A stretch of 64,000 nt of DNA from an uncultured virus (IMG/VR IMGVR_UViG_3300025723_000018) (taxonomy: Duplodnaviria > Heunggongvirae > Uroviricota > Caudoviricetes), in the IMG/VR virus record IMGVR_UViG_3300025723_000018; one strand, given 5' to 3'. How positions within the stretch are numbered: position 1 is the stretch's first letter; each line of letters opens with the position of its first letter. The translations under genes were made by a program, and so were the position numbers. A model generated the notes under the pieces. That model ran no database searches. It was not told the origin of the DNA and saw only the letters and a list, made by a program, of their open reading frames with translations. This document shows, one piece after another, positions 1-64,000 of the stretch.

Positions 1-1
1 C

Positions 2-61
2 TCTGAACAAGATATGCTCGATGTAGTTCAAGAGTGGACTACAATGGATTTGGACAACTAA
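2..61 (+). CDS. 3' end of a hypothetical protein, truncated by the window start
   Basis: Frame 2 reads SEQDMLDVVQEWTTMDLDN-TAA; the stop abuts the AGGAG SD of the next gene. Confidence 0.6.
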   Translation, partial: SEQDMLDVVQEWTTMDLDN

Positions 62-71
62 GGAGATATCT

Positions 72-575
72 ATGGCTCAGTGGACTGTCAGTACATATTA
101 TAAAAAATCTTGTCAAGAAGTTGAAACCTACAACCAACGTAACGGTGATGGTAAAGTTACTGTAGTGAATGGATTTCGCTATGGTGAGTGGACTGTAGAA
201 ACTACAGACGAGAATCCTCCAGAATTTGAGTTTGTAGAAGTGCCCGATGGTGATGGTCGTAAAGACAGCATCAATATGTTAGATTGTGAAATCAACAATA
301 TCGAAAGTGTTGAACTTGTTGAAATGTTTGACGGCGGTTGTTGGTATGATGTAGATGTTACAGGACTTGATGAAGAAGCTCAAGCAGAAATTGAAGATTT
401 CCTTGAAGAAAATAGCCCTTACGAATTGGAAGAACGTGAAGACGATCCGTGGATGCAAGGCGACACTGAGTGGTGGATTTGGGGGCCAATTGAAATTAAA
501 AACGAAAATGGCGACACTGTGCGTATTATCTGTGCAGATGCCGATGGCAATGTTATTGACTTTGTCGAGGAATAA
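72..575 (+). CDS. Acidic hypothetical phage protein (167 aa)
   Basis: ORF with AGGAG SD at 61-65; very D/E-rich; no motif recognised. Confidence 0.8.
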   Translation: MAQWTVSTYYKKSCQEVETYNQRNGDGKVTVVNGFRYGEWTVETTDENPPEFEFVEVPDGDGRKDSINMLDCEINNIESVELVEMFDGGCWYDVDVTGLDEEAQAEIEDFLEENSPYELEEREDDPWMQGDTEWWIWGPIEIKNENGDTVRIICADADGNVIDFVEE

Positions 576-629
576 ATACGTATATTACTCGGGTGCCGTC
601 AGGGCCCGTGTAATACTAAGGAGAAAAAT

Positions 630-1109
630 ATGACAGAAATACACGCCAAGCCTATTGTGGATGGTAAGTTTTGGATCGTAGAGCAAGATGGCGCTAAGAT
701 TGCAACACTACATAAAAAAGAAAATAACAAGTTTGTACTATCAAGTACTAACGGTGAACTAATGTTTAATAAGAAACAAGATCTTACAAAACAGTTCGGA
801 GAAGGGTTTTTCTTATCAAGTACTAAAGTTAAAGTTACACAAGCAGATCCTAATGAATGCCACGGATTTCCTACTAGTGTAAACCCATACAATGCTATGT
901 ATGATGTACAACGTAAATTACCGTTGTTTACAAAGAGTAATGCTAGTAAGAGTTTGTACTGTGCAGGTTACTACACTATTAAATTTAATAAAGGTTGGGT
1001 TAAAAGTTTTTGCCCTAAAGCAATTACCATAGAACGTAACCCGTTTAAAGGTCCTTTTAAAACAGAATTTGAAATGAAACAGGTATTGAGCAATGTCAAA
1101 TCAGATTAA
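630..1109 (+). CDS. Hypothetical phage protein (159 aa)
   Basis: AAGGAG SD upstream; tightly packed with neighbours. Confidence 0.8.
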   Translation: MTEIHAKPIVDGKFWIVEQDGAKIATLHKKENNKFVLSSTNGELMFNKKQDLTKQFGEGFFLSSTKVKVTQADPNECHGFPTSVNPYNAMYDVQRKLPLFTKSNASKSLYCAGYYTIKFNKGWVKSFCPKAITIERNPFKGPFKTEFEMKQVLSNVKSD

Positions 1110-1338
1110 TTTAACCCCTATTACACAATTTGCACAATCGTTACGTGCTGCAGAATTAAGCCAAAGTAAAGAAGTTAAATTAACTATTCAACAGGCTAGA
1201 TTGTTAAATTTAGCCCTTACTGAATTGTTAGACAAGGTTTCTCAAGATTATGAAACCTTGTTTAACTCACTTAAAAATAATCCATCTACAGAAGTTATTA
1301 CTGTTAGTATGGACGGTGGAGGTTTTAGTAACAAATAA
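1093..1338 (+). CDS. Hypothetical protein (81 aa)
   Basis: Overlaps the upstream stop; operon-like packing. Confidence 0.7.
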   Translation: MSNQINLTPITQFAQSLRAAELSQSKEVKLTIQQARLLNLALTELLDKVSQDYETLFNSLKNNPSTEVITVSMDGGGFSNK

Positions 1339-1375
1339 GACTAAATATATGCGTACATAATTGGATACGCATATC

Positions 1376-1660
1376 ATGAGTCGACCTAAGCCAAAAGTAT
1401 TATTAGAACATACTAATAAAAGAACTTATAAATCTGAACAGATTTTAGAAGCCGAAGCCATCTGGGCTGTATTTTACAAAAACGAGCCTTTTAATCTAAA
1501 GTCGTTTAATAGTCTTACCAGCTATCCTGGACCAAAATACAAAAAAGTTTCTTTCTCAAATCCTGGCCATGCACATAATTTGGCAAAGAAATTGAATCTT
1601 ACATTTGGAACTGAAGATTTCCAAGTTGTCATGTTAACTCAAGGTACTATTGTAAAATGA
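1376..1660 (+). CDS. Hypothetical basic protein (MSRPKPKV..., 94 aa)
   Basis: ATG at 1376 preferred over the TTG at 1361; ATGA overlap with the next gene. Confidence 0.75.
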   Translation: MSRPKPKVLLEHTNKRTYKSEQILEAEAIWAVFYKNEPFNLKSFNSLTSYPGPKYKKVSFSNPGHAHNLAKKLNLTFGTEDFQVVMLTQGTIVK

Positions 1661-2064
1661 TATCGAGAGATGCTTTGACTAAAATATTCTTACAACAATG
1701 GGGTAAGAGTATGGACGAAGCAAACACCAAACTATTTTCTCGTAAATGGTGGCAAAGTACTCGTGCTGGAAAGCAAAACAATTTCAGACTGAGTGATGAA
1801 GGTTATGAATTTTTGGTAAAAGAATTGGACCTTAAAGAATACGAAATTCCATTTACCGAACCAATTGAACTTAGTCCTCAAACATTAATCTTTTTGGAAA
1901 GATATATCGATTGTCCGTACTATCTTACTCCAATGTCAATTACTGTCTTTTCAGAACGCAAGGGTTTTGAACTAATGTTGTTTTCAGACGACATCAGAAA
2001 ATTTGGCATTATTAAAGCTATGAATGAGCGAGAAAAAGAACTCGCTAATGAAAAAAACAGTTGA
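1657..2064 (+). CDS. Hypothetical protein (135 aa)
   Basis: ORF coupled to the previous gene by an ATGA overlap. Confidence 0.75.
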   Translation: MISRDALTKIFLQQWGKSMDEANTKLFSRKWWQSTRAGKQNNFRLSDEGYEFLVKELDLKEYEIPFTEPIELSPQTLIFLERYIDCPYYLTPMSITVFSERKGFELMLFSDDIRKFGIIKAMNEREKELANEKNS

Positions 2065-2089
2065 CATACCTTTGGGTTTCCTATACAAT
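2061..2089 (+). promoter_or_regulatory. Sigma70-type early promoter for the AAA ATPase
   Basis: TTGACA (2061-2066), 17-bp spacer, TACAAT (2084-2089). Confidence 0.75.
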
Positions 2090-2143
2090 ACATACATCAA
2101 CAGCGTTACTTCGTAACAATTTTAACTTAGTATAGGAACTAAA

Positions 2144-3232
2144 ATGCCAGAAATCAGTAGCCGTACAGTGGGCCCAAGCGGTGCTAAAAAGTCTTTGCGT
2201 AAGGCTTTTCAAAATAAACGTCCAATTTTCCTTTGGGGTCCTCCAGGAATTGGAAAATCGGATATTATCAAACAACTTGGTGTTGAGACTGATTCTCACG
2301 TAATCGATGTTCGTTTGAGCCTTTGGGAACCTACTGACATTAAAGGTATTCCATACTTTGATTCCAACGATAATACAATGCGTTGGGCACCTCCATCGGA
2401 ATTGCCAAGTGCAGAAATGGCAAAAGAACACAAGAACATTATCTTGTTCTTGGATGAAATGAACTCTGCCGCTCCTAGCGTACAAGCGGCGGCTTATCAA
2501 TTGATTTTGAATCGTCGTGTTGGTACATATCACTTGCCAGATAATGTTGTACTAGTTGCGGCAGGTAATCGTGAAACTGACAAGGGTGTTACATTCCGTA
2601 TGCCTGCTCCATTGGCTAACCGTTTTGTTCACTTGGAAATGACTGTTAACTGGGATGACTACTTTGAGTGGGCTGTTGAAAACAAAATCCATAAAGACGT
2701 AGTTGGCTTCTTGAGCTTTTCTAAAAAGAGCTTGTACGACTTTGATCCAAAGTCTAGCTCACGTGCGTTTGCTACTCCACGTTCTTGGAGCTTTGTAAGC
2801 GAATTGCTAACAGATGACGATGTCGATGTAGATACACTTACAGACTTGGTATCAGGTTCTGTAGGCGAAGGTCTTGCAATCAGCTTTATGGCTCACCGTA
2901 AAGTTGCAGGTAAAATGCCTAACCCAACTGATATTTTGTCAGGTAAAGTTAAAAAGATGGATTCCAAAGAAATCTCAGCTATGTATTCTTTAACTGTGTC
3001 ATTGTGCTACGAGTTGAAAGATGCTTGCGAGAAAAATGCTAAAAACTGGAATGATATGACTAATAACTTTTTCGAATTTATGATGAATAACTTTGAAACT
3101 GAATTGGTTATTATGGGTACAAAATTGGCGTTGAGTACTTACAAGTTGCCGTTGGATCCGGACGAAATCAAATGCTTTGACGATTTCCATGCCAAATACG
3201 GCAAGTATATTAGCCAAGCTACTGAAAAGTAA
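2144..3232 (+). CDS. MoxR/dynein-related AAA+ ATPase
   Basis: Walker A GPPGIGKS, Walker B ILFLDE, AAGNR sensor-1, PLANRF arginine finger, TPRSW sensor-2. Confidence 0.9.
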   Translation: MPEISSRTVGPSGAKKSLRKAFQNKRPIFLWGPPGIGKSDIIKQLGVETDSHVIDVRLSLWEPTDIKGIPYFDSNDNTMRWAPPSELPSAEMAKEHKNIILFLDEMNSAAPSVQAAAYQLILNRRVGTYHLPDNVVLVAAGNRETDKGVTFRMPAPLANRFVHLEMTVNWDDYFEWAVENKIHKDVVGFLSFSKKSLYDFDPKSSSRAFATPRSWSFVSELLTDDDVDVDTLTDLVSGSVGEGLAISFMAHRKVAGKMPNPTDILSGKVKKMDSKEISAMYSLTVSLCYELKDACEKNAKNWNDMTNNFFEFMMNNFETELVIMGTKLALSTYKLPLDPDEIKCFDDFHAKYGKYISQATEK

Positions 3233-3248
3233 TTCGGTATAGTCTTAT

Positions 3249-3277
3249 TTGACAGGACCTTAGGGTCCTGTTATAAT
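3249..3277 (+). promoter_or_regulatory. Consensus sigma70 promoter containing an inverted repeat
   Basis: TTGACA (3249-3254), 17 bp, TATAAT (3272-3277); ACAGGACC-ttag-GGTCCTGT at 3252-3271. Confidence 0.8.
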
Positions 3278-3301
3278 ATATACATATAGTAAAGGAGTAT
3301 C

Positions 3302-4486
3302 ATGTCACATACAGATCCAATTATCGACAAAATTATCGTAGCCCGTGTGGGTCTATTACTTCGCCATCCATTCTTTGGTAATCTTGCAACACGTTTGAAA
3401 ATTGAAGAAGGCTCCGAGTGGATGGGTACTGCCGCTACAGACGGACGTACTATCTATTTTAATCGTGAATTTTTTGAACCACTTTCGGTCAAACAAGTTG
3501 AGTTCGTTATTGCTCACGAAATTCTACACAATGTATTTGATCACATGGGTCGACGCGAAGGTCGTAATCCACGTATCTTTAACATTGCCGCTGACTATTG
3601 TGTTAACGGACAATTAGTTCGTGACCGTATCGGCGAGCACAATATTGAAGGTATTAAAATCTTCCATGATTCAAAATACTACGGCATGGGTGCTGAAGAA
3701 GTTTACGATAAAATCTTCGACGAAATGGACGAGGAAGAATTGAATGCCCTTGGACAATTATTGGATGACCACATCGACTGGGGCGAGAATGGTAAAGATG
3801 GTCAACCAAAGTATTCTAAAGAAGAATTAAAACAGATTCGTGACGAAGTTCGTGAAGCTACTATGCAAGCCGCACAAGCCGCAGGTGCTGGCAACACTCC
3901 TGCTAGTGTACAACGCATGATCAAAGAACTTACAGAGCCTAAGATGAATTGGCGTGAAATACTACGTCAACAAATCCAAAGCACTATTAAGAATGACTAT
4001 TCATTTATGCGTCCCAACCGCAAGGGCTGGCACATGAGTGCTGTATTGCCTGGAACACAATTTCAAGAAACAATTGATATTTGTGTAAGTATTGACATGT
4101 CAGGTTCTATTGGTGACGAACAAGCTAAAGATTTCTTAAGTGAAATCAAAGGCATTATGGAAGAATATAAAGACTTTAAAATTAAAGTATGGTGCTTTGA
4201 TACTAAAGTCTACAACGAAGCCGACTTTGATGGTTATAATATCGATGAGTTTGATAACTACGAGCCAATGGGCGGTGGCGGAACTGAGTTTGATGCCAAC
4301 TGGGAATACATGAAGGAACACGATATTCAACCTAAAAAGTTTATTATGTTTACTGATGGTTATCCTTGGGGTAGTTGGGGTGATGAAGATTATTGTGATA
4401 CAATTTTTATCATCCACGGTAATAACACTATTGTTCCACCGTTTGGAGAATATGCCTATTACGAAGCTGTTAAAGAGGCAGCGTAA
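3302..4486 (+). CDS. HExxH metallopeptidase-like domain plus C-terminal vWA domain (DUF2201-type), partner of the AAA+ ATPase
   Basis: TAATDG and AHEILH motifs; MIDAS DMSGS, GGGGTEF, FTDGY. Confidence 0.88.
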   Translation: MSHTDPIIDKIIVARVGLLLRHPFFGNLATRLKIEEGSEWMGTAATDGRTIYFNREFFEPLSVKQVEFVIAHEILHNVFDHMGRREGRNPRIFNIAADYCVNGQLVRDRIGEHNIEGIKIFHDSKYYGMGAEEVYDKIFDEMDEEELNALGQLLDDHIDWGENGKDGQPKYSKEELKQIRDEVREATMQAAQAAGAGNTPASVQRMIKELTEPKMNWREILRQQIQSTIKNDYSFMRPNRKGWHMSAVLPGTQFQETIDICVSIDMSGSIGDEQAKDFLSEIKGIMEEYKDFKIKVWCFDTKVYNEADFDGYNIDEFDNYEPMGGGGTEFDANWEYMKEHDIQPKKFIMFTDGYPWGSWGDEDYCDTIFIIHGNNTIVPPFGEYAYYEAVKEAA

Positions 4487-4773
4487 TGGCATTAAAAAAT
4501 GGCAAACCTAATCCTTTAGATTATTTCAATTTACGGAGGGTTGAGTTTGCCTGCCCTCATTTTAAATACACTTCAATAGACAGGTATAATCCAACTTTAG
4601 TCAAATCTATCGACTCATGGATACGTAAGAATCTAAATAATAGGTACTATGTGGGTCAAGGCATAACACTAGATAATACCAATACGATTGTGTATAATAC
4701 ACGTATTGGTTTTGAAAGTGAAAAAGAACTCAGTTTTTTCACAATTGCCTGCCCGCATCTTCAAACTAGATAA
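4486..4773 (+). CDS. Hypothetical protein (95 aa)
   Basis: Coupled by a TAATG overlap. Confidence 0.75.
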   Translation: MALKNGKPNPLDYFNLRRVEFACPHFKYTSIDRYNPTLVKSIDSWIRKNLNNRYYVGQGITLDNTNTIVYNTRIGFESEKELSFFTIACPHLQTR

Positions 4774-4807
4774 TTAAAATAGTACTTTACCATAAAGGAG
4801 ATAATAC

Positions 4808-5086
4808 ATGTCTGACGTACAATCTACACCAGAAGCGCAACAAGGCGCTACCGAACTTACTATCAATGATTTAAATGCACTTAAAGTAATCATCGATATT
4901 GCTAGCTCACGCGGAGCATTTAAACCAAATGAAATGGTAGCTGTTGGCCAAACTTATACTAAGTTGACAACATTTTTAGATGCAGTTGCAGCTCAACAAG
5001 CAGCTCAGCAACCAGCACCAGCCCCAGCGGCACCACAACAACCAGCAACAGCAGGTACAGTCGCTAGTGCATTAGCAGGAGCATAA
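4808..5086 (+). CDS. Hypothetical protein with Ala/Gln/Pro-rich tail (92 aa)
   Basis: AAGGAG SD upstream. Confidence 0.8.
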   Translation: MSDVQSTPEAQQGATELTINDLNALKVIIDIASSRGAFKPNEMVAVGQTYTKLTTFLDAVAAQQAAQQPAPAPAAPQQPATAGTVASALAGA

Positions 5087-5087
5087 T

Positions 5088-5693
5088 ATGGCCGAAATTA
5101 AACACGTCGGCCGTGTTAAAGCTACTAACAAAAAATGTTTAGTAGCTTATCGCACATTGCCCGGCGATGCATACCATTGCCTAATTGTTCCAACAGAGAA
5201 CATGCCCGATATCTATCATGATGCAATTATTAACTTGGTAGAAAGTTCAGCTGGACAGGAATCCTACGAACTTGCTCAAGCAATGGATCGTACACAATTC
5301 CCGGACGGTTCACGTATGTTGCCATGGTTACATGCAAATAATCGATTGATTAAAGCACCAACAGGCGCTATTGAAATGACACCTACTCTACAGACTAGTA
5401 TTTTGTTGAGTGAGTTGAATCAAATTATTGCCGAACAACGCGGTGTGCCAATCGACGAACTTGCTCTTACAGAAAGTACGAATGATAAACCAGTTGAAAA
5501 GAAACCAGAGCTGGCAATTGAACAAGCTCCTGAAAAAGTTTCAGCAACTGTCAAAACCGCACTCGTACCAGATGAACCAGAAGCCAAAGCAAAATACTAT
5601 CGTAGTCAAGCAGATAAGTTAGCAAAAGAAGCTGCTAATTTTAGACGCCTAGCAGAGGAATTGGTTCCTACCAAGAAAAAAGCCACTAAATGA
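5088..5693 (+). CDS. Hypothetical protein (201 aa)
   Basis: AGGAG SD; contiguous with neighbours. Confidence 0.8.
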   Translation: MAEIKHVGRVKATNKKCLVAYRTLPGDAYHCLIVPTENMPDIYHDAIINLVESSAGQESYELAQAMDRTQFPDGSRMLPWLHANNRLIKAPTGAIEMTPTLQTSILLSELNQIIAEQRGVPIDELALTESTNDKPVEKKPELAIEQAPEKVSATVKTALVPDEPEAKAKYYRSQADKLAKEAANFRRLAEELVPTKKKATK

Positions 5694-6010
5694 CACCAAC
5701 GGGAAGAGTTCTTCCCAAGGATGTCATAGAGCATTGGCCAGAAGTATTCGGTGAAGTACAACTGAATGTGATACCTCTCAGGTATTTGCATACGGTATTG
5801 GTCAATTTTAAAAATGGCAAAATTTGGGAAATAAAAATAACAGCACAAACTAAACGTGATGGTTGGAGTGCCTTTGAAAAGAATCTCTCAGATATTTGTA
5901 AAAATTATGAAGATTCTATTGATAATGTAGACTTTAAATTAGATACAAAATTAGTTAAAAAAGACATCGAACGTAGTACGCAAAAGTTTTTAAAGAAAAA
6001 AAAGCTATAA
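5690..6010 (+). CDS. Hypothetical protein (106 aa)
   Basis: ATGA overlap with the previous gene. Confidence 0.75.
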   Translation: MTPTGRVLPKDVIEHWPEVFGEVQLNVIPLRYLHTVLVNFKNGKIWEIKITAQTKRDGWSAFEKNLSDICKNYEDSIDNVDFKLDTKLVKKDIERSTQKFLKKKKL

Positions 6011-6014
6011 ATAT

Positions 6015-6698
6015 ATGAATGTTAGACTGCTTAGTTTCAGCCAGCCAACCGAAGAATTTGCAAGCATGGGAATTGATGACGCCCAAGAGCTCATTGCCTA
6101 TTGCGCCCGTGTATCCAATCCCTCCAATCAGCTCAACACTTCCACGTCGGAAAAACTCATACAATACCTCGTCAAACACAAGCACTGGAGCCCACTTGAA
6201 ATGGTCTCAGCTTGCATTGAAATCACAACCACTAGAGATATTGCCCGACAAATCCTTAGACACAGAAGTTTCAGCTTCCAAGAGTTCAGTCAGCGATATG
6301 CTGACCCTACTCGAGACTTGTCGTTTGTACGTAGAGATGCTAGAAAGCAAGACACAAAAAATAGACAAAACAGTATAGAACTAGATGTTCATAATAACGA
6401 CGAAGATCGTTTTTTAGCCTATCAATGGGAACGTATGCAAGAGTTAGTTATTAAACAAAGCCGCGATGCATATGAATGGGCTATTAGCAAAGGCATTGCC
6501 AAAGAACAAGCTCGTGCTGTATTACCCGAAGGGTTGATTGAAAGCCGGTTGTATATGAACGGTACACTACGCAGTTGGATTCATTTTATCGATTTACGTA
6601 GTGCAAATGGTACACAAAAAGAACATCAAGAAGTTGCTATTGCATGTGCCAAAGTCATTAGCGAAATATTTCCAATGTTTAATTCTATTAAAGAATAA
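6015..6698 (+). CDS. thyX: Flavin-dependent thymidylate synthase
   Basis: HWSPLE, RHRSFSFQEFSQRY signature, EQARAVLP, NGTLRSWIHF..LR. Confidence 0.95.
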   Translation: MNVRLLSFSQPTEEFASMGIDDAQELIAYCARVSNPSNQLNTSTSEKLIQYLVKHKHWSPLEMVSACIEITTTRDIARQILRHRSFSFQEFSQRYADPTRDLSFVRRDARKQDTKNRQNSIELDVHNNDEDRFLAYQWERMQELVIKQSRDAYEWAISKGIAKEQARAVLPEGLIESRLYMNGTLRSWIHFIDLRSANGTQKEHQEVAIACAKVISEIFPMFNSIKE

Positions 6699-8067
6699 CA
6701 CACTCAACTAATTTAACTCCCGCATCGGAATTACTTTCTAATGCCATAGCAAATACATCTGGGTCAGGTTGAGCTACAGCTTTACCCCATCCAGAACCGT
6801 AAGGTTTAACTCTAGAGCCTTTGGTAATTGCACCGTAAATCTTAACAGGAACACGACCTTTTAACGCAACATAAGTTCCGCCTTCGAGATCGTCATTCAT
6901 CTTAATACCAGGATTGCCACTAACTACTCCGATTGCCTTATCGTCTTTTCCGCAAGAAGTAATTTCTTTTTCTCCGCCTACTGTTACTACAGTACCAACT
7001 TCATATTCATTATCAGCAAGATATTTTTCTGCTAAGTCAGCACTTTGAATACTAGTATTTGAAGCATGAATAGCACGGAATCTAGCACTAGTAGATCCAA
7101 TGTCTGTAAGATCGGCAGCACCTGGATAAACTATATTGCCTAACAGTTGTAGAGTAATAATTTTTGCAGCACCAGATGTAGTTCTAAATACAATAGGAAT
7201 ACCATCAATGTTACTTGTGATAACAGGAGTTGTTTGTGGTTGACCAGTACCAAATGTATACTGTGGATTTGTAATAGATAAACTAGTGCCTAAATTAATT
7301 CCAGAATCTGAGAAAGTTACAAGATTTGAAAATGTACTAGGAATATCACCGCGTACATAATTGCTAGAACTTATTTCGCCTAATGCATCAGAATTTGTTG
7401 CTGTTCCCCAGAATTTATAACCAGTACTACTCCATACACCGTTAGTTTGTGTTGTAGAATTTAATGTAATACCTTGTTTAACATCTGTAAAACCAGAAGT
7501 TACACTAGTGATAGTGTTTAATGTAAAGTTTGCATTGCTAACTGTGAAAATTACGTTAGATCCATCGATGACAGATTCAATTACATTATGAGAAGTATTT
7601 GAACCTTGCTCCTGTAAACTCTTAATAGAAAACTGTGTTGTTCCACTGTTGGTACTAGTAGTGAATGGTCCAATCGGTGTAAAAGAATTTACAGGATCTC
7701 CGTTATAAACATTCAATTGTTTATTAGTAGTATCAAACCAAAAATCACCAATACTCAATCCACTAGGTGGTTGATTAAATGGTGTAGATTCTGCACTACC
7801 TGCTGTACGGAATCTGCTACCATCATAAAATCTTAATTTATTTTTAGTAGTATCAAACCAAATTTGACCAGCTAATGGGTTAGTTGGTTGAGTTCCATTT
7901 GCAAAATTTTCTAGCAAATAGATAAAATTTTCATTTTGTGCTTGGCCGTAACCTGCGTAGTTCTTACCGATTAAAGTAATATCAAGTGAATTATCAATGG
8001 TGCCCGGAGCTACAGTTAGCCCGTTTCCGATTGGTTTTCCATTGTAATGATTTATTGTGTATGACAT
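6688..8067 (-). CDS. Tail fibre/spike paralog with a C-terminal autocleavage/chaperone-like domain
   Basis: Shared fibre N-terminus (LIGKNYAGYG..NENF..LLENFA..P..GQIWFD); C-terminal ADLAEKY...GTVV...GVVS..P...VALKGRVPVK motif. Confidence 0.75.
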   Translation of the reverse strand: MSYTINHYNGKPIGNGLTVAPGTIDNSLDITLIGKNYAGYGQAQNENFIYLLENFANGTQPTNPLAGQIWFDTTKNKLRFYDGSRFRTAGSAESTPFNQPPSGLSIGDFWFDTTNKQLNVYNGDPVNSFTPIGPFTTSTNSGTTQFSIKSLQEQGSNTSHNVIESVIDGSNVIFTVSNANFTLNTITSVTSGFTDVKQGITLNSTTQTNGVWSSTGYKFWGTATNSDALGEISSSNYVRGDIPSTFSNLVTFSDSGINLGTSLSITNPQYTFGTGQPQTTPVITSNIDGIPIVFRTTSGAAKIITLQLLGNIVYPGAADLTDIGSTSARFRAIHASNTSIQSADLAEKYLADNEYEVGTVVTVGGEKEITSCGKDDKAIGVVSGNPGIKMNDDLEGGTYVALKGRVPVKIYGAITKGSRVKPYGSGWGKAVAQPDPDVFAMALESNSDAGVKLVECVIL

Positions 8068-8091
8068 TCTGATCTTTCCTTATTCTAGTAT

Positions 8092-8757
8092 TTATTTAGG
8101 CTGTGATTCTACCCAAGTGCTGAATGCTGCTAACTGATCTGCATCGTAGCCGTATAACTCTGGATATAAACTAAGCCATACTGACGAAAGCTCAGGTACA
8201 AGAGCTTTAAATCTGATAGTTGCTCTACCCGTTTTTTCAAGTTTAAATGTTGTAGGAGCACCATTTGTTGTTTTAGTCTTATAAGCATCAGTTGCAGCAC
8301 CATTGATACTCATAGGAAAATCTAATTTTTGTAAATTTTTAATTTCAATTTGTGTAATATCGTTCCAAACTTTTCCGTCTTGATCGACAACACTTGGTAC
8401 TAATGTTACAGTATTATCAACACCTACTATAGCATTTTTCTTATTATCTAAGTAAGTGTTAGGGCCAAACTCTACCATCATTTTTCTAACTTTTAGTGTA
8501 TTATCTGGCATCCAAAAAGATAAATGACTAGGATTTAAAATACTTTCAGCTATTGCATCGTGCATTTCTTTAGTCATAGTTCCAATATAGTGATTTTCAA
8601 TACTTCTATCATTATGAACAATATCTGCAAATGGTGCTAGTGCTCCGTACAATCCTATGATTAGTCGTGTTACTGTTGAAAAACTTACTGAATAAGTTTT
8701 ATCTGCTGTCCATCCTGTTGATACTGTTGTTAATCCTGCATCAGGTGCCGTTGTCAT
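8092..8757 (-). CDS. Hypothetical protein (221 aa) coupled to the U32-family gene
   Basis: ATGA overlap with the upstream gene; no motif recognised. Confidence 0.75.
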   Translation of the reverse strand: MTTAPDAGLTTVSTGWTADKTYSVSFSTVTRLIIGLYGALAPFADIVHNDRSIENHYIGTMTKEMHDAIAESILNPSHLSFWMPDNTLKVRKMMVEFGPNTYLDNKKNAIVGVDNTVTLVPSVVDQDGKVWNDITQIEIKNLQKLDFPMSINGAATDAYKTKTTNGAPTTFKLEKTGRATIRFKALVPELSSVWLSLYPELYGYDADQLAAFSTWVESQPK

Positions 8758-9752
8758 ACTATGTTCCTTGTTAATTTATTGTATACGTTATCGCAATGAT
8801 TACACTCTGTTCCGCATACTGTTTTACAATTATTAGTTAGTTGATTAAAACCCTGCTCTGTAATTTCATTTATCAATATATTTGCAAGACCAAAATTACC
8901 AGTAGTACTTAATAAATCTCCAAACTGAATATTTCCACTACCTTTTTGATATGCATCGATAACTTTATACCAACGCATTATTGGAAATCCTCTACCTGCA
9001 ATTTTAATAGTATCTACCATGTCTCCAAATTTGTCTAAATCATTGGGAAATGTAAAAGCTGTTTTTAACCATTCGGATGGTTTATCATTAAAATATTTTA
9101 CACATCCAAGTGTATTATGTACCTTAGTAGTTATGTCACGTTTATCTTGAAATTTAACTTGGCTAATAATAAGGTCGTCCCATTGTTTCCATTTGCAATC
9201 TACAATACAACCTTCGTTAACTAACATAGTAATTTTAATATTATGCTGTTTAGCATAGTCACTCATTTTTTTAAGTGTATCTAAATCTCGATTCAAACTA
9301 CGGTCAACTATTATACTAGTAACTTGTAAAACTTCATGCATAAAAATAAAATCTTTAAGTGTACGCACTAGATTGTTTACACTATTTTTTAAAATTAAAT
9401 CTGGCTTGTGTTGGCGAAAATCATTAATGATACCAGCTCTTAGCAAATATGTATTATTAAGAGTTACAATGTCAGCATCGATATCTTTTACATGAGCAAT
9501 TAAATCTGGAACTTGTTCGTAAAACTCATTACTATAAACGCTTGGGTTCACTAAGTAGTGTAGTTTAATTCCGTATTTTTCTCTGATAGCATATAGCTCG
9601 GTGAACATTTCTTTATTACCAAATATAGTTCTTGCACTACCAAATTTATTGTCGCTGAAATATACATCAGTAATTGATGTTATATCCAGGTCAGGAAGTG
9701 CATCGAGCATACCTGGAGTGTAAGGAACGCTAAATTTACGGATTATAGACAT
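8754..9752 (-). CDS. Peptidase U32-family (UbiU/TrhP/RlhA-like) Fe-S protein
   Basis: DVYF..FGSAR, GIKLHYLVN, DRSLNRDL, LVNEGCIVDC, LGC, IKIAGR and a C-terminal CxxxCxxxCxxC; start placed at the ATG at 9752. Confidence 0.75.
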   Translation of the reverse strand: MSIIRKFSVPYTPGMLDALPDLDITSITDVYFSDNKFGSARTIFGNKEMFTELYAIREKYGIKLHYLVNPSVYSNEFYEQVPDLIAHVKDIDADIVTLNNTYLLRAGIINDFRQHKPDLILKNSVNNLVRTLKDFIFMHEVLQVTSIIVDRSLNRDLDTLKKMSDYAKQHNIKITMLVNEGCIVDCKWKQWDDLIISQVKFQDKRDITTKVHNTLGCVKYFNDKPSEWLKTAFTFPNDLDKFGDMVDTIKIAGRGFPIMRWYKVIDAYQKGSGNIQFGDLLSTTGNFGLANILINEITEQGFNQLTNNCKTVCGTECNHCDNVYNKLTRNIV

Positions 9753-12700
9753 TGTTTGTTCTGCTTCCAATTCCAATCCAGCCAGCTGTAATACTAGTTC
9801 CGTGATACCAGTGATCTCCAGATATAGTTAGATAAATGGTAAAAAATCCATAATAATAACTATTTCTATCGTAAGAAGAAGGAGTTACTGATACACTCCA
9901 TTGTGCTGGAGATAATCCGTAATAGCTAATACGTGCATCATATATATTTGATAAGCTAGCCATGACATTTAAATCATAATTGCCTTTCCAGCGAAGATTA
10001 TTTGAATCATTACTTAAACCAAGATAGCTACCAAGGTCTACAGTAAATGTAACCGTACCAGTAGTACCGTATTCGCTCAATGTTGCATTAGTTATAGTAG
10101 TACCCCACCCTGATCCAAATCCGCTAGTTGTACTTGAACTTGAACTAGAATATGCTGTATACAAATCTATAGATCCAACAATAGTTTGTACTATATTTTG
10201 TAATTGTGCCTGCGGGCTAGCAATTTGACGAGGTATCGAAGGAGTATTTGATAAATCATTATAATCTCCAGTAGCAGCAACTCTAGCAAGAGTATTACCA
10301 AAATTTACATCAGTAAGAATCTTTGCCCATGGACTCCAAGTAGTACCTGTATCTCTGCGACTACGTATAAAGTTGTCTGAATGAGCACCAGTTGAACCAC
10401 TCCAGCCAACTAATAGTTCTCCGCCACCACCACCGCCTAAGGTAATTAAATTACCGTATGTAGTCGGATAGCCTGGATTATTATAAACTCCACGTAGTGT
10501 TAATTCGTTACGAGGTTCGTAGGTTGAATTATCTTCTGGCCCAATGACTCCCGAAGTATTGAGAACATTGGCTGAACCAGCATTACCAGATACGTTACCT
10601 GTAACATTACCTGTAACATCACCAATTACAGCTCCGCGATGTGTTCCGTAACTATCACCTTGTAATGTGCCACTAAATGTTGTAGCTGTTAATGTACCAT
10701 TTTGTACATTAAATGACAATCCTGTATTGTAAATTGATTCATTTTGTCCTGGAAATGCAGTGCCAACTTCACTTGCACCTAATAGATAGTAAGTGCCAAC
10801 GCCGGCTGTTTGATTTAAAAACAAGTGTGCTGCATTTACAGAATTAGAAGCTGTATCTGCATTGCCAAATAAATTACCAGTTACATTGCCTGTAACATTG
10901 CCAGTATGCAAACCAGTAGTATTACCTGTTACGTTACCTGTAACATTTCCAGTTAAATTGCCTGTAACATTACCAACTACGTTTCCTTGGAAATGATCTG
11001 TAGCTGTATGCACAGCGCCTGTAACATTACCAGCAACATTGCCAGTTACATTACCAGTTACATTTCCTGTTACATTACCTACAATATTTGCAGAAGTATA
11101 ACCTATTTGATTCGTAGAAGAATTAAAAACTTGTGTATTGTTAGAACCGTACAGACTACCAGTTACATTTCCTGTAACATTGCCAGTATGCAAACCAGTA
11201 GTATTACCAGTTACATTACCAGCAACATTGCCAGTTACATTACCAGTTACATTACCAACTACATTTCCTTGGAAATGATCAGTAGCTGTATGTACAGCAC
11301 CAGTTACATTACCAGCAACATTGCCAGTTACATTACCAGTTACATTACCAACTACATTTCCTTGGAAATGATCAGTAGCAATATGAACGCTACCTGTAAT
11401 ATTACCAGCAACATTGCCAGTTACACTACCAGTTAACGGTCCAGTAAATGATCCAAAAATTGGAGCTCCATTAAATCCAAAAGTTCCTGCATTATAATTA
11501 AACCACAATATGTTGTTTGATGAATAAAGATCTCCATTTAAAGATCCAAAAGTTGGACCGTAATGAATTCCAGTAGTTTCTCCGCTAATATTAATGTTCC
11601 AAGTGACTGTATTATTATCGTTAAAAACAAAGTTTGTAGGTTTATCTGGGATATTTGCCCAGTGTACTAACAAAGCTAAATCAGCTGTTACAGCTGAGGT
11701 AGCTGAGTTAGCATGATCTGCATTAGTAGCCGTAGTCGCATTACCGTAAAAGTTAGGAGCGGTTACGGCATTAGCTGAAATATTCGCACTTGAAATATTG
11801 TTAACATTAATGTTTCCAGATCCATCTCTAACAACAATAGTATTGATTGTTGGTAATCCTGGAGCTCCAACACTTGCTTGTCTATAATATCCACTTACAT
11901 TTAATAAATTTGATTGAGCTGCTGTACCGGTAAATGTGTTTGCATATACTGTTCCAAATTGTAATGAATTGCTTCCTAAATTTGAACTACTCAATCCTGT
12001 TGGTAAAATATTTCCGCCAATAATTTGTATAGCCCCGGCATTATTTTGTAAGGTTAGTGTATTACTATCGGGAGCATAAACTGTAGGACCATATTGACTA
12101 TTTGATAAAGTCAAAACTGGTAATGTTGTACCAATAACAATACCTTCATCTGGGAATTTAGTCAGTGTAGGAAATACTGTATCTACTAAAGGTGCATAAA
12201 AACTTGGAAGATTATTTCCAAGTTTATTAGCATTTGTAATAGTACCGTGATATTCATAAGAATTGTTTATTGTTACACCTGAATAGATTATAGGAAATCC
12301 AGGTATTGCAGGACTAGGAGTAAAATCAGCATCTGCGTTTACAATGAATAAAGTTGTACCGTTAACTACAGCTCGTTGTACAGCATGAGCATGGCTTGGT
12401 ATAGCATTATCTGTTATTGCAACACTTTGCATTTGTGTTGCCGCGAATCCAGTAACACTTTGTGGGCCAACCATTGTATAGTTAGATCCATTATAAACAT
12501 TTAACTGATTGTTAGTGGTATCATACCACATATCACCCAGTGTTGCACTTACTGGTTGTGTACTACTAACATTGTTAATTGCTATGGTTTTCCATAACTT
12601 GTTTGTTTCGTCAAAATAAACATTTAATTTTAAATTTGTAGGAGTAGAGTCAAACCACACTTGCCCTAAAATAGGTCTTGGAGGAGGATTTTGATAAGCA

Positions 12701-12855
12701 AAATGTTCAAGTAACCATACTAAGTCATCATTCAATGCCTGACCGTAGCCAGAATGATTCTTACCAACTAGAGTAATATCTAGTGAGTTATCGACTGTCC
12801 CGTCAACAACCGTAGCAAGCGGTTGTTTATTATATCGGGTTATTGAATATGCCAT
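9736..12855 (-). CDS. Long tail fibre (1039 aa) with GNVT repeats and a knob-like domain
   Basis: Shared fibre N-terminus; many GNVT tetrapeptides; knob-type FIRSRRDTGTTWSPW segment. Confidence 0.8.
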   Translation of the reverse strand: MAYSITRYNKQPLATVVDGTVDNSLDITLVGKNHSGYGQALNDDLVWLLEHFAYQNPPPRPILGQVWFDSTPTNLKLNVYFDETNKLWKTIAINNVSSTQPVSATLGDMWYDTTNNQLNVYNGSNYTMVGPQSVTGFAATQMQSVAITDNAIPSHAHAVQRAVVNGTTLFIVNADADFTPSPAIPGFPIIYSGVTINNSYEYHGTITNANKLGNNLPSFYAPLVDTVFPTLTKFPDEGIVIGTTLPVLTLSNSQYGPTVYAPDSNTLTLQNNAGAIQIIGGNILPTGLSSSNLGSNSLQFGTVYANTFTGTAAQSNLLNVSGYYRQASVGAPGLPTINTIVVRDGSGNINVNNISSANISANAVTAPNFYGNATTATNADHANSATSAVTADLALLVHWANIPDKPTNFVFNDNNTVTWNINISGETTGIHYGPTFGSLNGDLYSSNNILWFNYNAGTFGFNGAPIFGSFTGPLTGSVTGNVAGNITGSVHIATDHFQGNVVGNVTGNVTGNVAGNVTGAVHTATDHFQGNVVGNVTGNVTGNVAGNVTGNTTGLHTGNVTGNVTGSLYGSNNTQVFNSSTNQIGYTSANIVGNVTGNVTGNVTGNVAGNVTGAVHTATDHFQGNVVGNVTGNLTGNVTGNVTGNTTGLHTGNVTGNVTGNLFGNADTASNSVNAAHLFLNQTAGVGTYYLLGASEVGTAFPGQNESIYNTGLSFNVQNGTLTATTFSGTLQGDSYGTHRGAVIGDVTGNVTGNVSGNAGSANVLNTSGVIGPEDNSTYEPRNELTLRGVYNNPGYPTTYGNLITLGGGGGGELLVGWSGSTGAHSDNFIRSRRDTGTTWSPWAKILTDVNFGNTLARVAATGDYNDLSNTPSIPRQIASPQAQLQNIVQTIVGSIDLYTAYSSSSSSTTSGFGSGWGTTITNATLSEYGTTGTVTFTVDLGSYLGLSNDSNNLRWKGNYDLNVMASLSNIYDARISYYGLSPAQWSVSVTPSSYDRNSYYYGFFTIYLTISGDHWYHGTSITAGWIGIGSRTNNVYNP
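10575..11445 (-). repeat. Imperfect 12-bp coding tandem repeats (GNVT) with larger duplicated blocks
   Basis: Repeated ttaccagttaca-like units on +; the block HxATDHFQGNVVGNVTGN occurs three times and GNTTGLHTGNVTGNVTG twice. Confidence 0.85.
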
Positions 12856-12891
12856 CTTTATCGCTCCGTATATCTTTTATTTGTTTTCATC

Positions 12892-14043
12892 TTACCAACT
12901 AGTACTACTTAATGGTGATCTCTTCCATAAATTTTCAGCAATACAAACATAAATCCAATTTGAATCCCATACTATTTGTCCTGGATGGCCTGTACTAGTC
13001 GATGTTGGAGGAACCGTAGTGTCACTAAGTCCGCCGTATGTAACTGTATTTCTTATTCTAAATGTACCATTAACGTCTAAAGTTGCTGTTGGTAAGTTTG
13101 TATAAATTCCAGTAAACTGTTGTTGAGCGTCGATAAAAAATGCAGACTGATTAGAAGAACTTGTGTTTCTTAAATTTATATCAAAATTTTGATTGTCTGT
13201 TGTTGATTTAATTTGGAATGTTACTGGTCCTGAATACTCAGGTTGAACGCTAATTTCTATATTGCCGCTTGGGCCTAGTACTAGTTGCTTGTTAGCTTTA
13301 ATATACAAACCGCCTAAGCCACTAGAATCAGTATCAATAATACTATTTCCTGTTGTTTGTACAAAAGAAGAGGATGTATAATTATTAACTCCGTCAGTTA
13401 AAGACTCTGCCGTATTTGCAGGAACATCAAACATAATACCTGGATACGAACTTACATTAAATCCTGGAACTAGACTGGTTGGATATGTATTTTCTAAACC
13501 TTGATTAGATTGTGGGACAAATGAATCTTTAGAAAATACACCAAGTAATTGAGAATTAACTCGTAGTTCTACTACTACATGATTCAAACTATTAACATCT
13601 AAAACATCTAAAACATTAAAACCAGAAGCTTTTTGATTAGCTGTATAAATGGGTCCTGCAAGTATTGGTCCTGAATTCGAACCATCGCTAAAGAATAATT
13701 GCTGATTTGTACTATCAACCCAAAAGTCACCTGCTGACAAACTACTAGGAGGTGTTGTGCTTACTGTTGTACCTCCAGCAACATTAAACGATTGTGAATC
13801 GCTGTCATATACTTTTAATTTTTTTGTAGATGTGTCAAACCATAACTGACCCATTAATGGATTATTAGGTTGTGTAGTATTTGCAAAATTTTCTAATAGA
13901 TGAACAAAATTATCATTTAAAGATAAACCGTATGCAGTGGCATTTTTACCTATTAAGGTTAAATCTGTTGTTAGCTGATCAACGGTTCCATCTAGAACCG
14001 ATGTTAATTGTGTTCCATCAGTTTTAATTATTGGGTATGCCAT
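12892..14043 (-). CDS. Tail fibre/baseplate-associated paralog (383 aa)
   Basis: Shared fibre N-terminus; C-terminal P.TSTSTG.PGQI.WD...IYVC....WKR motif typical of phage fibres. Confidence 0.75.
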   Translation of the reverse strand: MAYPIIKTDGTQLTSVLDGTVDQLTTDLTLIGKNATAYGLSLNDNFVHLLENFANTTQPNNPLMGQLWFDTSTKKLKVYDSDSQSFNVAGGTTVSTTPPSSLSAGDFWVDSTNQQLFFSDGSNSGPILAGPIYTANQKASGFNVLDVLDVNSLNHVVVELRVNSQLLGVFSKDSFVPQSNQGLENTYPTSLVPGFNVSSYPGIMFDVPANTAESLTDGVNNYTSSSFVQTTGNSIIDTDSSGLGGLYIKANKQLVLGPSGNIEISVQPEYSGPVTFQIKSTTDNQNFDINLRNTSSSNQSAFFIDAQQQFTGIYTNLPTATLDVNGTFRIRNTVTYGGLSDTTVPPTSTSTGHPGQIVWDSNWIYVCIAENLWKRSPLSSTSW

Positions 14044-16205
14044 TATATGTTAGCTCCGGTATAGATGATGTAGTTAATAGCAAGATATGGATTCATCACA
14101 TTCACTGCTTGTCCTGTAACTGTTGCTCCAGTAGAAGAATCAACAACCGGTCCAGCAGATGGTAAACCTCGTGTTAGGCCGGTTGTACTGGCCAAACCAT
14201 GTCCAATTACTGTTGGATTGCCATCCGGTGTACTTGTAGTATCACCAACTGCATAGTATTGAATACCTTTAGGACTATTTAAGTTATGAGTATGCTGTGG
14301 AAGCTGACTTGTCGATAGTGCAACACTTGAACGTCCTGGGCCAGTTAAACTGTCTGATCCTGCTCCAAGGTTATCTGCGGTAGTTTCACTAACTCTGTTT
14401 GCCGCACTGCCTACTGTATAGACGCTAGATGATCCACCGCTTGCTGGAACTTTGATATTATTATTCATATTATCAAGTCCAAGTGGGAAACGTCCTCTTA
14501 AATCAGGTAACTTAAATGTACCAGCACCTAATAATCCTGCACTAGATCCGTTACTGTAGGTATATCCAATTAATTTATACAAATCTGTATAGATACTTTG
14601 CAATACTTCACTACCATCACATAATAAGAAACCGGCCGGAACAGCTGAAGCAGGGCCTGCAAATGGTAATATACAACCAATTGGAACCAATGGAACATGT
14701 TTAAAAAATGTTTGTTTGGTCATTTGAGCAAGTGACTGTGTTCCTTGCTTATATACTAATAATGTGTCTGGAAAAGATGAATTAAGAGTACTAGAATCAC
14801 TTGATACTTGTTGATTTGTAATAAAATTTGTACTGATTACAGTATTAAAAGTAGCTGTACCGTCTAGACTTGCTCCATTAAATGAAACAGAATTACTTGT
14901 AACATCGCCTGTTAATTTAAAAATAGTAGGATTAGCTAGTTGTGTCGCACTACCGTCAACGGCACCAGTTACATATCCTGCAAATGTTCCACTAAAATTT
15001 CCTACAAAATTTTGAGCGTAGATATTTCTAAATTTTAATGTACTACTACCAATATCATATACTTGTGTGGCCGTTGGAAGTAGTGCTGATCCAGAAGTTG
15101 GAGTACCATTTGAATTCCAATTAATATATAATTGACCGCCAATATAAGTATCGTCGTTTAAATTACTTACACCTGTTACTGTCGACGATCCTGTAATTGT
15201 TTGATTGCCACCAATGTCAATATTTCCACTAACTTTTACATTACCTATTACATCTAACGCGGCAGATGCAGAAGGACTTGGATTGTTTATACCCACTTGT
15301 CCGTTAGCATTTACTTGAATAACTGTATTTGTAGTATTTGTAGAATCAGTTAAAACAAAAGATATGTTATTATTAGGGTTACTAGAAACTAACTGTGTCG
15401 ATACACCAGTTGTTTTGATTTGAAAACTCAAATCACTACCAAGTTTTATACCATCGTTAACTTGAATATTTAAAGGACTGTTACTGGTACTAGCAACATC
15501 TCCTCTTAAAAAATTTGTTGAAGCAATTACTTTATTATTAACAAGCAATCCGTTTGCCGATTGTGCTGTTCCCCATAGACCTGCACTAGCACCTAATGCA
15601 GGATCTGTACCGTCGCTGAATAAATTTACACCTTTCTTTATAGATGCAAAACCATTTAAACTTGTTTTAGGAATAAAACTATCTTGGCTTACTATTGCAA
15701 CTCTACTACCAGATGCATAAAATGTAACAACAAAATGAGGTTGATTACCAGTGTCAATAATTTCTTCTGCAACCGGACCTGTTGAAGATCCTGAACTAAA
15801 TTGCGGACCTACCAAAATCCAACTTGATCCAGAATATACATATAACTGACTAGTAGCGGTGTTAACCCAAATATCTCCGCTAACTGGACTTAAAATATCT
15901 GAACTACTACTGGCTTTTTTAATTGCACCTGCTGGATTCCATGTCCCGCCATCATATACTTTTAAAAGACTATTGGCATTATCATACCATAGTTGTCCTT
16001 GTACAGGATTTGAAGGAGGTGTTGGATTGGCAAAATTTTCTAATATATGTAAAAAATCTGTTGCAATTAGTTGACCATAACCGCTATTATAGTTTTTACC
16101 TACAAATGTTATACTGGTACTGGTAGAATCAATTTTTTGATCTTCTACAGTAATAGGAGGCTTATTTGGATTGTTTAACTCAGTATATTGAATTTTATAA
16201 GACAT
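14043..16205 (-). CDS. Tail fibre with tail-collar domain (short-fibre gp12-like)
   Basis: PIGCILPFAG..PAGFLLCDG...F.LPDLRGRF collar motif; QLPQHTH; MNPYLAINYII C-terminus. Confidence 0.85.
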   Translation of the reverse strand: MSYKIQYTELNNPNKPPITVEDQKIDSTSTSITFVGKNYNSGYGQLIATDFLHILENFANPTPPSNPVQGQLWYDNANSLLKVYDGGTWNPAGAIKKASSSSDILSPVSGDIWVNTATSQLYVYSGSSWILVGPQFSSGSSTGPVAEEIIDTGNQPHFVVTFYASGSRVAIVSQDSFIPKTSLNGFASIKKGVNLFSDGTDPALGASAGLWGTAQSANGLLVNNKVIASTNFLRGDVASTSNSPLNIQVNDGIKLGSDLSFQIKTTGVSTQLVSSNPNNNISFVLTDSTNTTNTVIQVNANGQVGINNPSPSASAALDVIGNVKVSGNIDIGGNQTITGSSTVTGVSNLNDDTYIGGQLYINWNSNGTPTSGSALLPTATQVYDIGSSTLKFRNIYAQNFVGNFSGTFAGYVTGAVDGSATQLANPTIFKLTGDVTSNSVSFNGASLDGTATFNTVISTNFITNQQVSSDSSTLNSSFPDTLLVYKQGTQSLAQMTKQTFFKHVPLVPIGCILPFAGPASAVPAGFLLCDGSEVLQSIYTDLYKLIGYTYSNGSSAGLLGAGTFKLPDLRGRFPLGLDNMNNNIKVPASGGSSSVYTVGSAANRVSETTADNLGAGSDSLTGPGRSSVALSTSQLPQHTHNLNSPKGIQYYAVGDTTSTPDGNPTVIGHGLASTTGLTRGLPSAGPVVDSSTGATVTGQAVNVMNPYLAINYIIYTGANI

Positions 16206-16208
16206 CGA

Positions 16209-16817
16209 TTATACTCCTACTAGGCCAGTTAGACTTTGAATACGTACTGTATAATCAATTTGAATCAAACGATTTAAACTTTTTAGTACCGGATGGAATA
16301 CAACGTGAGTTAATAACAAACTTTGTCCAGTACTACTATAACTTTGTAAACCTAATTCATCGAATACATAAGTGTTAACACCGTCGCTGTTTGTATCATA
16401 AGCAGCTTGACCGCTAGGCTCTCCGTAATCTAATAAACAAGTACAAAAAATATCAGTATAATTTTGACCAGTTACGTGGCGTACTTCAGTAAAATTACGT
16501 GTTGGATCCACATTGGTACTTGAACTAGGATCAATTACCTTGCTATAAGTTTGATTATAAAGACTAGCATTAGTTCCACTGCTATTTGGAGTTAGATATG
16601 TAATAATTCCTGTAGGGTCAATACTAGTTCCGCCGTTACCAAATGCAATATTATATACAAAGCCGTTTCCGCTGTTAGTCATAGCTTCAACAATAGCTAT
16701 ACTCATATTTTCATAATGAATAGCATTACGTTTGTTGATGTAAATTTCGTTAGAAATTGGGTCATAAATTTTAATATGACCTTCTATATGAATCCCTGTT
16801 GCGTCTTTAGTCTGCAT
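16209..16817 (-). CDS. Baseplate/fibre-attachment structural protein (202 aa)
   Basis: IAFGNGG, FDELGL, LLTHVVFHPV.KS motifs resembling fibre-attachment domains; lies in the tail block. Confidence 0.6.
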   Translation of the reverse strand: MQTKDATGIHIEGHIKIYDPISNEIYINKRNAIHYENMSIAIVEAMTNSGNGFVYNIAFGNGGTSIDPTGIITYLTPNSSGTNASLYNQTYSKVIDPSSSTNVDPTRNFTEVRHVTGQNYTDIFCTCLLDYGEPSGQAAYDTNSDGVNTYVFDELGLQSYSSTGQSLLLTHVVFHPVLKSLNRLIQIDYTVRIQSLTGLVGV

Positions 16818-16876
16818 ATCTATCTCTCTTTATCTTATATTTATCAACGGATATAATCTGGTAGTTTAATCCCGTT

Positions 16877-18619
16877 TTAGGCATTATTTCTTGTTTTTAT
16901 GGTAACAAAGTTGTAGTCTCGAGACGAAGCTTTGTTAGTAAAGACGTAAGTTCCTGTTCCAGCTACAAATGTTACCCAATCAGTTAAGGTTGGATTCAAA
17001 TTAGTTGTACCCAATAACACTGGATCAGATCCACTGCCCATTATGTAAGTGTATACATATCCGTTATCGTTATCGTTGATAATAATCATACCACTAAAAC
17101 TTGTAAAAGTAACAGTATCGTTTGTATTCAAAGTTATTACACCTGCGGCACTAGCATCGATATTAACATTATTGTTTGTAGGCGGTAAAGATAGCATACC
17201 TCCTGATTTAAACGACCAGTTTGTTATGGCGCCATCTGCTGTAATGGCTACTTCAGTATTGTCATGCAAGTAAACTTCTGCGAAATTAGGAGATGAGGTA
17301 TTAGTAAAGATATCAATTATATTAGTATCAGAAGTCATCGCCCCGTTAGCTAATTTTAAAGATCCGTCAATTCCGCTCAAACTAGTTGTAAACAAGGTGC
17401 TAGTACCGTGTTTGATATTAACACTGCCGTTTGTTGTACCAATGTCCATATTTCTAGATACATTGTTTTCACTAGATCCTCCAGAGCTAGCTAACAACGA
17501 TACGGTTGCTGTACCAGGGGAAGCAAACGATGCATCTATAGAAAACACAGATAACCCAGCTGTGTTATTGAAATTCAAAACAGAATTATAAGATCCTGAA
17601 GTAGCAGAAGTTTGTATTGAGATTGATTCTTTAACTAATACATTTTCATCAATTTCAACTGTAGAATTTCCAGTGGAAGTTATTGTACTACCAGTAAATA
17701 CAAAATTTCCAATAGAAGGAATACTAGGTGTATGCGATAGATCTCTATAGTCCCCACTAGTTGCAACTGTAGAAAGTGTTGGAGTTCCAGACAAATCACT
17801 GTAACTACCGCTAGTTGCTACTGTTGCAAGAGACGGTTTGTTAGTTAAACTATTATAATTTCCATTGAATGCAGATGAGCTTAATTGATAAACACTTAGA
17901 TCTGGCTTACCAGTTAAATCTGCATAGGCTCCGCTGAACAATGATGGCTTACCAGTTAGATCTGAATATGCACCACTAAACAATGATGGCTTACCAGTTA
18001 GATCTGAATAAGCACCGCTGAATAATGATGGCTTATTAGATAAATCGTTGTAACTACCGCTAGTTGCCACTGTAGAAAGTGATGGTTTATTTGACAAATC
18101 ATTGTAACTACCACTAGTTGCTACTGAAGCAAGTGTTGGTTTATTTAAAATTCTAGAAATTCCAGAACTAGAATTCCAGTCACTATTAACTTGTGCGGCT
18201 GGAATTGTAGGTAAATTCAATAAATCGTTATAGCTGCCACTAGTAGCCACAGCAGCAAATACAGGTTTATTCAATAGACTTTGATAACTTCCAGTAGTTG
18301 CTACAGCACTAAGTACCGGTGCACCTGTAAGTTTAGAATAAGCTAAACTAGTAATCCAAATTGGATTACTATACTGACCCGATGCTACTAGTAAATTATC
18401 TACGGTGATAGGCGATGCTGTCCAACTTAAAGATAATCCGTCAGTAGTTAACAAACCATTTTGAAAGTTTGTTTGCGGAGGTAATGTAAGTCCGGTTAAG
18501 GAAGTTACTTTTGTATACAAGTCTGTAAAATTATCATTTATTTTGACTGAGGCAACACGCAATGTGTCGCCGGTGCCGTCATTAACTGAATTTCCATAAT
18601 TTAAAATTTGTTGTGTCAT
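16877..18619 (-). CDS. Fibre-like protein with a T4 gp9/gp10-type N-terminus and repeat stalk
   Basis: NDGTGDTLR...KINDNF N-terminal motif; ATSGSYNDLSNKP repeats. Confidence 0.75.
   Translation of the reverse strand: MTQQILNYGNSVNDGTGDTLRVASVKINDNFTDLYTKVTSLTGLTLPPQTNFQNGLLTTDGLSLSWTASPITVDNLLVASGQYSNPIWITSLAYSKLTGAPVLSAVATTGSYQSLLNKPVFAAVATSGSYNDLLNLPTIPAAQVNSDWNSSSGISRILNKPTLASVATSGSYNDLSNKPSLSTVATSGSYNDLSNKPSLFSGAYSDLTGKPSLFSGAYSDLTGKPSLFSGAYADLTGKPDLSVYQLSSSAFNGNYNSLTNKPSLATVATSGSYSDLSGTPTLSTVATSGDYRDLSHTPSIPSIGNFVFTGSTITSTGNSTVEIDENVLVKESISIQTSATSGSYNSVLNFNNTAGLSVFSIDASFASPGTATVSLLASSGGSSENNVSRNMDIGTTNGSVNIKHGTSTLFTTSLSGIDGSLKLANGAMTSDTNIIDIFTNTSSPNFAEVYLHDNTEVAITADGAITNWSFKSGGMLSLPPTNNNVNIDASAAGVITLNTNDTVTFTSFSGMIIINDNDNGYVYTYIMGSGSDPVLLGTTNLNPTLTDWVTFVAGTGTYVFTNKASSRDYNFVTIKTRNNA
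17745..18345 (-). repeat. Coding repeats of 54 bp (18 aa) and 42 bp (14 aa)
   Basis: LxxVATSGSYxDLxNKP about 6 times and PSLFSGAYSDLTGK 3 times; DNA unit aatgatggcttaccagttagatctgaata recurs at 42-bp spacing. Confidence 0.85.
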
Positions 18620-18624
18620 TTTTT

Positions 18625-21600
18625 TTATCCTTTGTCTAATGTTACATTACCGCTGTCGAATGTTACTTTAGAACTATCTATAGTTAGTTTTCTGTTGTTG
18701 TTAAATCCAGTATACCATATACCCGGAGTGGCCTTAAGGAAAGATGCAATATTACTTACATCATTCAATATATTAACAGGATTAGCAGAATGGTCGCCGT
18801 CCCACGACTGGCCGCTCTTTCTAATTATCGTAATTTGAGTACCTTGTGTAACTACGTTTGCCAATGTTATTACTGATCCTGCTGTAGTTACATTAGAAAC
18901 AACAAATTCTTTAGCAAACTTTTCATCGCCGTCTTTAATTGTACCAACTGGATCTGTATCAGAGATAGGAATTGTTGGACTGTAAGGAGCTAAAGTAGGA
19001 TTGTAATGAACATAATCATATTTTTTCAATCTTCTTAAGTCATCCTGTCCGCCTACAAATACTTCAAATAATGAATTATAGTCTGTAAAAGTAGGATCTA
19101 ATGTAAATCCAAGGTCTAGATTGAATGTTGTAGTTACTCCATCTGAAATAATTGGCCTCACATCGGTAATATCACTGTACGGGATAGTAGAATCTGTACC
19201 AATATCTTGTACACTTGTTCCTACATTACTATAAGATCTAACACCAGTTCCTAAAGTTCCCCTACGTAACTGACTTAATATATTAAGATCTTTCTTAAAA
19301 TATTCGATACGTTCACCGGCAATTTCTATCACACCTGGTTTGTTAGTTGAAGGGTTTGGTGTTGTTAAAACTGTTCCATCTTTAACTACAATTTGTGTGT
19401 CATACCAATTTAGCTCTTGTGCCAATAGTGTATGTCGGTTGAGTGCCAGTCTCTTATAAACAGTTCTGTTCAACATGTCTTTAAACTGCATGTATGAAAT
19501 TCCAGGTTGTGGTACATTGTTGTTAAACAATAACACTGAAATCTTATCAGTTGGGGCAGGTGGAACTGTTAATTGCACACTTTGGTGATTTGATAGCATC
19601 TGATAATCAATTAACGGAGTTAACAAACGTCCGTTTTGAATAATCCAAGCATATTCTTCGTCAGGTACAGTATGATTTAAATTGATAATTCCACGTGTTG
19701 CATCTTGATAACGATAATAATCAACAGATCCTGGTATCGAAGATACTAATGAAGAAATATTAACTGTAGTTCTTTCAAGATCTAATATATCATGATTATA
19801 AGATGTTAATACTTGAATTTTATGACTGCTATCATAAGAATTATTTAATGTTAAATCTCCAGTTGTAGAATCATAAGAATACTCTGCATTGGTTCTAATA
19901 CTAACAACTAATTGTTTTCCTATATTCTTATCACGTATTTTTTTACGCAACGTCACTGTAAGGCCAGTTAGGTCAACAACATATTCTTTATTCAAAGCTA
20001 TTAACTTTTTATCAATATACACCCTAACATCTGAATACTGAACAGCATTTAAAGTAAACTGGTCAGCTGAAATAGTATAAGCAAGCGTATCAGATGTTAT
20101 TGTAAAATAACTATTAGCAGGAGCTTCCAATACAGTATTGTCAACTATTACAATCATATTTGATTCTGCAGGTAAACCAACACCAACAGGATTATCTAAT
20201 TTAAATGTATTCTGAGGTATTGCATACAACGGTAATAACTCAGTTTGCGTAACTGCAACCGTTTGAATAGCACTTGCTACGATAATATAGTTTATTACAG
20301 ATCCTGCTGCAGGAGTTACACTAAAACGCAAACCAATCATACCGCCTAACGAGTATGTATTGTCTGTTTTAAACAATATAGGATTTACTAATACACCATT
20401 TAAATAAATTACAGATGAAACAGTATCCAGCCATTTAGCTCTGGTGATAAATTCTGATGTAATTCCATCACAAATAAAATAATCACCGTCTAAAATATTT
20501 TGACCATTAATACCAATAGTAAAAATACTAATAATTTTATTAGCTGCAGGTGGTTGAACAAAAACAATTCTGTTCTGATTAAATGAAACATTATAATCCA
20601 CACCCGCTACTTTAATTACATTATCAACTTTTACTACAATCGCACCTGGATTGTTTAATAATTGACTGTATGCAAATGTTAATAAGCTACCATCGCCAAC
20701 ATAGTTGTCAATTTTAACTTTTGCTCCAGCATTGTATGTTTGATCGTATACTTTAATAGCCAATGTATCAACTACTTGTCCTGGCATTACTTCTTCTGGA
20801 GCAGGACTAGATGTTGGTGTTACTAATCCGTCACCATCAATGATAATATCATCTGCTAAAATACCAGTTGCTGTAGTATAAGCTAAATCGCCGCCAGTAA
20901 TCGATGTATCATAATCTTGATCAGCAGGTGCAACTGATCCATCACTAGATGCTTGACGAATAACAAATTCATCACCAACAGTCACTGGATAACTATCAGA
21001 TATTGTCACAACTGTATTTGCTGTAGAAGAATTAACCACTTGTCTAATTGTAGCAGTTGCTGTAGCGGTTTCAATACCTTGTTCAAATGTAATAGTTGGA
21101 TTATTTAAATATCCACTACCTGGATTTGCTAATACAACAGAGTCCACACCATAAACTAAAGTAATTGTTGCATTTTGACCAGTGCCTCCCATTAATGATT
21201 GGCTGGCTTCATCAACTCCACCTTCATATATTGTTGAAGACAATATTTGTAATTCATCAATTGGTCCAATTTCTGTAAAGCTGGCTGTTCTTGTTACTTG
21301 TAAAATAACAGCACTCGAACCAGTAATAGTAGTCGAAGCGGTAGTTAATTTACGATTTAATGTCCAGAAACTGCCATTGCCAGTTCCATGACTAGACGGA
21401 TCAAGGCCTGTAATGTATGTTATATCAACGCTAGAAACTGTACCAACTACAAATGTTTGCGATAACACCGTGGTGTTTTCATAAGAAACAGAATGGTCAG
21501 TAACATCAGTAACTATATATTTTCCGTTAAATCCATTAGGAAATCCAGATACTTCTGTATACTGGCCTAATGCAAATGGTATACTAGCACGAGTTGCAAA

Positions 21601-24600
21601 TGTGATAGTTGCGATTGTTCCATCGCCACGGATTCCTGTGCTGATTAATGAATCAAATTGTGCAATTCCTGATCCGGTTAAAATCATTCCTGGATAAATT
21701 TCGCCAGAAGTTATAGTTCCTACAACTAGTGTTGAATTAACTATAGAAGAATTGATCATTGTTACATTAGCAGGACCATACTGTGGAGTTGCTACTAGTA
21801 TGTCGCCAACAGTATAGCCAGTTCCGAGATTGTTTCCGTTATAAGATACATCAACAGCTTTCATTATTGGTGTTGCTGATGCTGTATAACTTGGAGCATT
21901 GAGATCAGAATCGCTAAATGTTATTGCAGGCAACTGAGTATAACGACCCGGACTAGTAACAGTAACTGAAAATACCGGGAACGGTGTTTGCATTTTTGCC
22001 TTAGAATTTTTCTGATCCACTGTTCCAAATTTTGGATCGTCTAATCTTACAGGACTTGTTTTTCCAGTGATAACAATTTCTGCTCCAATTGCAGGAACAT
22101 AAGATAATAATACTACTGTACCGTCGTTATTTACTACCATATCGATTGTATCTTTTAGTAGTTTAGTAAACTGTATCGAATTGCCATTAACAATTGGATA
22201 ATAATTATTAATTTGTGCAGGATCCTTAAAGATTACAGAATTTAAAATTAAACTTACAGTACCAATTGTAGTTGAAGGTGCTTGCAACAAACTTGTAAAA
22301 CTTACAAAATTAAATGATGCATTGGTGACTTTATAAATGCCGTTGTAAGAATTTGGAATAAATCCTGTTACAATAATAGTAGTACCAGATTCAAATGGAA
22401 CATATTTTTGAGTGTCAAACGTTATTGTAACTGTGTGACCGTCACCACTAATATTGTTTGCATTTAAAGTAGTAGAAGAATCTGGTGTTCCTAATGTAAT
22501 TGTATTTGTATTAGTGTCAATATTTTCAACTACCGTATCGTATGCAAATACTGATACAGCATCTGAAGTAACAACATCTCCTAAATTAATTCCATCAACG
22601 CTATTTAAAGTAAGTTTATTACTACCAGCATAGTTATATGTAAATGTTAATACGCCTGTTGGTGTACTATCAGGAGCTTTACTCAAAGTTAATGTTTTAT
22701 TAGTATAATCAACATACGTCACTGTTTGTCCGCTAGTAAAACCTGTTCCAACAACAGCCATTCCTATTAAAATTCCAGTAGCGTCGGAAACAGTAAGTGT
22801 AGTATAGTAACTTCCTACTGGGTTGTACGTAGTTGTAGGTCCTGCAGCTGTTTTTGTAACTACTGATGTTACAACTACGGTAGTAGCTAAAATATTATAC
22901 TCAAATTTAATTTGATTAGAGTTCAGTGCAGATATGGTTGTTCTATCTTCAGTACTTGCAGCATGATATACGTTTATTTCAGTACCAGGATTCAATTGAT
23001 AAGGTAGTGTAAAAGATCTAAGTTGATCTGCAGTAGCTGTAACAAAATAGTCAGTATAATTACTATCAAAATTATCCCAAGTATCAGTTCCAAATGGGTT
23101 TGAATCCCAACCGTGAATACTATTAAATCCTAAACCATTAACTTGTACGCCACCATAATCAGTTCCAGTTAATAACTGTGTAAGATCTTTTCCTAGTTGG
23201 CCACTTGTTGGATTATAGTAATATTGAATGCGGTCAACAGCATTTAATAAAGATTGATTTATCTTATATGTAACAACTATAATACTCTGATTAGACGGAG
23301 GTGTTAAAAAAGTAATAACTCCAGTGTAATGTGTATAGCCGTTATATTTTGCTTTAATAACAGAAAGTTTATAATTTTCTCTAAGTGCAGGTATGCCATT
23401 GATAGTAACTGTATTTTGACCAATACGTGTATCAGGAGCCCAAGTCAACGCCCATTGCAATCTGCTACCAGAACCAGTGAACGTTTGTGTTTTTTGTAAT
23501 ACTGTATTATAATACGTATAGTCAGTTCTATCAAATTTTATTCCAATTAACGAACCACGAACTACACCTTTACCAATAACAGCAATTACCCTGGCTGATA
23601 TTCCTATTGGGCCAAGTCCTCCTGAAATAGTAACTGTTGGGGTAGACAAGTATCCTGTTCCAGGATTAGTTAATACTATTCTACTTACAGCACCATTAAC
23701 TATAAATGCCTGAGCTGTTGCACCAGAACCACTTTCGCTAGTTATAATAACTTGTGGAGGAGTTATATAATTAGAACCTCCGCTGATAATAACAAGATCT
23801 GTAACAACAAATCCTAAATTATCATTCCAGAATTTCCAAGGATAAGTTTGTATAACAGAGTTATTAGAAGATACACCAGTTCCGTCAAATATAGTATCAA
23901 CTGGTACAACTTTGTTATTTGAATAAACAGGTTGTAAATCAAAATCAGTAATGGCACTTTGTCCAACTTCTAAACCTGTGTAGTTGCTAATATATTCTCT
24001 TAATTTTGTTCTGTATGGTTTAACTTCTGAAACATAATCTTCAAAGTTAGCAATATTATCAACAGGGTAGTTTACTGGTTGATCTAACTTACCTACATTA
24101 TGTGTTGCACGAACAAAACTAGTTTTAAATGCCCAATCAATATATACTTGTTCACTATGTGCATAGTGTATTGCAGCAATGAACAAGTCTAAATAGTTTT
24201 GTTTTAAATTACCAATAAAGATATTTTCTTTAATTGTATTAAGAATAATTCTTAATTCTGTACTAGCAACAACATCAAAACTTCCGCCATCAAATATGTC
24301 GCTGTCATAACCAATATTAGTAGATTCAAAGTTGTAAAGTTTAGTACTTAATTGTATTGTACCATTCTGTATACCTACTATGTTATAACTTTGAGTCCAA
24401 TCAACACTGGTCGAATTTGCATATTTTTCTAGTAACAACCAACCGCCTGCATTTACTGTACGAACTTTTACTAGTTCGCCTATTTTAGATTGAAGAGTGT
24501 TTAACCCTACAAATGTATCCACAGCATGATCTGGAGCACTATACTGACTATACCCAGTTGCATACCAATCAACATAATTCCAATAATTTCTCACATCATA

Positions 24601-27600
24601 TGCTTGTGTAAGTATACGTGACCATATCTTAGATGTAGTATCGTATGCATAGATACTCCAATTATTGTTGGCAACACTATCGCTTTTTACTAACACACAA
24701 TAAGTTCTTACTGTTAATGTTGTATTACTAATATCGTAGCCAAAGCCTCCGCTGACTACTGACACATTAGTAATTTGTCCTAGGCTATTAATTGTTGTTT
24801 TAAGTACAGCATTTTTTCCCGGACTATCGATAGTTACTGTAGGTGCAATTAAATAACCGCTACCTGCAAAAGTAATATCTATACTTGTAATTGTACCGTT
24901 AGTAATTACAGGATTTAAAATTGCTTTTCTAAATGATGTAATATTCAAATATGGTAACTCTGCATCAGTGTCAAGAGTATTATCATATAGACCTGATATC
25001 ACTGTTGGAGGAGTATCGTAGCTTTCTAAAGCACTAATATTATAGTTTTCACTAATTTGATTTAAAATCAATGTTCTGTTTGTACGTTCTACAAACTCTT
25101 TAAGAGCTTCAATACGATTTACAAACATACTTTGACGTGGACGATTCTCTACACCATATCGTAGTTTAGGAGGCTGAGTCAAATCTGGAACACCACGTCC
25201 TGCCGAATCAACACCGCATAAACTATCAAACCATTTTTGTTCTAATGTCAACGGTAAATCCACAATAGGATCGTTACTAATTAATTTCCATTGACTATGA
25301 ATATTCTGATCTGTTTTATTTGTTAACCAATACTCTACCGCTAGTACTACATCTTTATCTTTCAAATACTGACGAGTATTAGTTAAACTAAATGAATCCG
25401 GACCTAACAAAGACAAGTAAGAATAACTTTGTCCGCGAGGGTTAGCAATTAAACTGGCAACATCCAATGCTGTAATATTACGTCCCGGTACATGCGGAAC
25501 TACTGATTTATTTTTAACCCAGAAATAATAAGTCTTAACAAATGCTTTAGTAAGATTATTATATTGCTGTCTTACGCTGTATACATTATTGCCATATAAA
25601 CTTGTACCGCTTATACCTAAAGCAAGTCCAGCAGGAGTATCTGCTTGTGCATCCCACTGAGCTGGCAATAATTTTGATTCAACCCATTCGTAAATATCTA
25701 TACTTGCACCTGGGGCTAGTTTGTTCCAACTATTATTTCTATAATTTACATCATCAAAATAAGATTCAACAAACTTGGCGGTACTTAAATTCCACCATAA
25801 CTGACCAATTTGATTCTTTGACCAGTAACTTGAGTTATCTGCATTAACATTAACAGATCCTGGATTATCAGAATACACCGCAGGATCATAGAAAGATTTA
25901 TATTTTATTTCTTCATCTGCAACGCCTGCAATTTTTCCTTGCAATGGATCAATAGTATCTAAGTAAGATACAAGTGTTCCAAGATTTTTATTATATAAGA
26001 ATGCTTTCTTAACTCGGCTAACAATTGGAATCAAACTAGATGTCTTATCAAGAGTCCAGCTGTATTTGTCAGACGGTTTAACGTAACTATAAACTTGTCC
26101 AGATTGAATATGTGTCTGGTCAGTTGCATAAGGTGCACCGACTACTACCGTATTATCGCCTGCAGAGAATCCAATTCCATATCCATCAGAACTTGTGTCT
26201 GCACTTTGCAAACTTTCACTAAACACCCACTTGTCTCCATACATATCATATATGTCAACTCGTCCACTACCTATTTGTGTTTGGACAAATAGTGTAGAAT
26301 TTTTATCATAGGTGCTAGGTGTAGTTGCCTGAGAAGTTGTATCGCTAAGATATGGATTATCTTGATTATTTTCTAATGTTTTAGCATAAGAATCAAACGT
26401 TGTTGTTATAGAAGCATTGCCACTTTGACTATAAACAGCAATAGTTTTGCCTCCATTCATAAACGCAACCTTGTTTCCAAAGTGTCCTTGAATTTCTGAA
26501 TAATGATCTACTAGTGTTTGATATGGAGTTGGGCCATATTCAGCTCCGTTAAATTTATAAACATTAACAGTTCCATTTTGTGTACCATCTCCAACAACAA
26601 TATATACTCCGTCATCTGAAACACTTAAACTTGTTCCAAAAGAAACATCAGTACCTGAAATTGGCTGTAAAGTAATTCCATTTTTAAAGATTTGTACAAT
26701 ACCATTTCCGTTGCCATCTTCTGTACTAATAGCAATGATTGAATTATCAGCACTTACTTGAATATTTCTTCCAAAATTATCCCCAACAGTAGTACCTGCA
26801 AGGAAAGAGTTATATCCCCAATCTATAGTTTTAAACGTTATTGTACCATCTGGGGTTCCAGTAGGAGGTGCGCTTAAAATTAATGTAGTTGTACTTAATA
26901 TTTGTAAAACATATTGTCCACTGATAAATCCTGTACCAGTAACTAGCATACCTGGGCTTACATTATATAAAGGAATTGGATTAGTAGATGATACAACTAA
27001 TGTAACTCCCGAACTTCCTACAGGATTATATGTTGCAGATACAGATTTTTGTACACCATAAGATAATTTATAAACTCTTCCGACATTATTTGTTAATCCA
27101 TCGTATGAGCTTCCGCCTAATGCTCCAACATATAAAGAATCTTGTCCAAAAACTAAAGTTGCACCAAAGTTTTCATTATCAACAGGATCTTCACTTATGA
27201 TTGTATCGACAATAGAGTAAAAATTATCATTATTCTTTTTATATAAAGTAACAATACCTTGACCCACTGTTGTCGAATCATAGGCTTTTATTTGTTCAAT
27301 AGCAACACCAGTTCCGTTAAAGACAAAACCAGTTCCAGTAATTGGCGCATCTGCAATAAATGCTGTTCCAATTGCATTTGAACTAGCACCTGCTAACAAG
27401 AAATTGCTAGTGCCTTGGAATATAATAACGTATGTTGATCCAGATTGTAGATCAGTTGCTAAAACTTTTCCGCTTTGACGAGCAACAAACGTATCACCTA
27501 CATTGTAAGTTACACCAGTAGTGTTTGCAATGTAGTTCCAATCTGTTGTTCCTAGAACACTAATTTCATAAGTATTACCAATTGAAAAATATCCTGATTC

Positions 27601-30600
27601 AATTAATTGACCGTATCTGTTAATTTCTGAAGGAATGTAAGAAATTTGTTGCCAAGATGGTTGTCCGTTAACTGTAAAATTAGAAATTGCTCCATTCTGG
27701 TCAACCGACGATACTGTTAATATAAAGTCATTGACCACATTGACTCCTCCTAACTGACTACCAAGGACTGTAATCGTATCTCCAATAGAATATCGTGTAC
27801 CTCCAAGGGCGCCTGAATTAGGAGCAATCCTATATCCGTAAGGAGGAGTTATGATACGTAATGTTGCACCTGCTCCTGATATAACTGATCCACTAACACC
27901 TGGCGTAGTTTTTGCTAGTAAGATTCCGTTGTTTAGTGTAGAAGGAGAACCAGAAATAGTTATAGCAGCATTTAATTTTATACTAGAAGTTGTTGTAACA
28001 CCATCTGTTGGTATAGTGATTGTTAAATCGTCGTCTGGAGATATTCCACCTAACTGAGTTCCTGAAATTTTTATTTTGTTACCTGGAGCGTAGCCAATAC
28101 CGCCATATTTTATAACTACATTATAGTATCCTGCAGTTGGCACTGTGGCATCTCCAATTACTCTTGTAGCTGTTGGAACAACAACCACGTCAAAGATTGC
28201 ACCTGAACCTAAACTTGTAGTAGTTGCACTGAAATCAGTAACAATATATTCATGTTGAATAGCGGTAAGAGTTCTGTATAAAGAATCTCCAAGTTTTACA
28301 ATACTGTTTGAACCGTAGTCAAGTGAAGAATTGTATTCTCCTTTGTAGCTAGACGAAACTGATCCAGCTGATTTTGATCCTACAGCAAGCCAAGTACCAT
28401 CTGGGCTAAAGGCTATGGCACTAACCGGAGTATTATCTGATATAGAAGATACTGTTGGAGCTGATATTAATTGTTTTTCAGCCCATGATAAGTTTGACTG
28501 AGCACGATAATATGTAACAACATTACCTCGGTTATCGCCTACAGCTAACATGTCTCCTTTTTTGTTTACAGACACACGTAAACCAAAATTTGTTTCATCG
28601 CTTGGAAAACTATTGTTAACTAAAAATTCGCTGTACACTGGATTATATTTCCAAGTACCCCAAGATTTACTGCCAGCATCATCTGTCCAAACAATTTCTC
28701 CAGGTAGTAAATCTTTTTTTATAACACTATCGAGATTATTAATAGATGTAGTTCGTTGACTAATCATAGCAAACACTACCATTCTATCTTGTTCAACAAA
28801 AGGATTTATCCAACCGTTAACAGTTTTAGATATTACAAAAGAATTTAGATTAACACTTTCAACTTTATAAAAACCGCTAAATTGCGAAACTTGGCTTATG
28901 CCTATATACATTCCAGCTGTTATTCCTGACAAATATTTTGTAGAAATTGTTATCTGTTTAAGAGTAGGATTGTATATTGCATTTTCTACTGTTATATTCA
29001 TATCAGTATAGCGATACACATTCCAACTGTTACCTTCAAATGCTACCCATACACAATCTCCATTATTAAACTTAGTAATGTCTTGTGTAGTTAATTCGTC
29101 TATAGTTCCTAAACTTAATAATACGTCTGCTGGGTTAACATAACCTGCACTACGTAACAATGGCTTGTAAGGATTAGTATCATCAAACACAGGAAACGGA
29201 TTAGAATTGTATCCTGCTGGTTTTAGATATACATCTTGTGCAGCTTGTTGAATAACAAAATCATTAATAGATGAATCGTAATGTTGTACTAGTGCTACAG
29301 CTTGAGGATTACTATTAAAATTGCCTTCATCTAATACAAACTCAACATCTTCAAATGCACGATTGGCACCATATTGACCAACACGTAACGCCCACTCTTC
29401 GTAGAACATTAAACTTTCTGCGTTGTCTGAACTTAAAACATTAAACAACTTATTAAGAACATTTTGTGTTCCTTTTTCACGAACCATTCCTTGATAGAAT
29501 TTAAATTCGCTAACATCATCTTGAATAATATTTTCAAGATATTGACGTTTTTGATAGCCAATTAAATGTTGTGCCATCTTTTGTTGTTGAGAGTCAAAGT
29601 TATCAACTTCTAAACTATAGAAATCTGTAAATTGTGTTGCCAAATTAGTCCAGTTTGGCATAATAACTGGGCTAGGTGTTTTAGACATTACAGACCAATC
29701 GCTAGAAACAAATGTGTCCGACCCTGCTAAAAATTTATTTGCACTATAATAATGTCCTTGATGTAGAATTATGTCTCCCATATTATAGTCTTGCCATGGT
29801 TGCCAGCTATCTACACTAGCAGCATCAAATATAAATCCAGGAATATCTAATCCGCCATACCAGTTAGTGGTTACATAACCACTTACCTTAATACGTTCAC
29901 GTCTATATCCGCTTGGAGGATTGTAAATTACATCATTAAAAATATCAGTATTTTTAATTGTAACAACGTGTTCGTTTTGTATTAAGTAAAAACTAGCACT
30001 ATAAATTCCATCAGTTGTTCTTGGAGCATAGGTAATAGTGTTACCTTCTCTATAACTGTCCATTTGTTTAGGAGAAATACTAGTTCCGTCTACTTTAAAA
30101 ATTTCGTAATTATTAAACTTGTTACTAATATCATCAACTACAGTTAGTGTAGTTGTAAATGTTACAGCAGCCGCGCTTGGGCTTAAACTGATAACACTTG
30201 CTCCTGCAGCACTTAACCCATCTAATTTATTAAAATCGTCTGCGTTAAATTCGGCGCTAGGAGGAATATTAGTTATAGCACTATAGTAATTTCCGTTATA
30301 TCTTAAAATAGTTCCATAAGAAATTGCTTGATTTGGTTTCCAATCACTCCACTTTTCTTGACCAGTGCTCCAGTTCTGTGTACTCCAAAATAAAAATTCT
30401 TTTGCACTAGTTTCCCAGTTTAACACAGATTCAAGATTGCTATTATAGTCATCAAATACAAATCCTTGGTTTTTTAAATATTCACCATAGCCTAGTAAGA
30501 AGTCTACTACTTCCTGAGCAGAACTAAACTCTGTTCCATAGGGTACAGTAATTAAAGTTGAGCGATCCCAAATTTTTCTAAAAATAACATCAACGCCGCC

Positions 30601-33600
30601 TACAGCAGGCAAGCCAGGTAATACTTGGAAATATTGTGTATCAAATGTTGACTCGGTATTAGCAACTACTGTTCTATAATATTTGTTATTATATTCAACA
30701 ATAGACCCTACAATATATTGTTGGCCTGGAGTCCAAACAGAATATGTTTGACTTATTCCGCCGACATTTATTGCTGATCCTGATTGCTGGAAATCATAAT
30801 AATAAAAATACGGTTGCGTTCTACTATATCCACGGACTTGATATCCTGTCTGAAGTTTAGTAATCATTACACCGCTGTAAGTTAATTTCTTAACAGGGCT
30901 ACTTGTGTTTAAGAATATACTATAATCTTCCTTTGGAATGAATACATTTCCAGTACTCATCGGAGTTTTACTTTCTAGTAAAAGATTAAATTGATCTTGA
31001 TTTGTAAATGCACCAACACGATAACTTAGTTGTGCTGTCATTAATGCCAAATCAGTTTCGTAACTGTTATAGCTAGCAAGATTATTACTAAAAATATAAT
31101 TTAAAATAAGATCTATAACATAGTTAATAATACCAGATGTTTGTACTCTGTTTTCACTAGAATATATGCTTGGCAGAATTATATCCATTGGACGTAGACG
31201 CAAACCAGTGTCTTTATAAATCAATTGACCGGCGAGATTTCTAACAATTCTGCTTCTATCTAATAATGTTCCAAATGTTTTTGCAGGAGTTAATAATAAA
31301 CTGGCTGCAATAACACTGAACGGATAATAACTACTTCTACGCCAAGCATTCTCAACTGGCGCAACATCACCGAATACATAATCGCCATCAACACTTGGTG
31401 TAATTGGACCATTGGCTAACCCTGTTATTGTTGGGTTTAATAAATTACCAGACTCGTCTACTGGAATGCAGTTCATTAAGAAAGGTTTAGCATATTTGGT
31501 TTGATATACTAAAGGTTTTCCAGGTTCTCTAATTATACCTTCAGATATATCTTGCCACATTACAAGATTATCTTTAGTGTAAGGAGAAGGCCCATAGACA
31601 CTAATCCACCAGCTAGGCATAATACTAAACCCTAGCATTTCCCAAGGACAAATGTTTGGACGGTCAGTGTCTAGCAAATATTTGTAAATACCTCTCCAGT
31701 ATCCTGGTATCTTTCCACCAGTAGGTCCAGTACTACGTTTGTAGTTGTATGTAAATGGATTTCCAATATCGTAGCTTAGAGGTTTAGTAAAATCGCTACC
31801 AATTAATCCTGTCCATTTATAAAAATTAGGTGCTAATACTTGTTCAAATTCTACTCGGCTATAATCATTTGTTCTATTATAACTAGGAATAATATCATTA
31901 ATATCAAAAATAGTAGGATCGTATTGAACTTTTATGTTATTAAAAATACGTTTTTCTAATTCTAAAATAATATCATCTCTGTAGTCATTGTATGCTAAGA
32001 CTAAACTTCCGTCATGTCCTTGAATAATGTTTACAGGAGTCAATAATGTAGTGTCTAAGTATTTCTTTGGTTCATACTTTGGCCACATTCCTAATTTTGT
32101 AGGTGTTGATGGGATAAAACAACCGTCAGTACTTTCATATTCGTAGGTAGTTATAGTATCACCGGTAACTAGAGAATGTATTATATCAATAAATCCTTGA
32201 CTATCAAAAGTATAGTCGGTTCCATACACAAGTTGTACTTGATTTAAATATACACCAACCGCTTTATTAGACATTGTGTCTAAATTGAATACAGTTGTAA
32301 GAGGATACTTTTTAATTCTACCGTCAACAACAGGCAAATCTGTTACTAATTTTGCACCGTATGGAACCATATCGGTAAAATAATAAGGTGCTGTATTTGG
32401 TTTGTTGGCATTAATTTTTTGTAAAATTAAATCAACCATAGTAACTGGATCTGCATCTATACCTAAGTTAGAAGCAATAGATAAGAAATTACGTTTAAAA
32501 TTATTGTAATCATCTCGAGCAGTTTCAATTGCTTTAATTACATTTGTATTTTCACTTGTTATATGATATAAGCTAAGACTTAATGGTCCACTATGTTGCA
32601 CAAAACGTGTACCGTATTGTGTTATATTACCAAGATCCCTTAAATCGCTTTCACCCGGAAAAGCTCCAATAAAATCAATATTGTCTACGATTGTGTTTAC
32701 ATGATCGGTAACTTCACCTAATGTAAAGTCCGCCATACTATCGTTTAATGGATTATTTTGTAAATTAATCGGTATTTCATAATAACCGTTAGAATTTATA
32801 GGCTGTGCAGCAAATGCTTTAATTGTCAACACATCTGTTAACGATATTGCTGTGTTTAATACAATTTTTTTATAAAGAGTAGTATCAACTAACTTCCATT
32901 CGGTAGAATTTAATCTTTGCCCGTTAACATAAATGCGAACAACTAAATCTGAAAGATTTGTAATATCGTCAAATATATCTAAATTAAAATTATTTGTAAT
33001 CTTAGAATTTTTATAAATTCTAACAGCGGCTTGTACAGTTTTAGTATTGCAAATTTGCCAACCGTTCTGGTACATAGGACGGCCTGCATAGTCTTGTCCT
33101 ACTAAAAATCCTACATCAATTTTTTGTGTAATAAGATTTGTAGTTTGTTTGTATTGAAAACTATCAGTTGCTAGATTAAAATTAAAAACTATATCACCAA
33201 TGTTTGCTACATTTTGATAGCTTAATGGAAAACCTAAAACGCTATCATTGATACTATTGCCAACTTTGTAAGAAAATAACTGTGTGCCTTTGAAGGTAGA
33301 TCCATTATATACACTGGTATCTCCGTAACTAATTCCATTGTTGTCTACTATATCAAACAATGGCGCTTGATTGGTATTAGTTTTTTGTTGTGCTTCTACC
33401 CAAGTTGTTCCATTAAACCAGAACATTTGGCTATAATAAGTTTTACCAGATTTAATTATAGCTGTTTGTCCAACGGTAGGAGTTTCAGCTTCTACTAAAT
33501 GAATTTGTTTACTACCAGAATTTAAATGACGCAGATCTACAAAAGTTACTTCGTAAACTTTATTAACAACTAATGGATCAATATCAGCTGTAACTAAAAT

Positions 33601-35007
33601 TCTATGTCCTTGTACTAGATCAACGCCGTCGATATTATAACCACTACTTCCTTCTATGGTTGAAAATACGTCTACTGTAAAATTATCAATTAAATCTACA
33701 TCTGTTATGGCTTGTGTACCAAAATTAAATAATTTTAAATCTGAAACAAATTCAATAATTGGTCGTGTTGCTCTAGCTTTTTGATCTAACTCAGGTGCAA
33801 TGTTGTTATAAGCACAACTTGCTTTAATTACATCTTGGTGGAACCAACGATTATATCTTGACCAAGGATTGTGATCTCGACTTGTTCTGTTAATAGTGAT
33901 ATAGTCTTGTACGCTGGCATAGCCAGTAGCATCACTAAATGGTTCAGATTCGAATGGTGTGCTATCAAATGCAGAAGTTTGTTCAATAGTATAAGGTGTG
34001 ATAATTTCTAAAACACTAGTTGGTACTAAACGTATTGCTGTACCTACACCATCAACATAATATTCACCTTTTCCGTAACTAGCAGGTGTAACATTACCAC
34101 CAAAACTTACTTTCATACCGTTACTAATAGCGGTACCGTCTGTTAATTTGTATGTTTGTTTTCCAAGAAAATCTTTTTCAACATCGATAAAGCTATTTTC
34201 ATCAATGCTAAAAACTTCAATACTACCACCAAGATTGATATCTGTTTCACTTTGATAATATAGTATACTTGGTGCATCTAGCGGCACAGTAAAAGTTATT
34301 GTTCCATCAGTTACCGCATAGTTATCAATGTTTCTATTAATATATCTATCAATGGAACCAATAGATCGAGATAATTTAATACTAAAAGGATTACCTGGAC
34401 TATTGATTACAAATGTATAAGTATGACCTTTATAAATTTTAAGTATTGGATCAGGTGTGAATCCATCAGGAGTAAACACATACTGATTATTTGCTCCTTC
34501 ATTTTGTAATTCTACAGAGATAGTACTAGAAATTTTTTCTTGCTGTCCATAAATTTTAATAACTTCTGGACCGTACGGCAACCAATAATAATTTTGAAAA
34601 TTAACGAACTTATCCCAATCGATATGCGGATCCCAACTGTAAAATTCTTGTGAATTTAAGCGTTGGTGACTCTTTGTATTACCGCCAAAGACGCCAATTT
34701 GATTAATATAGTCAATGTAATCTTTAAAGAATTTAACATTACCAAGACTATCTCTAATAGTAATACCTGGCTCTAGTTGATAATTTTGTCGTGTTGTATC
34801 TGCAGCTGAAATATAATTGTCAGTGCCTATAGCAGCTTTTGCATTTTCTCTTCCGATAAATCCGCTAGTTTTTGTAACACTACCTGGTTGGAATAACTGG
34901 TCTATTGTTGCTTGTAAAAACTTTTTATTTGCCGGAGTTTGAAAATACTTTGGTAATAAGTTTAAACTAGGGCTTGTGATACCTGTTGGGTTATTAGCAT
35001 TAGCCAT
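18625..35007 (-). CDS. Giant (5460 aa) baseplate wedge/structural protein in the gp7 position
   Basis: Uninterrupted 16.4-kb ORF directly after the gp6-like gene; LLPKYFQT...KFL N-terminus, VKPYRTK motif, GSGY..P.V.I repeats, FG-GAP-like repeats. Confidence 0.8.
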   Translation of the reverse strand: MANANNPTGITSPSLNLLPKYFQTPANKKFLQATIDQLFQPGSVTKTSGFIGRENAKAAIGTDNYISAADTTRQNYQLEPGITIRDSLGNVKFFKDYIDYINQIGVFGGNTKSHQRLNSQEFYSWDPHIDWDKFVNFQNYYWLPYGPEVIKIYGQQEKISSTISVELQNEGANNQYVFTPDGFTPDPILKIYKGHTYTFVINSPGNPFSIKLSRSIGSIDRYINRNIDNYAVTDGTITFTVPLDAPSILYYQSETDINLGGSIEVFSIDENSFIDVEKDFLGKQTYKLTDGTAISNGMKVSFGGNVTPASYGKGEYYVDGVGTAIRLVPTSVLEIITPYTIEQTSAFDSTPFESEPFSDATGYASVQDYITINRTSRDHNPWSRYNRWFHQDVIKASCAYNNIAPELDQKARATRPIIEFVSDLKLFNFGTQAITDVDLIDNFTVDVFSTIEGSSGYNIDGVDLVQGHRILVTADIDPLVVNKVYEVTFVDLRHLNSGSKQIHLVEAETPTVGQTAIIKSGKTYYSQMFWFNGTTWVEAQQKTNTNQAPLFDIVDNNGISYGDTSVYNGSTFKGTQLFSYKVGNSINDSVLGFPLSYQNVANIGDIVFNFNLATDSFQYKQTTNLITQKIDVGFLVGQDYAGRPMYQNGWQICNTKTVQAAVRIYKNSKITNNFNLDIFDDITNLSDLVVRIYVNGQRLNSTEWKLVDTTLYKKIVLNTAISLTDVLTIKAFAAQPINSNGYYEIPINLQNNPLNDSMADFTLGEVTDHVNTIVDNIDFIGAFPGESDLRDLGNITQYGTRFVQHSGPLSLSLYHITSENTNVIKAIETARDDYNNFKRNFLSIASNLGIDADPVTMVDLILQKINANKPNTAPYYFTDMVPYGAKLVTDLPVVDGRIKKYPLTTVFNLDTMSNKAVGVYLNQVQLVYGTDYTFDSQGFIDIIHSLVTGDTITTYEYESTDGCFIPSTPTKLGMWPKYEPKKYLDTTLLTPVNIIQGHDGSLVLAYNDYRDDIILELEKRIFNNIKVQYDPTIFDINDIIPSYNRTNDYSRVEFEQVLAPNFYKWTGLIGSDFTKPLSYDIGNPFTYNYKRSTGPTGGKIPGYWRGIYKYLLDTDRPNICPWEMLGFSIMPSWWISVYGPSPYTKDNLVMWQDISEGIIREPGKPLVYQTKYAKPFLMNCIPVDESGNLLNPTITGLANGPITPSVDGDYVFGDVAPVENAWRRSSYYPFSVIAASLLLTPAKTFGTLLDRSRIVRNLAGQLIYKDTGLRLRPMDIILPSIYSSENRVQTSGIINYVIDLILNYIFSNNLASYNSYETDLALMTAQLSYRVGAFTNQDQFNLLLESKTPMSTGNVFIPKEDYSIFLNTSSPVKKLTYSGVMITKLQTGYQVRGYSRTQPYFYYYDFQQSGSAINVGGISQTYSVWTPGQQYIVGSIVEYNNKYYRTVVANTESTFDTQYFQVLPGLPAVGGVDVIFRKIWDRSTLITVPYGTEFSSAQEVVDFLLGYGEYLKNQGFVFDDYNSNLESVLNWETSAKEFLFWSTQNWSTGQEKWSDWKPNQAISYGTILRYNGNYYSAITNIPPSAEFNADDFNKLDGLSAAGASVISLSPSAAAVTFTTTLTVVDDISNKFNNYEIFKVDGTSISPKQMDSYREGNTITYAPRTTDGIYSASFYLIQNEHVVTIKNTDIFNDVIYNPPSGYRRERIKVSGYVTTNWYGGLDIPGFIFDAASVDSWQPWQDYNMGDIILHQGHYYSANKFLAGSDTFVSSDWSVMSKTPSPVIMPNWTNLATQFTDFYSLEVDNFDSQQQKMAQHLIGYQKRQYLENIIQDDVSEFKFYQGMVREKGTQNVLNKLFNVLSSDNAESLMFYEEWALRVGQYGANRAFEDVEFVLDEGNFNSNPQAVALVQHYDSSINDFVIQQAAQDVYLKPAGYNSNPFPVFDDTNPYKPLLRSAGYVNPADVLLSLGTIDELTTQDITKFNNGDCVWVAFEGNSWNVYRYTDMNITVENAIYNPTLKQITISTKYLSGITAGMYIGISQVSQFSGFYKVESVNLNSFVISKTVNGWINPFVEQDRMVVFAMISQRTTSINNLDSVIKKDLLPGEIVWTDDAGSKSWGTWKYNPVYSEFLVNNSFPSDETNFGLRVSVNKKGDMLAVGDNRGNVVTYYRAQSNLSWAEKQLISAPTVSSISDNTPVSAIAFSPDGTWLAVGSKSAGSVSSSYKGEYNSSLDYGSNSIVKLGDSLYRTLTAIQHEYIVTDFSATTTSLGSGAIFDVVVVPTATRVIGDATVPTAGYYNVVIKYGGIGYAPGNKIKISGTQLGGISPDDDLTITIPTDGVTTTSSIKLNAAITISGSPSTLNNGILLAKTTPGVSGSVISGAGATLRIITPPYGYRIAPNSGALGGTRYSIGDTITVLGSQLGGVNVVNDFILTVSSVDQNGAISNFTVNGQPSWQQISYIPSEINRYGQLIESGYFSIGNTYEISVLGTTDWNYIANTTGVTYNVGDTFVARQSGKVLATDLQSGSTYVIIFQGTSNFLLAGASSNAIGTAFIADAPITGTGFVFNGTGVAIEQIKAYDSTTVGQGIVTLYKKNNDNFYSIVDTIISEDPVDNENFGATLVFGQDSLYVGALGGSSYDGLTNNVGRVYKLSYGVQKSVSATYNPVGSSGVTLVVSSTNPIPLYNVSPGMLVTGTGFISGQYVLQILSTTTLILSAPPTGTPDGTITFKTIDWGYNSFLAGTTVGDNFGRNIQVSADNSIIAISTEDGNGNGIVQIFKNGITLQPISGTDVSFGTSLSVSDDGVYIVVGDGTQNGTVNVYKFNGAEYGPTPYQTLVDHYSEIQGHFGNKVAFMNGGKTIAVYSQSGNASITTTFDSYAKTLENNQDNPYLSDTTSQATTPSTYDKNSTLFVQTQIGSGRVDIYDMYGDKWVFSESLQSADTSSDGYGIGFSAGDNTVVVGAPYATDQTHIQSGQVYSYVKPSDKYSWTLDKTSSLIPIVSRVKKAFLYNKNLGTLVSYLDTIDPLQGKIAGVADEEIKYKSFYDPAVYSDNPGSVNVNADNSSYWSKNQIGQLWWNLSTAKFVESYFDDVNYRNNSWNKLAPGASIDIYEWVESKLLPAQWDAQADTPAGLALGISGTSLYGNNVYSVRQQYNNLTKAFVKTYYFWVKNKSVVPHVPGRNITALDVASLIANPRGQSYSYLSLLGPDSFSLTNTRQYLKDKDVVLAVEYWLTNKTDQNIHSQWKLISNDPIVDLPLTLEQKWFDSLCGVDSAGRGVPDLTQPPKLRYGVENRPRQSMFVNRIEALKEFVERTNRTLILNQISENYNISALESYDTPPTVISGLYDNTLDTDAELPYLNITSFRKAILNPVITNGTITSIDITFAGSGYLIAPTVTIDSPGKNAVLKTTINSLGQITNVSVVSGGFGYDISNTTLTVRTYCVLVKSDSVANNNWSIYAYDTTSKIWSRILTQAYDVRNYWNYVDWYATGYSQYSAPDHAVDTFVGLNTLQSKIGELVKVRTVNAGGWLLLEKYANSTSVDWTQSYNIVGIQNGTIQLSTKLYNFESTNIGYDSDIFDGGSFDVVASTELRIILNTIKENIFIGNLKQNYLDLFIAAIHYAHSEQVYIDWAFKTSFVRATHNVGKLDQPVNYPVDNIANFEDYVSEVKPYRTKLREYISNYTGLEVGQSAITDFDLQPVYSNNKVVPVDTIFDGTGVSSNNSVIQTYPWKFWNDNLGFVVTDLVIISGGSNYITPPQVIITSESGSGATAQAFIVNGAVSRIVLTNPGTGYLSTPTVTISGGLGPIGISARVIAVIGKGVVRGSLIGIKFDRTDYTYYNTVLQKTQTFTGSGSRLQWALTWAPDTRIGQNTVTINGIPALRENYKLSVIKAKYNGYTHYTGVITFLTPPSNQSIIVVTYKINQSLLNAVDRIQYYYNPTSGQLGKDLTQLLTGTDYGGVQVNGLGFNSIHGWDSNPFGTDTWDNFDSNYTDYFVTATADQLRSFTLPYQLNPGTEINVYHAASTEDRTTISALNSNQIKFEYNILATTVVVTSVVTKTAAGPTTTYNPVGSYYTTLTVSDATGILIGMAVVGTGFTSGQTVTYVDYTNKTLTLSKAPDSTPTGVLTFTYNYAGSNKLTLNSVDGINLGDVVTSDAVSVFAYDTVVENIDTNTNTITLGTPDSSTTLNANNISGDGHTVTITFDTQKYVPFESGTTIIVTGFIPNSYNGIYKVTNASFNFVSFTSLLQAPSTTIGTVSLILNSVIFKDPAQINNYYPIVNGNSIQFTKLLKDTIDMVVNNDGTVVLLSYVPAIGAEIVITGKTSPVRLDDPKFGTVDQKNSKAKMQTPFPVFSVTVTSPGRYTQLPAITFSDSDLNAPSYTASATPIMKAVDVSYNGNNLGTGYTVGDILVATPQYGPANVTMINSSIVNSTLVVGTITSGEIYPGMILTGSGIAQFDSLISTGIRGDGTIATITFATRASIPFALGQYTEVSGFPNGFNGKYIVTDVTDHSVSYENTTVLSQTFVVGTVSSVDITYITGLDPSSHGTGNGSFWTLNRKLTTASTTITGSSAVILQVTRTASFTEIGPIDELQILSSTIYEGGVDEASQSLMGGTGQNATITLVYGVDSVVLANPGSGYLNNPTITFEQGIETATATATIRQVVNSSTANTVVTISDSYPVTVGDEFVIRQASSDGSVAPADQDYDTSITGGDLAYTTATGILADDIIIDGDGLVTPTSSPAPEEVMPGQVVDTLAIKVYDQTYNAGAKVKIDNYVGDGSLLTFAYSQLLNNPGAIVVKVDNVIKVAGVDYNVSFNQNRIVFVQPPAANKIISIFTIGINGQNILDGDYFICDGITSEFITRAKWLDTVSSVIYLNGVLVNPILFKTDNTYSLGGMIGLRFSVTPAAGSVINYIIVASAIQTVAVTQTELLPLYAIPQNTFKLDNPVGVGLPAESNMIVIVDNTVLEAPANSYFTITSDTLAYTISADQFTLNAVQYSDVRVYIDKKLIALNKEYVVDLTGLTVTLRKKIRDKNIGKQLVVSIRTNAEYSYDSTTGDLTLNNSYDSSHKIQVLTSYNHDILDLERTTVNISSLVSSIPGSVDYYRYQDATRGIINLNHTVPDEEYAWIIQNGRLLTPLIDYQMLSNHQSVQLTVPPAPTDKISVLLFNNNVPQPGISYMQFKDMLNRTVYKRLALNRHTLLAQELNWYDTQIVVKDGTVLTTPNPSTNKPGVIEIAGERIEYFKKDLNILSQLRRGTLGTGVRSYSNVGTSVQDIGTDSTIPYSDITDVRPIISDGVTTTFNLDLGFTLDPTFTDYNSLFEVFVGGQDDLRRLKKYDYVHYNPTLAPYSPTIPISDTDPVGTIKDGDEKFAKEFVVSNVTTAGSVITLANVVTQGTQITIIRKSGQSWDGDHSANPVNILNDVSNIASFLKATPGIWYTGFNNNRKLTIDSSKVTFDSGNVTLDKG

Positions 35008-38000
35008 TAGTTACTCCGTAGTTTGCGCTGATAATATTTTGACTAGTTGTAAATGAGTTCAAAGCTGTACCTGTTACTGTTTTTAAATTTGTGTTAGTTA
35101 ATCCTGATACAATTACAATATTAGATGTAGTTGCACAGCTAACAAATATTTGATTGCTTGGACACTGAATTTCAAACAAACTACCAAAGTATTGATTAGT
35201 TTGTACTGGAACAATTACAAAATTTATAACATCGGGTGCTAGTTGATTGATAATGTACGTGCTTAGTTCTGAAAAATAAAATGTGTCTCCAAAGTTCCAA
35301 TTTTCAAGGGCAAAGAATGTGTTTATTGCAGATAACACACGGGCTTGAATGTCAGCATTTGATACAGCACTATTTGGATTTACCATAACATTAAACGTTG
35401 CTTGTAAACTAGGATCGGCAGCTGGTCCAAATAAAAGTTTATATGTAACTGGATGATAAATTATTTCGTCGCTGATAGATTTAATTAAATTAAGAGTTGG
35501 ACTTAATAAATTGTTTAGCTCATCGCTGCTTGGAGGTAGCGGTTCAGTAACATTGCTGCCAACTAGCCATTGTCTAAACTGTGAATCATAATCTGACGTC
35601 AACACATATACATCCATAATATTACTTGAACCTGGATCTATACGACTATCATAATCTGCACTATGAACATATTGGAATTTTAATTTGTCGCGGCCGGTGT
35701 ATACTTTATAATCTAAAGTTGGAATAGGATTAACAGATGTTGAAGTATACTGCGTAACTACTTGTGTATCAGTAAAATACAAATACTGACCGTCTATTAA
35801 ATTTAAATCGCTAAAGCCTGTAGAAGTTGTAAAAATTACGGGTCCAACATTTAGATCGGTTGGGTTATTATAAACATACTTGTAATCTTCTTGGCCATTA
35901 CTAATAGAATATTTTTGTTGAACAATATATGTATTATTAACAATGTCAGTAAACAATTGAGGATTGTCTACTACACCATTATTATTAGTATCAGCAAAAC
36001 TAATAACAATCTTAGTAGGATCTATATATCCATCTTGCCCTACATATTCGCTAACAACTTGCCAAGAAATATCTTCTGTATAAGGTTTATTTAAATTTAA
36101 AGAGTCAGGATTTACACTTAAAACTTTAATAGTATCGGTAATAGTATTACTTGAAATAGTATCATAAATTTTAACATTAGTGTCAAAGTAGAAAGTTACA
36201 TCTTGATCACTTTCAAATACATATCGTAACTGACGACTAGTAACTGTATAATATTCGTTATTAGTATCAAATAACAAGAACCAGCTAGAGTCGAGATTTA
36301 AAGCAGATGTATTACCTTGATTAGCAAGACTAAATGGACCAGTCTTGTTTAGGCTTTGTTCAAAAATAATTTGCCAACTTTGTGTAGACACATCGTAGCG
36401 TAATCCAAATGGTTTATTTTCTAAAATTAAATCTACCATAGTTGTAATTACAGAACTACTGATAGTTGTAGTAAATTTAGGAATAATTTGATTAGCAATT
36501 GGCGCGGCTTCCACTGTGCCATCAGCATAATATCGTGTTGGTATACTACGATTTAATACAATCGGTCCATTGCCAGCTACAGTTTTTCCAGTACCGTTTC
36601 CAGTACCGTCTTCTGATACACTAACTACTTCTGCCCAGATATAGAACGAAGTTCCTGTTGGGTTAGAAGGAGATTGATTTGGTTTTAATTTGTTACCGTC
36701 ATTTTTATCAAAGTGATAACCAGTTGGTGCTGTAAATTTGATTAAACTTTGTGGAGTAAGATAGCGCAAATCAGTATAAGTGAAAGATGAAACTTTATAA
36801 GGATTATTAAAAGTACCGATATAACCACTGCTGGTGTTGCTATCAGTAGTCACACTATACCAGGATACATTTAAACTACTTGTTAAAAAATCAACGAAAT
36901 TTGTATAATAAAAATCTCTTAGACTTGGTGTGTTTAAAATATCATAAATTGTATTGTATATAACACCTTGAATATCAGATTGTGTTACATAGGTAAAGTT
37001 TACACTAGTGGTAAAAGGTTCTCTATATAAAATACCATCATCGGCAAATATATTAGTACTAGAATATTTTCCTGTAGGATCTACTAAGTCAAAATATCGA
37101 CTAATACCGCTACTTGTTCTATTGACAGCTTTTACTTTTGCTACTTTTGTAGTTGCACTTAGAGGATTAATATTATAATCCTCACCTGTAATCATTCTAT
37201 TTTGTGTATAGTATGTTTGAGGAGCATTAGTTTTAACACTAGCGTTAGTTTCAGTTGTTGCAGCATTAGATACTGTTGTGGCTAAACTCAAACTAACTGA
37301 TAATGTTTCTGCTTTATTACTTTGACTGATATAAGGAATGTTTATAATAACATTAATAATATCGCCAGGATTGATAGAATATGTTAAGCCGTTGCTAACT
37401 CGATAATAAATTCTAAAATTACCAAGAGGCAAATTACCAAATGTACCATCACTAAAACTTAAACTGATAGCATCGCTGGCTCTTGTAATTACACTATAAA
37501 TGTCCTTCACACTACTGTTCAAGCTATTATAGATAATGTTATTGCCTGTTAATGCGGGCACTTGAGTCCATAATGTGCTTTCAAGATTTGTTGATTGATT
37601 TAAACCGTACAACCATACATCTGAATTATTAATATTTTGAGTATTAATATCAATTACTTGATTACTAGTTGGTACTGAAACATTAAATGTTCCTTGATTT
37701 AATATACCTTGTGTAAAATTAAAGAAGAAACCTGTGCCTGGACTTCCGGCTCCGTGACCGTCATCTCTATAAACACAGGCAATGCTGTTGCCAATCTTTG
37801 GTGGTTCTTCGTAAATGTACGGCTGTCCTTTAAATGTAGTACTTGTAATTTCAAATACCATATTGCGGCCAGCAATAGTTTTAGTAAAAGTATAAATTGG
37901 AATATCTGTGTTGTTAGCGTTAAATCTATACTGAGCGGTTGGCACTCCGTAAATCGTTGCTTGATCCACAGGACTTCCAAATTGCTGTGTTTGTGGAAGG

Positions 38001-38488
38001 GCAGCATTTATAACTTTGATAAATTGATCGTACCAGTTAGCGTTAGCTGGATCATTCCAACTGATAAACTGTCCTGCTAAATTACGACCGTTGCTATCGT
38101 ATAATACTTCTGTCGTTTGAACGGTGTTTACTTTTAATAAGCCTTTGGCGGCTGTGTTTCTACGGGCATTATAACTGATTAAACGTGCTAAACGTAATAC
38201 ACTATCACGACGTTCTGCTAGCTCTAAGAAGTTTTCACGGGCATTTAAGTCAACTCTGAAAGCTATGCTTTGGCCCACGAACGCTATAAGATCGATAAGG
38301 GCAAGGTATTCACTTGACTCAATGTAATCGTTAAAATCTTCAGGAAAATTAGTACGGATATAGTCAATCATTGTACGACGCAAGTTATCAAAATCGTAAC
38401 TTTGGAAGTCTGCGTTCTTAAATGATTGATAAATTTTCTGCCAGTCTTCGCTGACTAACAGGTTGTTTAGTCTATCCGTTGAGCTCAT
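35000..38488 (-). CDS. Baseplate wedge subunit, T4 gp6-like
   Basis: DFDNLR..MIDY, FNDYIESS..ALID..A, ENFLELAERRDSVLRLA..ISY, QNRMITGEDY motifs; follows the gp25-like gene. Confidence 0.85.
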   Translation of the reverse strand: MSSTDRLNNLLVSEDWQKIYQSFKNADFQSYDFDNLRRTMIDYIRTNFPEDFNDYIESSEYLALIDLIAFVGQSIAFRVDLNARENFLELAERRDSVLRLARLISYNARRNTAAKGLLKVNTVQTTEVLYDSNGRNLAGQFISWNDPANANWYDQFIKVINAALPQTQQFGSPVDQATIYGVPTAQYRFNANNTDIPIYTFTKTIAGRNMVFEITSTTFKGQPYIYEEPPKIGNSIACVYRDDGHGAGSPGTGFFFNFTQGILNQGTFNVSVPTSNQVIDINTQNINNSDVWLYGLNQSTNLESTLWTQVPALTGNNIIYNSLNSSVKDIYSVITRASDAISLSFSDGTFGNLPLGNFRIYYRVSNGLTYSINPGDIINVIINIPYISQSNKAETLSVSLSLATTVSNAATTETNASVKTNAPQTYYTQNRMITGEDYNINPLSATTKVAKVKAVNRTSSGISRYFDLVDPTGKYSSTNIFADDGILYREPFTTSVNFTYVTQSDIQGVIYNTIYDILNTPSLRDFYYTNFVDFLTSSLNVSWYSVTTDSNTSSGYIGTFNNPYKVSSFTYTDLRYLTPQSLIKFTAPTGYHFDKNDGNKLKPNQSPSNPTGTSFYIWAEVVSVSEDGTGNGTGKTVAGNGPIVLNRSIPTRYYADGTVEAAPIANQIIPKFTTTISSSVITTMVDLILENKPFGLRYDVSTQSWQIIFEQSLNKTGPFSLANQGNTSALNLDSSWFLLFDTNNEYYTVTSRQLRYVFESDQDVTFYFDTNVKIYDTISSNTITDTIKVLSVNPDSLNLNKPYTEDISWQVVSEYVGQDGYIDPTKIVISFADTNNNGVVDNPQLFTDIVNNTYIVQQKYSISNGQEDYKYVYNNPTDLNVGPVIFTTSTGFSDLNLIDGQYLYFTDTQVVTQYTSTSVNPIPTLDYKVYTGRDKLKFQYVHSADYDSRIDPGSSNIMDVYVLTSDYDSQFRQWLVGSNVTEPLPPSSDELNNLLSPTLNLIKSISDEIIYHPVTYKLLFGPAADPSLQATFNVMVNPNSAVSNADIQARVLSAINTFFALENWNFGDTFYFSELSTYIINQLAPDVINFVIVPVQTNQYFGSLFEIQCPSNQIFVSCATTSNIVIVSGLTNTNLKTVTGTALNSFTTSQNIISANYGVTNG

Positions 38489-38535
38489 AATATGTCCTAA
38501 TAATGATATTTATCGAATAAAATTATGTGGGTAGT

Positions 38536-38976
38536 TTATTGTGTAAGTAACAATCCGTTGTCTTGATCGAACTTTAATTGTAAGGCTTCCTGCAAATTAT
38601 ACAGCAAATATGTTAGTGTACATTGTATTTGTAGGCCTTGATCGTAGGGTGTAATCACAATATTTCCTGCTTGCACACGAGGATCACTATTAAAAATCTG
38701 ATTAACATTTTGTAGTATAAGATTCTTTATTTCTTCTGTTAAAGGCTCAAATAATACGTCCCAAATAATGGTTCCGTAAGTTGGATTCATTAAACGTTCG
38801 CCCTGTCTGACATAAAAATGATTTAATAAGTCTTGTTTAATTAATTCAAAATCATATAAGGCAAAATTTTTAGTGGCGGTGCTTACTGTACTGAATCCCC
38901 TATAACGCTGTACTGTACGTTGAGGAGTAGTTTTAGTTTGCTCTATGGTTGTTCTAGTGTGTAAACTTGTAGCCAT
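38536..38976 (-). CDS. Baseplate wedge subunit, gp25-like
   Basis: LIKQDLLNHF..RQGER.MNP.YG..IWD.LFEP...DPRV. Confidence 0.88.
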   Translation of the reverse strand: MATSLHTRTTIEQTKTTPQRTVQRYRGFSTVSTATKNFALYDFELIKQDLLNHFYVRQGERLMNPTYGTIIWDVLFEPLTEEIKNLILQNVNQIFNSDPRVQAGNIVITPYDQGLQIQCTLTYLLYNLQEALQLKFDQDNGLLLTQ

Positions 38977-38977
38977 A

Positions 38978-40609
38978 TTAATTTCCTTTTAAGAATGTGT
39001 CCATTGATAGCGAATATGTTTTCCAAGCATCAGGCACCGGAATAGCTGTAGCAGCTTCTCTATCAGTAGCACTAGGTTTAAACATCGTAGCATCTAAATT
39101 TTCATGATGTGGATAAGGTTCAGCTGTTGGAATACGAGCTAAAATACTAGTAATAGTAGTTCCATCAACATCTGTTGGATTATCTATTGTAGGCAATGGG
39201 TCTGGAGCGGTTGCTGCAGATGCAGATCCTGCTGTTGCAGCTGCAGGGCCGTTAAAATTAATATTGCCGCCTGATATAGTAGTATTGGCGGCGGAAATCG
39301 CCATATCGCCGCCTGATGTAAGTTTGTTTGCTCCGCTAGTATTAACATCTAAACCGCCACCAATAGTCATATTAGTTTGTCCGCCAGTAGTAACATCCCA
39401 TGTTGCTCCAAAAGATTCTTTTACAGCACCTGAAATAGTTTCATCTTGTGTGCCATCTACTTGTATAGCAACATTACCGTTTACAATACAAATTTTATTT
39501 TTACCAACTTCAGTTTGGTGTCTTTCGGCAACTTTAAGATTAAAATTACGACCTGCTTCCATGTTAATATCACGGTCAGCATAAAAGTTTAAATCATTAC
39601 CAGTATGTACACTAATGCTATCCTGAGCATAAATGTCTATCTTGCCATCGCTAGTTAATTCTATCCAACTAGTTCCACGACTATTACCAATATAAATCAA
39701 ATCTTCTGTGTTATGCAATAAAATTTGATGACCTGTTCGAGTTCGAATTCTAATTAATTCATTAGCCGGTAGTCCTACATCACCGTCAGTTTCACTTGCA
39801 TCAATACTGGCATAATCTGGTGGTCCGTCTGTGGGCGCGGTTTTTCTTAACCAGTTTGCATCACCGTCATCCATGACAAAAGAACTTCCGCCAAGTCTAC
39901 TAATAAATGTATCTGCTAACCACTCGGCTTTACCGCTTTTAACTTTTTTTCCTTTTTTATCCAACGGACCTGGAGTACTAATACCAAATACATTACTAGG
40001 ACTTTCACGTCTAGCACTACTTGTTGTAATACCCCTAGTGTCATCTAACACTAAACCTTGATGTGTTAACATTTTAGTAAAAGGATGTTCTGGTTTAAAA
40101 TTCTTATCAGGATCGCCTGGACTATTGTTGTCTTCTATTTTTTTATTATATTCTGCTGCAGGAACACGACCATTGCGACCTTGATTATCTGGATCTGGAT
40201 TTTCAACTACACTTTCAGTGGCCGCAATCCCAGGAACCATAAAATTCATATTTTCATCTTGAACACAACCAATCCAATAACCGCGTTTAGGATCACCGTC
40301 AATAAAAATAACAACTACAGTAACACCAACATCAGGTGGCACCATCCACATACCATAACTTTTTTGTGTGTCAGCAAAGTCGTTGTTTTCACCGTTAGCT
40401 TGTACACTAGTGACTCCGTAAAACGGACTCATATATTTTACTTGATGTAACTGACTTTCACTAGATGATCCGCCAACTGGTTTTAGAATTTCAACTTCTA
40501 ATATACCCATGTATGTTGGATCAAGATTGCTGACAACTCTGGCAAGGAACGGCCCAGGCTTTGGCGTTTTAGGGGATGCCGAGTACTCTTCGTATTCATG
40601 TTCAGCCAT
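38978..40609 (-). CDS. Baseplate central spike, gp5/VgrG-like (OB fold plus beta-helix; no lysozyme domain seen)
   Basis: DP..MG.LEV, PPDVG..V.V.FIDGD....YWIG, RTRTGHQI, C-terminal beta-helix repeats. Confidence 0.8.
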   Translation of the reverse strand: MAEHEYEEYSASPKTPKPGPFLARVVSNLDPTYMGILEVEILKPVGGSSSESQLHQVKYMSPFYGVTSVQANGENNDFADTQKSYGMWMVPPDVGVTVVVIFIDGDPKRGYWIGCVQDENMNFMVPGIAATESVVENPDPDNQGRNGRVPAAEYNKKIEDNNSPGDPDKNFKPEHPFTKMLTHQGLVLDDTRGITTSSARRESPSNVFGISTPGPLDKKGKKVKSGKAEWLADTFISRLGGSSFVMDDGDANWLRKTAPTDGPPDYASIDASETDGDVGLPANELIRIRTRTGHQILLHNTEDLIYIGNSRGTSWIELTSDGKIDIYAQDSISVHTGNDLNFYADRDINMEAGRNFNLKVAERHQTEVGKNKICIVNGNVAIQVDGTQDETISGAVKESFGATWDVTTGGQTNMTIGGGLDVNTSGANKLTSGGDMAISAANTTISGGNINFNGPAAATAGSASAATAPDPLPTIDNPTDVDGTTITSILARIPTAEPYPHHENLDATMFKPSATDREAATAIPVPDAWKTYSLSMDTFLKGN

Positions 40610-40611
40610 TT

Positions 40612-42870
40612 TTAATCTCCGGTGGCATCTTTAGGTGCCGGATCTTTCTTCTCGTTAGAAGTGTTTAGTGTGGCCGATGAACTACCTGCTCCGTCAATTT
40701 CTTGACCGTTTCTTCTAGGACCGCTTAATACCTGAGTAAACTGTCCGTTATCAAAATAACTTACAACTTTAATAACTTGATAGATACCACTCCAAGTTAG
40801 TACAGGAGCACTCTTAGTACTTTTACCAAAATCATACAAGCCTGTAGATTGATTAATATCAACAGGCGTTCTGAAATTTACCTTAACATCTACTTCACTA
40901 CCTTGATAATTTACACTACCGTCTTTGTTTAAATTTTGATACTGTGTAGGAGAGCTTGTATAATTACCCATGCCGCTTTGCGCAATCCAATATGGATCTC
41001 CAATTATTTTTAAATCTAATTGTAGCATACCGGCTGCACTAGTAATAGCATCATGGAATTGTTTTGCAGCTCGTGTACCTTCATCTTCTATACCACCACC
41101 GCCTGTGCCGTCACCAGCAAATGATGTGCTTGATCGATTAACAGCTTGTGGTATTACTCCTAATTTTCTTTCAGGTTTTTTACCACCATCTAATGACTTT
41201 AAATTATTTTGATCATTACTGTCTGCACCGCTAGCTTCTGTTTGTTGTTTATTATCAATAGTACGCTTAATACTAGTAGCACCCATTTTGCCAGCAAAGC
41301 CTGTTTTGAATTCAATTCTAAAATTCAATACATCCACATTTTTTCCGGTATACAAATAATCATATACTTTGACACATTGTTTTTCTAATTCAGCAAATCC
41401 TGGAGCTTTTGAGTTTGGTGCTGTAGTTTTACTAGTGTGTACCCCATACGGAACAATTCGATAAACAATCACTCGAGGCTTTGTTCCTGAGCTTTGTAAA
41501 TTTCTATCGTCGGTGATTGTATAAACTTGAGTATCAACACGCCACCATTTACGCATACCTGCTTTATCAATATTTTGTTCTTGTAATTGTGTTGTAGAAT
41601 AATCACTGTTAAGCAATACCGCATCAATAGCTACTGTTATATCAGTATCTTGGCTGAAACGCAAATCGCTAGTTTGTGGATTAACAGTATTGTTACTACG
41701 AATTACATCTCCGTTGACTACAACTTTACTATCTTTGCCTACTGGAGGGTCACCTTTACGTGTATCACTAAAACCCATTTTAGCTTTACCAATAAGATTT
41801 ACATTTGCTGGATCTTGTACTAGAGTATTATTTGCTGGTATAGTACTTTTTACTAATTTTAATTGTTTTGCGATTGCATCAACACTAGTTGCGGTACCTG
41901 TAGTTACAGCACCTGTGGAATCTTCTGTATCACCTTTGGCATTATCTACGCCAGCACTACTAACATCAGTTGGAAATAATATTAATATTTGATCTGCAAC
42001 TTCAACTTCTTTATCAGTTACCAGTTGTTGCAAACGTTTATTCAACATCACTTGTAAACTTTTTTCGCCAGTTTGCAAAACTTCCTGAACAGTTACTCCT
42101 TTAACACTTGCATCTGTTTTAATACCAGAAACGTGACTACTAAGTGCTTGTTTATTCCAAGGATATGCTGTGCAATGATATACTGATCCTGCATCAGTAA
42201 CAGTCATAGAAATATCTTTAAATCTAAAAGGAATTCTACGGGATGTTCCTGCAATATTATCCAATCGACCTGTTTCAGTATTTCCTCTAAAATCTATAGT
42301 TAATAAAAATGGTGCTTGTGTATAATTGTCATGACCCGAATCCCAAGCTGCTTGTTGCAAACTCATCATAAACGTACCCATACTATATGGTTCTGTTATA
42401 TTAAAGTTCATGTCCATCATATTGGTATTATTACCTTTTTCCAAACCGATGGTACTATTAATTTCAAGTTTATCTACAAAATAATCAAACTGTCCAAATG
42501 GTGTTTTTACTCTGTTGGTAGGATCTGCGTTGGCACTTTTGCAAATTAATTCTAACTTAACGCCACTCATATATCCTTTGTCTGGATTGTTTAACTGGTC
42601 ATCTGTAAGGACAGCTATTCCCAATACATAGTCATAACTAGCATAGGCAAACAACGGATTTTTTATAGGAAGACTAACACCCGATAGTGGAGAAAATAAT
42701 GTTCCAAGACTACTTAATGCTCCGCTAACAGCATTTCCAATTGACGATAACGCACTGGCAGGTCCCGAACTTAAAAAGTTTGTTACACCTCCAACAGCAC
42801 TACTAACAGCATTGCCTACAGACGTTGTTGCTGAATCAACTGCTCCTGAAATATCATCTAATACTGACAT
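40612..42870 (-). CDS. Baseplate hub protein (gp27-like position)
   Basis: Lies between the gp53-like and gp5-like genes; ITEPYS, L.IIGDP.WI, SGIYQV.KV...F..GQFTQ.L motifs. Confidence 0.65.
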   Translation of the reverse strand: MSVLDDISGAVDSATTSVGNAVSSAVGGVTNFLSSGPASALSSIGNAVSGALSSLGTLFSPLSGVSLPIKNPLFAYASYDYVLGIAVLTDDQLNNPDKGYMSGVKLELICKSANADPTNRVKTPFGQFDYFVDKLEINSTIGLEKGNNTNMMDMNFNITEPYSMGTFMMSLQQAAWDSGHDNYTQAPFLLTIDFRGNTETGRLDNIAGTSRRIPFRFKDISMTVTDAGSVYHCTAYPWNKQALSSHVSGIKTDASVKGVTVQEVLQTGEKSLQVMLNKRLQQLVTDKEVEVADQILILFPTDVSSAGVDNAKGDTEDSTGAVTTGTATSVDAIAKQLKLVKSTIPANNTLVQDPANVNLIGKAKMGFSDTRKGDPPVGKDSKVVVNGDVIRSNNTVNPQTSDLRFSQDTDITVAIDAVLLNSDYSTTQLQEQNIDKAGMRKWWRVDTQVYTITDDRNLQSSGTKPRVIVYRIVPYGVHTSKTTAPNSKAPGFAELEKQCVKVYDYLYTGKNVDVLNFRIEFKTGFAGKMGATSIKRTIDNKQQTEASGADSNDQNNLKSLDGGKKPERKLGVIPQAVNRSSTSFAGDGTGGGGIEDEGTRAAKQFHDAITSAAGMLQLDLKIIGDPYWIAQSGMGNYTSSPTQYQNLNKDGSVNYQGSEVDVKVNFRTPVDINQSTGLYDFGKSTKSAPVLTWSGIYQVIKVVSYFDNGQFTQVLSGPRRNGQEIDGAGSSSATLNTSNEKKDPAPKDATGD

Positions 42871-42871
42871 A

Positions 42872-43174
42872 TTATAAACCTAATGCTGTAGTTAGACTAC
42901 TATTTTTACAAATATAAATTTGAGTTCCTGGAGAGAAATCTAAAATAGGATCTTGAAGAACATCAAGATTGCGTTGCATGAACACCCACCATAGCTGTGT
43001 TGTTCCATACAAGTCATACGACAATAAATCTGGACGGTAAGCATACTGTGGTTCTATTGTATAAAGAAAATCATCCACTTCTGCACTTACAGGTCGTATA
43101 GATAAAATATCCAAATAATTATTTTTAACTGGAGTAGTATACCAAGGACTTGTGTTAGAATATTGTGCTGACAT
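42872..43174 (-). CDS. Baseplate wedge gp53-like (LysM-like) protein
   Basis: Y.I...YAYRPDLLSYDLYG...LWWVF..RN. Confidence 0.8.
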   Translation of the reverse strand: MSAQYSNTSPWYTTPVKNNYLDILSIRPVSAEVDDFLYTIEPQYAYRPDLLSYDLYGTTQLWWVFMQRNLDVLQDPILDFSPGTQIYICKNSSLTTALGL

Positions 43175-44187
43175 TATACATATCCAAATGAATTATTAAG
43201 GTACCCGCCGCCAACAAACCTATCAAGGCTAAAATTACGAGCACTATTTCTGCTGTAAATTGGTTGTAAAGTTATACTAAATGAGCTCTTAGTTGGCACA
43301 TGAGCTACTCCGCCGCTAGTAGTTCCGCCAAGGCCAAGACTTCCGGCTAGCGCAGCAACTTGTCCTACACCACCAGCTATGCTACTTATACCGCCTGCAA
43401 TGTCGCCAAGTCCAGGAATGGCTCCGCCTAATGATCCTCCAATGCTACTAGCTAGTCCGCCAACAGCATCGCTAACACCCTGTATGTCACCTGCCATACT
43501 ACCGACAACATTACATCCAATATAGTCACAGTTAGCATCTAAACTTGTACTAAAACTTTGTACTACAACAGGTACATTTTTAAAAATATAATTTCCGTAA
43601 CCATTTAACATAACAATTGGAGGAGGATTGCCGGCCTTTGGATCAGATCCAGCGAACATTTTGGTAAGGCTACGTAAATAATGAACCGCCGCAATCCAAT
43701 ATAAAGCCTGAGTTGAATCTTCAACATTCATAGGCGCTGTAATTGATATCTGTCCTGGATCACTATTTTTAAAAGTTCTAAAAGAATAGTTGGTATGTGT
43801 CGTATCAATACTATTATATGATGCTGTGCTGGCAATATTAATTGTTGGAGTGTATGGAAATATGAGACCACCTGCATCTTTTAACGGTTTAAGTACAGGA
43901 CTTCCTTTGAAGCTAGTCCAATTGACTAAACTTAAACGTACACGCCAATCTGCGGGATCAGCATCCCCGCCAAAACTAGCTACCGCACTTACTAAATCCC
44001 CTACAGCTTCCCCTGCTTCTGGCAAGTTAATGGATCTCAATGCGCTACCAAAGCCACCTGGGTCACCATTATATGCTGTAGATACAGCACTGGCTAATCT
44101 ACTGGCTGTGTTTACGCCAGACGACACTGCACCTATTAGGTTCTGTGAACTGGTAGCTGTTTGTATGAAACTATCGCCGAATGACAT
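43174..44187 (-). CDS. Tail tube initiator/baseplate protein (gp48/gp54-like)
   Basis: FPYTPTI, GNPPPI..LNGYG...F..VPVVV.SF motifs; first gene of the baseplate block; Gly-rich insert. Confidence 0.65.
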   Translation of the reverse strand: MSFGDSFIQTATSSQNLIGAVSSGVNTASRLASAVSTAYNGDPGGFGSALRSINLPEAGEAVGDLVSAVASFGGDADPADWRVRLSLVNWTSFKGSPVLKPLKDAGGLIFPYTPTINIASTASYNSIDTTHTNYSFRTFKNSDPGQISITAPMNVEDSTQALYWIAAVHYLRSLTKMFAGSDPKAGNPPPIVMLNGYGNYIFKNVPVVVQSFSTSLDANCDYIGCNVVGSMAGDIQGVSDAVGGLASSIGGSLGGAIPGLGDIAGGISSIAGGVGQVAALAGSLGLGGTTSGGVAHVPTKSSFSITLQPIYSRNSARNFSLDRFVGGGYLNNSFGYV

Positions 44188-44210
44188 AATAAAATCCTCT
44201 TTTGGTATAT

Positions 44211-44246
44211 TATTTATTTGACTTTATTAAGTGCGTAGTTTATAAT
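44211..44246. promoter_or_regulatory. Back-to-back promoters: sigma70 (+) for the late sigma gene and TAAATA late-type (-) for the baseplate operon
   Basis: TTGACT (44218-44223), 17 bp, TATAAT (44241-44246) on +; TAAATA on - at 44211-44216. Confidence 0.65.
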
Positions 44247-44271
44247 GTTACTATTATAGGACTGAGAACGG

Positions 44272-45111
44272 ATGACTTTACCAACACAAACTAAAGTAAA
44301 TTACCTAAACAACAAGGATATGTTGTTAGAAATACATAGAAGTAAAAGCTCGTATTGCAGTTTTACACAACCAGAATATCATCAATATGACATGATTGTT
44401 GCTAGTTTGGATAAGATCAATATAAGAAGCATAGCAGAAGCCAAACGTAATCGAGCTAAGAGAATTGGAGATGCAGAATACCAACGGCGCAAAGCTGCTG
44501 GTGAAAAAGTCAAACAAGCAGATTGTGAAGTTGACTATAAAAAGATTCAAAAAACAGATGTAGTATTCAGGGTCATGACATTCGATCATATTCCATTGAA
44601 CAATACTCGTAAAAAGAATCCTAAGAGTCTAGCAGACCATAGGGACAAGGTCAATTTCCCGCCATTCCAACATTGGAAATTTGATGAAAACGATGAGCTT
44701 GTTTGTGTTGGAAAAAGTCATTGGAAAGGTGATTTGGTTAAGGGCAAGTTCGACAAAGATGCTGGTCAAATTACTAACACTTTAGCTAGGATGATGTTAA
44801 AATTGTGCGAACGTTATGCAACCCGTGGCAATGTTCGCGGTTACACATACAATGACGAAATGAAAGGACAGGCCATTTTGCAGTTAACACAGATTGGATT
44901 ACAATTTGACGAAAGCAAATCCGACAATCCGTTTGCTTATTTTACTGCGGCTGTTACTAACAGTTTTGTTCGTGTTATCAATATTGAAAAACGCAATCAA
45001 AATATTCGTGATGATATTTTAGAAATCAACGGCATGAATCCTAGCTACAGTCGTACTGGTGCTGGAGAACATGCGGCCGCTGTTAAACGATTTGATGAGA
45101 ATCAAGAATGA
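44272..45111 (+). CDS. Late-transcription sigma factor, T4 gp55-like
   Basis: YLNNKD N-terminus; GYTYNDEM...A......QFDESKSDNPFAYFT; upstream of gp47/gp46 as in T4-like phages. Confidence 0.85.
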   Translation: MTLPTQTKVNYLNNKDMLLEIHRSKSSYCSFTQPEYHQYDMIVASLDKINIRSIAEAKRNRAKRIGDAEYQRRKAAGEKVKQADCEVDYKKIQKTDVVFRVMTFDHIPLNNTRKKNPKSLADHRDKVNFPPFQHWKFDENDELVCVGKSHWKGDLVKGKFDKDAGQITNTLARMMLKLCERYATRGNVRGYTYNDEMKGQAILQLTQIGLQFDESKSDNPFAYFTAAVTNSFVRVINIEKRNQNIRDDILEINGMNPSYSRTGAGEHAAAVKRFDENQE

Positions 45112-45120
45112 TTTAACCCT

Positions 45121-45148
45121 AAAGTGTATAAATAAAACTATACACTTT
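45121..45148 (+). promoter_or_regulatory. T4-type late promoter TATAAATA within a 10-bp inverted repeat
   Basis: AAAGTGTATA-aataaaac-TATACACTTT; TATAAATA at 45127-45134; ATG at 45159. Confidence 0.7.
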
Positions 45149-45158
45149 GGATTAAAAT

Positions 45159-45920
45159 ATGTTTATCTATAAAATTATCGTTAATAATAATGTTTATATA
45201 GGACTTGATACTAAACCGTCCTATAAGTTATCACGATGGAAAAAGCATTGCGATGAGGCAACTACAAGATGTAAAACAAAATTACATAAGGCTATGAATA
45301 TGTATGGCATAAAGAATTGTGTAGTTGAAATATTAAAAGATAACTTTAAGTCTATTGGAGAACTTGCGTTATCGGAAATTGATTACATTAAGCAATACGA
45401 TTCTTATAAAAACGGACTTAACTCTACTCCAGGTGGAGACGGTTTAGGAAAATACGATTTAACTTTATTATCGCTTGCAGATATAAACAAAATCAAATCT
45501 GCATTAGGTGAGCATTTTAGTAATTATAATAAAAATATCAAATGGGCAGGAACTACTGAAGTTGATAGAAAATTATTAACTAAACATTTACATACTGACG
45601 AAATTTATCAAAAGAAATCGGATACCCTTAAGAAATTTTACAAAGCAAATCCAGATATTGCCAAAACAAAAGCAGTAGGGATTAGAAAATGGCAGTTGGA
45701 AAATCCAGAAGAAATGAAGAAACGCAATCAGATTAATTCGATTAAAGGTGCCGCGGCTGTTTCGAAGAAACTAAAGGTTGAACTGGAAGACGGTAATGTG
45801 TTATACTATTCAAGTAAAAGTGAATTCCATAGATTAACAAATCAATGGGCAAACACCATTATTAAAAAAACACAAGAAGGTGTTTTCTACAATGGTTATA
45901 AAATATGGGAAGAAAAATGA
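45159..45920 (+). CDS. Free-standing GIY-YIG homing endonuclease (Seg-like)
   Basis: FIYKI...VYIG, RWKKH, E..YIKQYDSYKNGLNSTPGG; basic C-terminal region; more AT-rich than its flanks. Confidence 0.8.
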   Translation: MFIYKIIVNNNVYIGLDTKPSYKLSRWKKHCDEATTRCKTKLHKAMNMYGIKNCVVEILKDNFKSIGELALSEIDYIKQYDSYKNGLNSTPGGDGLGKYDLTLLSLADINKIKSALGEHFSNYNKNIKWAGTTEVDRKLLTKHLHTDEIYQKKSDTLKKFYKANPDIAKTKAVGIRKWQLENPEEMKKRNQINSIKGAAAVSKKLKVELEDGNVLYYSSKSEFHRLTNQWANTIIKKTQEGVFYNGYKIWEEK

Positions 45921-46159
45921 ACAACTACGATATGTCTATTCACACAAACCCTGATGCAAGAGCCTGGGCTAAATTCTTTGCTGAAAAGTATACAGTATGG
46001 TCGGAAGATGGTGTAGAGTCTGATAGTGAGGCTTTAATGACTGCGTGGTTTGCCAATGCTATGATGGCGATGCACGATCATTTAGTGTTGAAAGGTAATC
46101 CAATCAATGGAGATCATGCCCAATATCTTATAGATACCGAAAACGGAGTTAAAGAATAA
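45917..46159 (+). CDS. Hypothetical protein (80 aa)
   Basis: ATGA overlap with the endonuclease stop; TAATG overlap with gp47. Confidence 0.7.
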   Translation: MNNYDMSIHTNPDARAWAKFFAEKYTVWSEDGVESDSEALMTAWFANAMMAMHDHLVLKGNPINGDHAQYLIDTENGVKE

Positions 46160-47172
46160 TGGCAAACTTATTTAAAAAAGTTGCGTGTATGACCGATATT
46201 CATTTCGGTCTCAAGAGCAATTCATCAGTACACAATCAGGACTGTGAAGACTTTGTAGATTGGTATATTGCCAAAGCAAAGGAGGAAGGTTGTGATACAG
46301 GTATCTTTATGGGCGATTGGCATCATAATCGCAATAGCCTTAATATTACTACAATGGATTATAGCCTTAGGGCCTTGGAGAAGTTGGGACAAGCGTTTGA
46401 TCAGTTCTACTTCTTTCCTGGTAATCATGATCTGTACTATAAAGACAAACGAGACATACACTCTGTGGAGTTTGGAAAGTATATACCTGGTATCACTGTG
46501 GTACATGAGCCTACTACTATTGGAGATGTCACGCTGTGTCCATGGTTGGTGGGCGAAGAATGGAAGTCGGTAGGTAAGAAAGGCGGGAAATATATATTTG
46601 GACATTTTGAATTACCTAACTTTTTCATGAACGCTATGATACAAATGCCAGATCATGGAGAGATTCAACTAGATAGTTTCAAACAATATGAACTAGGTTT
46701 TAGTGGACACTTTCATAAGCGTCAGCAACAAAAGAACATGATTTACATCGGCAATGCTTTCCCACACAATTATGCAGATACATGGGACGATGATCGCGGC
46801 ATGATGGTTATGGAATGGGGAGGGCAACCTGAATATTTTAGTTGGCCAGATCAGCCTACTTTTAGAACAGTAACACTAAGCCGTCTAATCGACGAAGCAG
46901 ACACTATTATCAAATCTAAGCAACATTTACGTGTTACGCTAGACATTGATATTACATACGAAGAAGCAAGTTTTATTAAAGAAAAGTTCATGGCAGATTA
47001 TGACATCCGCGAACTTACTCTTATTGCAGAAAAGAAAGATGTTGAAATTAATACCAATATCGATGTACAAGCATTTGAATCAGTAGATCAAATCGTTAGC
47101 AATCAAATTGTTAGTATTGATAGCGATACCTACGACAAAAATATTCTACTGAGCATTTATAACAGCCTATGA
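46159..47172 (+). CDS. Recombination endonuclease subunit, gp47/Mre11/SbcD-like
   Basis: Metallophosphoesterase motifs DIHFG, GDWHH, GNHD, GHF, SGHFH. Confidence 0.92.
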   Translation: MANLFKKVACMTDIHFGLKSNSSVHNQDCEDFVDWYIAKAKEEGCDTGIFMGDWHHNRNSLNITTMDYSLRALEKLGQAFDQFYFFPGNHDLYYKDKRDIHSVEFGKYIPGITVVHEPTTIGDVTLCPWLVGEEWKSVGKKGGKYIFGHFELPNFFMNAMIQMPDHGEIQLDSFKQYELGFSGHFHKRQQQKNMIYIGNAFPHNYADTWDDDRGMMVMEWGGQPEYFSWPDQPTFRTVTLSRLIDEADTIIKSKQHLRVTLDIDITYEEASFIKEKFMADYDIRELTLIAEKKDVEINTNIDVQAFESVDQIVSNQIVSIDSDTYDKNILLSIYNSL

Positions 47173-48944
47173 AAATAAAAGAATTAACCGTTAAAAACTT
47201 TATGAGCGTGGGTAATCAAACCCAAGCTGTAAACTTCGGAAAGGAAAACTTAACACTTGTGCTAGGTGAAAACTTAGACCAAGGCGGTGATGATAACGGC
47301 AGTCGTAATGGTACAGGTAAAACTACCATTGTAAACGCTCTTAGTTTTGCTTTATTTGGTAACGCACTTACTAACATTAAAAAAGACAATCTTATTAACA
47401 AAATTAACAACAAAAATATGTTAGTGACTTTGACGTTTGAAAAAGACGGAACAGATTATCGAATTGAACGTGGACGTAAACCCAGTGTTATGAAGTTCTT
47501 TGTTAACGACCAAGAACAAGAAGGCGAAGAATCCGATGATAGCCAAGGCGATCAACGTGAAACACAAAAAGACATCGATGAACTTTTTGGCATGAGCCAC
47601 GACATGTTCAAGCATATTGTTGCGTTAAACACTTATACAGAACCGTTTTTATCAATGCGGGCCAATGACCAACGTGTTATTATTGAACAGTTGTTGGGTA
47701 TTACTATTCTTAGCGAAAAAGCAGAAACGCTTAAAGAGCTAGTTAAGCAAACTAAGGATGCTATTACACAAGAGTCTGCAAATATCGAAGCTGCCAAGAA
47801 ATCTAATGATAAAATACAAATTAGTATTGATAGTTTGTTAACTAGACAAACAGCTTGGAATACGCAACATGCTAACGAACTTGAAAAGATAGGACGTAGC
47901 ATAGTAGAGTTGGAAAGTGTAGATATTGAAGCTGAGCTTGCGAAGCACAGCGAGCTCAAAGAGTTCGATGAAAAAACAGCGAAGCTGCGAAGTTTAAATA
48001 AGGAACGTGCTACGTTAGATAGCGCGATAGCGCAAGCGGAGCGAAGCGTTACGAAGTATGAACGCGAACTCGCCTTATTGGCAAGTAAGACCTGTCACGC
48101 TTGTGAACAACAGCTACATGATCATAAGCATGAAGAAATGACAGCTCTAGCTCAGAAGCATCTGGACGAGGCGGTCATTTACTTTACTAAAGTATCAAAG
48201 GACCTGGAAAAAATTACAGCAGAAATTACTTCTATTGGTGAGGTTCCAGCCAAGCCTATTACCTACTACGACAGTTATGAGCAGGCGCTTAAACATCAGA
48301 ACAACTTGAAGACTCTTGAAAATCAACTGATACAAAAAAGCAATGACACAGATCCTTATCAGGAACAGATTGACGAACTCACTGACACTGCCATGCAGGA
48401 AATCACCTGGGACAATGTTAATACTTTAACCAGCTTAAAGGATCATCAAGAGTTCTTATTAAAATTGTTGACTAGCAAGGATTCCTTTATCCGTAAAAAG
48501 ATTATAGATCAAAACCTAGCATATTTGAACAATCGTCTAACTTATTATCTTGATAAGATGGGATTGCCTCATACTGTGTTATTCCAAAATGACTTAACCG
48601 TTGAGATCACCCAGCTAGGGCAAGATTTAGATTTTGATAATCTAAGTCGAGGTGAGCGGAATAGACTTATCCTTGGTTTGTCATGGTCGTTTAGAGATGT
48701 TTGGGAAAGTTTATATCAACCTATCAACTTGTTGTTTGTTGACGAGCTTATTGACAACGGGCTTGATGCTGCAGGTGTTGAAGGCGCATTGGCTGTACTA
48801 AAGAAAATGGGTCGTGAACGCAAGAAGAATATTTTCTTAATTAGTCACAAGGACGAACTAATCGGCCGTGTTAACAATGTGTTAAAAGTTATCAAAGAAA
48901 ACGGCTATACTAGCTATGCTAACGATTTAGAAATTAATGAGTAA
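47169..48944 (+). CDS. Recombination ATPase subunit, gp46/Rad50/SbcC-like
   Basis: KNFMSVGN, Walker A NGTGKT, coiled coil with CHAC zinc hook, LSRGE signature, LLFVDE Walker B, ISH. Confidence 0.93.
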   Translation: MKIKELTVKNFMSVGNQTQAVNFGKENLTLVLGENLDQGGDDNGSRNGTGKTTIVNALSFALFGNALTNIKKDNLINKINNKNMLVTLTFEKDGTDYRIERGRKPSVMKFFVNDQEQEGEESDDSQGDQRETQKDIDELFGMSHDMFKHIVALNTYTEPFLSMRANDQRVIIEQLLGITILSEKAETLKELVKQTKDAITQESANIEAAKKSNDKIQISIDSLLTRQTAWNTQHANELEKIGRSIVELESVDIEAELAKHSELKEFDEKTAKLRSLNKERATLDSAIAQAERSVTKYERELALLASKTCHACEQQLHDHKHEEMTALAQKHLDEAVIYFTKVSKDLEKITAEITSIGEVPAKPITYYDSYEQALKHQNNLKTLENQLIQKSNDTDPYQEQIDELTDTAMQEITWDNVNTLTSLKDHQEFLLKLLTSKDSFIRKKIIDQNLAYLNNRLTYYLDKMGLPHTVLFQNDLTVEITQLGQDLDFDNLSRGERNRLILGLSWSFRDVWESLYQPINLLFVDELIDNGLDAAGVEGALAVLKKMGRERKKNIFLISHKDELIGRVNNVLKVIKENGYTSYANDLEINE

Positions 48945-49215
48945 GCACGTTGATCCAAGTCCCTATCAAAACGAAGAGTCGCATGAAAAACTCATGGCGG
49001 CTTTTCGCGAGTATTTTAAAGAAAATCAAGAATGGATCAACAAAGGCACACGTAGTTCAGGCGAACGTATGCGCTACTGGCTAGCGCAGATTAGAATTAT
49101 AGCCAAAGAACGCCGTACGCATGTACAACAGTATCGCGTATGGTTAGATAGGGCAAAAGCAGAACGTAAGGCAAATCAAAAGGCACAGGGTACGGAGACA
49201 GATGACACTAATTAG
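48937..49215 (+). CDS. Small basic protein, possibly histone H1-like Hc1 family
   Basis: EN..W..KG.RSSG.R.R..L..I...AK.RR resembles the Hc1-type KGNKAAGTRARK motif. Confidence 0.5.
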   Translation: MSKHVDPSPYQNEESHEKLMAAFREYFKENQEWINKGTRSSGERMRYWLAQIRIIAKERRTHVQQYRVWLDRAKAERKANQKAQGTETDDTN

Positions 49216-49218
49216 TGT

Positions 49219-49644
49219 ATGTCTTGGTACTATAACAATGAAATTGTAGAAGAACTTCCCGAAGATTGTGTTGGGTTTGTATATCTTATAACAAACACAA
49301 TTACAGGGCGTATGTACATAGGCAAAAAACTAGCAAAATTTTCTAAAACTACTTATCGAACAGTAAAATTAAAAAACGGCACTAAGAAAAAAAAGAAAAT
49401 CCGCAGTAAAATTAACAGTGATTGGCAGACCTATTATGGGTCGTCGGATGAATTACTCAAGGATATTGCGCAGTTAGGTCAAGAAAACTTTCGCAGGGAA
49501 ATACTGTTTTACTGTAAATCCAAAGCAGAAACGTCATATATAGAGGCTCGTGAACAGTTCAGCCGTCGTGTGCTGGAATCAAAAGACTATTATAATGGTC
49601 AAATTTCCGTGCGTGTACACGGTTCACACATACTCAAATCATAA
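49219..49644 (+). CDS. Short GIY-YIG nuclease-family protein (endonuclease II-like)
   Basis: GFVYLITN..TGRMYIGKK, W..YYGSS, F.REIL, E...Q, YYN; Lys-rich insert. Confidence 0.8.
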   Translation: MSWYYNNEIVEELPEDCVGFVYLITNTITGRMYIGKKLAKFSKTTYRTVKLKNGTKKKKKIRSKINSDWQTYYGSSDELLKDIAQLGQENFRREILFYCKSKAETSYIEAREQFSRRVLESKDYYNGQISVRVHGSHILKS

Positions 49645-49669
49645 TACTTTAGGCTACTAAATCACCAAA

Positions 49670-50045
49670 TAAGCCAGCACAGGCGTTGACATTGTGCCCT
49701 GAATCCGTTCTGTTGTGTGACGGCAAGGTAGTTCTGCTTGGTGACAGAGTTATAAATCACTATCCTTTACAGGACGACGATTGGATATGCCATAACCAGT
49801 TTGATTTATAAGGGGAAGTAACAAGGCTAAAAGAGGGGTAGTAGCCCCACGGTTTAACAAGTGTTAGCGTATTTGTTAAGCCCGCCGTCATATAAAGACT
49901 CTGCTCGTGGTACCGGATGACCGCCACTGTAATGCAGTAACGCTAAGGTGATATTGTGCAACTCGGATAATGTCAAAACAACTTTGCCCGCTAGGGCAAA
50001 GTGTGACTGAACAATCTGGATAATATCTTAACGCTTCGCGTTTAA
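49670..50045 (+). ncRNA. Candidate large structured non-coding RNA of unknown class
   Basis: No long ORF; GC-richer than the genome; nested helices 49686-95/49967-76, 49714-24/49884-94, 49750-59/49802-11, 49851-63/49870-82, 49981-89/49994-50002; G-U pairs favour the + strand. Confidence 0.65.
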
Positions 50046-50101
50046 TAAATCATTAACTACTTCTTGATAGACTAATAAAAGTTCGAGCTGAAGCGAAGAA
50101 C

Positions 50102-50121
50102 AGAAGAACGCTAGTTCTTCT
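50102..50121. terminator. Hairpin at the convergence of the + and - transcription units (possible terminator)
   Basis: AGAAGAAC-gcta-GTTCTTCT abutting the stop of the - strand frame at 50121. Confidence 0.5.
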
Positions 50122-50354
50122 TATAACAATGGCATACGTGTTTCTTTAGTTACTTCGATATTCTCTTTGATAATATTATAGATCAATTCACGATCTGAGA
50201 ATGTGTAGATATGAAGTAGATCTTCTACACTAACACCACCACGCATATACCAGGATATTCTAAAAAGTTCTTCTTTAAAGCCCTGGATCTGATTGTCTAG
50301 CCTAACTAGATGTGCTTGAATTTCGTCTGGTGGAAGACTAATTAGGCTTGTACG
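50121..50354 (-). CDS. -1 frame extension of the tail chaperone (gpGT-like; resembles the small gp51-type ORF)
   Basis: 77 open codons RTSLISLPPDEIQAHL...SWYMRGGVSVEDLLHIYTFSDRELIYNIIKENIEVTKETRMPLL; not in the ORF track; starts at a slippery site. Confidence 0.7.
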   Translation of the reverse strand, partial: RTSLISLPPDEIQAHLVRLDNQIQGFKEELFRISWYMRGGVSVEDLLHIYTFSDRELIYNIIKENIEVTKETRMPLL

Positions 50355-51169
50355 AAAAAATTTGACTGATCAAGGTCTACAGCAAGATTGGCTTCTTGGC
50401 CACAGTTGTCGCATTTAACTGGGAATCGAGGCATGGCCCAAGCATCATTATTTTTTTGATTTCTAGCTTTGATAGCATCAAACACACTCTTGTCGCAGTT
50501 GTCCAACCATTCCATGATAAAGGGAGTTTCGGTAACTACTTGCTGACCAGTATCAACACTTTCAATAGTAGCACGATAAATTTCAGTTTGGATATCGGCT
50601 AATTCTTTGAATAAACTGTTAACTACTTCTTGTCTTTCTGGAGTGTTGTCCATGACTTCTGCTTGAGCAAGACGTTGTTGTAGTCTAAAGTTTTTAAGAT
50701 TAAACTCAGTGCTTTGCTTATATGTTAATGGACGTAGATTAATGGTCAGATCGTCTGTGACAATTTTACCGTCATACTGACAGGCCATGTAAAATTCCAC
50801 AACTTTGTTTAGATCGATGTCATAGTCATTTTCAGATCCGCAATTATTGCACTTGTGTCCCACGGTCATGGAGTTGCCATAGGTAGCAATACGAATAGCT
50901 GCCAATAAAATAACTAGATCCAGTATACACAATTCCCAAGGATCTTTGATAGCCGGGCAACAGCTGGTTAAAACTTGTGCTGTGCTTTCGCCAGACAACA
51001 ATGCATCTGGAGTTTTAACAATGATTTCATCCATGCCCGTCATACCATATACTGGTGTATTGGTAACATCGCCTTGGATAGTACCGGGCTTGTTAAAGAT
51101 ACCTCCGCTGGGGAACTTGATATAGATCTTAGGTTGTCTAAAGTACTTTTGTAACGGATTAACGGCCAT
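50342..51169 (-). CDS. Baseplate hub assembly/tail chaperone, T4 gp26-like
   Basis: NPL..YFRQP.IYI..PS.G, MT..DEI..KTPDAL..G, two CxxC pairs; GGAG SD and TATAAATA upstream. Confidence 0.75.
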   Translation of the reverse strand: MAVNPLQKYFRQPKIYIKFPSGGIFNKPGTIQGDVTNTPVYGMTGMDEIIVKTPDALLSGESTAQVLTSCCPAIKDPWELCILDLVILLAAIRIATYGNSMTVGHKCNNCGSENDYDIDLNKVVEFYMACQYDGKIVTDDLTINLRPLTYKQSTEFNLKNFRLQQRLAQAEVMDNTPERQEVVNSLFKELADIQTEIYRATIESVDTGQQVVTETPFIMEWLDNCDKSVFDAIKARNQKNNDAWAMPRFPVKCDNCGQEANLAVDLDQSNFFVQA

Positions 51170-51195
51170 TGTAATAACTCCAAAATATTGTCATG

Positions 51196-51253
51196 TATTT
51201 ATATACGCACTTTTTGGGTTATTTTCGTATTGGCTAGGTTTATTTGGTAAATA
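51196..51253. promoter_or_regulatory. Divergent late promoters
   Basis: TATAAATA on - (51196-51203) and TAAATA on + (51248-51253). Confidence 0.6.
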
Positions 51254-51259
51254 CAAATT

Positions 51260-52285
51260 ATGAAAGTTTATGAAGTAATTTCAAAAGATCCTCAACTAGA
51301 CGAATTCAGTTTGAATCCAATGAACTGGTTCGGTGCCGGTAATGCAGGAGCCGCAGCTAAACAAGCCAGTTATGATGCTGGGGCTGTTAAAAATCTAGCG
51401 GCAATTGCTAAAAAGCAATTTCCAAATCTAAGTCCAGCTGCTGGTAAAGCACTGGCTGACATTACATCTGGTACAGCTAAAGCTAGCAAGGCCGCATCGC
51501 AAGAAGCATTTGCTATGAAAGTAGGTAATATTAGCTATGTGTTGCGTGTACTAGGTGCGTTTGCTATCAGTTACAAGTTGTACAGCAATTTTTCTATACT
51601 TGAAGATAAGTATAATGCAGGTGAATTAAACGCTGAACAGTATAAAGAAGCACACGAAGCCTACTGGGGACTGTGGGTTATTCAATTCATGGGTCCATGG
51701 TTAGCAACAACTTTAGGTACAGCTAAACTAGTAGCATTTTTAATTCGTTTAATACTGGCGGTATTAACATTAGGTGTAACTGTGTTTACTGGCGGAGGTG
51801 CAGCCGCTGCAACAATTACAGGTCTAGTAGTTGAACAAGCTGTGTTTACGGCTTTACAAGCGTTCTTAATGTCTAAAACATTTGAACAATGGATGTCGGA
51901 TCACTTTTTCAAAACACTAGTAACTATTGGTTCAGTACCAGATGCTAGTTGGAATATACTACGTCAGTATTTGAGTGAAATTCCAGTAATAAATGCGTTC
52001 TTCAAAGATAAAGGTGTTGATTTTTACACAGCTGCCAAGAAAGAAAAACAAAGAATCAATCCTGCGGCAGCTGCTGACGATGAAAAAGCAACACAAGCAA
52101 GAAACCTAGCACCTTTAGATTCTGATAAAAATGCTATTATGATTAACGGAATTCGTGTTACTGATAAAGACGGCAACTTAGACGATTATGCCATGATGCG
52201 TCCTTTTGTTAAGAACTATTTAGAACTGCATCCTGAAGATCCTAATGTACAAAAAGTACTAGCACTACAATCCAAATCTAAATAA
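51260..52285 (+). CDS. Membrane-spanning virion-associated protein (341 aa)
   Basis: Long hydrophobic segments (e.g. LVAFLIRLILAVLTLGVTVFTGGGAAAATITGLVV); late-promoter motif; upstream of the tape measure gene. Confidence 0.6.
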   Translation: MKVYEVISKDPQLDEFSLNPMNWFGAGNAGAAAKQASYDAGAVKNLAAIAKKQFPNLSPAAGKALADITSGTAKASKAASQEAFAMKVGNISYVLRVLGAFAISYKLYSNFSILEDKYNAGELNAEQYKEAHEAYWGLWVIQFMGPWLATTLGTAKLVAFLIRLILAVLTLGVTVFTGGGAAAATITGLVVEQAVFTALQAFLMSKTFEQWMSDHFFKTLVTIGSVPDASWNILRQYLSEIPVINAFFKDKGVDFYTAAKKEKQRINPAAAADDEKATQARNLAPLDSDKNAIMINGIRVTDKDGNLDDYAMMRPFVKNYLELHPEDPNVQKVLALQSKSK

Positions 52286-52311
52286 CAGTTATATACGCTG
52301 TTATTCAATCC

Positions 52312-52319
52312 TATAAATA
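52312..52319 (+). promoter_or_regulatory. T4-type late promoter
   Basis: Exact TATAAATA 23 bp before the tape measure ATG. Confidence 0.65.
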
Positions 52320-52342
52320 CACTATATTTCTAGGATTTTTTT

Positions 52343-55300
52343 ATGGCCGCAGATAAAGACACCGTCGAAGCGTTTAAGCAAGCTCTTAAAGAATCTGGCA
52401 TCGGTAAAGGCAACAGCGCACCAAGTAGTACGGCTGGTAATGCAGCCGGAGCAGGATTCGGCGCGGCTACAAAAGATGTTATTGACAGTTTTAATCCTCT
52501 AAGTGCCGCAAGTAAAGCTGTTGGTGCAGGCATGGATGCAGCCGGCAAAGCATACAATAATTTAAAAGGTGTAATTGAACCTAGTCTAGGCACATGGCGA
52601 GAACTTAGTGCTAGTGGTGCAAACTTTAATAACGATATAGTTGGCATGACAGCTGCAGCTGCAGGCGCACGATTAGATATAGCAGAGTTTGGCCAAGTCA
52701 TTAAAAACAACTCAGGCAACTTTAACGGTTTAGGCGGAAGTGCTGCTAAAGGCGCAGAAAATTTTGCTAAGTTAAGTAAAGAAATGGCTGACAGCGGAGT
52801 CACAGATGACTTGCGCATGATGGGTATGACCAGTCGAGATATTAATGATGTCTTGGCAATCACGTTAACACAGCAACAGACTGTGAACATGAATGACGAA
52901 GCTAGTAAGAAACGTGCTATCAAAGCAGCCACAGAACTAGCTACTGAAATGGATTTGATGAGCAAGTTGACTGGTAAGTCACGTGCTGAACAAGAAGAAA
53001 GTTTAAAGAAAGCACAAGCTGACATGCAAGTGGAAGCTAAGTTGCGTATTCTTACAATGGGTAAAAGCGAAGAAGAAGCAGCTGCAATTCGTAATAATTA
53101 CCTAACACAATATAACGAAGCTAATCTCCGTGGACAAGGACAAATGTTTAAAGAAGTCTTTGCCACAGGTACTGTGCAAAGTGAAGAAGCTGCTAACCAA
53201 GTAGCTATCAGTGGCAGAGAAGCACAAGCTACAATGGCACAAGCTCGTGCTACCGCAGAAGGCAATGCCAAAGCTGCTACTGAATACAGTAAGCAAGCAT
53301 CTGCGGAGATGATGAAAAATCAAAATGATGTTAATAAATTAAGTCTTGCTGTTTATTCTAGTAATACCGCCGCTGGCGAAACAATGAAAGCCAGTATGAC
53401 AGCTAATGCTGGCATTTATAAGAGTGAAACAGCTCTTATGAAGCAAATGGAGAAAGAAGGCAAACTAGATGGCATTAAAGACGAAGCTGAAAAACGTCGT
53501 ATAGTACACGAAGAAGCATTAAAACAAGCCAAAGCAGAACAAACAGATAAAAAGCCAGGAAGTGAAAGCACCGAAGCACTTGTTAAATTAGGCGCACGAG
53601 CTGATGATGTTAATAGTGCGTTTATGAATAAGGTTGTTGTTCCTATTAATAAAGATGTAGGTCCAGCATTACAGAAATTTAATGATGGATTATTAAACTC
53701 TCAAGTTAAAGATAAATCAGGTAATGTAACTACTGTTAGTAAAACTTTAGAAAAAGAAGTAGGAGAAGGTTACCAAAGAGGTAAAGAGGGATTTTCTGGA
53801 CCTAATGCCGGCAAAGATGGAGTTATTGGTGCCGCAAAAGATTCAAAATCAGGTAGCCCATTAGAAAATGCTGCGGCTACTGTTGGTGAAAGTGCAGGGT
53901 TTGCAACAGGTAAAATATTACTACCTGCATTAGACAAGACAGCAGACGTTATGAACAACGTCAAAAAAATGGCTGAAGGTGGAACTGTAAATAAACCCGA
54001 ACTAGCTATTATTGGCGAGGCTGGAAAAGAGCATATAGTACCAGATGAAAAGATGCAGACCTTGATGCAAAACATGAAGGTTGATGGTTTAACAGCTGCC
54101 GCAACAGCTATGGCTGATTCACAAAAAGGCGGTGGCGTTAATGTATCTGAAATTTCTAATCTAGTTAAAACTACTATCAGTAGTGCAAGTGGTCCAACAA
54201 CTGGCGCAGCCGCGGCTGCACCTATGACAAAGAGTGAAAAGTTTCAAACAGCAGACTGGGCAGATGCAACTCAAGAAGAAATTGCTAAAGGACTTGAAGG
54301 ATCAAAAAAACAACTAGCTCGTTGGACAACAGATGCGCAGGAAACTGAACAAAAAATTGCAGATATAAAATCTCTAGGATCTAAAAGACAACTTACTGAA
54401 AGTGAACAATATGATCTAGACGAACTTGAAAAAGAAAAAGCAAAAAATCAACGAGCAATTGATTATCATCAAACTACAATTAACGTATTAAACAATCTAG
54501 ACGAATATAAGGCTAGATTAGAAACAGAAAGTAAACAAAAAGTTGTTTCAGCCTCGGAAGAAGCTGCTAAAATTGCAGAATCTCTTGGGTTAACACAAAT
54601 TGATACGGTTAAACAATCAGCCGAAGAACAGAAAACAATCTTAAGTGAACATCAACAAACTACATTGAAATATGCCTACACTGATGCAGAAGGCAAAAAA
54701 ATGCAGTTGGAAAATGCTAAAAATCTTGTTGATGCTGAAAAGAATGCCATTGCTGAAAAGAATAAACAAATTGAAGAAATTCAAGTTGCTGCTGATGGTC
54801 GTGAACTGACAAATAGAGAAAAGAGTCGCATTGAAAAACTGCAAAAAGAAATTGAAGGCAGTAAAGAAACTTTAAGTTACCGTGAACAAGATTTAGCAGT
54901 TTACGCTAATCTTGATAAGTTAAAAACAGAACAAATTACCAAACAAGCCGAAGCACAAAAACGTTTAGAAGAACTCGGCCTCACCGGCACAACAAAACAA
55001 ATTGCCACACAAGCCGAAGCACAAAAACGTTATGAAGAAATATCTAAAGGCGGTATAAAGACAGAAGAAGAACAGCGAGCTGAAGCAACTAAAATGGTAG
55101 AAGCTTCAAATGCTAAAATTGAAAAACTTAAAGCAGATGCCACTGGAAAAACAGAAGCAGCTGCTGGAAAAACAGAAGAACCTTCTAAATCTGTAATACC
55201 CGACTTTAGTTCTTTTGGAGAAGGAGTAAAAGGCTCGGGACTTCCTCCGTTCTTGCAAAAATTAAATGCTCAAATTAAAGATTCTAAACCTGCTCCAATC

Positions 55301-55576
55301 AAATCACCAACTGAAGCAAATAAAGATGCATCTAAAACTACAGCACAAGCTGTTAAAGAAGAAAAGAAAGAAGAACCAAAAAAACAAGAAGCAAAAAAAG
55401 AAGAAAAACCAGCTACAGGAACAGTTGCAGAAGTTACCATGAAAGATCTACATGCCAGTCTAGAACACTTAAATAAGAGTATGACAAGCCTTCTTAGTTA
55501 TAGTCAACAAACAGCCACAGCAGCACAACAACAAGTTAAGGCAACTAAAAGTTTAAGTGGCAATAAGTTTGCTTAA
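52343..55576 (+). CDS. Tail tape measure protein (1077 aa)
   Basis: Ala/Glu/Lys-rich helical protein; AEGG.V..P..AIIGEAGKE.IVP motif common in tape measures; 22-aa duplication QIxxQAEAQKR. Confidence 0.7.
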   Translation: MAADKDTVEAFKQALKESGIGKGNSAPSSTAGNAAGAGFGAATKDVIDSFNPLSAASKAVGAGMDAAGKAYNNLKGVIEPSLGTWRELSASGANFNNDIVGMTAAAAGARLDIAEFGQVIKNNSGNFNGLGGSAAKGAENFAKLSKEMADSGVTDDLRMMGMTSRDINDVLAITLTQQQTVNMNDEASKKRAIKAATELATEMDLMSKLTGKSRAEQEESLKKAQADMQVEAKLRILTMGKSEEEAAAIRNNYLTQYNEANLRGQGQMFKEVFATGTVQSEEAANQVAISGREAQATMAQARATAEGNAKAATEYSKQASAEMMKNQNDVNKLSLAVYSSNTAAGETMKASMTANAGIYKSETALMKQMEKEGKLDGIKDEAEKRRIVHEEALKQAKAEQTDKKPGSESTEALVKLGARADDVNSAFMNKVVVPINKDVGPALQKFNDGLLNSQVKDKSGNVTTVSKTLEKEVGEGYQRGKEGFSGPNAGKDGVIGAAKDSKSGSPLENAAATVGESAGFATGKILLPALDKTADVMNNVKKMAEGGTVNKPELAIIGEAGKEHIVPDEKMQTLMQNMKVDGLTAAATAMADSQKGGGVNVSEISNLVKTTISSASGPTTGAAAAAPMTKSEKFQTADWADATQEEIAKGLEGSKKQLARWTTDAQETEQKIADIKSLGSKRQLTESEQYDLDELEKEKAKNQRAIDYHQTTINVLNNLDEYKARLETESKQKVVSASEEAAKIAESLGLTQIDTVKQSAEEQKTILSEHQQTTLKYAYTDAEGKKMQLENAKNLVDAEKNAIAEKNKQIEEIQVAADGRELTNREKSRIEKLQKEIEGSKETLSYREQDLAVYANLDKLKTEQITKQAEAQKRLEELGLTGTTKQIATQAEAQKRYEEISKGGIKTEEEQRAEATKMVEASNAKIEKLKADATGKTEAAAGKTEEPSKSVIPDFSSFGEGVKGSGLPPFLQKLNAQIKDSKPAPIKSPTEANKDASKTTAQAVKEEKKEEPKKQEAKKEEKPATGTVAEVTMKDLHASLEHLNKSMTSLLSYSQQTATAAQQQVKATKSLSGNKFA

Positions 55577-55591
55577 AAGGATATAAATTAG

Positions 55592-57334
55592 ATGAGTTGG
55601 AAAAAGTATTTTACGCCCGTACCTGTAAATGGTGAATTGTTAGGCCCTATCAGCGGCCAAAACAACGGCAATCGTCCTGGTCCGGCAAGAAGTAACTATT
55701 CTAGCTACTTGCCGGATGTATATTCTGGTAGTCCAAATCGTATTGAGCGTTATCAACAGTACGAAGTTATGGATAGTGATCCAGAAGTTAACGCTGCTCT
55801 AGACATTCTAGCTGAATTCTGCACACAAAAACTAAAAGATTCAAAGAGTCCATTTGCGGTCAAGTGGCGCAATAAAGGAACTAATGTAGAAGTTCGTGTT
55901 TTAAGTGAATATCTACAACAATGGAACAAGTTGCAAAACTTTGATGTACGTATTTTTCGTATTGTTCGCAATACTTTTAAGTATGGAGATAGTTTCTTTA
56001 TTAGAGATCCTGAAAATCAAAAGTGGAGTTACTTAGATCCTAGTCAAATTATCAAAGTTATTGTTAATGAAAGTGAAGGTAAGAAACCTGAACAGTATAT
56101 TGTTAAAGATCTAGCACCTAATTTTGAAAATTTAATTGCTACAATGATTACTCCTACAGTAAATCCACGTCAAACTGGCGGTGGTCCATTGCCTGCAAGC
56201 GGTTATTTAGGGCAATCAGGCGGTGGTAGTAGTAGCGGAACTAGTGGAGGTAACGTAGGCGGACGCTTTGGAATGAATCAAAAGGAAAATGCCATCGATA
56301 ATAAGCATATGGTTCATTTGAGTTTGTCAGAAGGTTTAGATCAAAATTTTCCATTTGGCAATAGTTTATTAGAAAATATCTTTAAAGTTTACAAACAAAA
56401 AGAACTATTAGAAGATGCAATCTTGATTTATCGTATACAACGTGCTCCAGAACGTCGTGTATTCCATATCGACGTGGGTAATATGCCTAGTCACTTAGCC
56501 ATGGCATTCGTAGAACGTGTTAAAAACGAAATACATCAACGCCGTATTCCGTCACAAACAGGAGGCGGACAGAACGTCATAGACTCTGCATACAACCCTC
56601 TGAGCATTAACGAAGATTATTTCTTCCCTAAAACAGCAGACGGCAAAGGATCAGACGTCACAATGCTAGAAGGCGGTAAGAATATTGGCGAAATTGATGA
56701 CTTGAAGTACTTTACTAACAAGTTATTCCGTGGATTACGTATTCCAAGTAGCTATTTGCCTACTGGTGCGGATGATTCACAGAGCAATTTCAATGATGGT
56801 CGTGTAGGAACAGCGTACATTCAAGAGTTACGTTTTAACAAATACTGTGAAAGACTTCAAAGTTTACTAACAGCAGTGTTTGATAGCGAGTTTAAATTGT
56901 TTTTAAATGCTCGTGGATTGAATATTGATCCAGATTTATTTGAACTAAACTTTAATCCTCCTATGAACTTTGCAAGTTCACGTCAAGCAGCTATTGACAC
57001 TGAACGGATTAATACATTTAATACCATTCAAGCCGTTCCATTTATGAGTAAACGCTTTGCTCTTAAACGTTTCCTTGCACTAACAGACGAGGAAGTAGCA
57101 GAAAACGAACGTCTATGGGCAGAAGAAAATGGAAAAGGACAGCCAACTACTACCGATGCCGCTGGAGAATTACGTAGTGCAGGCTTGTCTGCTAGCGGAA
57201 TAGAAGGAGACATGGGTGCTGCTGGTGACATGACAGCTCCAGAAGATATAACAGACACTGGCGAAGAACAAGGAGCTCCTAATCCTGGAGCTGCAACACA
57301 ACCTGGGGCCGCTACTCCACCGCCTGCCGCATAA
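55592..57334 (+). CDS. Portal vertex protein, T4 gp20-like
   Basis: MDSDPEVNAALD, LLEDAILIYRIQRAPERRVFHIDVGNMP, EDYFFP, D..YF..KLFRGLRIP.S. Confidence 0.95.
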   Translation: MSWKKYFTPVPVNGELLGPISGQNNGNRPGPARSNYSSYLPDVYSGSPNRIERYQQYEVMDSDPEVNAALDILAEFCTQKLKDSKSPFAVKWRNKGTNVEVRVLSEYLQQWNKLQNFDVRIFRIVRNTFKYGDSFFIRDPENQKWSYLDPSQIIKVIVNESEGKKPEQYIVKDLAPNFENLIATMITPTVNPRQTGGGPLPASGYLGQSGGGSSSGTSGGNVGGRFGMNQKENAIDNKHMVHLSLSEGLDQNFPFGNSLLENIFKVYKQKELLEDAILIYRIQRAPERRVFHIDVGNMPSHLAMAFVERVKNEIHQRRIPSQTGGGQNVIDSAYNPLSINEDYFFPKTADGKGSDVTMLEGGKNIGEIDDLKYFTNKLFRGLRIPSSYLPTGADDSQSNFNDGRVGTAYIQELRFNKYCERLQSLLTAVFDSEFKLFLNARGLNIDPDLFELNFNPPMNFASSRQAAIDTERINTFNTIQAVPFMSKRFALKRFLALTDEEVAENERLWAEENGKGQPTTTDAAGELRSAGLSASGIEGDMGAAGDMTAPEDITDTGEEQGAPNPGAATQPGAATPPPAA

Positions 57335-57341
57335 ATACAAT

Positions 57342-57584
57342 ATGATTTTAAGAGAGTTGTTTTATATTGATCCAGACACAAGGCATGTAGCCAATGATTT
57401 GCGCTATGAGCCTAGACGCGATCAGACTCAGTTGCATAGAGATGATACACGTAAAACAAGATTAACACTAAGACAACTAAATGAACTACGTAAAAGTAGT
57501 GAAGCCCACATCCTGGAACAGGAAAGCGAACTAGAATTTATACATTCAATGTATGCAGCTCCACCAGCTGCACCAGCACAATAA
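57342..57584 (+). CDS. Small head-module protein (80 aa)
   Basis: Between portal and core genes; TAAATA 4 nt upstream of the ATG. Confidence 0.7.
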   Translation: MILRELFYIDPDTRHVANDLRYEPRRDQTQLHRDDTRKTRLTLRQLNELRKSSEAHILEQESELEFIHSMYAAPPAAPAQ

Positions 57585-57585
57585 T

Positions 57586-57614
57586 TGAAAACGGCCAAAA
57601 AACGGCCGTTTTCA
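57586..57614 (+). terminator. Inverted repeat, probable intrinsic terminator
   Basis: TGAAAACGGCC-aaaaaac-GGCCGTTTTCA just after the stop. Confidence 0.55.
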
Positions 57615-57691
57615 CACCTTATCTATACACTTTTTTAACAAAAGTGTAAATATAATACAGCCTTGTAACCACAATCACAGGAGAACCAAAC

Positions 57692-58561
57692 ATGACTGAC
57701 CGCGCTCAATTTGAAGCAATGCTTGAAGCTTTGATCAATGAAGATCATGAGCAAGCAAAAGAAATATTCCACAACATCGTTGTTGGAAAATCACGTGAAA
57801 TTTACGAAGAATTATTAGCAGAAGACTTCAGCCCAGAAGAAGCTAACAAACACGCTGGCCTAGGCGGACACCAATCTGAAAACATGGAAGAAGAAGATGA
57901 TTCTATGGAAGAAGACATGGAAGAAGAAGGTGCCGAAGAAGAAAAAGGCGAAGACGAGCCAGAAGACGACGGTGAAGACGATGGCGAAGAAGAGCCAGAC
58001 TTCGGCGGTGAAGACGATGGCGAAGAAGAGCCAGACTTCGGCGGTGACGAGGAAGGCGATGCCGAAGGTGGCGATATCGAAGATCGTGTTATGGATCTAG
58101 AAGACGCTTTAGAAGACCTAAAAGCAGAATTTGAACAACTAATGGCTGATGAAGAGCATGAGCCAGAGCATCATGACGGTATTGATGATCCAGCATTTGG
58201 TGGCATGGATGCAGAACAAGATGAAGTAGCACATATGATGGAATATGTAAACAAAGTTGCACTACCAAAACATGGCGACAATGGTCAAAATACAAAATCA
58301 GTTATTGACAACATGAAGAACGATATGGGCGGCACAACTGCTAATATTGCTAAAAACTTCAGCACAACAACTGGTGGAACACAAGGCGGATTATTGAAGC
58401 CAAGTACAACACTACAAGACGGTGGAAACATCAATAAGCCAGGCGCTAATGCAGGCAAGACAGCGTTCAAGAAGAAAGAACCTGGTCATGGTCCAGAAAG
58501 CAAAGGCAAAGGCGAATCAGCTGACAATAAAAAGTCAACGATTGGCGGAAGAATTCGTTAA
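57692..58561 (+). CDS. Acidic prohead core protein (gp67/gp68 position)
   Basis: Very E/D-rich; between portal and protease; AGGAG SD. Confidence 0.65.
   Translation: MTDRAQFEAMLEALINEDHEQAKEIFHNIVVGKSREIYEELLAEDFSPEEANKHAGLGGHQSENMEEEDDSMEEDMEEEGAEEEKGEDEPEDDGEDDGEEEPDFGGEDDGEEEPDFGGDEEGDAEGGDIEDRVMDLEDALEDLKAEFEQLMADEEHEPEHHDGIDDPAFGGMDAEQDEVAHMMEYVNKVALPKHGDNGQNTKSVIDNMKNDMGGTTANIAKNFSTTTGGTQGGLLKPSTTLQDGGNINKPGANAGKTAFKKKEPGHGPESKGKGESADNKKSTIGGRIR
57970..58047 (+). repeat. Exact 36-bp tandem duplication (GEDDGEEEPDFG x2)
   Basis: cggtgaagacgatggcgaagaagagccagacttcgg at 57970 and 58006. Confidence 0.9.
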
Positions 58562-58584
58562 TTAATAAAGAGAACATATAATAT

Positions 58585-59211
58585 ATGTTATACCTCCGAG
58601 AGAATCTCAGTTTCAACGAAGCAAAAATGATCGTTGAATCTGATGACAAAGACGGTAAGAACTTGTACATGTCCGGGATTTGCATCCAGGGCGGTATACG
58701 TAACGCTAACCAGCGTGTTTACCCTGTTAATGAGATTGGCAAGGCTGTTAAGACCCTTAACGATCAGATTCAGAACGGTTATTCAGTTCTCGGAGAAGTG
58801 GATCATCCAGATGATCTAAAAATTAACCTGGACCGTGTGAGTCACATGATAGTTAATATGTGGATGGACGGTCCTAACGGTTACGGGAAGTTGAAAATAC
58901 TTCCAACACCAATGGGACAACTAATCAAGACAATGCTGGAAAGCGGAGTCAAGTTAGGTGTTTCAAGTCGCGGATCCGGGAACGTTAGTGATAACGGTTC
59001 CGGTGAAGTATCGGATTTTGAGATTATCACAGTAGATATGGTAGCTCAACCTAGTGCTCCTGGAGCGTATCCTACACCAATTTATGAACACTTGATGAAT
59101 AATCGCGGTGGATTCAATGCCTTGCGTATAGCGCAAGAGGTGAAGGGCGATCCTAAAGCACAGAAATATCTCAAAGAGAGCTTATTGAATATAATAAGCA
59201 AACTCCAATAA
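58585..59211 (+). CDS. Prohead protease, T4 gp21-like
   Basis: N.N.RVYP, LGEVDHP, VSH, TPMG, LGVSSRGSG, D.VAQPSAP.AY. Confidence 0.93.
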   Translation: MLYLRENLSFNEAKMIVESDDKDGKNLYMSGICIQGGIRNANQRVYPVNEIGKAVKTLNDQIQNGYSVLGEVDHPDDLKINLDRVSHMIVNMWMDGPNGYGKLKILPTPMGQLIKTMLESGVKLGVSSRGSGNVSDNGSGEVSDFEIITVDMVAQPSAPGAYPTPIYEHLMNNRGGFNALRIAQEVKGDPKAQKYLKESLLNIISKLQ

Positions 59212-59224
59212 CAAGGAGAATCAC

Positions 59225-60319
59225 ATGTTGGATGCGCTAAAATCGTTATTTGAAAGCAATGTGATTTCTGAAGAGATCCAAGAGTCAATTCAAGCAGCTT
59301 GGGATTCAAAAATAAATGAAGCCCGTGAACAAGTTGCTGAACAACTACGCGAAGAATTCGCACAAAAATACGAACACGACAAAAACACAATGATTGAAGC
59401 TGTTGATCGCATGATCAGCGAGCAACTTTCTTCTGAAATTGTTGAGTTTGCCGATGACCGTCGTCAGTTAGCTGAAATGAAAGTTAAGCTAGCCAAGGAA
59501 AAGAAGAAGACAGCTGAAGTAATGAAGGAATTTGTTACACGTCAGTTAGCTACTGAAGTCCGTGAATTACACGAAGATCAAGTTGTAATGGCAAGCAAGT
59601 TCGGAAAGTTGGAACAATTCGTAGTTGAGGCTCTAGCTCAAGAAATTACAGAGTTCTTCAAGGACAAACAAGACCTAGCAGAAACTAAGGTACGCCTAGT
59701 TCGTGAAGGTCGCAATGAAATCAAGAAGGTAAAACAAGAGTTTGTAACTCGTGCTGCTAAGATGGTTGAATCAGTTGTGACTCAGAATTTAAATTCTGAA
59801 ATCCATGCACTGAAAGAAGACATCGAAGCAGCTCGTCGTGCAGATTTTGGTCGTAAGTTATTCGAAGCTTTTGCTGCTGAATACTCGACCAGCTACCTAA
59901 ATGAAAAATCGGAAACAGCAAAATTACTCAAGGTCATAGACTTGAAAGATTTGGCAATGAAGGAAGCAGCGCAAGCTGTTGTCAAAGCTGAACAAATCCT
60001 AGAAAGTAAAGAATCTGAAATCCGTACTCTTAAAGAGAGTCAAGAAAGAAAAGAAATCATGAGTCAATTACTAAGTCCACTTAACAGTGAACAACGTGAA
60101 ATCATGAGCGAATTAATGGAGAGCGTAAAGACTACTAAGTTGAACGAAAGTTTTGACAAGTATCTTCCAGCCGTAATAGCTGGCAAAGCTCCGCAGAAGA
60201 AACAGGCACTAGTAGAGGCTAAAGAAATAACCGGAAATAAAATTTCCAACAACCCACGTAGCAGCGAGATGGATTCGAATATTATCGATATCAGAAAGCT
60301 CGCAGGACTAAAAATTTAA
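59225..60319 (+). CDS. Prohead scaffold protein, T4 gp22-like
   Basis: Coiled-coil E/K-rich protein between protease and capsid genes. Confidence 0.8.
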   Translation: MLDALKSLFESNVISEEIQESIQAAWDSKINEAREQVAEQLREEFAQKYEHDKNTMIEAVDRMISEQLSSEIVEFADDRRQLAEMKVKLAKEKKKTAEVMKEFVTRQLATEVRELHEDQVVMASKFGKLEQFVVEALAQEITEFFKDKQDLAETKVRLVREGRNEIKKVKQEFVTRAAKMVESVVTQNLNSEIHALKEDIEAARRADFGRKLFEAFAAEYSTSYLNEKSETAKLLKVIDLKDLAMKEAAQAVVKAEQILESKESEIRTLKESQERKEIMSQLLSPLNSEQREIMSELMESVKTTKLNESFDKYLPAVIAGKAPQKKQALVEAKEITGNKISNNPRSSEMDSNIIDIRKLAGLKI

Positions 60320-60330
60320 GGAGAATTTAA

Positions 60331-61506
60331 ATGTCAGAACTACTTAATGGACGTTGGGCAGAAACAAAAGAAGCCCTATTAGAAGGCTTACAAGGCACTA
60401 AAAAATCAGTAATGGGTGTGACCCTTGAGAATACTCGCAAGTATTTGATGGAATCTCCAACTGCTGGTGCTACTTCTGCTGGCAACGTTGCAACTTTAAA
60501 CCGCGTGATTCTTCCAGTAATCCGTCGTGTTATGCCAACCGTTATCGCTAACGAGTTGGTTGGTGTACAACCAATGACTGGCCCAGTCGGCCAAATTCAC
60601 ACATTGCGTGTGCGTTATGCAGACTCATCAAGCGGTGCTAATGTACTAGCTGGTGAAGAGGCACTAAGCCCATTCAAGATTGCGGCTGCTTACTCTGGTA
60701 ACCAACAAGACGCAGTTGCTAAAGCAGCTACTACAGCTTCTTTAGAAGGTCAAGCTGGTAACAGAATGAGCATTCAAATCTTGAAACAAACAGTTGAAGC
60801 TAAGACACGTAAATTGTCTGCTCGCTGGACATTTGAAGCTGCTCAAGACGCTCAAGCTCAACAAGGTATCGACGTTGAAGCTGAAGTTATGGCTGCTTTA
60901 GCTCAAGAAATCACAGCTGAAATCGACCAAGAAATTATCGCTTCGTTGACTTCATTAGCTGGTACAGCTACACAAACTTATGACCAAGCTGCCGTTAGCG
61001 GTACAGCTACATTCGTTGGTGATGAGCATGCCGCTTTAGCTGTTCAGATCAATCGCGTAAGCAACTTGATCGCTCAACGTACACGTCGTGGTGCTGGTAA
61101 CTACGCTGTTGTTAGTCCATTCACATTGACTATCCTTCAGTCTGCTACAACTTCAGCATTTGCACGTACAACAGAAGGTACATTCGAAGCTCCAACAAAT
61201 ACAAAATTCGTTGGTACATTGAACGGTGCTATGAAGATTTATGTTAACAGCTATTCATATGACAATGCTCCAGTTCTAATTGGATACAAAGGCTCAAGCG
61301 AGAGCGATGCTCCTGCTTTCTATTGCCCATATATTCCATTGATGAGCAGTGGTGTTGTATTGGATCCATCAACATTTGAACCAGTCGTATCATTCATGAC
61401 ACGTTATGGTTATGTTGAGTTGTCAAATACAGCTTCTTCTCTAGGTAACGCAGCTGACTATCTAGGTCTAGTTGCTATTACTAACGGTAACGTCAAGTTC
61501 AGCTAA
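60331..61506 (+). CDS. Major capsid protein, T4 gp23-like
   Basis: RRVMP..IA..LVGVQPMTGP.GQI, VEAKTRKL.A.WT.E.AQD, EI.AEID.EI, FYCPYIPL, TRYG. Confidence 0.96.
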   Translation: MSELLNGRWAETKEALLEGLQGTKKSVMGVTLENTRKYLMESPTAGATSAGNVATLNRVILPVIRRVMPTVIANELVGVQPMTGPVGQIHTLRVRYADSSSGANVLAGEEALSPFKIAAAYSGNQQDAVAKAATTASLEGQAGNRMSIQILKQTVEAKTRKLSARWTFEAAQDAQAQQGIDVEAEVMAALAQEITAEIDQEIIASLTSLAGTATQTYDQAAVSGTATFVGDEHAALAVQINRVSNLIAQRTRRGAGNYAVVSPFTLTILQSATTSAFARTTEGTFEAPTNTKFVGTLNGAMKIYVNSYSYDNAPVLIGYKGSSESDAPAFYCPYIPLMSSGVVLDPSTFEPVVSFMTRYGYVELSNTASSLGNAADYLGLVAITNGNVKFS

Positions 61507-61537
61507 TTCAAACCTAAACAGTTTATTAGTAAAAATA

Positions 61538-61564
61538 AAAAGGACCTTCGGGTCCTTTTTGTTT
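61538..61564 (+). terminator. Rho-independent terminator after the capsid gene
   Basis: AAAAGGACC-ttcg-GGTCCTTTT followed by further Ts. Confidence 0.9.
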
Positions 61565-61577
61565 GGGTAAATATATG

Positions 61578-62162
61578 ATGCCTACAACTATATTTTATTC
61601 TCCGACTAGTATACAACAAATAAGTTCTGTTGAAGAAGCTACTGGACGTCCTAGTATTCCTTGGACACACAGCGAACTAGTTATTAGTAAAGATAGCTAT
61701 GCTGTATCGCAACAACCTTTATATTGTATTAGCGGATTATGGATGGAAAAATTTCGTAGTAAAACTAATGCATTATGGTGTACTGGTTTTAATATTCCCA
61801 ATGTTAATTCTGCAATATTAGGCATAGAATTTCAATTAAACATACAACGTGCCGGACGTATACAAGACTTAATAATTCAATTAACTAAAGACGGTTTGAC
61901 ACTTGCAGGGGAAAATCGCGCAAGCGAAATTAATTCTGTTCAAACAGATATGAATACTGGAGATTTTACTACTCCGCTACACCCAGTCGGTGATTTCAAT
62001 GTATACGGTAGTAGTACAGATTTATGGGGCGATACTTGGACTAGCACAGAAATATCTAGTTCAACGTTTGGAATTGTTATTAGTTTTCAAAGTAATCCGA
62101 TAATTCCTCATAGAGACTTAGCTTATGTTGACCAAGTAGCTTTAAGAATCACCTACGCATAA
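61578..62162 (+). CDS. Hypothetical virion-associated protein (about 194 aa)
   Basis: Start ATG 61575 or 61578 just after TAAATA; YGSSTDLWG..W motif; beta-rich. Confidence 0.65.
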   Translation: MPTTIFYSPTSIQQISSVEEATGRPSIPWTHSELVISKDSYAVSQQPLYCISGLWMEKFRSKTNALWCTGFNIPNVNSAILGIEFQLNIQRAGRIQDLIIQLTKDGLTLAGENRASEINSVQTDMNTGDFTTPLHPVGDFNVYGSSTDLWGDTWTSTEISSSTFGIVISFQSNPIIPHRDLAYVDQVALRITYA

Positions 62163-62169
62163 ATACATA

Positions 62170-62231
62170 GTACGATCCACATAGGGTGGATTTTATGCGG
62201 AAATCCAACCGCGTACGGCCTAGAACGCCGT
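62170..62231 (+). promoter_or_regulatory. Structured 5' leader after a TAAATA late-promoter motif
   Basis: Helices 62175-80/62186-91, 62194-200/62209-15, 62215-19/62227-31, with alternative pairings. Confidence 0.55.
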
Positions 62232-62253
62232 GTTTTCATAAGGAGAAAATAAA

Positions 62254-63300
62254 ATGGGACGTCCTCTAAATAAGAAATATTTTGGTAATCGTAACGTCGG
62301 ATCTGATGGAACATTCGCATCAGGTGCTACTTTGTCTAATACCAGCGCAGAAATTGGTGGTAAGAGCATCTCCAGTTTCAACATTACAAACCGTGGTTCA
62401 TGGTTATCAAACAACGTAAGTCCAAATGTGCCTGTACTAGGTTTGGCAGTACCAGCTCCACAAATTGCTGATGGTATCCAAGCAACTTGGTCAGTGACTT
62501 ATTGTATTGACACAGTAACAACTAATGCTGGAAAAACAGGATTGGTAACTGGCGATACTTATACAAGCTCAATATTCCCAGGATCAATAATCACTGTTGG
62601 CGACCTAAGCGGAGCAAATGCTTTGTTTACAGTTACTAATGCCGGTAGCACTGGTAACATTCCACTTGATACAACAACAGTTAGTATTACTCAATTAACT
62701 GGTACAGGGGCTGCTACTTCTTTTACTGTTGATATTCATACAAAATTAGCCACAGCCAATATTAACAATGTGGGTTCTGGTTATACAGAAGAACAAGTGT
62801 TTACTATTACATTAGCAAACGGTGCTACAGGTACTCCTCCAACAATCAGTATTGTACTAACACAACCAGATCCAACACAGGCTGCAGGTAGCGTTGGTGA
62901 TCGTGAGCCAGCTATTATTGCTTATGCTTGGTTAAGCGGTGCGCCAGCAGAAGTTGATATCGTTCGTCAAGTGTCAACAGATCGTTATCGTATAAACAAA
63001 AATGGCGAGTATACACGCACAGGCGCACACACTGGTAAACTAAAAGAAACTGGTTTAGTAAGCGGAACATTTACTGGTAATGAAGGCGCAGAAATGAATA
63101 TCTGGGCATTTGATGCAAGCGGCAATTCATATCTTGTTAAGAAATTAACAGCTCGCAAGGCAGTAGTTTATCCAGTTGCTTGTGCTCGTTTAAACAAGTC
63201 TGCTGGTTCAATATTTGCTGCAGGCACAGCAGTTCCTTGGAAATTCTTCCCAGGACAAGCAAACGCTAGTGCAGGTTACGTGAAGATTGAAAACGCTTAA
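62254..63300 (+). CDS. Virion structural protein (348 aa, Thr/Gly-rich)
   Basis: AAGGAG SD; GSGY motif; beta-rich; downstream of the capsid gene. Confidence 0.7.
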   Translation: MGRPLNKKYFGNRNVGSDGTFASGATLSNTSAEIGGKSISSFNITNRGSWLSNNVSPNVPVLGLAVPAPQIADGIQATWSVTYCIDTVTTNAGKTGLVTGDTYTSSIFPGSIITVGDLSGANALFTVTNAGSTGNIPLDTTTVSITQLTGTGAATSFTVDIHTKLATANINNVGSGYTEEQVFTITLANGATGTPPTISIVLTQPDPTQAAGSVGDREPAIIAYAWLSGAPAEVDIVRQVSTDRYRINKNGEYTRTGAHTGKLKETGLVSGTFTGNEGAEMNIWAFDASGNSYLVKKLTARKAVVYPVACARLNKSAGSIFAAGTAVPWKFFPGQANASAGYVKIENA

Positions 63301-63315
63301 TAGTTAAGGACTAAG

Positions 63316-64000
63316 ATGTCAAGAATACTTAAAGTCAGTAACGGTGATTACAGAATACAAGTACAAGCTGTTTCACCTAGCGATACAACTCCTACTATCT
63401 TTTTAGATACAGGAGCGTTGCAAGGCCGAGTTGTTATTACTGGTAATCTTGACGTTAAAGGTTCTACAACCACTGTAGAAAGTCAAAACACAACTATCAA
63501 AGATAGTATTATTACTCTAAACAAAGGCGAAACCAGTGCAGGTGTTAATAGTTTATTATCACCTGCATATCAATCTGGTATTGAAGTTGACCGTGGCACT
63601 TTAAACAACAATGCACGTTGGGTTTGGGACGATCATAATGTTAACTGGTATGATAACAAATCAGCTGCAACATCAAATGGTGCATGGGTTGCTTATAATG
63701 TTACAGACGGCACATCATCTGCCGTAGCAGAAGGTATTAAAGTAAGCAAAATTCAGCCATCAAATGGCGGAGATTTACAAGTTGATTTAGGCGGCGGCGA
63801 TGGTGTATTACGTGTAACACACTACGATGTTAGTGCAGGCGCCAGTTATGCCAGTAGAATTCAAAACACAGATTACGATACAATTCCAAACGTTCAATAC
63901 TTGCAACTTTATGTGGCTAGTACATATTCACCGGGCAGCGGACAAGGACAAGCTATTGTACATAGCATACAAGATACTACAAGTGGAACAACTAGTTTAA
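63316..64000 (+). CDS. Virion structural/fibre-like protein, truncated by the window end
   Basis: AAGGA SD; MSRILKVSNGDY...ITGNLDVKGSTTTVES....IKD.II.LNKGE...SGIEVDRG; no stop seen before the window end. Confidence 0.75.
   Translation, partial: MSRILKVSNGDYRIQVQAVSPSDTTPTIFLDTGALQGRVVITGNLDVKGSTTTVESQNTTIKDSIITLNKGETSAGVNSLLSPAYQSGIEVDRGTLNNNARWVWDDHNVNWYDNKSAATSNGAWVAYNVTDGTSSAVAEGIKVSKIQPSNGGDLQVDLGGGDGVLRVTHYDVSAGASYASRIQNTDYDTIPNVQYLQLYVASTYSPGSGQGQAIVHSIQDTTSGTTSL

Follow-up and report, generated by a model that had tools for sequence, protein, structure and literature searches.

The analysed window, a 64-kb stretch of DNA from an uncultured giant freshwater phage, carries an open reading frame for a gp46/Rad50/SbcC-like protein that matches PHROG 77 (SbcC-like, E 4e-102) and the Pfam families AAA_23 and SMC_N. 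In the coiled-coil part of this gene, 20-150 nt upstream of the zinc-hook codons, lies a GC- and CpG-rich patch in which a preliminary description had reported eight short hairpins, read as a single-stranded DNA signal overprinted on a tolerant coiled coil. All eight hairpins are present. Within the patch we distinguish a short core block, frozen at its silent positions, from the surrounding halo (Table 1).

Table 1 Features of the gp46 locus, with positions in the window.
Feature	Position	Strand	Basis or remark
gp46/Rad50/SbcC-like gene, 591 aa	47169..48944	+	ORF list, translation
GC- and CpG-rich patch (core plus halo)	47939..48073	+	composition, CpG count
Hairpin 1, TGC-GAA-GCA; holds accessory GCGAAGC 47940..47946	47939-47947	+	semi-conserved
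Hairpin 2, CAGC-GAA-GCTG; holds accessory GCGAAGC 47979..47985	47977-47987	+	semi-conserved
Hairpin 3, AACGT-GCT-ACGTT	48004-48016	+	sequence
Frozen block, AGC GCG ATA GCG CAA GCG GAG CGA AGC G(T)	48021..48049	+	codons 285-293 of 591
Hairpin 4, GCGC-GATA-GCGC (GCGC-GAYA-GCGC); alternative 4-bp hairpin overlapping words 1 and 2	48022..48033	+	
Word 1, GCGATAGC (GCGNNAGC)	48024..48031	+	pattern scan; stem in 29/29 core-bearing relatives
Word 2, GCGCAAGC (GCGNNAGC)	48030..48037	+	pattern scan; identical in 27/29 core-bearing relatives
Hairpin 5, GC-GCAA-GC (= word 2)	48030-48037	+	sequence
Word 3, GCGGAGC (GCGNAGC); absent from the preliminary description	48036..48042	+	identical in 26/29 relatives
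Word 4, GCGAAGC (GCGNAGC)	48041..48047	+	identical in 28/29 core-bearing relatives
Hairpin 6, GC-GAA-GC (= word 4)	48041-48047	+	sequence
Hairpin 7, TAC-GAA-GTA	48050-48058	+	sequence
Hairpin 8, GCG-AACT-CGC	48064-48073	+	sequence
Zinc-hook codons TGT CAC GCT TGT (Cys-His-Ala-Cys)	48093..48104	+	alignment

The abrupt shift in composition was confirmed. The GC content of the patch is 0.496 over 135 nt compared to 0.37, a value reached by just 1.3% of windows, and it contains 17 CpG dinucleotides where 8.65 are expected from within-gene permutation of synonymous codons (17 or more in 0 of 5000 permutations). It is the densest CpG spot of the 64-kb window. The same permutations never reached the observed counts of CGAAG (5 versus 0.54 expected) or GCGAAGC (3 versus 0.19 expected), and the three GCGAAGC copies are the only ones on the + strand of the window. 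Codon usage, which had been described as uncommon for the gene, follows this pattern in part. GCG makes up 5 of 7 Ala codons in the patch and 3 of 29 in the remaining gene, and CGA 2 of 4 Arg codons compared to 2 of 18, whereas AGC is common outside the patch (9 of 29 Ser codons of gp46). A local CpG rise is shared by most relatives with at least 80% amino acid identity, which mostly show 7-14 CpG per 100 nt here and ~3 per 100 nt elsewhere in gp46; none of the relatives below 80% identity shows it.

Hairpins as such are less exceptional. The patch holds 28 hairpins with stems of at least 2 bp (mean 21.0; matched by 8.6% of windows), 11 with at least 3 bp (5.8 expected; 4.4% of windows) and 4 with at least 4 bp (1.7 expected; 11% of windows). 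Codon permutation gave P values of 0.03, 0.017 and 0.13 for these three classes, and 0.044, 0.049 and 0.46 when only the region's own codons were permuted. Folding of the region as DNA showed no excess stability on the + strand (z -0.89) or the - strand (z -1.17). A generic hairpin excess was on these grounds rejected as the main signal; the suggested excess over codon permutation is clear for CGAAG-centred sequences and weak for hairpins in general (P 0.017-0.13). The sole outstanding class are GNA-loop hairpins, with 5 in 135 nt, the maximum of the window, matched by 0.1% of windows.

Retention among relatives divides the hairpins further. Hairpins 4, 5 and 6 are kept in 26-29 of 29 core-bearing relatives (the stem of hairpin 4 in 26, its loop being variable for T/C), and hairpins 1 and 2 in about half (14/29 and 15/29), but hairpins 3, 7 and 8 in 6/29, 3/29 and 5/29 only. 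The GCG wobbles in both upstream copies of GCGAAGC reach a conservation of just 0.36-0.44, with 0.36 for the word at 47940..47946. Even so, the 102 nt upstream of the core contain 1.20 motifs per core-bearing relative, 8-fold above the expected 0.155, and none in the same 102 nt of 37 core-lacking relatives. The patch outside the core is a GC-rich halo, with accessory words on its upstream side that are variably present and, downstream of the core, hairpins due to chance. The broad appearance of a hairpin array arises mostly from the locally raised GC content. Homologues varying freely at synonymous sites had been named beforehand as an outcome that would speak against an embedded signal; such variation is found for most of the 135 bp, but not for the core.

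Matches to the mini-hairpin motif GCGNAGC/GCGNNAGC, which has a background of 0.30 matches per kb on the + strand, overlap at 48024, 48030, 48036 and 48041, with further matches at 47940 and 47979. The overlapping four read as sense-strand words GCG-AT-A, GCG-CA-A, GCG-G-A and GCG-A-A, followed by GC. Since adjacent words share a GC, only alternate words could fold at once. This four-word chain occurs once in the 64-kb window and once, at gp46, in the 356-kb, 96%-complete genome of a relative.

Across 77 sequences, the wobble positions from 48023 to 48047 are 0.95-1.00 conserved, in comparison to 0.38 at 48020 and 0.61 at 48050. To quantify synonymous diversity, 36 unselected relatives with at least 80% amino acid identity were used. 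In the ten-codon window at 48018 their pairwise synonymous difference is 0.218 compared to 0.479 gene-wide, the lowest of 582 windows, and the block is the top 30-mer of the 7.8-kb alignment. The 34 relatives below 80% identity showed no dip at the block (0.499 versus 0.534, rank 183). Every carrier has the same block edges, sharply defined at the level of single codons, and the 90-nt windows flanking it are ~20-25% diverged among carriers, like the rest of the gene. Additional sequences were fetched with an exact 19-mer from the block; the block's first 9 nt lie outside this 19-mer, yet are frozen to the same degree. Between the window and the 356-kb relative, 32 exact matches of at least 26 nt (26-51 nt) occur elsewhere, in other genes, so that pairwise identity in two genomes is not special by itself.

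The frozen codons GCG and CGA are not those preferred by gp46. At 48044, a loop base that is an unconstrained Arg wobble and is also left open by the motif rule, conservation is 0.99, indicating selection on more than the generic motif. A T/C polymorphism at 48028, common among carriers, falls on an N position of the motif. The coiled coil is not as tolerant as had been assumed, the amino acids here being among the best conserved of the gene (0.91-0.96 in a carrier set picked by CpG content), and those of the frozen block are orthologous to outgroup residues. Folding of the block revealed no excess stability as DNA (z -0.46) or as RNA (z -0.44 to +0.46), and 4-bp and interrupted 6-bp stems only were predicted. 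Nearest-neighbour parameters may miss sheared G-A loops, which bears on these unremarkable z values. The alignment contains no covariation in the block because the block hardly varies, and its conservation consequently fits DNA or RNA, a fold or a plain binding site equally well.

Of 120 viral contigs carrying the exact 19-mer, 118 have it at the same gp46 codon. The two loci outside gp46 are both one unrelated GC-rich sequence and were discarded as a chance match. Among the 200-nt segments retrieved, 76 share less than 93% identity with each other. In the sequences compared, only one clade of uncultured T4-like jumbo phages carries the block. Six relatives within the clade are without it, and at least three of these (L072, L024 and L035) have in common another, AT-rich allele of the segment, coding for almost the same peptide. 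For nt ~810-960, the clade contains two alternative alleles, and gp46 is mosaic overall, with pairwise identity ranging from ~50 to 94% along its length. The existence of in-clade relatives without the block implies that it is dispensable or replaceable. A 24-mer from the block had no match in 185,579 prokaryote genomes, and a cellular donor or a matching CRISPR spacer was rejected on this basis. A second motif chain past the hook in the L052/L014 lineage is suggestive only, its words being in phase with Ser/Ala codons; the pattern used to follow it up was too loose, gp46 accounting for 8 of 119 matches.

Several other candidates were discarded. Overlapping open reading frames of at least 20 aa in other frames were not found across the block, and a 27-aa +2 frame at 48058 requires TAT at a codon for which many relatives have TAC. 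The second CGAAG/CpG cluster at 57934-58078 is an unrelated acidic 36-nt tandem repeat in ORF 57692..58561. Pairing of the block with a downstream non-coding RNA was rejected as well. The 11 nt complementary to the block, at 50029-50039, form the apex of a covarying hairpin. All 25 of 25 carriers retain GCTTCGC, yet so do 12 of the 22 non-carriers in which the anchor was located; conservation does not reach into the longer complement, and by our estimate ~2 such 11-mers are expected by chance. A homing-endonuclease target or co-conversion tract was likewise rejected, as the block does not co-occur with a mobile endonuclease gene: the GIY-YIG gene at 45159-45917 is present in 0 of 80 relatives, and the SegE-like ORF at 49219-49641 is found with and without the block.

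Judged by these sequence comparisons, the real feature is the 28-29 nt candidate element at 48021-48049 and not the whole 135 bp. The overprinted nucleic-acid signal proposed at the outset is thereby retained for a core frozen in one clade and abandoned for most of the patch. Very probably, the core is an element under purifying selection at the nucleic-acid level, on top of selection on the protein. As to its mode of action, we tentatively suggest a single-stranded DNA mini-hairpin landmark, which we regard as plausible while stopping short of calling it probable. The sense strand would become single-stranded during replication, recombination or transcription, and the exposed block could then snap into very stable mini-hairpins, which would be nuclease-resistant and poor ligands of single-strand-binding protein. 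In this way they might mark one fixed place in the genome for a priming, loading or end-protecting step.

The more specific roles that had been put forward, i.e., origin, primase or helicase loading, or packaging, found no direct support. Cumulative GC skew, which had been suggested as a check for an origin, showed only a minor local turn and, at the block, nothing of the origin type. The curve of the 356-kb relative has its global extremes near 0 kb and 305 kb, and the small local turn falls in the 5-kb bin at 90-95 kb that holds gp46 and spans a strand switch ~2 kb off the block. A more far-reaching version of the landmark, which we consider a long shot, is that the block, present once per genome within the gene of the recombination nuclease itself, would provide recombination-dependent replication with a site to start from or a site of breakage. 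On the displaced sense strand, the hairpin chain would exclude single-strand-binding protein and halt exonucleases, and it would fix the place at which a primase-helicase or the neighbouring conserved GIY-YIG nuclease acts. If true, T4-like jumbo phages would have an origin-like signal of a new kind.

Somewhat unlikely, in our assessment, is an RNA element in the gp46 mRNA, i.e., a protein operator or one arm of a stem formed with the zinc-hook codons, that tunes translation, pausing or decay. The block occurs once per genome inside a gene open to regulation, and RNAalifold pairs 48031-48043 with 48093-48105 through ten pairs, the variation on the hook side being all C/T opposite G. In carriers this core-hook duplex has -15.1 kcal/mol versus -12.0 kcal/mol for synonymous controls, and it is weaker in non-carriers (-11.8 versus -10.6 kcal/mol). 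GCAA is moreover a GNRA loop (PMC13037366). However, the mean z of the duplex is just -1.25, with 7 of 30 carriers at or below the 5% level, and the complementarity between core and hook is mostly dictated by the amino acids. Compensatory changes are absent among the ten pairs, the helix accounts for 13 of 28 frozen bases, RNA folding of the block is unremarkable (see above), and Rfam gave no match overlapping the block at E values up to 10 (47500-48500). The slow-codon content of the same stretch could instead time the folding of coiled coil and hook by a translational pause. GCG and CGA are uncommon and rare elsewhere in gp46, and ATA is an uncommon codon as well. Yet AGC, used twice in the block and common elsewhere in the gene, is equally frozen, as is CAA, a common codon in AT-rich genomes, and selection for rarity would permit swaps between rare codons, none of which was seen; we therefore consider a pause very improbable. 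A similarly slim chance is given to an antisense small RNA whose 5' end would be the complement of the block. A sigma-70-like site on the - strand (48084 to 48055) has its predicted start near 48048, at the block edge, and a terminator-like hairpin with a T-run follows at 47988 to 47970. The number of such sites equals the shuffle expectation, though, the -10 element needs a TAT that is TAC in many relatives, the T-run codons vary freely, and the terminator hairpin is retained in 15 of 29 relatives only.

A protein site or nick cluster in double-stranded DNA, e.g., for the stand-alone GIY-YIG nuclease encoded 1.2 kb downstream, appears unlikely. One strand carries five repeats of a purine-GCG step. 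The block has five AGCG within 29 nt, the maximum elsewhere in the window being 2 per 60 nt, and ORF 49219-49641 has a SegE-type GIY-YIG domain (E 1e-33) and was found at 73 of 80 loci. This protein is, however, equally conserved without the block, so that there is no co-occurrence signal. With the T5 major-nick consensus as given in PMC3517423, R/GCGCRGG, the block shares purine-GCGC on one strand, but the two A/GCGC are followed by GAT and AAG instead of RGG and the remainder of the consensus is unmatched. Contig ends show a slight, non-significant accumulation around the block, 7 of 21 being at most 250 nt away (P ~0.06). It is also decidedly doubtful that the block has no function at all and is a GC-rich allele of single origin, produced by biased conversion or by import from a GC-richer relative and then distributed through recombination, so that carriers would look alike owing to recent common descent. 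The mosaic gene with its two segment alleles and an upstream halo resembling a decaying remnant would suit this explanation. On the other hand, the edges are codon-sharp in all carriers, while flanks within 90 nt have diverged like the whole gene; the block contains an old T/C polymorphism, which speaks against a recent sweep; and the A-ending codons ATA, CAA and CGA are frozen too, which is not expected from a drive on GC3. Block amino acids orthologous to those of the outgroups, and the failure to find a cellular donor in the genomes searched, point in the same direction.

The natural role of mini-hairpin DNA words is still thinly documented, the words being known from a few priming sites and promoters of small phages and plasmids. 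A four-word chain frozen at the silent positions of an essential repair gene, with its 19-mer at one gp46 codon in 118 of 120 contigs and diverged segments around it, constitutes strong comparative evidence that large double-stranded DNA phages use such words. The block is a short, synthesisable object of 29 nt, and the AT-rich allele offers a natural negative control for a role in vivo.

With regard to known systems, the signature of the block, a local loss of synonymous variation (0.218 versus 0.479, n=36) marking an embedded element, is the one of the synonymous-constraint regions described with FRESCo (PMC4376164). The approach was mostly applied to other viruses and RNA structures, whereas a DNA phage is concerned here. 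The early promoters of the N4 virion RNA polymerase share GCGGAGC and words with GAA or GGA loops with the block (PMC13037366). As described there, N4 promoters precede early genes and are built on a 5-bp stem, while the GGA and GAA loops of the block sit on 2-bp stems in mid-gene. At the G4/St-1/alpha3 priming sites and RSF1010 ssiA, mini-hairpin words mark a single-stranded initiation site, with poor binding of single-strand-binding protein (SSB) as the proposed mechanism (PMC13037366). These G4-type or ssi sites are reported as non-coding elements of ~40 nt with 8-bp stems in single-stranded DNA replicons (PMC13037366); an extended hairpin of at least ~40 nt was not found at the block, for which only the short stems named above were predicted. 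The closest relation is to the mini-hairpin DNA d(GCGNAGC)/d(GCGNNAGC) of Hirao and co-workers (PMC13037366). Hairpins of both forms are characterised in this source as extraordinarily stable and nuclease-resistant, with a stability unexplained by conventional models, poor SSB binding and less stable RNA versions, and as present at the G4/St-1/alpha3 priming sites, RSF1010 ssiA and the N4 promoters (PMC13037366). Compared to this description, the block is an overlapping chain within a coding gene of a double-stranded DNA jumbo phage, one of its N positions is frozen and its folding is putative; nonetheless, all four words fit the motif, lie on one strand and carry their polymorphism on N.

The existence of a nucleic-acid element under selection inside gp46, at the core of the mini-hairpin region (hereafter the block), seems well supported. 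The block reads AGC GCG ATA GCG CAA GCG GAG CGA AGC G and is composed of four overlapping instances, or words, of the mini-hairpin DNA motif GCGNNAGC or GCGNAGC, as defined in a review (PMC13037366). The words are spaced by 6, 6 and 5 nt and are not in codon register; adjacent words have GC in common, so only alternate words are able to fold together. Against a + strand background of 0.30 motifs per kb, the window has a single chain of four words within 30 nt, and a related contig of 356 kb likewise has one, at gp46. Only one polymorphism of the block is common, T/C at 48028 (Ile/Thr), and it affects an N position of the motif; each of the rare variants, GCG to GCA, loses one word. Loop base 48044 counts against a pure-motif reading: it is conserved at 0.99, although neither the Arg codon (wobble position) nor the motif (N) constrains it.

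Features of the gp46 locus and of other parts of the window. Fractions of 29 refer to distinct carriers (relatives with the block) besides the window; non-carriers lack the block.
Feature	Position	Strand	Remarks
ORF of about 5,460 codons	18628-35007	-	amid tail and baseplate genes
gp55-type late sigma factor gene			5' of gp47/SbcD gene
GIY-YIG homing-endonuclease-like gene, 253 aa	45159-45917		PHROG 314, 7168, 5123; no Pfam match
The same gene plus 84-aa ORF	45159-46156		between late-sigma gene and gp47
gp47/SbcD gene	46159..47172		5' of gp46
gp46/Rad50/SbcC homologue, 591 aa	47169..48944	+	PHROG 77, E 4e-102; Pfam AAA_23, SMC_N
Hairpins 1 and 2			stems retained 14/29 and 15/29
Hairpins 3, 7 and 8			stems retained 6/29, 3/29 and 5/29
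Core hairpins (4, 5, 6)			stems retained 26-29/29
Any hairpin, 37 non-carriers			stem retained 0-4/37
Word 1, GCGATAGC	start 48024	+
Word 2, GCGCAAGC	start 48030	+
Word 3, GCGGAGC	start 48036	+
Word 4, GCGAAGC	start 48041	+
Zinc hook (Cys-His-Ala-Cys)	48093-48104
SegE-type GIY-YIG domain, stand-alone, 141 aa	49219-49641		just 3' of gp46; Pfam PF19835, E 1e-33
Rfam Polynucleobacter-1 RNA	49672-49811		78.9 bits (gathering score 37); gap between convergent genes
Acidic 36-nt tandem repeat (GEDDGEEEPDFG, x2)	57934-58078		in ORF 57692..58561, between portal and head protease
Palindromic terminator-like hairpin	61536-61560		A-run, GGACC-TTCG-GGTCC, T-run; also at three sites in the 356-kb relative
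Rfam freshwater-2 RNA motif	62175-62256		75.4 bits (gathering score 49.9); just 5' of ORF 62254..63297

A protein-guided scan of viral contigs yielded 605 candidate stretches, of which 604 were relatives; the best 80 of the 604 were examined. The gene set comprised 71 full-length genes, leaving out the partial L027, L030, L040, L041, L065, L068, L070 and L080 and also L076. Synonymous diversity was taken as the fraction of same-amino-acid pairs with different codons in ten-codon windows. Among 36 distinct, unselected sequences of at least 80% identity, it was 0.218 in the ten-codon window starting at 48018 vs 0.479 gene-wide, the lowest of 582. The 34 sequences below 80% showed no dip there (0.499 vs 0.534, rank 183). 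Scanning for the exact 19-mer 48030-48048 gave at least 120 loci; 118 of the 120 listed lie in gp46 at the same codon, and the other two are one unrelated GC-rich sequence. Across all loci, 98 distinct 200-nt segments differed from the 19-mer at no more than 2 positions; thinning left 76 (<93% identical), making 77 with the window. In these, wobble conservation was 0.38 at 48020, 0.95-1.00 at nine positions from 48023 to 48047 and 0.61 at 48050. The 19-mer is conserved by construction in loci fetched with it; positions 48021-48029, outside the query, are equally frozen, and protein-fetched relatives show the same frozen block. The synonymous conservation expected for the hairpin array is seen in the core but not in the two upstream GCGAAGC words, which vary freely (wobble 0.36 and 0.44).

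The preliminary description had reported eight mini-hairpins within 135 bp (47939-48073) that abruptly become CG-rich. All eight are present at the positions given there, and the shift is real, with a GC content of 0.496 reached by 1.3% of 135-nt windows. In 5000 within-gene permutations of synonymous codons, the observed 17 CpG were never reached (8.65 expected). The region also has CGAAG 5 times, vs 0.54 expected. The 60 nt at 48006 hold 11 CpG, the highest of the 64 kb (window-wide mean 1.6), and the three GCGAAGC copies of the region are every + strand copy in the 64-kb window. A second CpG/CGAAG cluster of the window is due to the 36-nt tandem repeat. Of the codons described as uncommon elsewhere in the gene, GCG (5/7 Ala here vs 3/29 elsewhere) and CGA (2/4 Arg vs 2/18) are so, but AGC is common (9/29). 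The supposed excess of hairpins over codon-shuffled controls proved hardly beyond chance: stems of at least 2, 3 and 4 bp number 28, 11 and 4 (window means 21.0, 5.8 and 1.7), counts matched by 8.6%, 4.4% and 11% of windows. For these counts, codon permutation gives P = 0.030, 0.017 and 0.127, or 0.044, 0.049 and 0.46 when only the region's own codons are permuted and composition is held. DNA folding of the two strands gave z values of -0.89 and -1.17. Only the G-N-A-loop class is exceptional, its 5 hairpins in 135 nt being the window maximum, reached by 0.1% of windows.

Most relatives of at least 80% amino acid identity share the GC/CpG rise, mostly with 7-14 CpG per 100 nt vs ~3 in the remaining gene; it was not found in L024, L025, L035, L072, L009 and L013, nor in any relative below 80%. 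In a tree built from gp46 minus codons 251-311, the block is limited to one clade (SH-aLRT 97, 40 rows), in which mismatches over the 28 nt are bimodal: at most 3 in 31 rows, 4-6 in 3 and at least 8 in 6. The in-clade non-carriers L072, L024 and L035 are scattered on the tree, yet are mutually 82-89% identical over gene nt ~810-960, where identity to their own tree neighbours drops to about 58-66%. They have one AT-rich alternative allele in common, gained through recombination; the block is therefore replaceable. Its peptide is orthologous to that of outgroups (e.g., SAIAQAERSV vs TAVIQADKSV). A 24-mer of the block had no match in 185,579 prokaryote genomes, and import from a cell is unlikely.

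In the 102 nt 5' of the block, carriers average 1.20 motif words vs 0.155 expected from their own codon usage; 20/30 have at least one, and 0/37 non-carriers have any. Words are not enriched 3' of the block in carriers. This GC-rich halo may represent either weakly selected accessory words or remnants of an ancestral GC-rich allele. The outgroup lineage L052/L014/L018 is without the block and carries short chains of GCGNNAGC words 3' of the zinc hook (four in L052, at gp46 nt ~1020-1055, and two in L014). These chains are in Ser/Ala codon phase and may reflect convergence or be a peptide by-product.

The 135 bp are coiled-coil codons directly 5' of the zinc hook. The neighbourhood of gp46, gp47/SbcD and a gp55-type late sigma factor gene indicates a T4-like phage. 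The closest record, a 97.8-kb fragment (26% complete), has 97% of the window's words in common, and the 356-kb relative is rated 96% complete, which makes the phage a jumbo phage. A public phage collection gave distant matches only (67-70% identity across parts of gp46). The late-sigma gene and gp47 are directly adjacent in 64/64 loci holding both, and the segment 45159-46156 looks like a recent mobile insertion. In several relatives whose gp46 is only 56-60% identical, the SegE-type protein still reaches 72-79% identity, and so looks like a domesticated rather than a mobile nuclease. Beyond the Polynucleobacter-1 RNA, conservation continues to about 50120 and is strong at 49880-50040, where two hairpins have stems covarying among relatives, one with the apex GCTTCGC. 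Pairing of the block with an 11-nt complement (50029-50039) was rejected: the complement, which forms the apex of one of the covarying hairpins of this conserved non-coding region, is retained without the block.

We tentatively favour a role of the sense strand as single-stranded DNA, because mini-hairpin words explain the block almost end to end, are strand-specific and, according to the review, have a much higher stability in DNA than in RNA, are nuclease-resistant and are poorly bound by SSB (PMC13037366). An RNA operator or stem in the gp46 mRNA is a rival, not the lead, and is less likely. RNAalifold, applied to 50 of the 77 sequences, paired 48031-48043 with hook codons 48093-48105 through ten pairs, a helix whose variation is all C/T opposite G, with no double changes. 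Its duplex reached -15.1 vs -12.0 kcal/mol for the synonymous control in carriers (mean z -1.25; 7/30 at or below the 5% level) and -11.8 vs -10.6 kcal/mol in non-carriers (mean z -0.43; 3/37), although the peptide (Gln-Ala opposite Ala-Cys) dictates much of this complementarity. No Rfam family matched the block, even with E values up to 10 admitted.

A binding or nick site in duplex DNA is unlikely. Nor was a link to a homing endonuclease seen: the GIY-YIG homing-endonuclease gene and its adjoining ORF occur in 0/80 of the best relatives, and the SegE-type ORF in 73/80 loci, with or without the block. That the block is a functionless recombinant allele is slightly less likely again: carriers L008 and L029 are only 77-84% identical in 90-nt windows around it, which leaves the frozen 28 nt unexplained by a recent long-tract sweep. 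An antisense RNA would be very improbable, promoter-like and terminator-like sites being as numerous as in shuffles, and a codon-speed effect equally so. No other-frame ORF of at least 20 aa crosses the block.

The suggested comparison with cumulative GC skew gave little: in the 356-kb relative the curve turns only slightly and locally, within the 5-kb bin holding gp46, and that bin also includes a strand switch some 2 kb away from the block. Contig ends near the block are mildly enriched (7/21 within 250 nt, P about 0.06). A full-text search for the pairing of 'mini-hairpin' and 'gp46' alone found no paper joining them. The review places mini-hairpin words at priming or promoter sites of G4, St-1, alpha3, RSF1010 and N4 (PMC13037366); in the testable features, stem length and position, the block differs from these sites and falls outside their group.

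Follow-up and report, generated by a model that had tools for sequence, protein, structure and literature searches.

What, if anything, is encoded in the one long interval without genes of an otherwise coding stretch of phage DNA? The window, a stretch of 64,000 nt from an uncultured freshwater T4-like phage (IMG/VR record IMGVR_UViG_3300025723_000018), has its longest run without an open reading frame (ORF) of at least 100 aa at 49645-50341 (697 nt; the runners-up are 595 and 547 nt). The sequence-only reading that drew attention to this place had described it as the sole long ORF-free gap and as enriched in GC, and both points were borne out: the RNA described below has a GC fraction of 0.429, and its 49660-50010 part one of 0.456, against 0.365 for the window. 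The gap proper is 49645-50120, because 50121-50341 is a frameshift extension of the gene that follows. This gene, for a gp26-like baseplate hub protein (PF12322, phrog_150), lies on the - strand at 50342-51169, convergent with and 3' of the RNA; its -1 frameshift extension to 50121 is probable, with a TTTTTTC run and an open -1 frame. The convergent gp26-like gene or its extension is present in 69 of the 92 loci with at least 900 nt of downstream sequence, and in the window no + strand ORF resumes 3' of the RNA. DNA similarity searches against cultured phages returned nothing, either for the RNA in distant mode or, in near mode, for the 6-kb locus.

A cmscan search of Rfam identified the 5' part of the gap. 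Positions 49672-49811 on the + strand match RF01718 (Polynucleobacter-1) over model positions 1-141 of 141, without truncation, and the score of 78.9 bits against a gathering cut-off of 37 (E 4.5e-15) places this segment in the family. The sequence-only reading had recognised no known signature, which was wrong, and had proposed an undescribed non-coding RNA whose novelty a match to a known Rfam family would remove. That novelty is lost for the 5' 141 nt and stands for the other ~310 nt, for which no Rfam family was matched. Within 49400-50400, at E up to 10, the only other match was a chance-level one to a lncRNA, far under its cut-off; across the 64 kb there are two gathering-level matches, neither of which is GOLLD, ROOL, HEARO, OLE, raiA or another catalogued large RNA. 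ARAGORN found no tRNA or tmRNA gene in the window, and the Rfam tmRNA models were unmatched. A group I intron carrying the GIY-YIG endonuclease was also considered and rejected, there being no Rfam match for one in 49400-50400 (E up to 10) and no + strand ORF that resumes behind the RNA. We found no paper on the longer RNA among those listed in literature searches.

Homologues were gathered through two conserved motifs, and there is some circularity in finding those motifs invariant. Scanning with the 3'-domain motif gave 119 viral loci, 114 of which match the whole-length profile, most of them end to end, while 44 loci of the 121 in the 5'-motif set (120 from the scan plus L001) match the window RNA, mostly from around query position 20 to 400 or beyond. 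The nhmmer profile, of 484 positions, matches the window at 49624-50123. More than 150 contigs of uncultured aquatic T4-like phages share one architecture, and a strongly diverged form of it is found in small mobile islands of Polynucleobacter. Judging from these matches, the 5' Rfam part and the 3' remainder belong together across loci, and by the same comparison the RNA is the full-length form of a family known to Rfam only as the 141-nt Polynucleobacter-1 motif. We place the full-length structured RNA, of ~460 nt, at 49660-50121 on the + strand, beginning with the 5' strand of pseudoknot A and closing with the terminal hairpin P12; its start lies a few tens of nucleotides past the stop codon of the upstream nuclease gene.

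The fold was derived from an alignment of 77 diverse sequences. Its 72 pairs, in 16 helices of which four are pseudoknot contacts, are 96.4% paired against 80.5% in shuffled alignments, and 53 of the 72 show changes on both sides, in figures that come from helices found and counted on one and the same alignment and from a shuffle control that ignores phylogeny. The covariation score is 0.460 (0.170 shuffled), a value that none of 500 shuffles reaches; slid controls give 34-43%. Helices were chosen by counts of both-side changes and by mutual information, replacing a noisy stack search with loose criteria, and RNAalifold on a trimmed MAFFT alignment recovered the fold in part only. The RNA alignment has 49 invariant columns, and the local hairpins fold in 90-100% of the 77 sequences, each hairpin being represented by 58-77 different sequences. 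Folding energy is better than that of shuffled controls on the + strand (z -2.53), and better there than on the - strand (z -1.49). Certain positions are kept as G-U pairs on the + strand (in two pairs, for example, in 74/77 and 77/77 cells) and become C-A mismatches on the opposite strand. Together with the strong covariation, these pairs bear out the earlier view of a single-stranded, + sense, multi-domain RNA.

Comparison also kept the local hairpins paired by eye in that view (49750-59/49802-11, 49835-48, 49851-63/49870-82, 49907-27 and 49981-50002). Its two long-range helices, 49686-95/49967-76 and 49714-24/49884-94, had to be given up: they are 54.3% paired against 54.0% when shuffled, 147 of 500 shuffles score as high, and their strands are taken by the covarying P1, P2 and pseudoknot 49887-91/49917-21. 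What the alignment shows instead is a 5' domain of P1-P4, held together by pseudoknot A, then a 3' domain of P5-P9, held by pseudoknots B and C, and last the tail hairpins P11 and P12, all on the + strand.

Within the 5' domain, pseudoknot A joins TCACC (49662-66) to GGTGA in the P3 loop (49740-44) through five pairs, 93% canonical and three of them with both-side changes (81.5% paired); its 5' strand lies upstream of the Rfam model, and the bacterial copies carry CTACTG/CAGTAG at the same place. Joined to it is a pair between the P1 and P3 loops, 49691-49738 (CG in 64 sequences, AU in 11). The P1 hairpin (49677-81/49693-97) is 97.7% paired with both-side changes in all five pairs, and a short pseudoknot contact at P1 links 49673-74 with 49683-84 (GC 62, AU 12). 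P2 (49704-24) forms a hairpin of at least 4 bp in 97% of the 77 sequences, 58 of them unique; six of its pairs in the window are flagged as non-standard by cmscan, and RNAfold gives a 6-bp hairpin of -4.1 kcal/mol. P3 (49733-36/49745-48) is 92.3% paired. The P4 domain (49750-49811) has an outer helix, 49754-59/49802-07, which is 99% paired with both-side changes in five of six pairs and can be extended to 49750-53/49808-11 (pair 49751-49810 is canonical in 92%); it encloses two inner hairpins, 49760-76 and 49779-84/49796-801, and the P4 helices are 99.1%, 98.7% and 99.1% paired. The conserved RF01718 motif CACUAUCC...GGACG is present at 49759-49776, and both P1 and P4 of the family are in place (97.7-99.1% paired).

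The 3' domain opens with P5, GGGGT-agta-GCCCC (49835-49848), which has at least 4 bp in 90% of the 77 sequences, 58 of them unique. P6 (49851-49882) is a 13-bp hairpin with a 7-nt loop at 49864-70; 10 of the 11 pairs counted show both-side changes, and all 77 sequences, each of them unique, fold with a median of 13 pairs. The P6 loop forms pseudoknot B, TTAGCGT (49864-70) with ACGCTAA (49940-46), with both-side changes in 7/7 pairs (97.2% paired). Pseudoknot C, GTCAT (49887-91) with ATGAC in the P8 loop (49917-21), is 99.7% paired, with exchanges such as UA 45/CG 32 and GC 53/AU 21, and takes the place of the helix formerly drawn as 49714-24/49884-94. P7 (49901-04/49934-37) encloses P8 (49907-11/49923-27) and contains GGTACCGGAYRACCGCC, the near-invariance of which is partly by construction, as it was the 3'-motif search pattern. 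P9, CTTTGCCC-gcta-GGGCAAAG (49982-50001), stands between the twin boxes described below and is 97.6% paired. Its foot, CTTT, is also complementary to AAAG at 49894-97 (four pairs, 92% canonical); in this alternative pairing position 49894 equals 49998 in 82% of sequences, and 49894-49985 is likewise canonical in 82%.

Further hairpins follow downstream. P10, AACGC-ttc-GCGTT (50030-50042), is small and partly conserved, with at least 4 bp in 62% of 71 sequences. P11 (50080-50100), which folds in all 77 sequences (73 of them unique), has a variable stem around an internal loop of conserved GA/GAA, together with a GC stem of 2 bp and a loop of 4 nt; its motif GAGCG..AGCGAA is found in the bacterial copies too. 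The terminal hairpin P12 (50102-50121) has 8 bp, every one with both-side changes. It reaches with its final bases into the stop codon of the convergent - strand ORF and is followed by TTATAA, with no U tract. Between 49645 and 50121 we found no intrinsic terminator site on the + strand and one on the - strand, at 50002-49981.

The most unusual feature of the 3' half is a pair of single-stranded boxes, R1 (NNA-CTC-[GGATAAT]-G, 49959-49972) and R2 (NNA-TCT-[GGATAAT]-A, 50012-50025, 53 nt after R1). Their 7-nt cores equal one another in 134 of 134 loci, across nine variants, and in the alignment the covariation of identity at 49965, 49966, 49969 and 49971 holds in 77/77 sequences. The boxes are 47-60 nt apart except in two loci, where the distance is 74 and 79. 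Box positions 1-7 are identical again in 14 of 16 bacterial copies, whose box sequence differs from that of the phages. Identity within each sequence, with variation between lineages, points to a partner that reads the sequence. No third column covaries with the boxes elsewhere in the RNA, and no further copy or complement was found in the 2.5-kb flanks or in the window. A 345-kb genome that is 99% complete (G156) has box copies and complements at control counts, its single extra exact copy lying inside an ORF without homology to the RNA, and a repeat search on one bacterial locus gave nothing that explains the boxes.

Several specific accounts of the boxes were tried and rejected. A U/G-rich stretch near 49807 as their partner gives wobble pairing in 35/77 sequences, shows no covariation and is already part of P4. 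Dimerisation through self-complementarity fails for the GCAT and GAAT variants (18/134). Ribosomal bypass with matched take-off and landing codons lacks an ORF, and a stop codon is missing from the boxes of the bacterial copies; CsrA-type GGA sites are contradicted by 76 of 134 cores in which GGA is absent; and crossover by a tyrosine recombinase at the boxes finds no such enzyme in five phage records. The RNA of a type III toxin-antitoxin system, with its tandem near-identical repeats of about 36-45 nt next to the gene of an endoribonuclease toxin, does not fit either, as only the ~13-nt boxes are alike and the modules differ in their hairpins, P9 in one and P10 in the other.

Upstream of the RNA, at 49219-49644 on the + strand, lies the gene for a 141-aa GIY-YIG protein consisting of a SegE-type domain only (PF19835, E 1.4e-33, residues 3-129; phrog_447), with homing-endonuclease matches in PHROGs and PADLOC. 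A small same-strand nuclease gene precedes the RNA in all 96 phage loci with at least 450 nt of upstream sequence. In 93 of them it encodes a GIY-YIG protein, adjoining the RNA in 86 and separated from it by one inserted gene in seven. The other three carry a PD-(D/E)xK nuclease, a fold unrelated to GIY-YIG (PF24608, E 2.5e-29 and 3.2e-22), whose gene ends within ~35 nt of the RNA. The GIY-YIG family is found in 502 cultured-phage records, at one place per record. Three complete cultured phages with a homologue show neither an RF01718 match (at E up to 0.1) nor a gap behind the gene, and in Melnitz and BUCT-ZZ01 the gene follows the ribonucleotide reductase genes, with the RNA absent. The 141-aa protein has the N-terminal GIY-YIG domain of the Seg-type homing endonucleases; it lacks their C-terminal DNA-binding region and is not sporadic. 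Being neither sporadic nor equipped with the Seg C-terminal part, and present without the RNA, it therefore behaves like a core gene. Orthology with T4 endonuclease II, a candidate lead, gained no support at the sensitivity of phmmer, which among PDB sequences brought up nothing better than a weak match (E 0.013), to a mobile-intron protein. The link to the GIY-YIG protein suggested in the sequence-only reading is thus strong as a matter of position and is not obligatory, given the PD-(D/E)xK replacements, the bacterial copies with no such nuclease nearby and the three phages without the RNA. The upstream nuclease gene is a constant neighbour, probably a partner in operon or synteny, and no more than a candidate component.

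In bacteria, 13 loci have both the 5' and the 3' match, spanning 427-473 nt, and represent diverged full-length copies in Polynucleobacter islands; RF01718 is present in 18 of 151 sampled Polynucleobacter genomes. These copies sit behind a TATAAAT-like box and have no GIY-YIG or PD-(D/E)xK gene within 3 kb. A same-strand gene follows the RNA, in one locus starting 47 nt after it, and the following genes vary (a recombinase, a PDC-S14-like protein, unknowns). In nine loci a 188-aa tyrosine recombinase, with NCBIfam likeness to Xer recombinases, integron integrases and DNA invertases, is encoded 266-1284 nt downstream. A conserved divergent neighbour is DUF6641, for which the AlphaFold model (pLDDT 81.1) gave no PDB fold match (E up to 0.001) and the sequence no match. 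One island copy adjoins a defence-candidate gene. In the bacterial loci the RNA may act as a leader, as Weinberg et al. scored it.

On balance, by a narrow measure, we favour the view that the gap encodes a single non-coding RNA of ~460 nt on the + strand, a trans-acting scaffold that displays two identical single-stranded boxes. The transcript would be the 3' end of the nuclease mRNA, or would start at a promoter overlapping the end of the nuclease gene, and would terminate at P12. The convergent orientation of the next phage gene speaks for a compact scaffold acting in trans and against a cis-regulatory leader; the twin boxes would serve as docking sites for one sequence-reading partner, or two copies of it, encoded elsewhere. 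A role in cis, either as a 3' untranslated and terminator block for the convergent transcripts or as a leader or riboswitch of the next gene, seems distinctly unlikely. It would suit the start of the RNA so close behind the nuclease stop codon, the position of P12 exactly at the convergent junction, the terminator-like site on the - strand, the same-strand genes in bacteria and the probably cis-regulatory score that Weinberg et al. assigned to the motif. Yet ~460 nt, three long-range pseudoknots and 49 invariant columns far exceed what a terminator needs, P12 has no U tract, the phage has no downstream + strand gene to lead, and the bacterial genes that follow are of changing kinds. We regard as highly improbable an element that works as DNA, whether a replication origin or a recombination site with the boxes as matching crossover cores. 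Tyrosine recombinases need identical crossover regions at two sites, free to vary between lineages, and the boxes fit this need, as does the recombinase downstream of nine bacterial copies. Against it, five phage records, one of them 99% complete, have no tyrosine recombinase, yet box identity is 134/134; the boxes are direct repeats just 47-60 nt apart; and the helices lose their G-U pairs on the other strand. The structured single-stranded DNA origin offered earlier as the main alternative is likewise unsupported, the homologues sitting in bacterial islands behind a TATAAAT-like box.

The remaining explanations turn on the nuclease. That it forms one system with the RNA, which would be its cofactor, guide or regulator and carry its address in the boxes, is unlikely, even with a nuclease upstream on the same strand in 96/96 phage loci, a GIY-YIG protein that has no DNA-binding domain and boxes that behave like a variable address; each partner occurs alone, binding of one RNA by two unrelated folds is unparsimonious, and no target for a 7-13-nt guide was found in the flanks, the window or G156. 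It is equally unlikely that the nucleases are homing-type, selfish genes which have taken up residence next to a conserved, autonomous RNA gene. Seg endonucleases sit among the T4 tRNA genes (SegB in the T4 tRNA region), and the SegE-type domain, the homing-endonuclease matches and the unrelated nuclease at the same spot in three loci agree with such a habit; the regular occurrence of the GIY-YIG gene, at one place per record, its want of the C-terminal DNA-binding part and its position after ribonucleotide reductase genes where the RNA is absent do not. Returning to the scaffold that we favour, a bolder and very unlikely version makes the boxes a programmable address, two identical 7-13-nt single strands on a pseudoknotted scaffold that pair with a nucleic-acid partner, or, in a variant, jump-back repeats for a polymerase copying the unit between them. 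If this were true, the RNA would be the specificity subunit of a new RNA-directed system common to aquatic T4-like phages and host islands, and in phages it would work with the upstream domain-only nuclease, GIY-YIG or PD-(D/E)xK.

With this RNA, an orphan Rfam motif becomes the front third of a much larger molecule, and its three long-range pseudoknots place it among the few large, ornate RNAs of bacteria and phages. The nuclease upstream, constant in phages and yet swapped between two unrelated folds, offers an experimental handle, as do the twin boxes. The RNA may have a role in phage-host conflict, because lytic T4-like phages carry it and so do mobile islands of the likely host group, in one case beside the defence-candidate gene. 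An extension of the Rfam model is already feasible and would make for better annotation of freshwater viromes.

Among known systems, the omega RNA of IscB (HEARO) is large and structured, is encoded next to the gene of a small nuclease and sets a short variable segment in a conserved scaffold. Our RNA resembles it and other nuclease-linked guide RNAs in its adjoining small nuclease gene and variable segment, a resemblance rather than membership. Unlike HEARO, it has no Rfam match to that family, its nucleases are GIY-YIG and PD-(D/E)xK proteins, the bacterial copies lack a nuclease, and the variable segment is 7-13 nt long, present twice and internal rather than at the RNA end. In telomerase RNA and the RNA of the DRT2 reverse transcriptase, the nascent copy re-anneals on a second template-boundary repeat; the twin boxes similarly are two short identical direct repeats flanking a unit of fixed content, whereas in the window the unit between them (47-60 nt across loci) carries stop codons on both strands, and in the annotated parts of the loci no gene for a reverse transcriptase stood out. 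The viral csRNAs (DNAVirus_X; PMC10690425), as described there, were likewise drawn from IMG/VR by covariation, measure 29-151 nt and exclude regions overlapping Rfam; they may include single hairpins or pseudoknots of the gap RNA. The Polynucleobacter-1 motif was described from Burkholderiales and fresh water and scored as probably cis-regulatory, in a 5' UTR (Weinberg et al. 2010, PMC2864571). The taxa fit, and 49672-49811 covers all 141 positions of its model; however, the catalogued motif is ~30% of the RNA, without the 5' strand of pseudoknot A, the 3' domain, pseudoknots B and C, the boxes and the tail hairpins, and a 5' UTR does not match the convergent next gene of the phage. GOLLD and ROOL, described as forming RNA-only complexes (bioRxiv 10.1101/2024.12.08.627333), differ in that our RNA has no Rfam match to them, is smaller and has no tRNA neighbours (none in the window), but it shares with them a large, multi-pseudoknotted build, an association with phages and an occurrence in both phages and bacteria.

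The gap behind the gene for the 141-aa GIY-YIG protein (49219–49644, +) holds one catalogued RNA. A cmscan search of Rfam 15 matched RF01718 (Polynucleobacter-1) to 49672–49811 (+) over all 141 model positions, scoring 78.9 bits (cut-off 37), so the sequence-only reading, which recognised no tRNA, tmRNA, RNase P or intron signature and took the RNA to be undescribed, had overlooked a described family. The remaining 310 nt of the RNA gave nothing relevant in Rfam by cmscan, even at E values up to 10. RF01718 matches once in a phage genome that is 99% complete.

The window comes from an uncultured T4-like phage. On the + strand, gp47-like and gp46-like genes and a 92-aa ORF lie upstream of the GIY-YIG gene; the convergent gene downstream of the RNA (−) encodes a gp26-like baseplate hub protein. 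As proposed, this is the longest stretch of the window lacking an ORF of at least 100 aa (49645–50341), and the RNA part is GC-rich (0.43–0.46 versus 0.365 for the window). The gp26-like gene ends …SNFFVQA-stop just past a TTTTTTC run (GAAAAAA at 50353–59 on the + strand), and its −1 frame stays open for ~80 further codons, to 50121 (region 50121–50420, −). The stretch 50121–50341 (−) therefore continues the gp26-like gene in the −1 frame, and the truly gene-free gap is 49645–50120 (+). Two more stretches lack an ORF of at least 100 aa, 4493–5087 (595 nt) and 1110–1656 (547 nt); the RNA profile matched neither. The window also carries a second Rfam motif, the cis-regulatory-type RF02980 (freshwater-2), at 62175–62256 (+; 75.4 bits, cut-off 49.9).

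Scanning viral contigs with a 5′-domain motif yielded 120 loci; with one further locus, L001, 44 of these 121 matched the window's 477 nt by nhmmer, mostly from query position ~20 to 400 or more. The uncatalogued 3′ part supplied the motif for another scan, which returned 119 loci; 114 of them matched a 484-position whole-RNA profile, mostly end to end. Genomes contributed 23 loci, many in Polynucleobacter and one phage-like and full length; 5′ and 3′ matches occurred together in 13 bacterial loci, spanning 427–473 nt. This co-occurrence across phage and bacterial loci indicates that the RF01718 motif makes up the 5′ third of a ~460-nt RNA. Our literature search for the longer RNA found no description; a survey of structured RNAs in viruses, published in 2023, lists candidates of 29–151 nt only and discards Rfam-overlapping regions.

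The fold was examined in 77 full-length sequences with pairwise identity below 88%, leaving out seven with long insertions. Helices were located from both-side change counts and mutual information, giving 72 pairs in 16 helices. In this model 96.4% of cells are paired (80.5% in shuffles), 53 pairs change on both sides, and the covariation score is 0.460 (control 0.170); 0 of 500 shuffles came as high. As caveats, one alignment served both to derive the helices and to count them, the shuffles take no account of phylogeny, and part of the invariance of the two search motifs follows from how the loci were collected. Sliding the 3′ partner by 1–3 columns left 34–43% of cells paired. Three long-range pseudoknots were found on the + strand: A joins 49662–66, outside the Rfam model, to 49740–44; B joins the P6 loop (49864–70) to 49940–46, with both-side changes in all seven pairs; and C, 99.7% paired, joins 49887–91 to the P8 loop (49917–21). 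Hairpins P2, P5, P6, P11 and P12 vary in length and so are hard to align, yet each forms in 90–100% of the 77 sequences, through 58 to 77 different sequences. The comparative alignment bore out the local hairpins of the sequence-only reading. Its two long-range nesting helices (49686–95/49967–76 and 49714–24/49884–94) were rejected: they are 54.3% paired and their shuffles 54.0%, 147 of the 500 shuffles reach the observed level, and they compete for strands with P1, P2 and pseudoknot C.

In Polynucleobacter the motif is accessory, as it occurs in just 18 of 151 sampled genomes, with one or two copies each. One genome carries two copies on the same strand, 18 kb apart (G002:C1, 401229–401366 and 419563–419698, −), and nhmmer detected the 3′ domain only with the second. 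The bacterial RNA is flanked by a DUF6641 gene and, on its other side, by the gene for a 188-aa tyrosine recombinase; variable genes also lie within this interval. DUF6641 is a conserved basic protein of ~145 aa, always divergent from the RNA (L261 2314–2748, −, and 15 other bacterial loci); its AlphaFold model (pLDDT 81.1) had no clear match in the PDB. At one Polynucleobacter locus (L255 127–2568, −), the RNA is followed at a distance of 47 nt by the start of an 813-aa protein, which over residues 1–148 matches PDC-S14, a defence candidate of PADLOC (E 1.6e-51). A tyrosine recombinase was sought in five phage records and not found. The best-supported statement is structural: the RNA is an autonomous, large, pseudoknotted element that travels between phages and islands of their hosts.

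A minority reading takes nuclease and RNA as one system, given the nuclease's constant position upstream and the exchange of its fold. Among 96 phage loci with at least 450 nt upstream, the GIY-YIG gene directly precedes the RNA on the same strand in 86, and in seven one gene intervenes. The intervening ORF of L135 (2774–3700, −; 308 aa) is methyltransferase-like (PF08003, E 4.3e-07), and six further loci also have ~800 nt inserted. All three loci without GIY-YIG show a swapped fold in the same slot, a 173-aa PD-(D/E)xK nuclease (PF24608; L020 885–1406, +; L053 1635–2156, −; L178 1654–2187, +) directly upstream of the RNA. Against this, each partner occurs independently of the other. No GIY-YIG or PD-(D/E)xK nuclease was found near the bacterial copies, and the GIY-YIG family is far wider than the RNA (it occurs at a single place in each of 502 cultured-phage records). 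The complete genomes of Melnitz-3, BUCT-ZZ01 and ACP17 have no gap after the GIY-YIG gene and no RF01718 match anywhere. In Melnitz-3 (L241) and BUCT-ZZ01 (L242) the homologue lies after ribonucleotide reductase genes, and the BUCT-ZZ01 record leaves it unannotated. A cis-acting element fits less well. Weinberg et al. 2010 (PMC2864571), who first described the motif, grade it in their entry on it as a probable RNA, probably cis-regulatory, from Burkholderiales and from fresh water or estuary, with 16 sequences in the supplements. Action at the DNA level also fits less well; G-U pairs are fixed on the + strand, which is therefore the strand that folds, as the sequence-only reading held.

We favour a trans-acting scaffold that would show two boxes to a partner. 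These boxes, R1 (49959–72, +; NNA-CTC-GGATAAT-G) and R2 (50012–25, +; NNA-TCT-GGATAAT-A), are single-stranded and lie 53 nt apart, with hairpin P9 between. They differ among phages, never between R1 and R2 of one RNA. At four variable positions R1 and R2 agree in 77 of 77 aligned sequences, and the two bases ahead of the fixed A do so in 71–82%. The 7-nt cores, in nine variants, are equal in all 134 loci in which a pattern that did not force equality found both boxes; the other 25 of 159 RNA-matching loci gave no pattern match. Bacterial copies keep the arrangement with another sequence, e.g. AACTC-AGCGAAAG and AATCT-AGCGAAAG; of 16 such copies, 11 have equal 8-mers and 14 agree at positions 1–7. 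No RNA columns other than the boxes themselves were found to covary with them, and a search of the flanks, the window and a 345-kb genome (99% complete) gave no extra copy or complement, apart from one exact copy inside an ORF of that genome. Box identity with no complementary partner in cis points to either a shared, sequence-reading trans partner or a copying process re-annealing on the second box. The foot of P9 offers a smaller instance of such identity, but with a visible partner: AAAG at 49894–97 and AAAG at 49998–50001 covary in identity and are both complementary to CTTT at 49982–85, which suggests that the two copies may pair there alternatively.

Follow-up and report, generated by a model that had tools for sequence, protein, structure and literature searches.

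In the tables of Weinberg et al. 2010 (PMC2864571), Polynucleobacter-1 is entered as a likely RNA with a likely cis-regulatory role, from Burkholderiales and from fresh water or estuary, and its row in the supplementary table records 16 sequences. In the literature searched, the name Polynucleobacter-1 occurs in no other paper.

In IS110 bridge RNA and multi-seed small RNAs, nucleic acids are read via two loops or seeds. In attenuators (e.g. trp) and riboswitch expression platforms, strands that compete for one partner are recognizable as direct repeats changing in parallel. The two nut sites of a lambdoid phage agree with one another and are matched to its own N protein, and sponges of the CsrA/RsmA type present GGA in loops. 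In gene 60 of phage T4, ribosomes reportedly hop between matched GGA codons, and the gene 60 insert is linked to a homing endonuclease cassette. The bypass is described with a GGA take-off codon and a 50-nt gap (PMC5462505; bioRxiv 10.1101/2024.12.09.627546), and the insert is termed a mobile element in bioRxiv 10.1101/2022.08.31.505936.

The DNA analyzed here is a stretch of 64,000 nt from an uncultured virus (IMG/VR IMGVR_UViG_3300025723_000018; hereafter the window), in which a sequence-only reading had picked out two similar 5' strands and two similar 3' strands of a candidate RNA. These four strands are present exactly at 49687-97 (TGACATTGTGC), 49949-59 (TGATATTGTGC), 49965-74 (GGATAATGTC) and 50018-27 (GGATAATATC).

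The RNA element and its genomic context

The region is occupied by a conserved structured RNA on the plus strand (approximately 49663-50042, about 380-390 nt, both ends being approximate); similarity to its homologs spans approximately 49660-50045, and many G-U pairs in the 93-pair model described below are compatible with the plus strand only. The 5' domain (49672-49811, plus strand) is a member of the Rfam family Polynucleobacter-1 (RF01718), scoring 78.9 bits with the covariance model, for which the gathering score is 37 bits, at E 8.5e-16 and over all 141 model positions (1-141). RF01718 was present in all 20 homolog loci tested, with scores of 39.6-121.2 bits, and its helices are retained through compensatory changes. 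The rest of the RNA, beyond this 5' third, is without an Rfam match, and a scan of 44000-56000 at E values up to 1 returned RF01718 and one chance hit, with nothing else. The homolog set consisted of at least 137 unique full-length sequences, from uncultured T4-like phage contigs; for the identity counts on the repeats R1 and R2 (see below), at least 146 unique homologs were profile-aligned, and these repeats had been left out of both homolog search patterns.

We conclude that the RNA is a long form of the orphan Rfam motif Polynucleobacter-1, in uncultured freshwater T4-like phages, and, with high confidence, that the four strands are part of the 3' portion of this ~390-nt, multiply pseudoknotted non-coding RNA. 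The Rfam model spans approximately one third of the conserved element; the 5' pseudoknot strand at 49663-68, the pseudoknotted core in the centre, both twin modules and the terminal hairpin all fall outside it. Moreover, the element here lies in T4-like phage DNA beside a nuclease gene, a context unlike that listed for Polynucleobacter-1. A motif that has been an orphan since 2010 is, then, the front third of a large knotted RNA at a fixed position in T4-like freshwater phages.

The order of genes around the RNA is fixed: gp47-gp46, a small ORF, a free-standing nuclease gene, the RNA, and convergent gp26/gp51-like baseplate genes. In the window, the nuclease gene directly upstream of the RNA (49219-49644, plus strand) encodes a 141-aa GIY-YIG (SegE-like) protein (Pfam SegE_GIY-YIG, E 1.4e-33). 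Among the 42 homolog loci having at least 480 nt of flank, a GIY-YIG nuclease is encoded upstream in 40, a PD-(D/E)XK nuclease is present in one (L371), and the remaining locus has neither. These nuclease genes look like homing genes parked beside a conserved RNA gene, and the landing of unrelated nucleases (GIY-YIG and PD-(D/E)XK) beside the same RNA gene is useful for the question of how homing nucleases choose their sites.

No match to the RNA was found by blastn in 50,697 deposited phage genomes. In a scan of bacterial and archaeal genomes, two true homologs were present among at least 121 stretches matched, both on contigs of Bacteroidota metagenome bins. ARAGORN detected no tRNA or tmRNA in the whole window. 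A protein-coding reading of the region was rejected, there being no conserved ORF, with R1-R2 spacing in all three phases and covariation of the RNA type. A group I intron carrying the GIY-YIG gene was also rejected, with no Rfam group I match and no split host gene; the RNA is flanked by intact genes, and those that follow downstream lie on the opposite strand.

Fold of the RNA

In the 137-row alignment, the 93-pair model, which includes four pseudoknots, has 87.1% of cells paired vs 72.5% in shuffles (0/500 as high), and 77 of its pairs show changes on both sides. Hairpin P1 (49677-81/49693-97, plus strand) is 98.0% paired, with both-side (compensatory) changes in all five pairs; the P2 helix is 91.8% and 85.4% paired, and the hairpins 49731-36/49745-50 and 49779-84/49796-801 are 84.8% and 99.1% paired, respectively. 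The outer helix of the 5' domain is 67.1% paired overall, with its five inner pairs kept in 132-136 of the 137 rows of this alignment, as against only some 20 of 137 for the three outermost.

Further downstream, the loop (49864-70) of hairpin 49851-62/49871-82 forms a pseudoknot with 49940-46 (49864-49946, plus strand; 95.1% paired, both-side changes in 7/7 pairs). A compact pseudoknotted core (49887-49937, plus strand) is made of the helices 49887-91/49917-21, 49901-04/49934-37 and 49907-10/49924-27, which are 99.7%, 97.4% and 96.5% paired with compensatory changes. Hairpin H (49982-89/49994-50001, plus strand), between modules 1 and 2, is 96.5% paired, with both-side changes in 5 of 8 pairs. 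The terminal hairpin (50030-50042, plus strand) has a GCUUCGC core and covarying flanking pairs (50032/50040 and 50033/50039); it is only 58% paired in the alignment, where this region aligns poorly, and is probably the 3' end of the RNA or a terminator. RNAs so large and complex are often ribozymes or machine scaffolds.

An upstream segment (49884-97, plus strand) mimics both strands of hairpin H, in that 49884-86 can pair with 49995-97 and 49894-97 with 49982-85. These pairings, mutually exclusive with the hairpin, are 95.1% paired vs 89.3% in shuffles, with a covariation score of 0.232 vs 0.142 (0/500). They represent either an alternative pairing or base triples, which give the same counts. 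In the group of homologs typified by L040, it is the other strand of the pair that position 49884 matches. Covariation in support of mutually exclusive pairing, as had been proposed at the duplicated strands, is seen in this RNA at other strands, namely 49884-97 and hairpin H.

The duplicated strands

The complementarities quoted from the window are real, with inverted pairs at 49686-93/49969-76 (8 nt, 100%) and 49950-60/50017-27 (11 nt, 82%), and the repeat search also recovered the direct pair 49687-97/49949-59 (11 nt, 91% identity). The region 49686-50027 contains four direct 10-mer pairs with at most one mismatch, against a shuffle mean of 1.6; four were reached in 21 of 200 mononucleotide shuffles, and the repeats in the window sequence alone are not clearly beyond chance.

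From these strands, the sequence-only reading had derived crossing helices (49688-95 with 49967-74, and 49950-57 with 50020-27) or, alternatively, a strand-exchange switch, with one or the other 3' strand as the partner of 49949-57. In the window, the three duplexes are all stable, at -12.0 kcal/mol (49682-97 with 49962-81), -9.4 kcal/mol (49946-60 with 50015-34) and -10.4 kcal/mol (49946-60 with 49962-81), and the window's clade keeps GAYATT in the linker, fitting AATGTC and AATATC. In addition, the local pairing of 49949-57 with 49967-75 was confirmed as a real hairpin, its cognate duplexes averaging -6.65 kcal/mol vs -4.79 kcal/mol when permuted (0/2000), and other mutually exclusive pairings in the RNA covary, as described above. 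The register of this local hairpin differs between clades, so that a column-wise count shows nothing.

The crossing helices, however, are without covariation in the 137-row alignment, with 62.9% of cells paired vs 62.2% in shuffles and a covariation score of 0.124 vs 0.122 (147/500 shuffles as high). The helix 49688-95:49967-74 is paired in 53.9% of cells only, clashes with the 3' strand of P1 (49693-97), itself 98% paired, and is already lost in a 90%-identical homolog (L006). The switch fares no better: co-evolution of 49946-60 with the second 3' strand is not seen (-3.78 vs -3.57 kcal/mol; 112/2000 permutations as low) and the linker forms its more stable duplex with R2 in 11% of homologs only.

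Conservation of the duplicated strands, as had been expected, was found for the 3' pair, the 7-mers of which are identical throughout (146/146; see below), and not for the 5' pair, which is uncoupled, with in-register identity ranging from 10/40 to 101/137 per position. Because the 5' pair is uncoupled in the homologs, the C/T difference matched by a G/A difference is a peculiarity of the clade to which the window belongs. No relation exists between the two 5' strands: the first (49687-97) is the loop end and 3' side of hairpin P1, and the second (49949-59) is the 5' side of the local hairpin that displays the first 3' strand. Across homologs, the crossing-helix or strand-exchange model is already largely refuted, and we regard it as extremely unlikely. 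A further suggestion, that of a pair of repeated binding or cleavage sites, comes closest to the look of the 3' strands.

Twin modules with identical 7-mers

R1 and R2, which contain the 3' strands, are two copies of one module, consisting of a constant handle and a freely variable 7-nt 'specifier'. Module 1 (49946-49981, plus strand) comprises GUGA(U/C), a variable linker (the second 5' strand), R1 and a tail, with the local hairpin at 49950-55/49969-74 in the window; R1 itself (49961-72, plus strand) has the constant handle A-CUC (49961-64), the variable 7-mer (49965-71) and then G at 49972. Module 2 (50002-50029, plus strand) comprises (U)GUGAC, a linker, R2 (handle AUCU at 50014-17, 7-mer at 50018-24, then A at 50025) and a tail. 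Each of R1 and R2 follows a helix and a (U)GUGAC motif, with hairpin H between them, and they are spaced 48-61 nt apart, in all three phases. A possible stem, 49999-50004/50023-29, was considered as the fourth strand of an attenuator and rejected; it can pair (73.7% of cells) but shows no covariation.

The 7-mers at 49965-71 and 50018-24 are identical to each other in 137/137 alignment rows and in 146/146 unique homologs, with 11 different 7-mers represented. Additional 7-mers that match between the two sites, GTCGAAA (L076) and ACATGAA (L379), were read by eye in more divergent homologs, and one divergent homolog (L048) has unmatched 7-mers, AGCGAAA vs AGCGAAG; at least 14 different 7-mers occur in total. 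Position 6 of the 7-mer is always A and position 5 is always a purine. A tree from which the repeats were excluded requires at least 46 changes of the 7-mer and at least 25 at its position 1; in 25/25 of the position-1 changes R1 is followed by R2, and for supported branches the figure is 13/13 (sign test p = 0.00024). Per position, coupled changes (25, 13, 17 and 6) occur as often as changes at Watson-Crick pairs in this RNA (16-33). The two sites evolve as tightly as a base pair and yet stay identical rather than complementary, a type of coupling that covariation analysis normally misses.

T4-type phages recombine intensely, and the identity might be without function, with recurrent gene conversion or short-repeat slippage keeping the copies the same; the highly recombinogenic nature of these phages and the nuclease gene beside the RNA would be consistent with this. 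Conversion would, however, erase adjacent differences, yet the 5' flanks differ invariably (CTC in R1 and TCT in R2, each in 137/137) and the +1 base is G in R1 vs A in R2 in 115/137. Flank identity between the modules falls off gradually (80%, 68%, 75% and 62%), a pattern that looks like selection and not copying, and we judge conversion or slippage very unlikely.

Search for a complementary partner

For R1 and R2 as competing strands of a switch, a shared covarying complement was not found, and the linker co-evolves with R1 only. In the alignment, no column had mutual information above 0.35 with position 1 of the 7-mer, no exact reverse complement of the 7-mers recurred within about 500 nt, a duplex-energy scan for a 7-mer partner was flat, and no segment co-evolved with either 7-mer core, the largest cognate advantage being 0.6 kcal/mol. 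In the flanks (600 nt upstream and 400 nt downstream, both strands), cognate-minus-non-cognate differences were at most 0.3 kcal/mol. The 64-kb window contains no extended complement except the repeats themselves, and neither an inverted-repeat DNA target nor extra copies of handle plus 7-mer were found in it. In two longer records (G001, 98 kb, and G002, a relative, 262 kb), complements occur at chance level only, none with a complement of the handle; close 7-mer pairs elsewhere in G002 were discarded, being in coding sequence and without handles.

Candidate partners within the RNA were likewise rejected. The conserved junction UCACUAUCC (49757-65), considered as a partner of GGAUA, has variants unassociated with the 7-mers, and its bases are engaged locally. 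The U-rich strand 49802-11 gives many 6-of-7 matches with G-U allowed, which are low in information, and it is the 3' side of the outer helix. The coupling of the 7-mers is left unexplained by any ordinary base-pairing partner found here.

How the two sites may be read

Since the specifiers must be identical and no complement occurs in or near the RNA, both would be read by a reader outside it. Our best explanation, which we put forward tentatively and consider possible rather than probable, is that R1 and R2 duplicate a single base-read specifier site and that both would be read by base pairing with one reader in trans, an RNA or DNA strand, to which the RNA would present one short address in duplicate, in the manner of a bivalent seed. 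The fold, the roles of the strands, the identity coupling and the lack of a partner in cis are shown by the analysis, whereas the trans nucleic acid as reader, and its identity, are what we infer. A sequence-blind protein reader seems unlikely because the 7-mers of the window (GGATAAT) and of L006 (AGATAAT) differ at position 1, with neighbouring GIY-YIG proteins, the only proteins compared, that are 95% identical. An RNA-guided GIY-YIG nuclease is made unlikely by the unrelated PD-(D/E)XK nuclease that occupies the same place in L371.

Several findings weigh against the trans reader. No trans partner was found in the 64-kb window, G001 or G002; such a partner would need at least 46 joint changes in heavily recombining phages, which is hard unless it is tightly linked, and none was found within about 0.5 kb. 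For a reader tolerant of G-U pairs, mixed G/A at position 1 would be expected, and 0/146 were seen. The mismatch in L048 also counts against a trans reader, and the constant A at position 6 and purine at position 5 hint at a structural or protein constraint as well.

R1 and R2 could alternatively be two binding sites for one protein, as a dimer or as two copies, in the manner of the nut sites. The two equivalent modules with their constant handles and invariant positions (A at 6, purine at 5), each placed after a helix and GUGAC, speak for this reading, but at least 14 different 7-mers occur, and flips at position 1 number at least 25, some of them separating near-identical phages. Sameness cannot be demanded by a protein where it does not read the base, and so frequent a change of its specificity is unlikely. 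The neighbouring nuclease is not a fixed partner, because an unrelated fold, PD-(D/E)XK, replaces GIY-YIG in L371. The invariant GGA per site of a CsrA/RsmA sponge is not seen either, with G at position 1 in 71/137 and GCA in 13. A shared protein is, on balance, quite unlikely.

The sites may also touch each other directly, through parallel like-with-like pairs (A/A, G/G, U/U) or a similar tertiary zipper that hairpin H and the linker would hold together. Strict register and a common 5'-to-3' order characterize the coupling, only two sites need to change, in keeping with coupled changes being as frequent as at Watson-Crick pairs, and no third strand was found. Furthermore, the fixed differences are all transitions (CUC vs UCU, and G vs A at +1), so that purine/purine or pyrimidine/pyrimidine is kept, a rule that holds at +2 in 122/137. 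To our knowledge, however, no natural RNA has so long a parallel like-with-like duplex. The combinations at position 2 (G/G, C/C, A/A) and position 7 (U/U, A/A, G/G) have unequal widths, unexpected in a rigid duplex, and the R1-R2 spacing is variable. Direct contact is for these reasons unlikely.

In a templated hop, R1 would be the take-off and R2 the landing site, and a nascent strand (of an RNA or DNA polymerase, or in recombination) or a peptidyl-tRNA would skip hairpin H. A 'universal reader' of this kind would explain free variation together with perfect identity and no fixed partner, as well as the variable spacing in all phases and the hairpin in the gap; the 7-mer is a sense codon followed by UAA or UGA in 145/146 homologs, as at the gene 60 take-off, and a homing-type nuclease gene adjoins the element. 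Translation is disfavoured by the lack of an ORF entering R1 in a conserved frame, by ORFs starting in R1 that stop at scattered places, by an upstream sequence that is covarying RNA structure, by a next codon after landing that is the same stop codon, and by an identity of 7 nt, beyond one codon. At the DNA level, the product of a skip, loss of the 48-61-nt segment, was seen in 0/146 unique homologs, and we know of no hopping by bacterial RNA polymerase. The probability of a hop is accordingly low.

That the 7-mers recognize each other, as a parallel duplex or as donor and acceptor of a templated jump, rather than a third strand, is doubtful; if true, such mutual recognition or templated jump would be a sequence coupling undescribed for bacterial or phage RNAs. 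More generally, whether each site is read by a nucleic acid in trans, by its counterpart copy, or by a polymerase or ribosome that hops, the reader would represent a new use of short RNA sequences.

Comparison with known systems

Like IS110 bridge RNA and multi-seed small RNAs, the RNA described here is a scaffold showing short variable sequences on constant handles. Those systems have two different guides, or conserved seeds with known partners, whereas the two sequences here are one and the same, with neither a known partner nor a known dedicated protein. A possible likeness to attenuators lies at 49884-97 and hairpin H, where the parallel-change pattern occurs with the shared partner present; R1 and R2, in contrast, are without the shared complementary strand that defines such systems.

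Gene 60 differs in that no single reading frame here enters R1 and continues past R2. Read in the frame set by the first codon of the 7-mer, the window has a stop codon 7 codons upstream, and UAA comes after the landing codon. The likeness to gene 60 lies in matched sites about 50 nt apart that flank a hairpin, in a T4-type phage with a mobile nuclease gene nearby, and the take-off and landing codons match, positions 1-3 being identical in 146/146.

Genomic setting

The window derives from a T4-like phage. It carries gp47 and gp46 (SbcD/SbcC-like, 46159–48944), a small ORF (48937–49215), a gene for a SegE-type GIY-YIG protein of 141 aa (49219–49644; Pfam E = 1.4e-33) and, on the strand opposite to the RNA, a gp26-like baseplate hub gene (50342–51169); the RNA stretch lies in the gap between the last two. 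No tRNA or tmRNA was detected in the window, nor any similar sequence in deposited phage genomes. Where the gp26-like gene ends (50342–50369), the minus strand has a TTTTTTC slippery run (50355–50361), at which an 82-aa stop-to-stop frame (50121..50369, minus strand) overlaps the gene; judged from sequence, this is the layout of a putative -1 frameshift yielding a longer gp51-like form.

A full-length match to RF01718 (Polynucleobacter-1) was found at 49672–49811 on the plus strand (78.9 bits, gathering score 37, E = 8.5e-16), and no Rfam family was found for the remainder of the RNA. Polynucleobacter-1 was described by Weinberg et al. 2010 (PMC2864571), where a table row gives it as a likely RNA, likely cis-regulatory, from Burkholderiales and fresh water/estuary; the name was absent from the other papers of the literature searched. 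Homologs were gathered by two exact-motif scans of viral contigs, one using a motif from the Rfam part and the other a motif from downstream of it; each gave at least 119 stretches. Their similarity to the window spans all of 49660–50045, beyond the Rfam part, and a profile search gave, among the matches listed, at least 194 matches, 166 of full length and 137 unique. RF01718 scored above threshold in all 20 homolog loci tested. Positions 49763 and 49775, which lie in the junction most strongly conserved within the Rfam domain, are U/C in 103 and C/U in 34 of 137, a non-Watson-Crick covariation accompanying a loop change to GAAA. Among at least 121 stretches from bacterial or archaeal genomes (matches listed), only two are true homologs (L355 and L343), both on Bacteroidota metagenome-bin contigs (one uncultured Bacteroidetes, one Flavobacteriales); they may point to the host, or they may be phage contigs that ended up in bacterial bins.

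Of 20 loci located through the gp26-like protein (50–100% protein identity), 13 retain the order gp46, small ORF, nuclease gene, RNA and convergent gp26, one of the 13 being too short to display gp46 and the small ORF. In a further relative, L379, the gene order is kept and the divergent RNA is recognizable by eye only. The RNA was not seen within the available DNA of 6 of the 20 loci, one of these six ending too early to tell. A GIY-YIG gene lies upstream in 40 of the 42 homolog loci having at least 480 nt upstream; in one (L371) it is replaced by a PD-(D/E)XK nuclease gene (PF24608, E = 2.4e-29; L371:5484–6010, minus strand of the locus), and one has neither. These unrelated genes appear to share one landing place directly upstream of the RNA. 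Since two unrelated nuclease folds occupy one spot, we argue for homing-type genes lodged next to a conserved RNA gene and against partners of the RNA. In two relatives (L048 and L026), the RNA is separated from the nuclease gene by an additional ~190 nt of conserved sequence.

Of 38 loci retaining 400 nt or more of downstream sequence, 7 carry a same-strand ORF of 300–480 aa that begins 50–100 nt past the RNA (including L367:4045–4956, L369:4046–5056, L371:4046–4984, L377:4050–5039 and L370:4046–5488, all on the minus strand of the loci). No Pfam or PHROG family was found for these ORFs, the sole match being a sub-threshold HicA_toxin hit (L370). The window and its closest relatives, its own clade, lack such an ORF. 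As the "cis-regulatory" assignment of 2010 suggests, the RNA may be the leader of this ORF in the phages carrying it; since it survives where the ORF is missing, it presumably serves an independent function.

Fold of the RNA

Folding of the intergenic stretch was only slightly better than that of shuffles (z = -1.75). Mutual information gave 93 pairs in 17 helical elements (21 helices as split in pair counting), with pseudoknots between 49663–68 and the loop 49738–43, between 49673–75 and the loop (49682–84) of hairpin P1, between the loop 49864–70 and 49940–46, and between 49887–91 and 49917–21, inside the loop of 49907–10/49924–27. In the 137-sequence alignment 87.1% of cells were paired vs 72.5 ± 0.2% after shuffling, 77 pairs had changes on both sides, and the covariation score was 0.399 vs 0.157 (0/500 shuffles), slid controls scoring 0.058–0.084. 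Frequent G-U pairs are compatible with the plus strand only. The element is a large, intricate RNA, and its structural assignment is firm.

The sequence-only reading had reported two near-identical 5' strands (49687–97 and 49949–59) and two near-identical 3' strands (49965–74 and 50018–27), all four of which were located precisely there, and had proposed that they form crossing helices. By repeat search, the 5' strands are an 11-nt direct repeat (91%), and inverted repeats occur at 49686–93/49969–76 (8 nt, 100%) and 49950–60/50017–27 (11 nt, 82%); the proposed duplexes are stable in the window, at -12.0 (49682–97/49962–81), -10.4 (49946–60/49962–81) and -9.4 kcal/mol (49946–60/50015–34). Within 49686–50027, 4 pairs of direct 10-mers differ by no more than one base (shuffle mean 1.6; 21/200 reached 4). 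Since the repeats in the window alone are not clearly beyond chance and folding of the intergenic stretch is only slightly above shuffles, the verdict rests on the homologs.

These do not bear out the crossing helices (49688–95:49967–74 and 49950–57:50020–27), which were paired in 62.9% of cells vs 62.2% shuffled and had a covariation score of 0.124 vs 0.122, with 147/500 shuffles as high; the former helix was paired in just 53.9% of cells. The 5' strand at 49687–97 consists of the loop end and 3' strand of P1 (49677–81/49693–97), which is 98% paired with compensatory changes in 5/5 pairs and has a loop already altered in a 90%-identical homolog. The duplicated 5' strands are also uncoupled, with in-register identity ranging from 10/40 to 101/137 per position. 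The local alternative, 49949–57 with 49967–75, gave no column-wise signal (76.7% vs 76.3%; 195/500), owing to register shifts between clades, and was borne out by alignment-free comparison: the linker (49946–60) paired with its own R1 (49961–72) plus tail at a mean of -6.65 kcal/mol vs -4.79 ± 0.15 when permuted (0/2000), and with R2 (50014–25) at -3.78 vs -3.57 kcal/mol (112/2000), R2 giving the stabler duplex in only 11% of homologs. The local linker:R1 hairpin is real; in the window clade the linker happens to fit both R1 and R2.

Coupled change of two 7-mers

The duplication of the 3' strands is kept in the homologs, where the two copies change in parallel. Among the matches listed, the 7-mer in R1 (49965–71) was identical to that in R2 (50018–24) in 137/137 unique homologs, and a recount of all profile matches covering both sites gave 146/146 unique sequences (186 matches listed). 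Because the repeats were absent from both search patterns, this identity is not a collection artefact. There were 11 distinct 7-mers among the matches listed, with position 1 being G/G in 71 and A/A in 66 of the 137, position 2 G/G in 122, C/C in 13 and A/A in 2, position 5 A/A in 79 and G/G in 58, and position 7 T/T in 103, A/A in 25 and G/G in 9. The three preceding bases are invariant in the 137 homologs, CTC in R1 and TCT in R2, the base that follows is G in R1 vs A in R2 in 115/137, and identity of the flanks fades (80% and 68% downstream, 75% and 62% upstream). Both modules open with (U)GUGAC directly past a helix, followed by a variable linker. One member of the counted set (L026) has AGCAGAA twice; of the divergent relatives outside the full-length profile set, read by eye, L076 has GTCGAAA twice, L379 has ACATGAA twice, and L048 has AGCGAAA vs AGCGAAG, the sole 7-mer mismatch observed among homologs.

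A FastTree phylogeny that excluded the repeat columns implied no fewer than 46 changes of the 7-mer and no fewer than 25 of its position 1; recombination may inflate these counts. The change in R1 was accompanied by that in R2 in 25/25 position-1 changes, and in 13/13 of those located on supported branches (p = 0.00024, sign test). Coupled changes per 7-mer position (25, 13, 17 and 6) are as frequent as changes of Watson-Crick pairs in the same RNA (16–33).

A further case of mimicry concerns the upstream segment 49884–97, which changes together with each of the two strands of H, the hairpin between the R1 and R2 modules (49982–89/49994–50001): its GCC (or ACC) tracks the G-C, A-U or U-A pair topping the H stem, and its NAAG tracks the NAAG of the H 3' strand. 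The pairings 49884–86:49995–97 and 49894–97:49982–85 were formed in 95.1% of cells vs 89.3%, with 56 double-change cells vs 18.7 and a score of 0.232 vs 0.142 (0/500). They exclude H, which is 96.5% paired; the explanation is either a switch in the RNA at this place or base triples between the segment and H, the latter being favoured by the L040 group of homologs, in which 49884 matches the opposite strand of the pair. A stem 49999–50004/50023–29, which would complete a four-strand switch, was formable in 73.7% of cells, without covariation. Two 8-bp GCTA-loop hairpins, CTTTGCCC-GCTA-GGGCAAAG and AGAAGAAC-GCTA-GTTCTTCT, are found at 49982–50001 and ~50098–50117; homologs do not keep the loop of the first, and this hairpin was flagged as terminator-like on the minus strand, in the window only.

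Search for a partner and interpretation

Direct repeats changing in parallel have the appearance of rivals for pairing with a single complement, and such a complementary strand was therefore searched for. No alignment column had mutual information above 0.35 with 7-mer position 1, and neither an exact reverse complement of the 7-mer recurring within ~500 nt nor a third copy was found. Duplex energies of either core scanned across the RNA were flat (mean -1 to -4 kcal/mol), no segment preferring its own cores over those with other 7-mers (largest advantage 0.6 kcal/mol); in the flanks, on both strands, differences were at most 0.3 kcal/mol (600 nt upstream in 39 loci, 400 nt downstream in 90 loci). 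The conserved junction UCACUAUCC was rejected as a partner, its variants not tracking the 7-mer. For the 7-mer with its handle, the constant bases before it, the only perfect complements in the window are those of the repeats themselves, one-mismatch complements are at chance level (35 vs 31.3 expected), and no inverted-repeat targets or extra copies were found there. Two other records, G001 (98 kb) and G002 (262 kb, holding L379), gave chance-level matches without a handle complement.

The mechanism behind the twin 7-mers is not firm. Tentatively, R1 and R2 may be two displays of one short address, both of which would be base-paired by a nucleic acid in trans, outside the RNA. A trans nucleic acid is suggested as the reader since the 7-mer is free to vary, no cis strand exists, and a protein has no means of enforcing identity at a position that it does not read. 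Against this reading, the searches found no partner, many linked changes would be needed, and mixed G/A states are absent though wobble should allow them. Change at only two sites would be needed if R1 and R2 were in direct like-with-like contact, which we consider unlikely, and the same holds for a templated hop between R1 and R2. Such a hop would fit the 7-mer being a sense codon plus UAA/UGA in 145/146 homologs and the hairpin between its copies; we consider it improbable and keep it only as a minor rival, since the R1-R2 spacing is 48–61 nt in all phases, ORFs starting in R1 have scattered stops, there is no conserved frame leading into R1, and the window has a stop codon seven codons upstream in the R1 codon frame. 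Matched GGA take-off and landing codons are described for T4 gene 60 (PMC5462505; bioRxiv 10.1101/2024.12.09.627546). R1 and R2 differ from gene 60 in having no conserved reading frame into R1, and resemble it in being matched sites, a sense codon plus a stop, with a hairpin between them.
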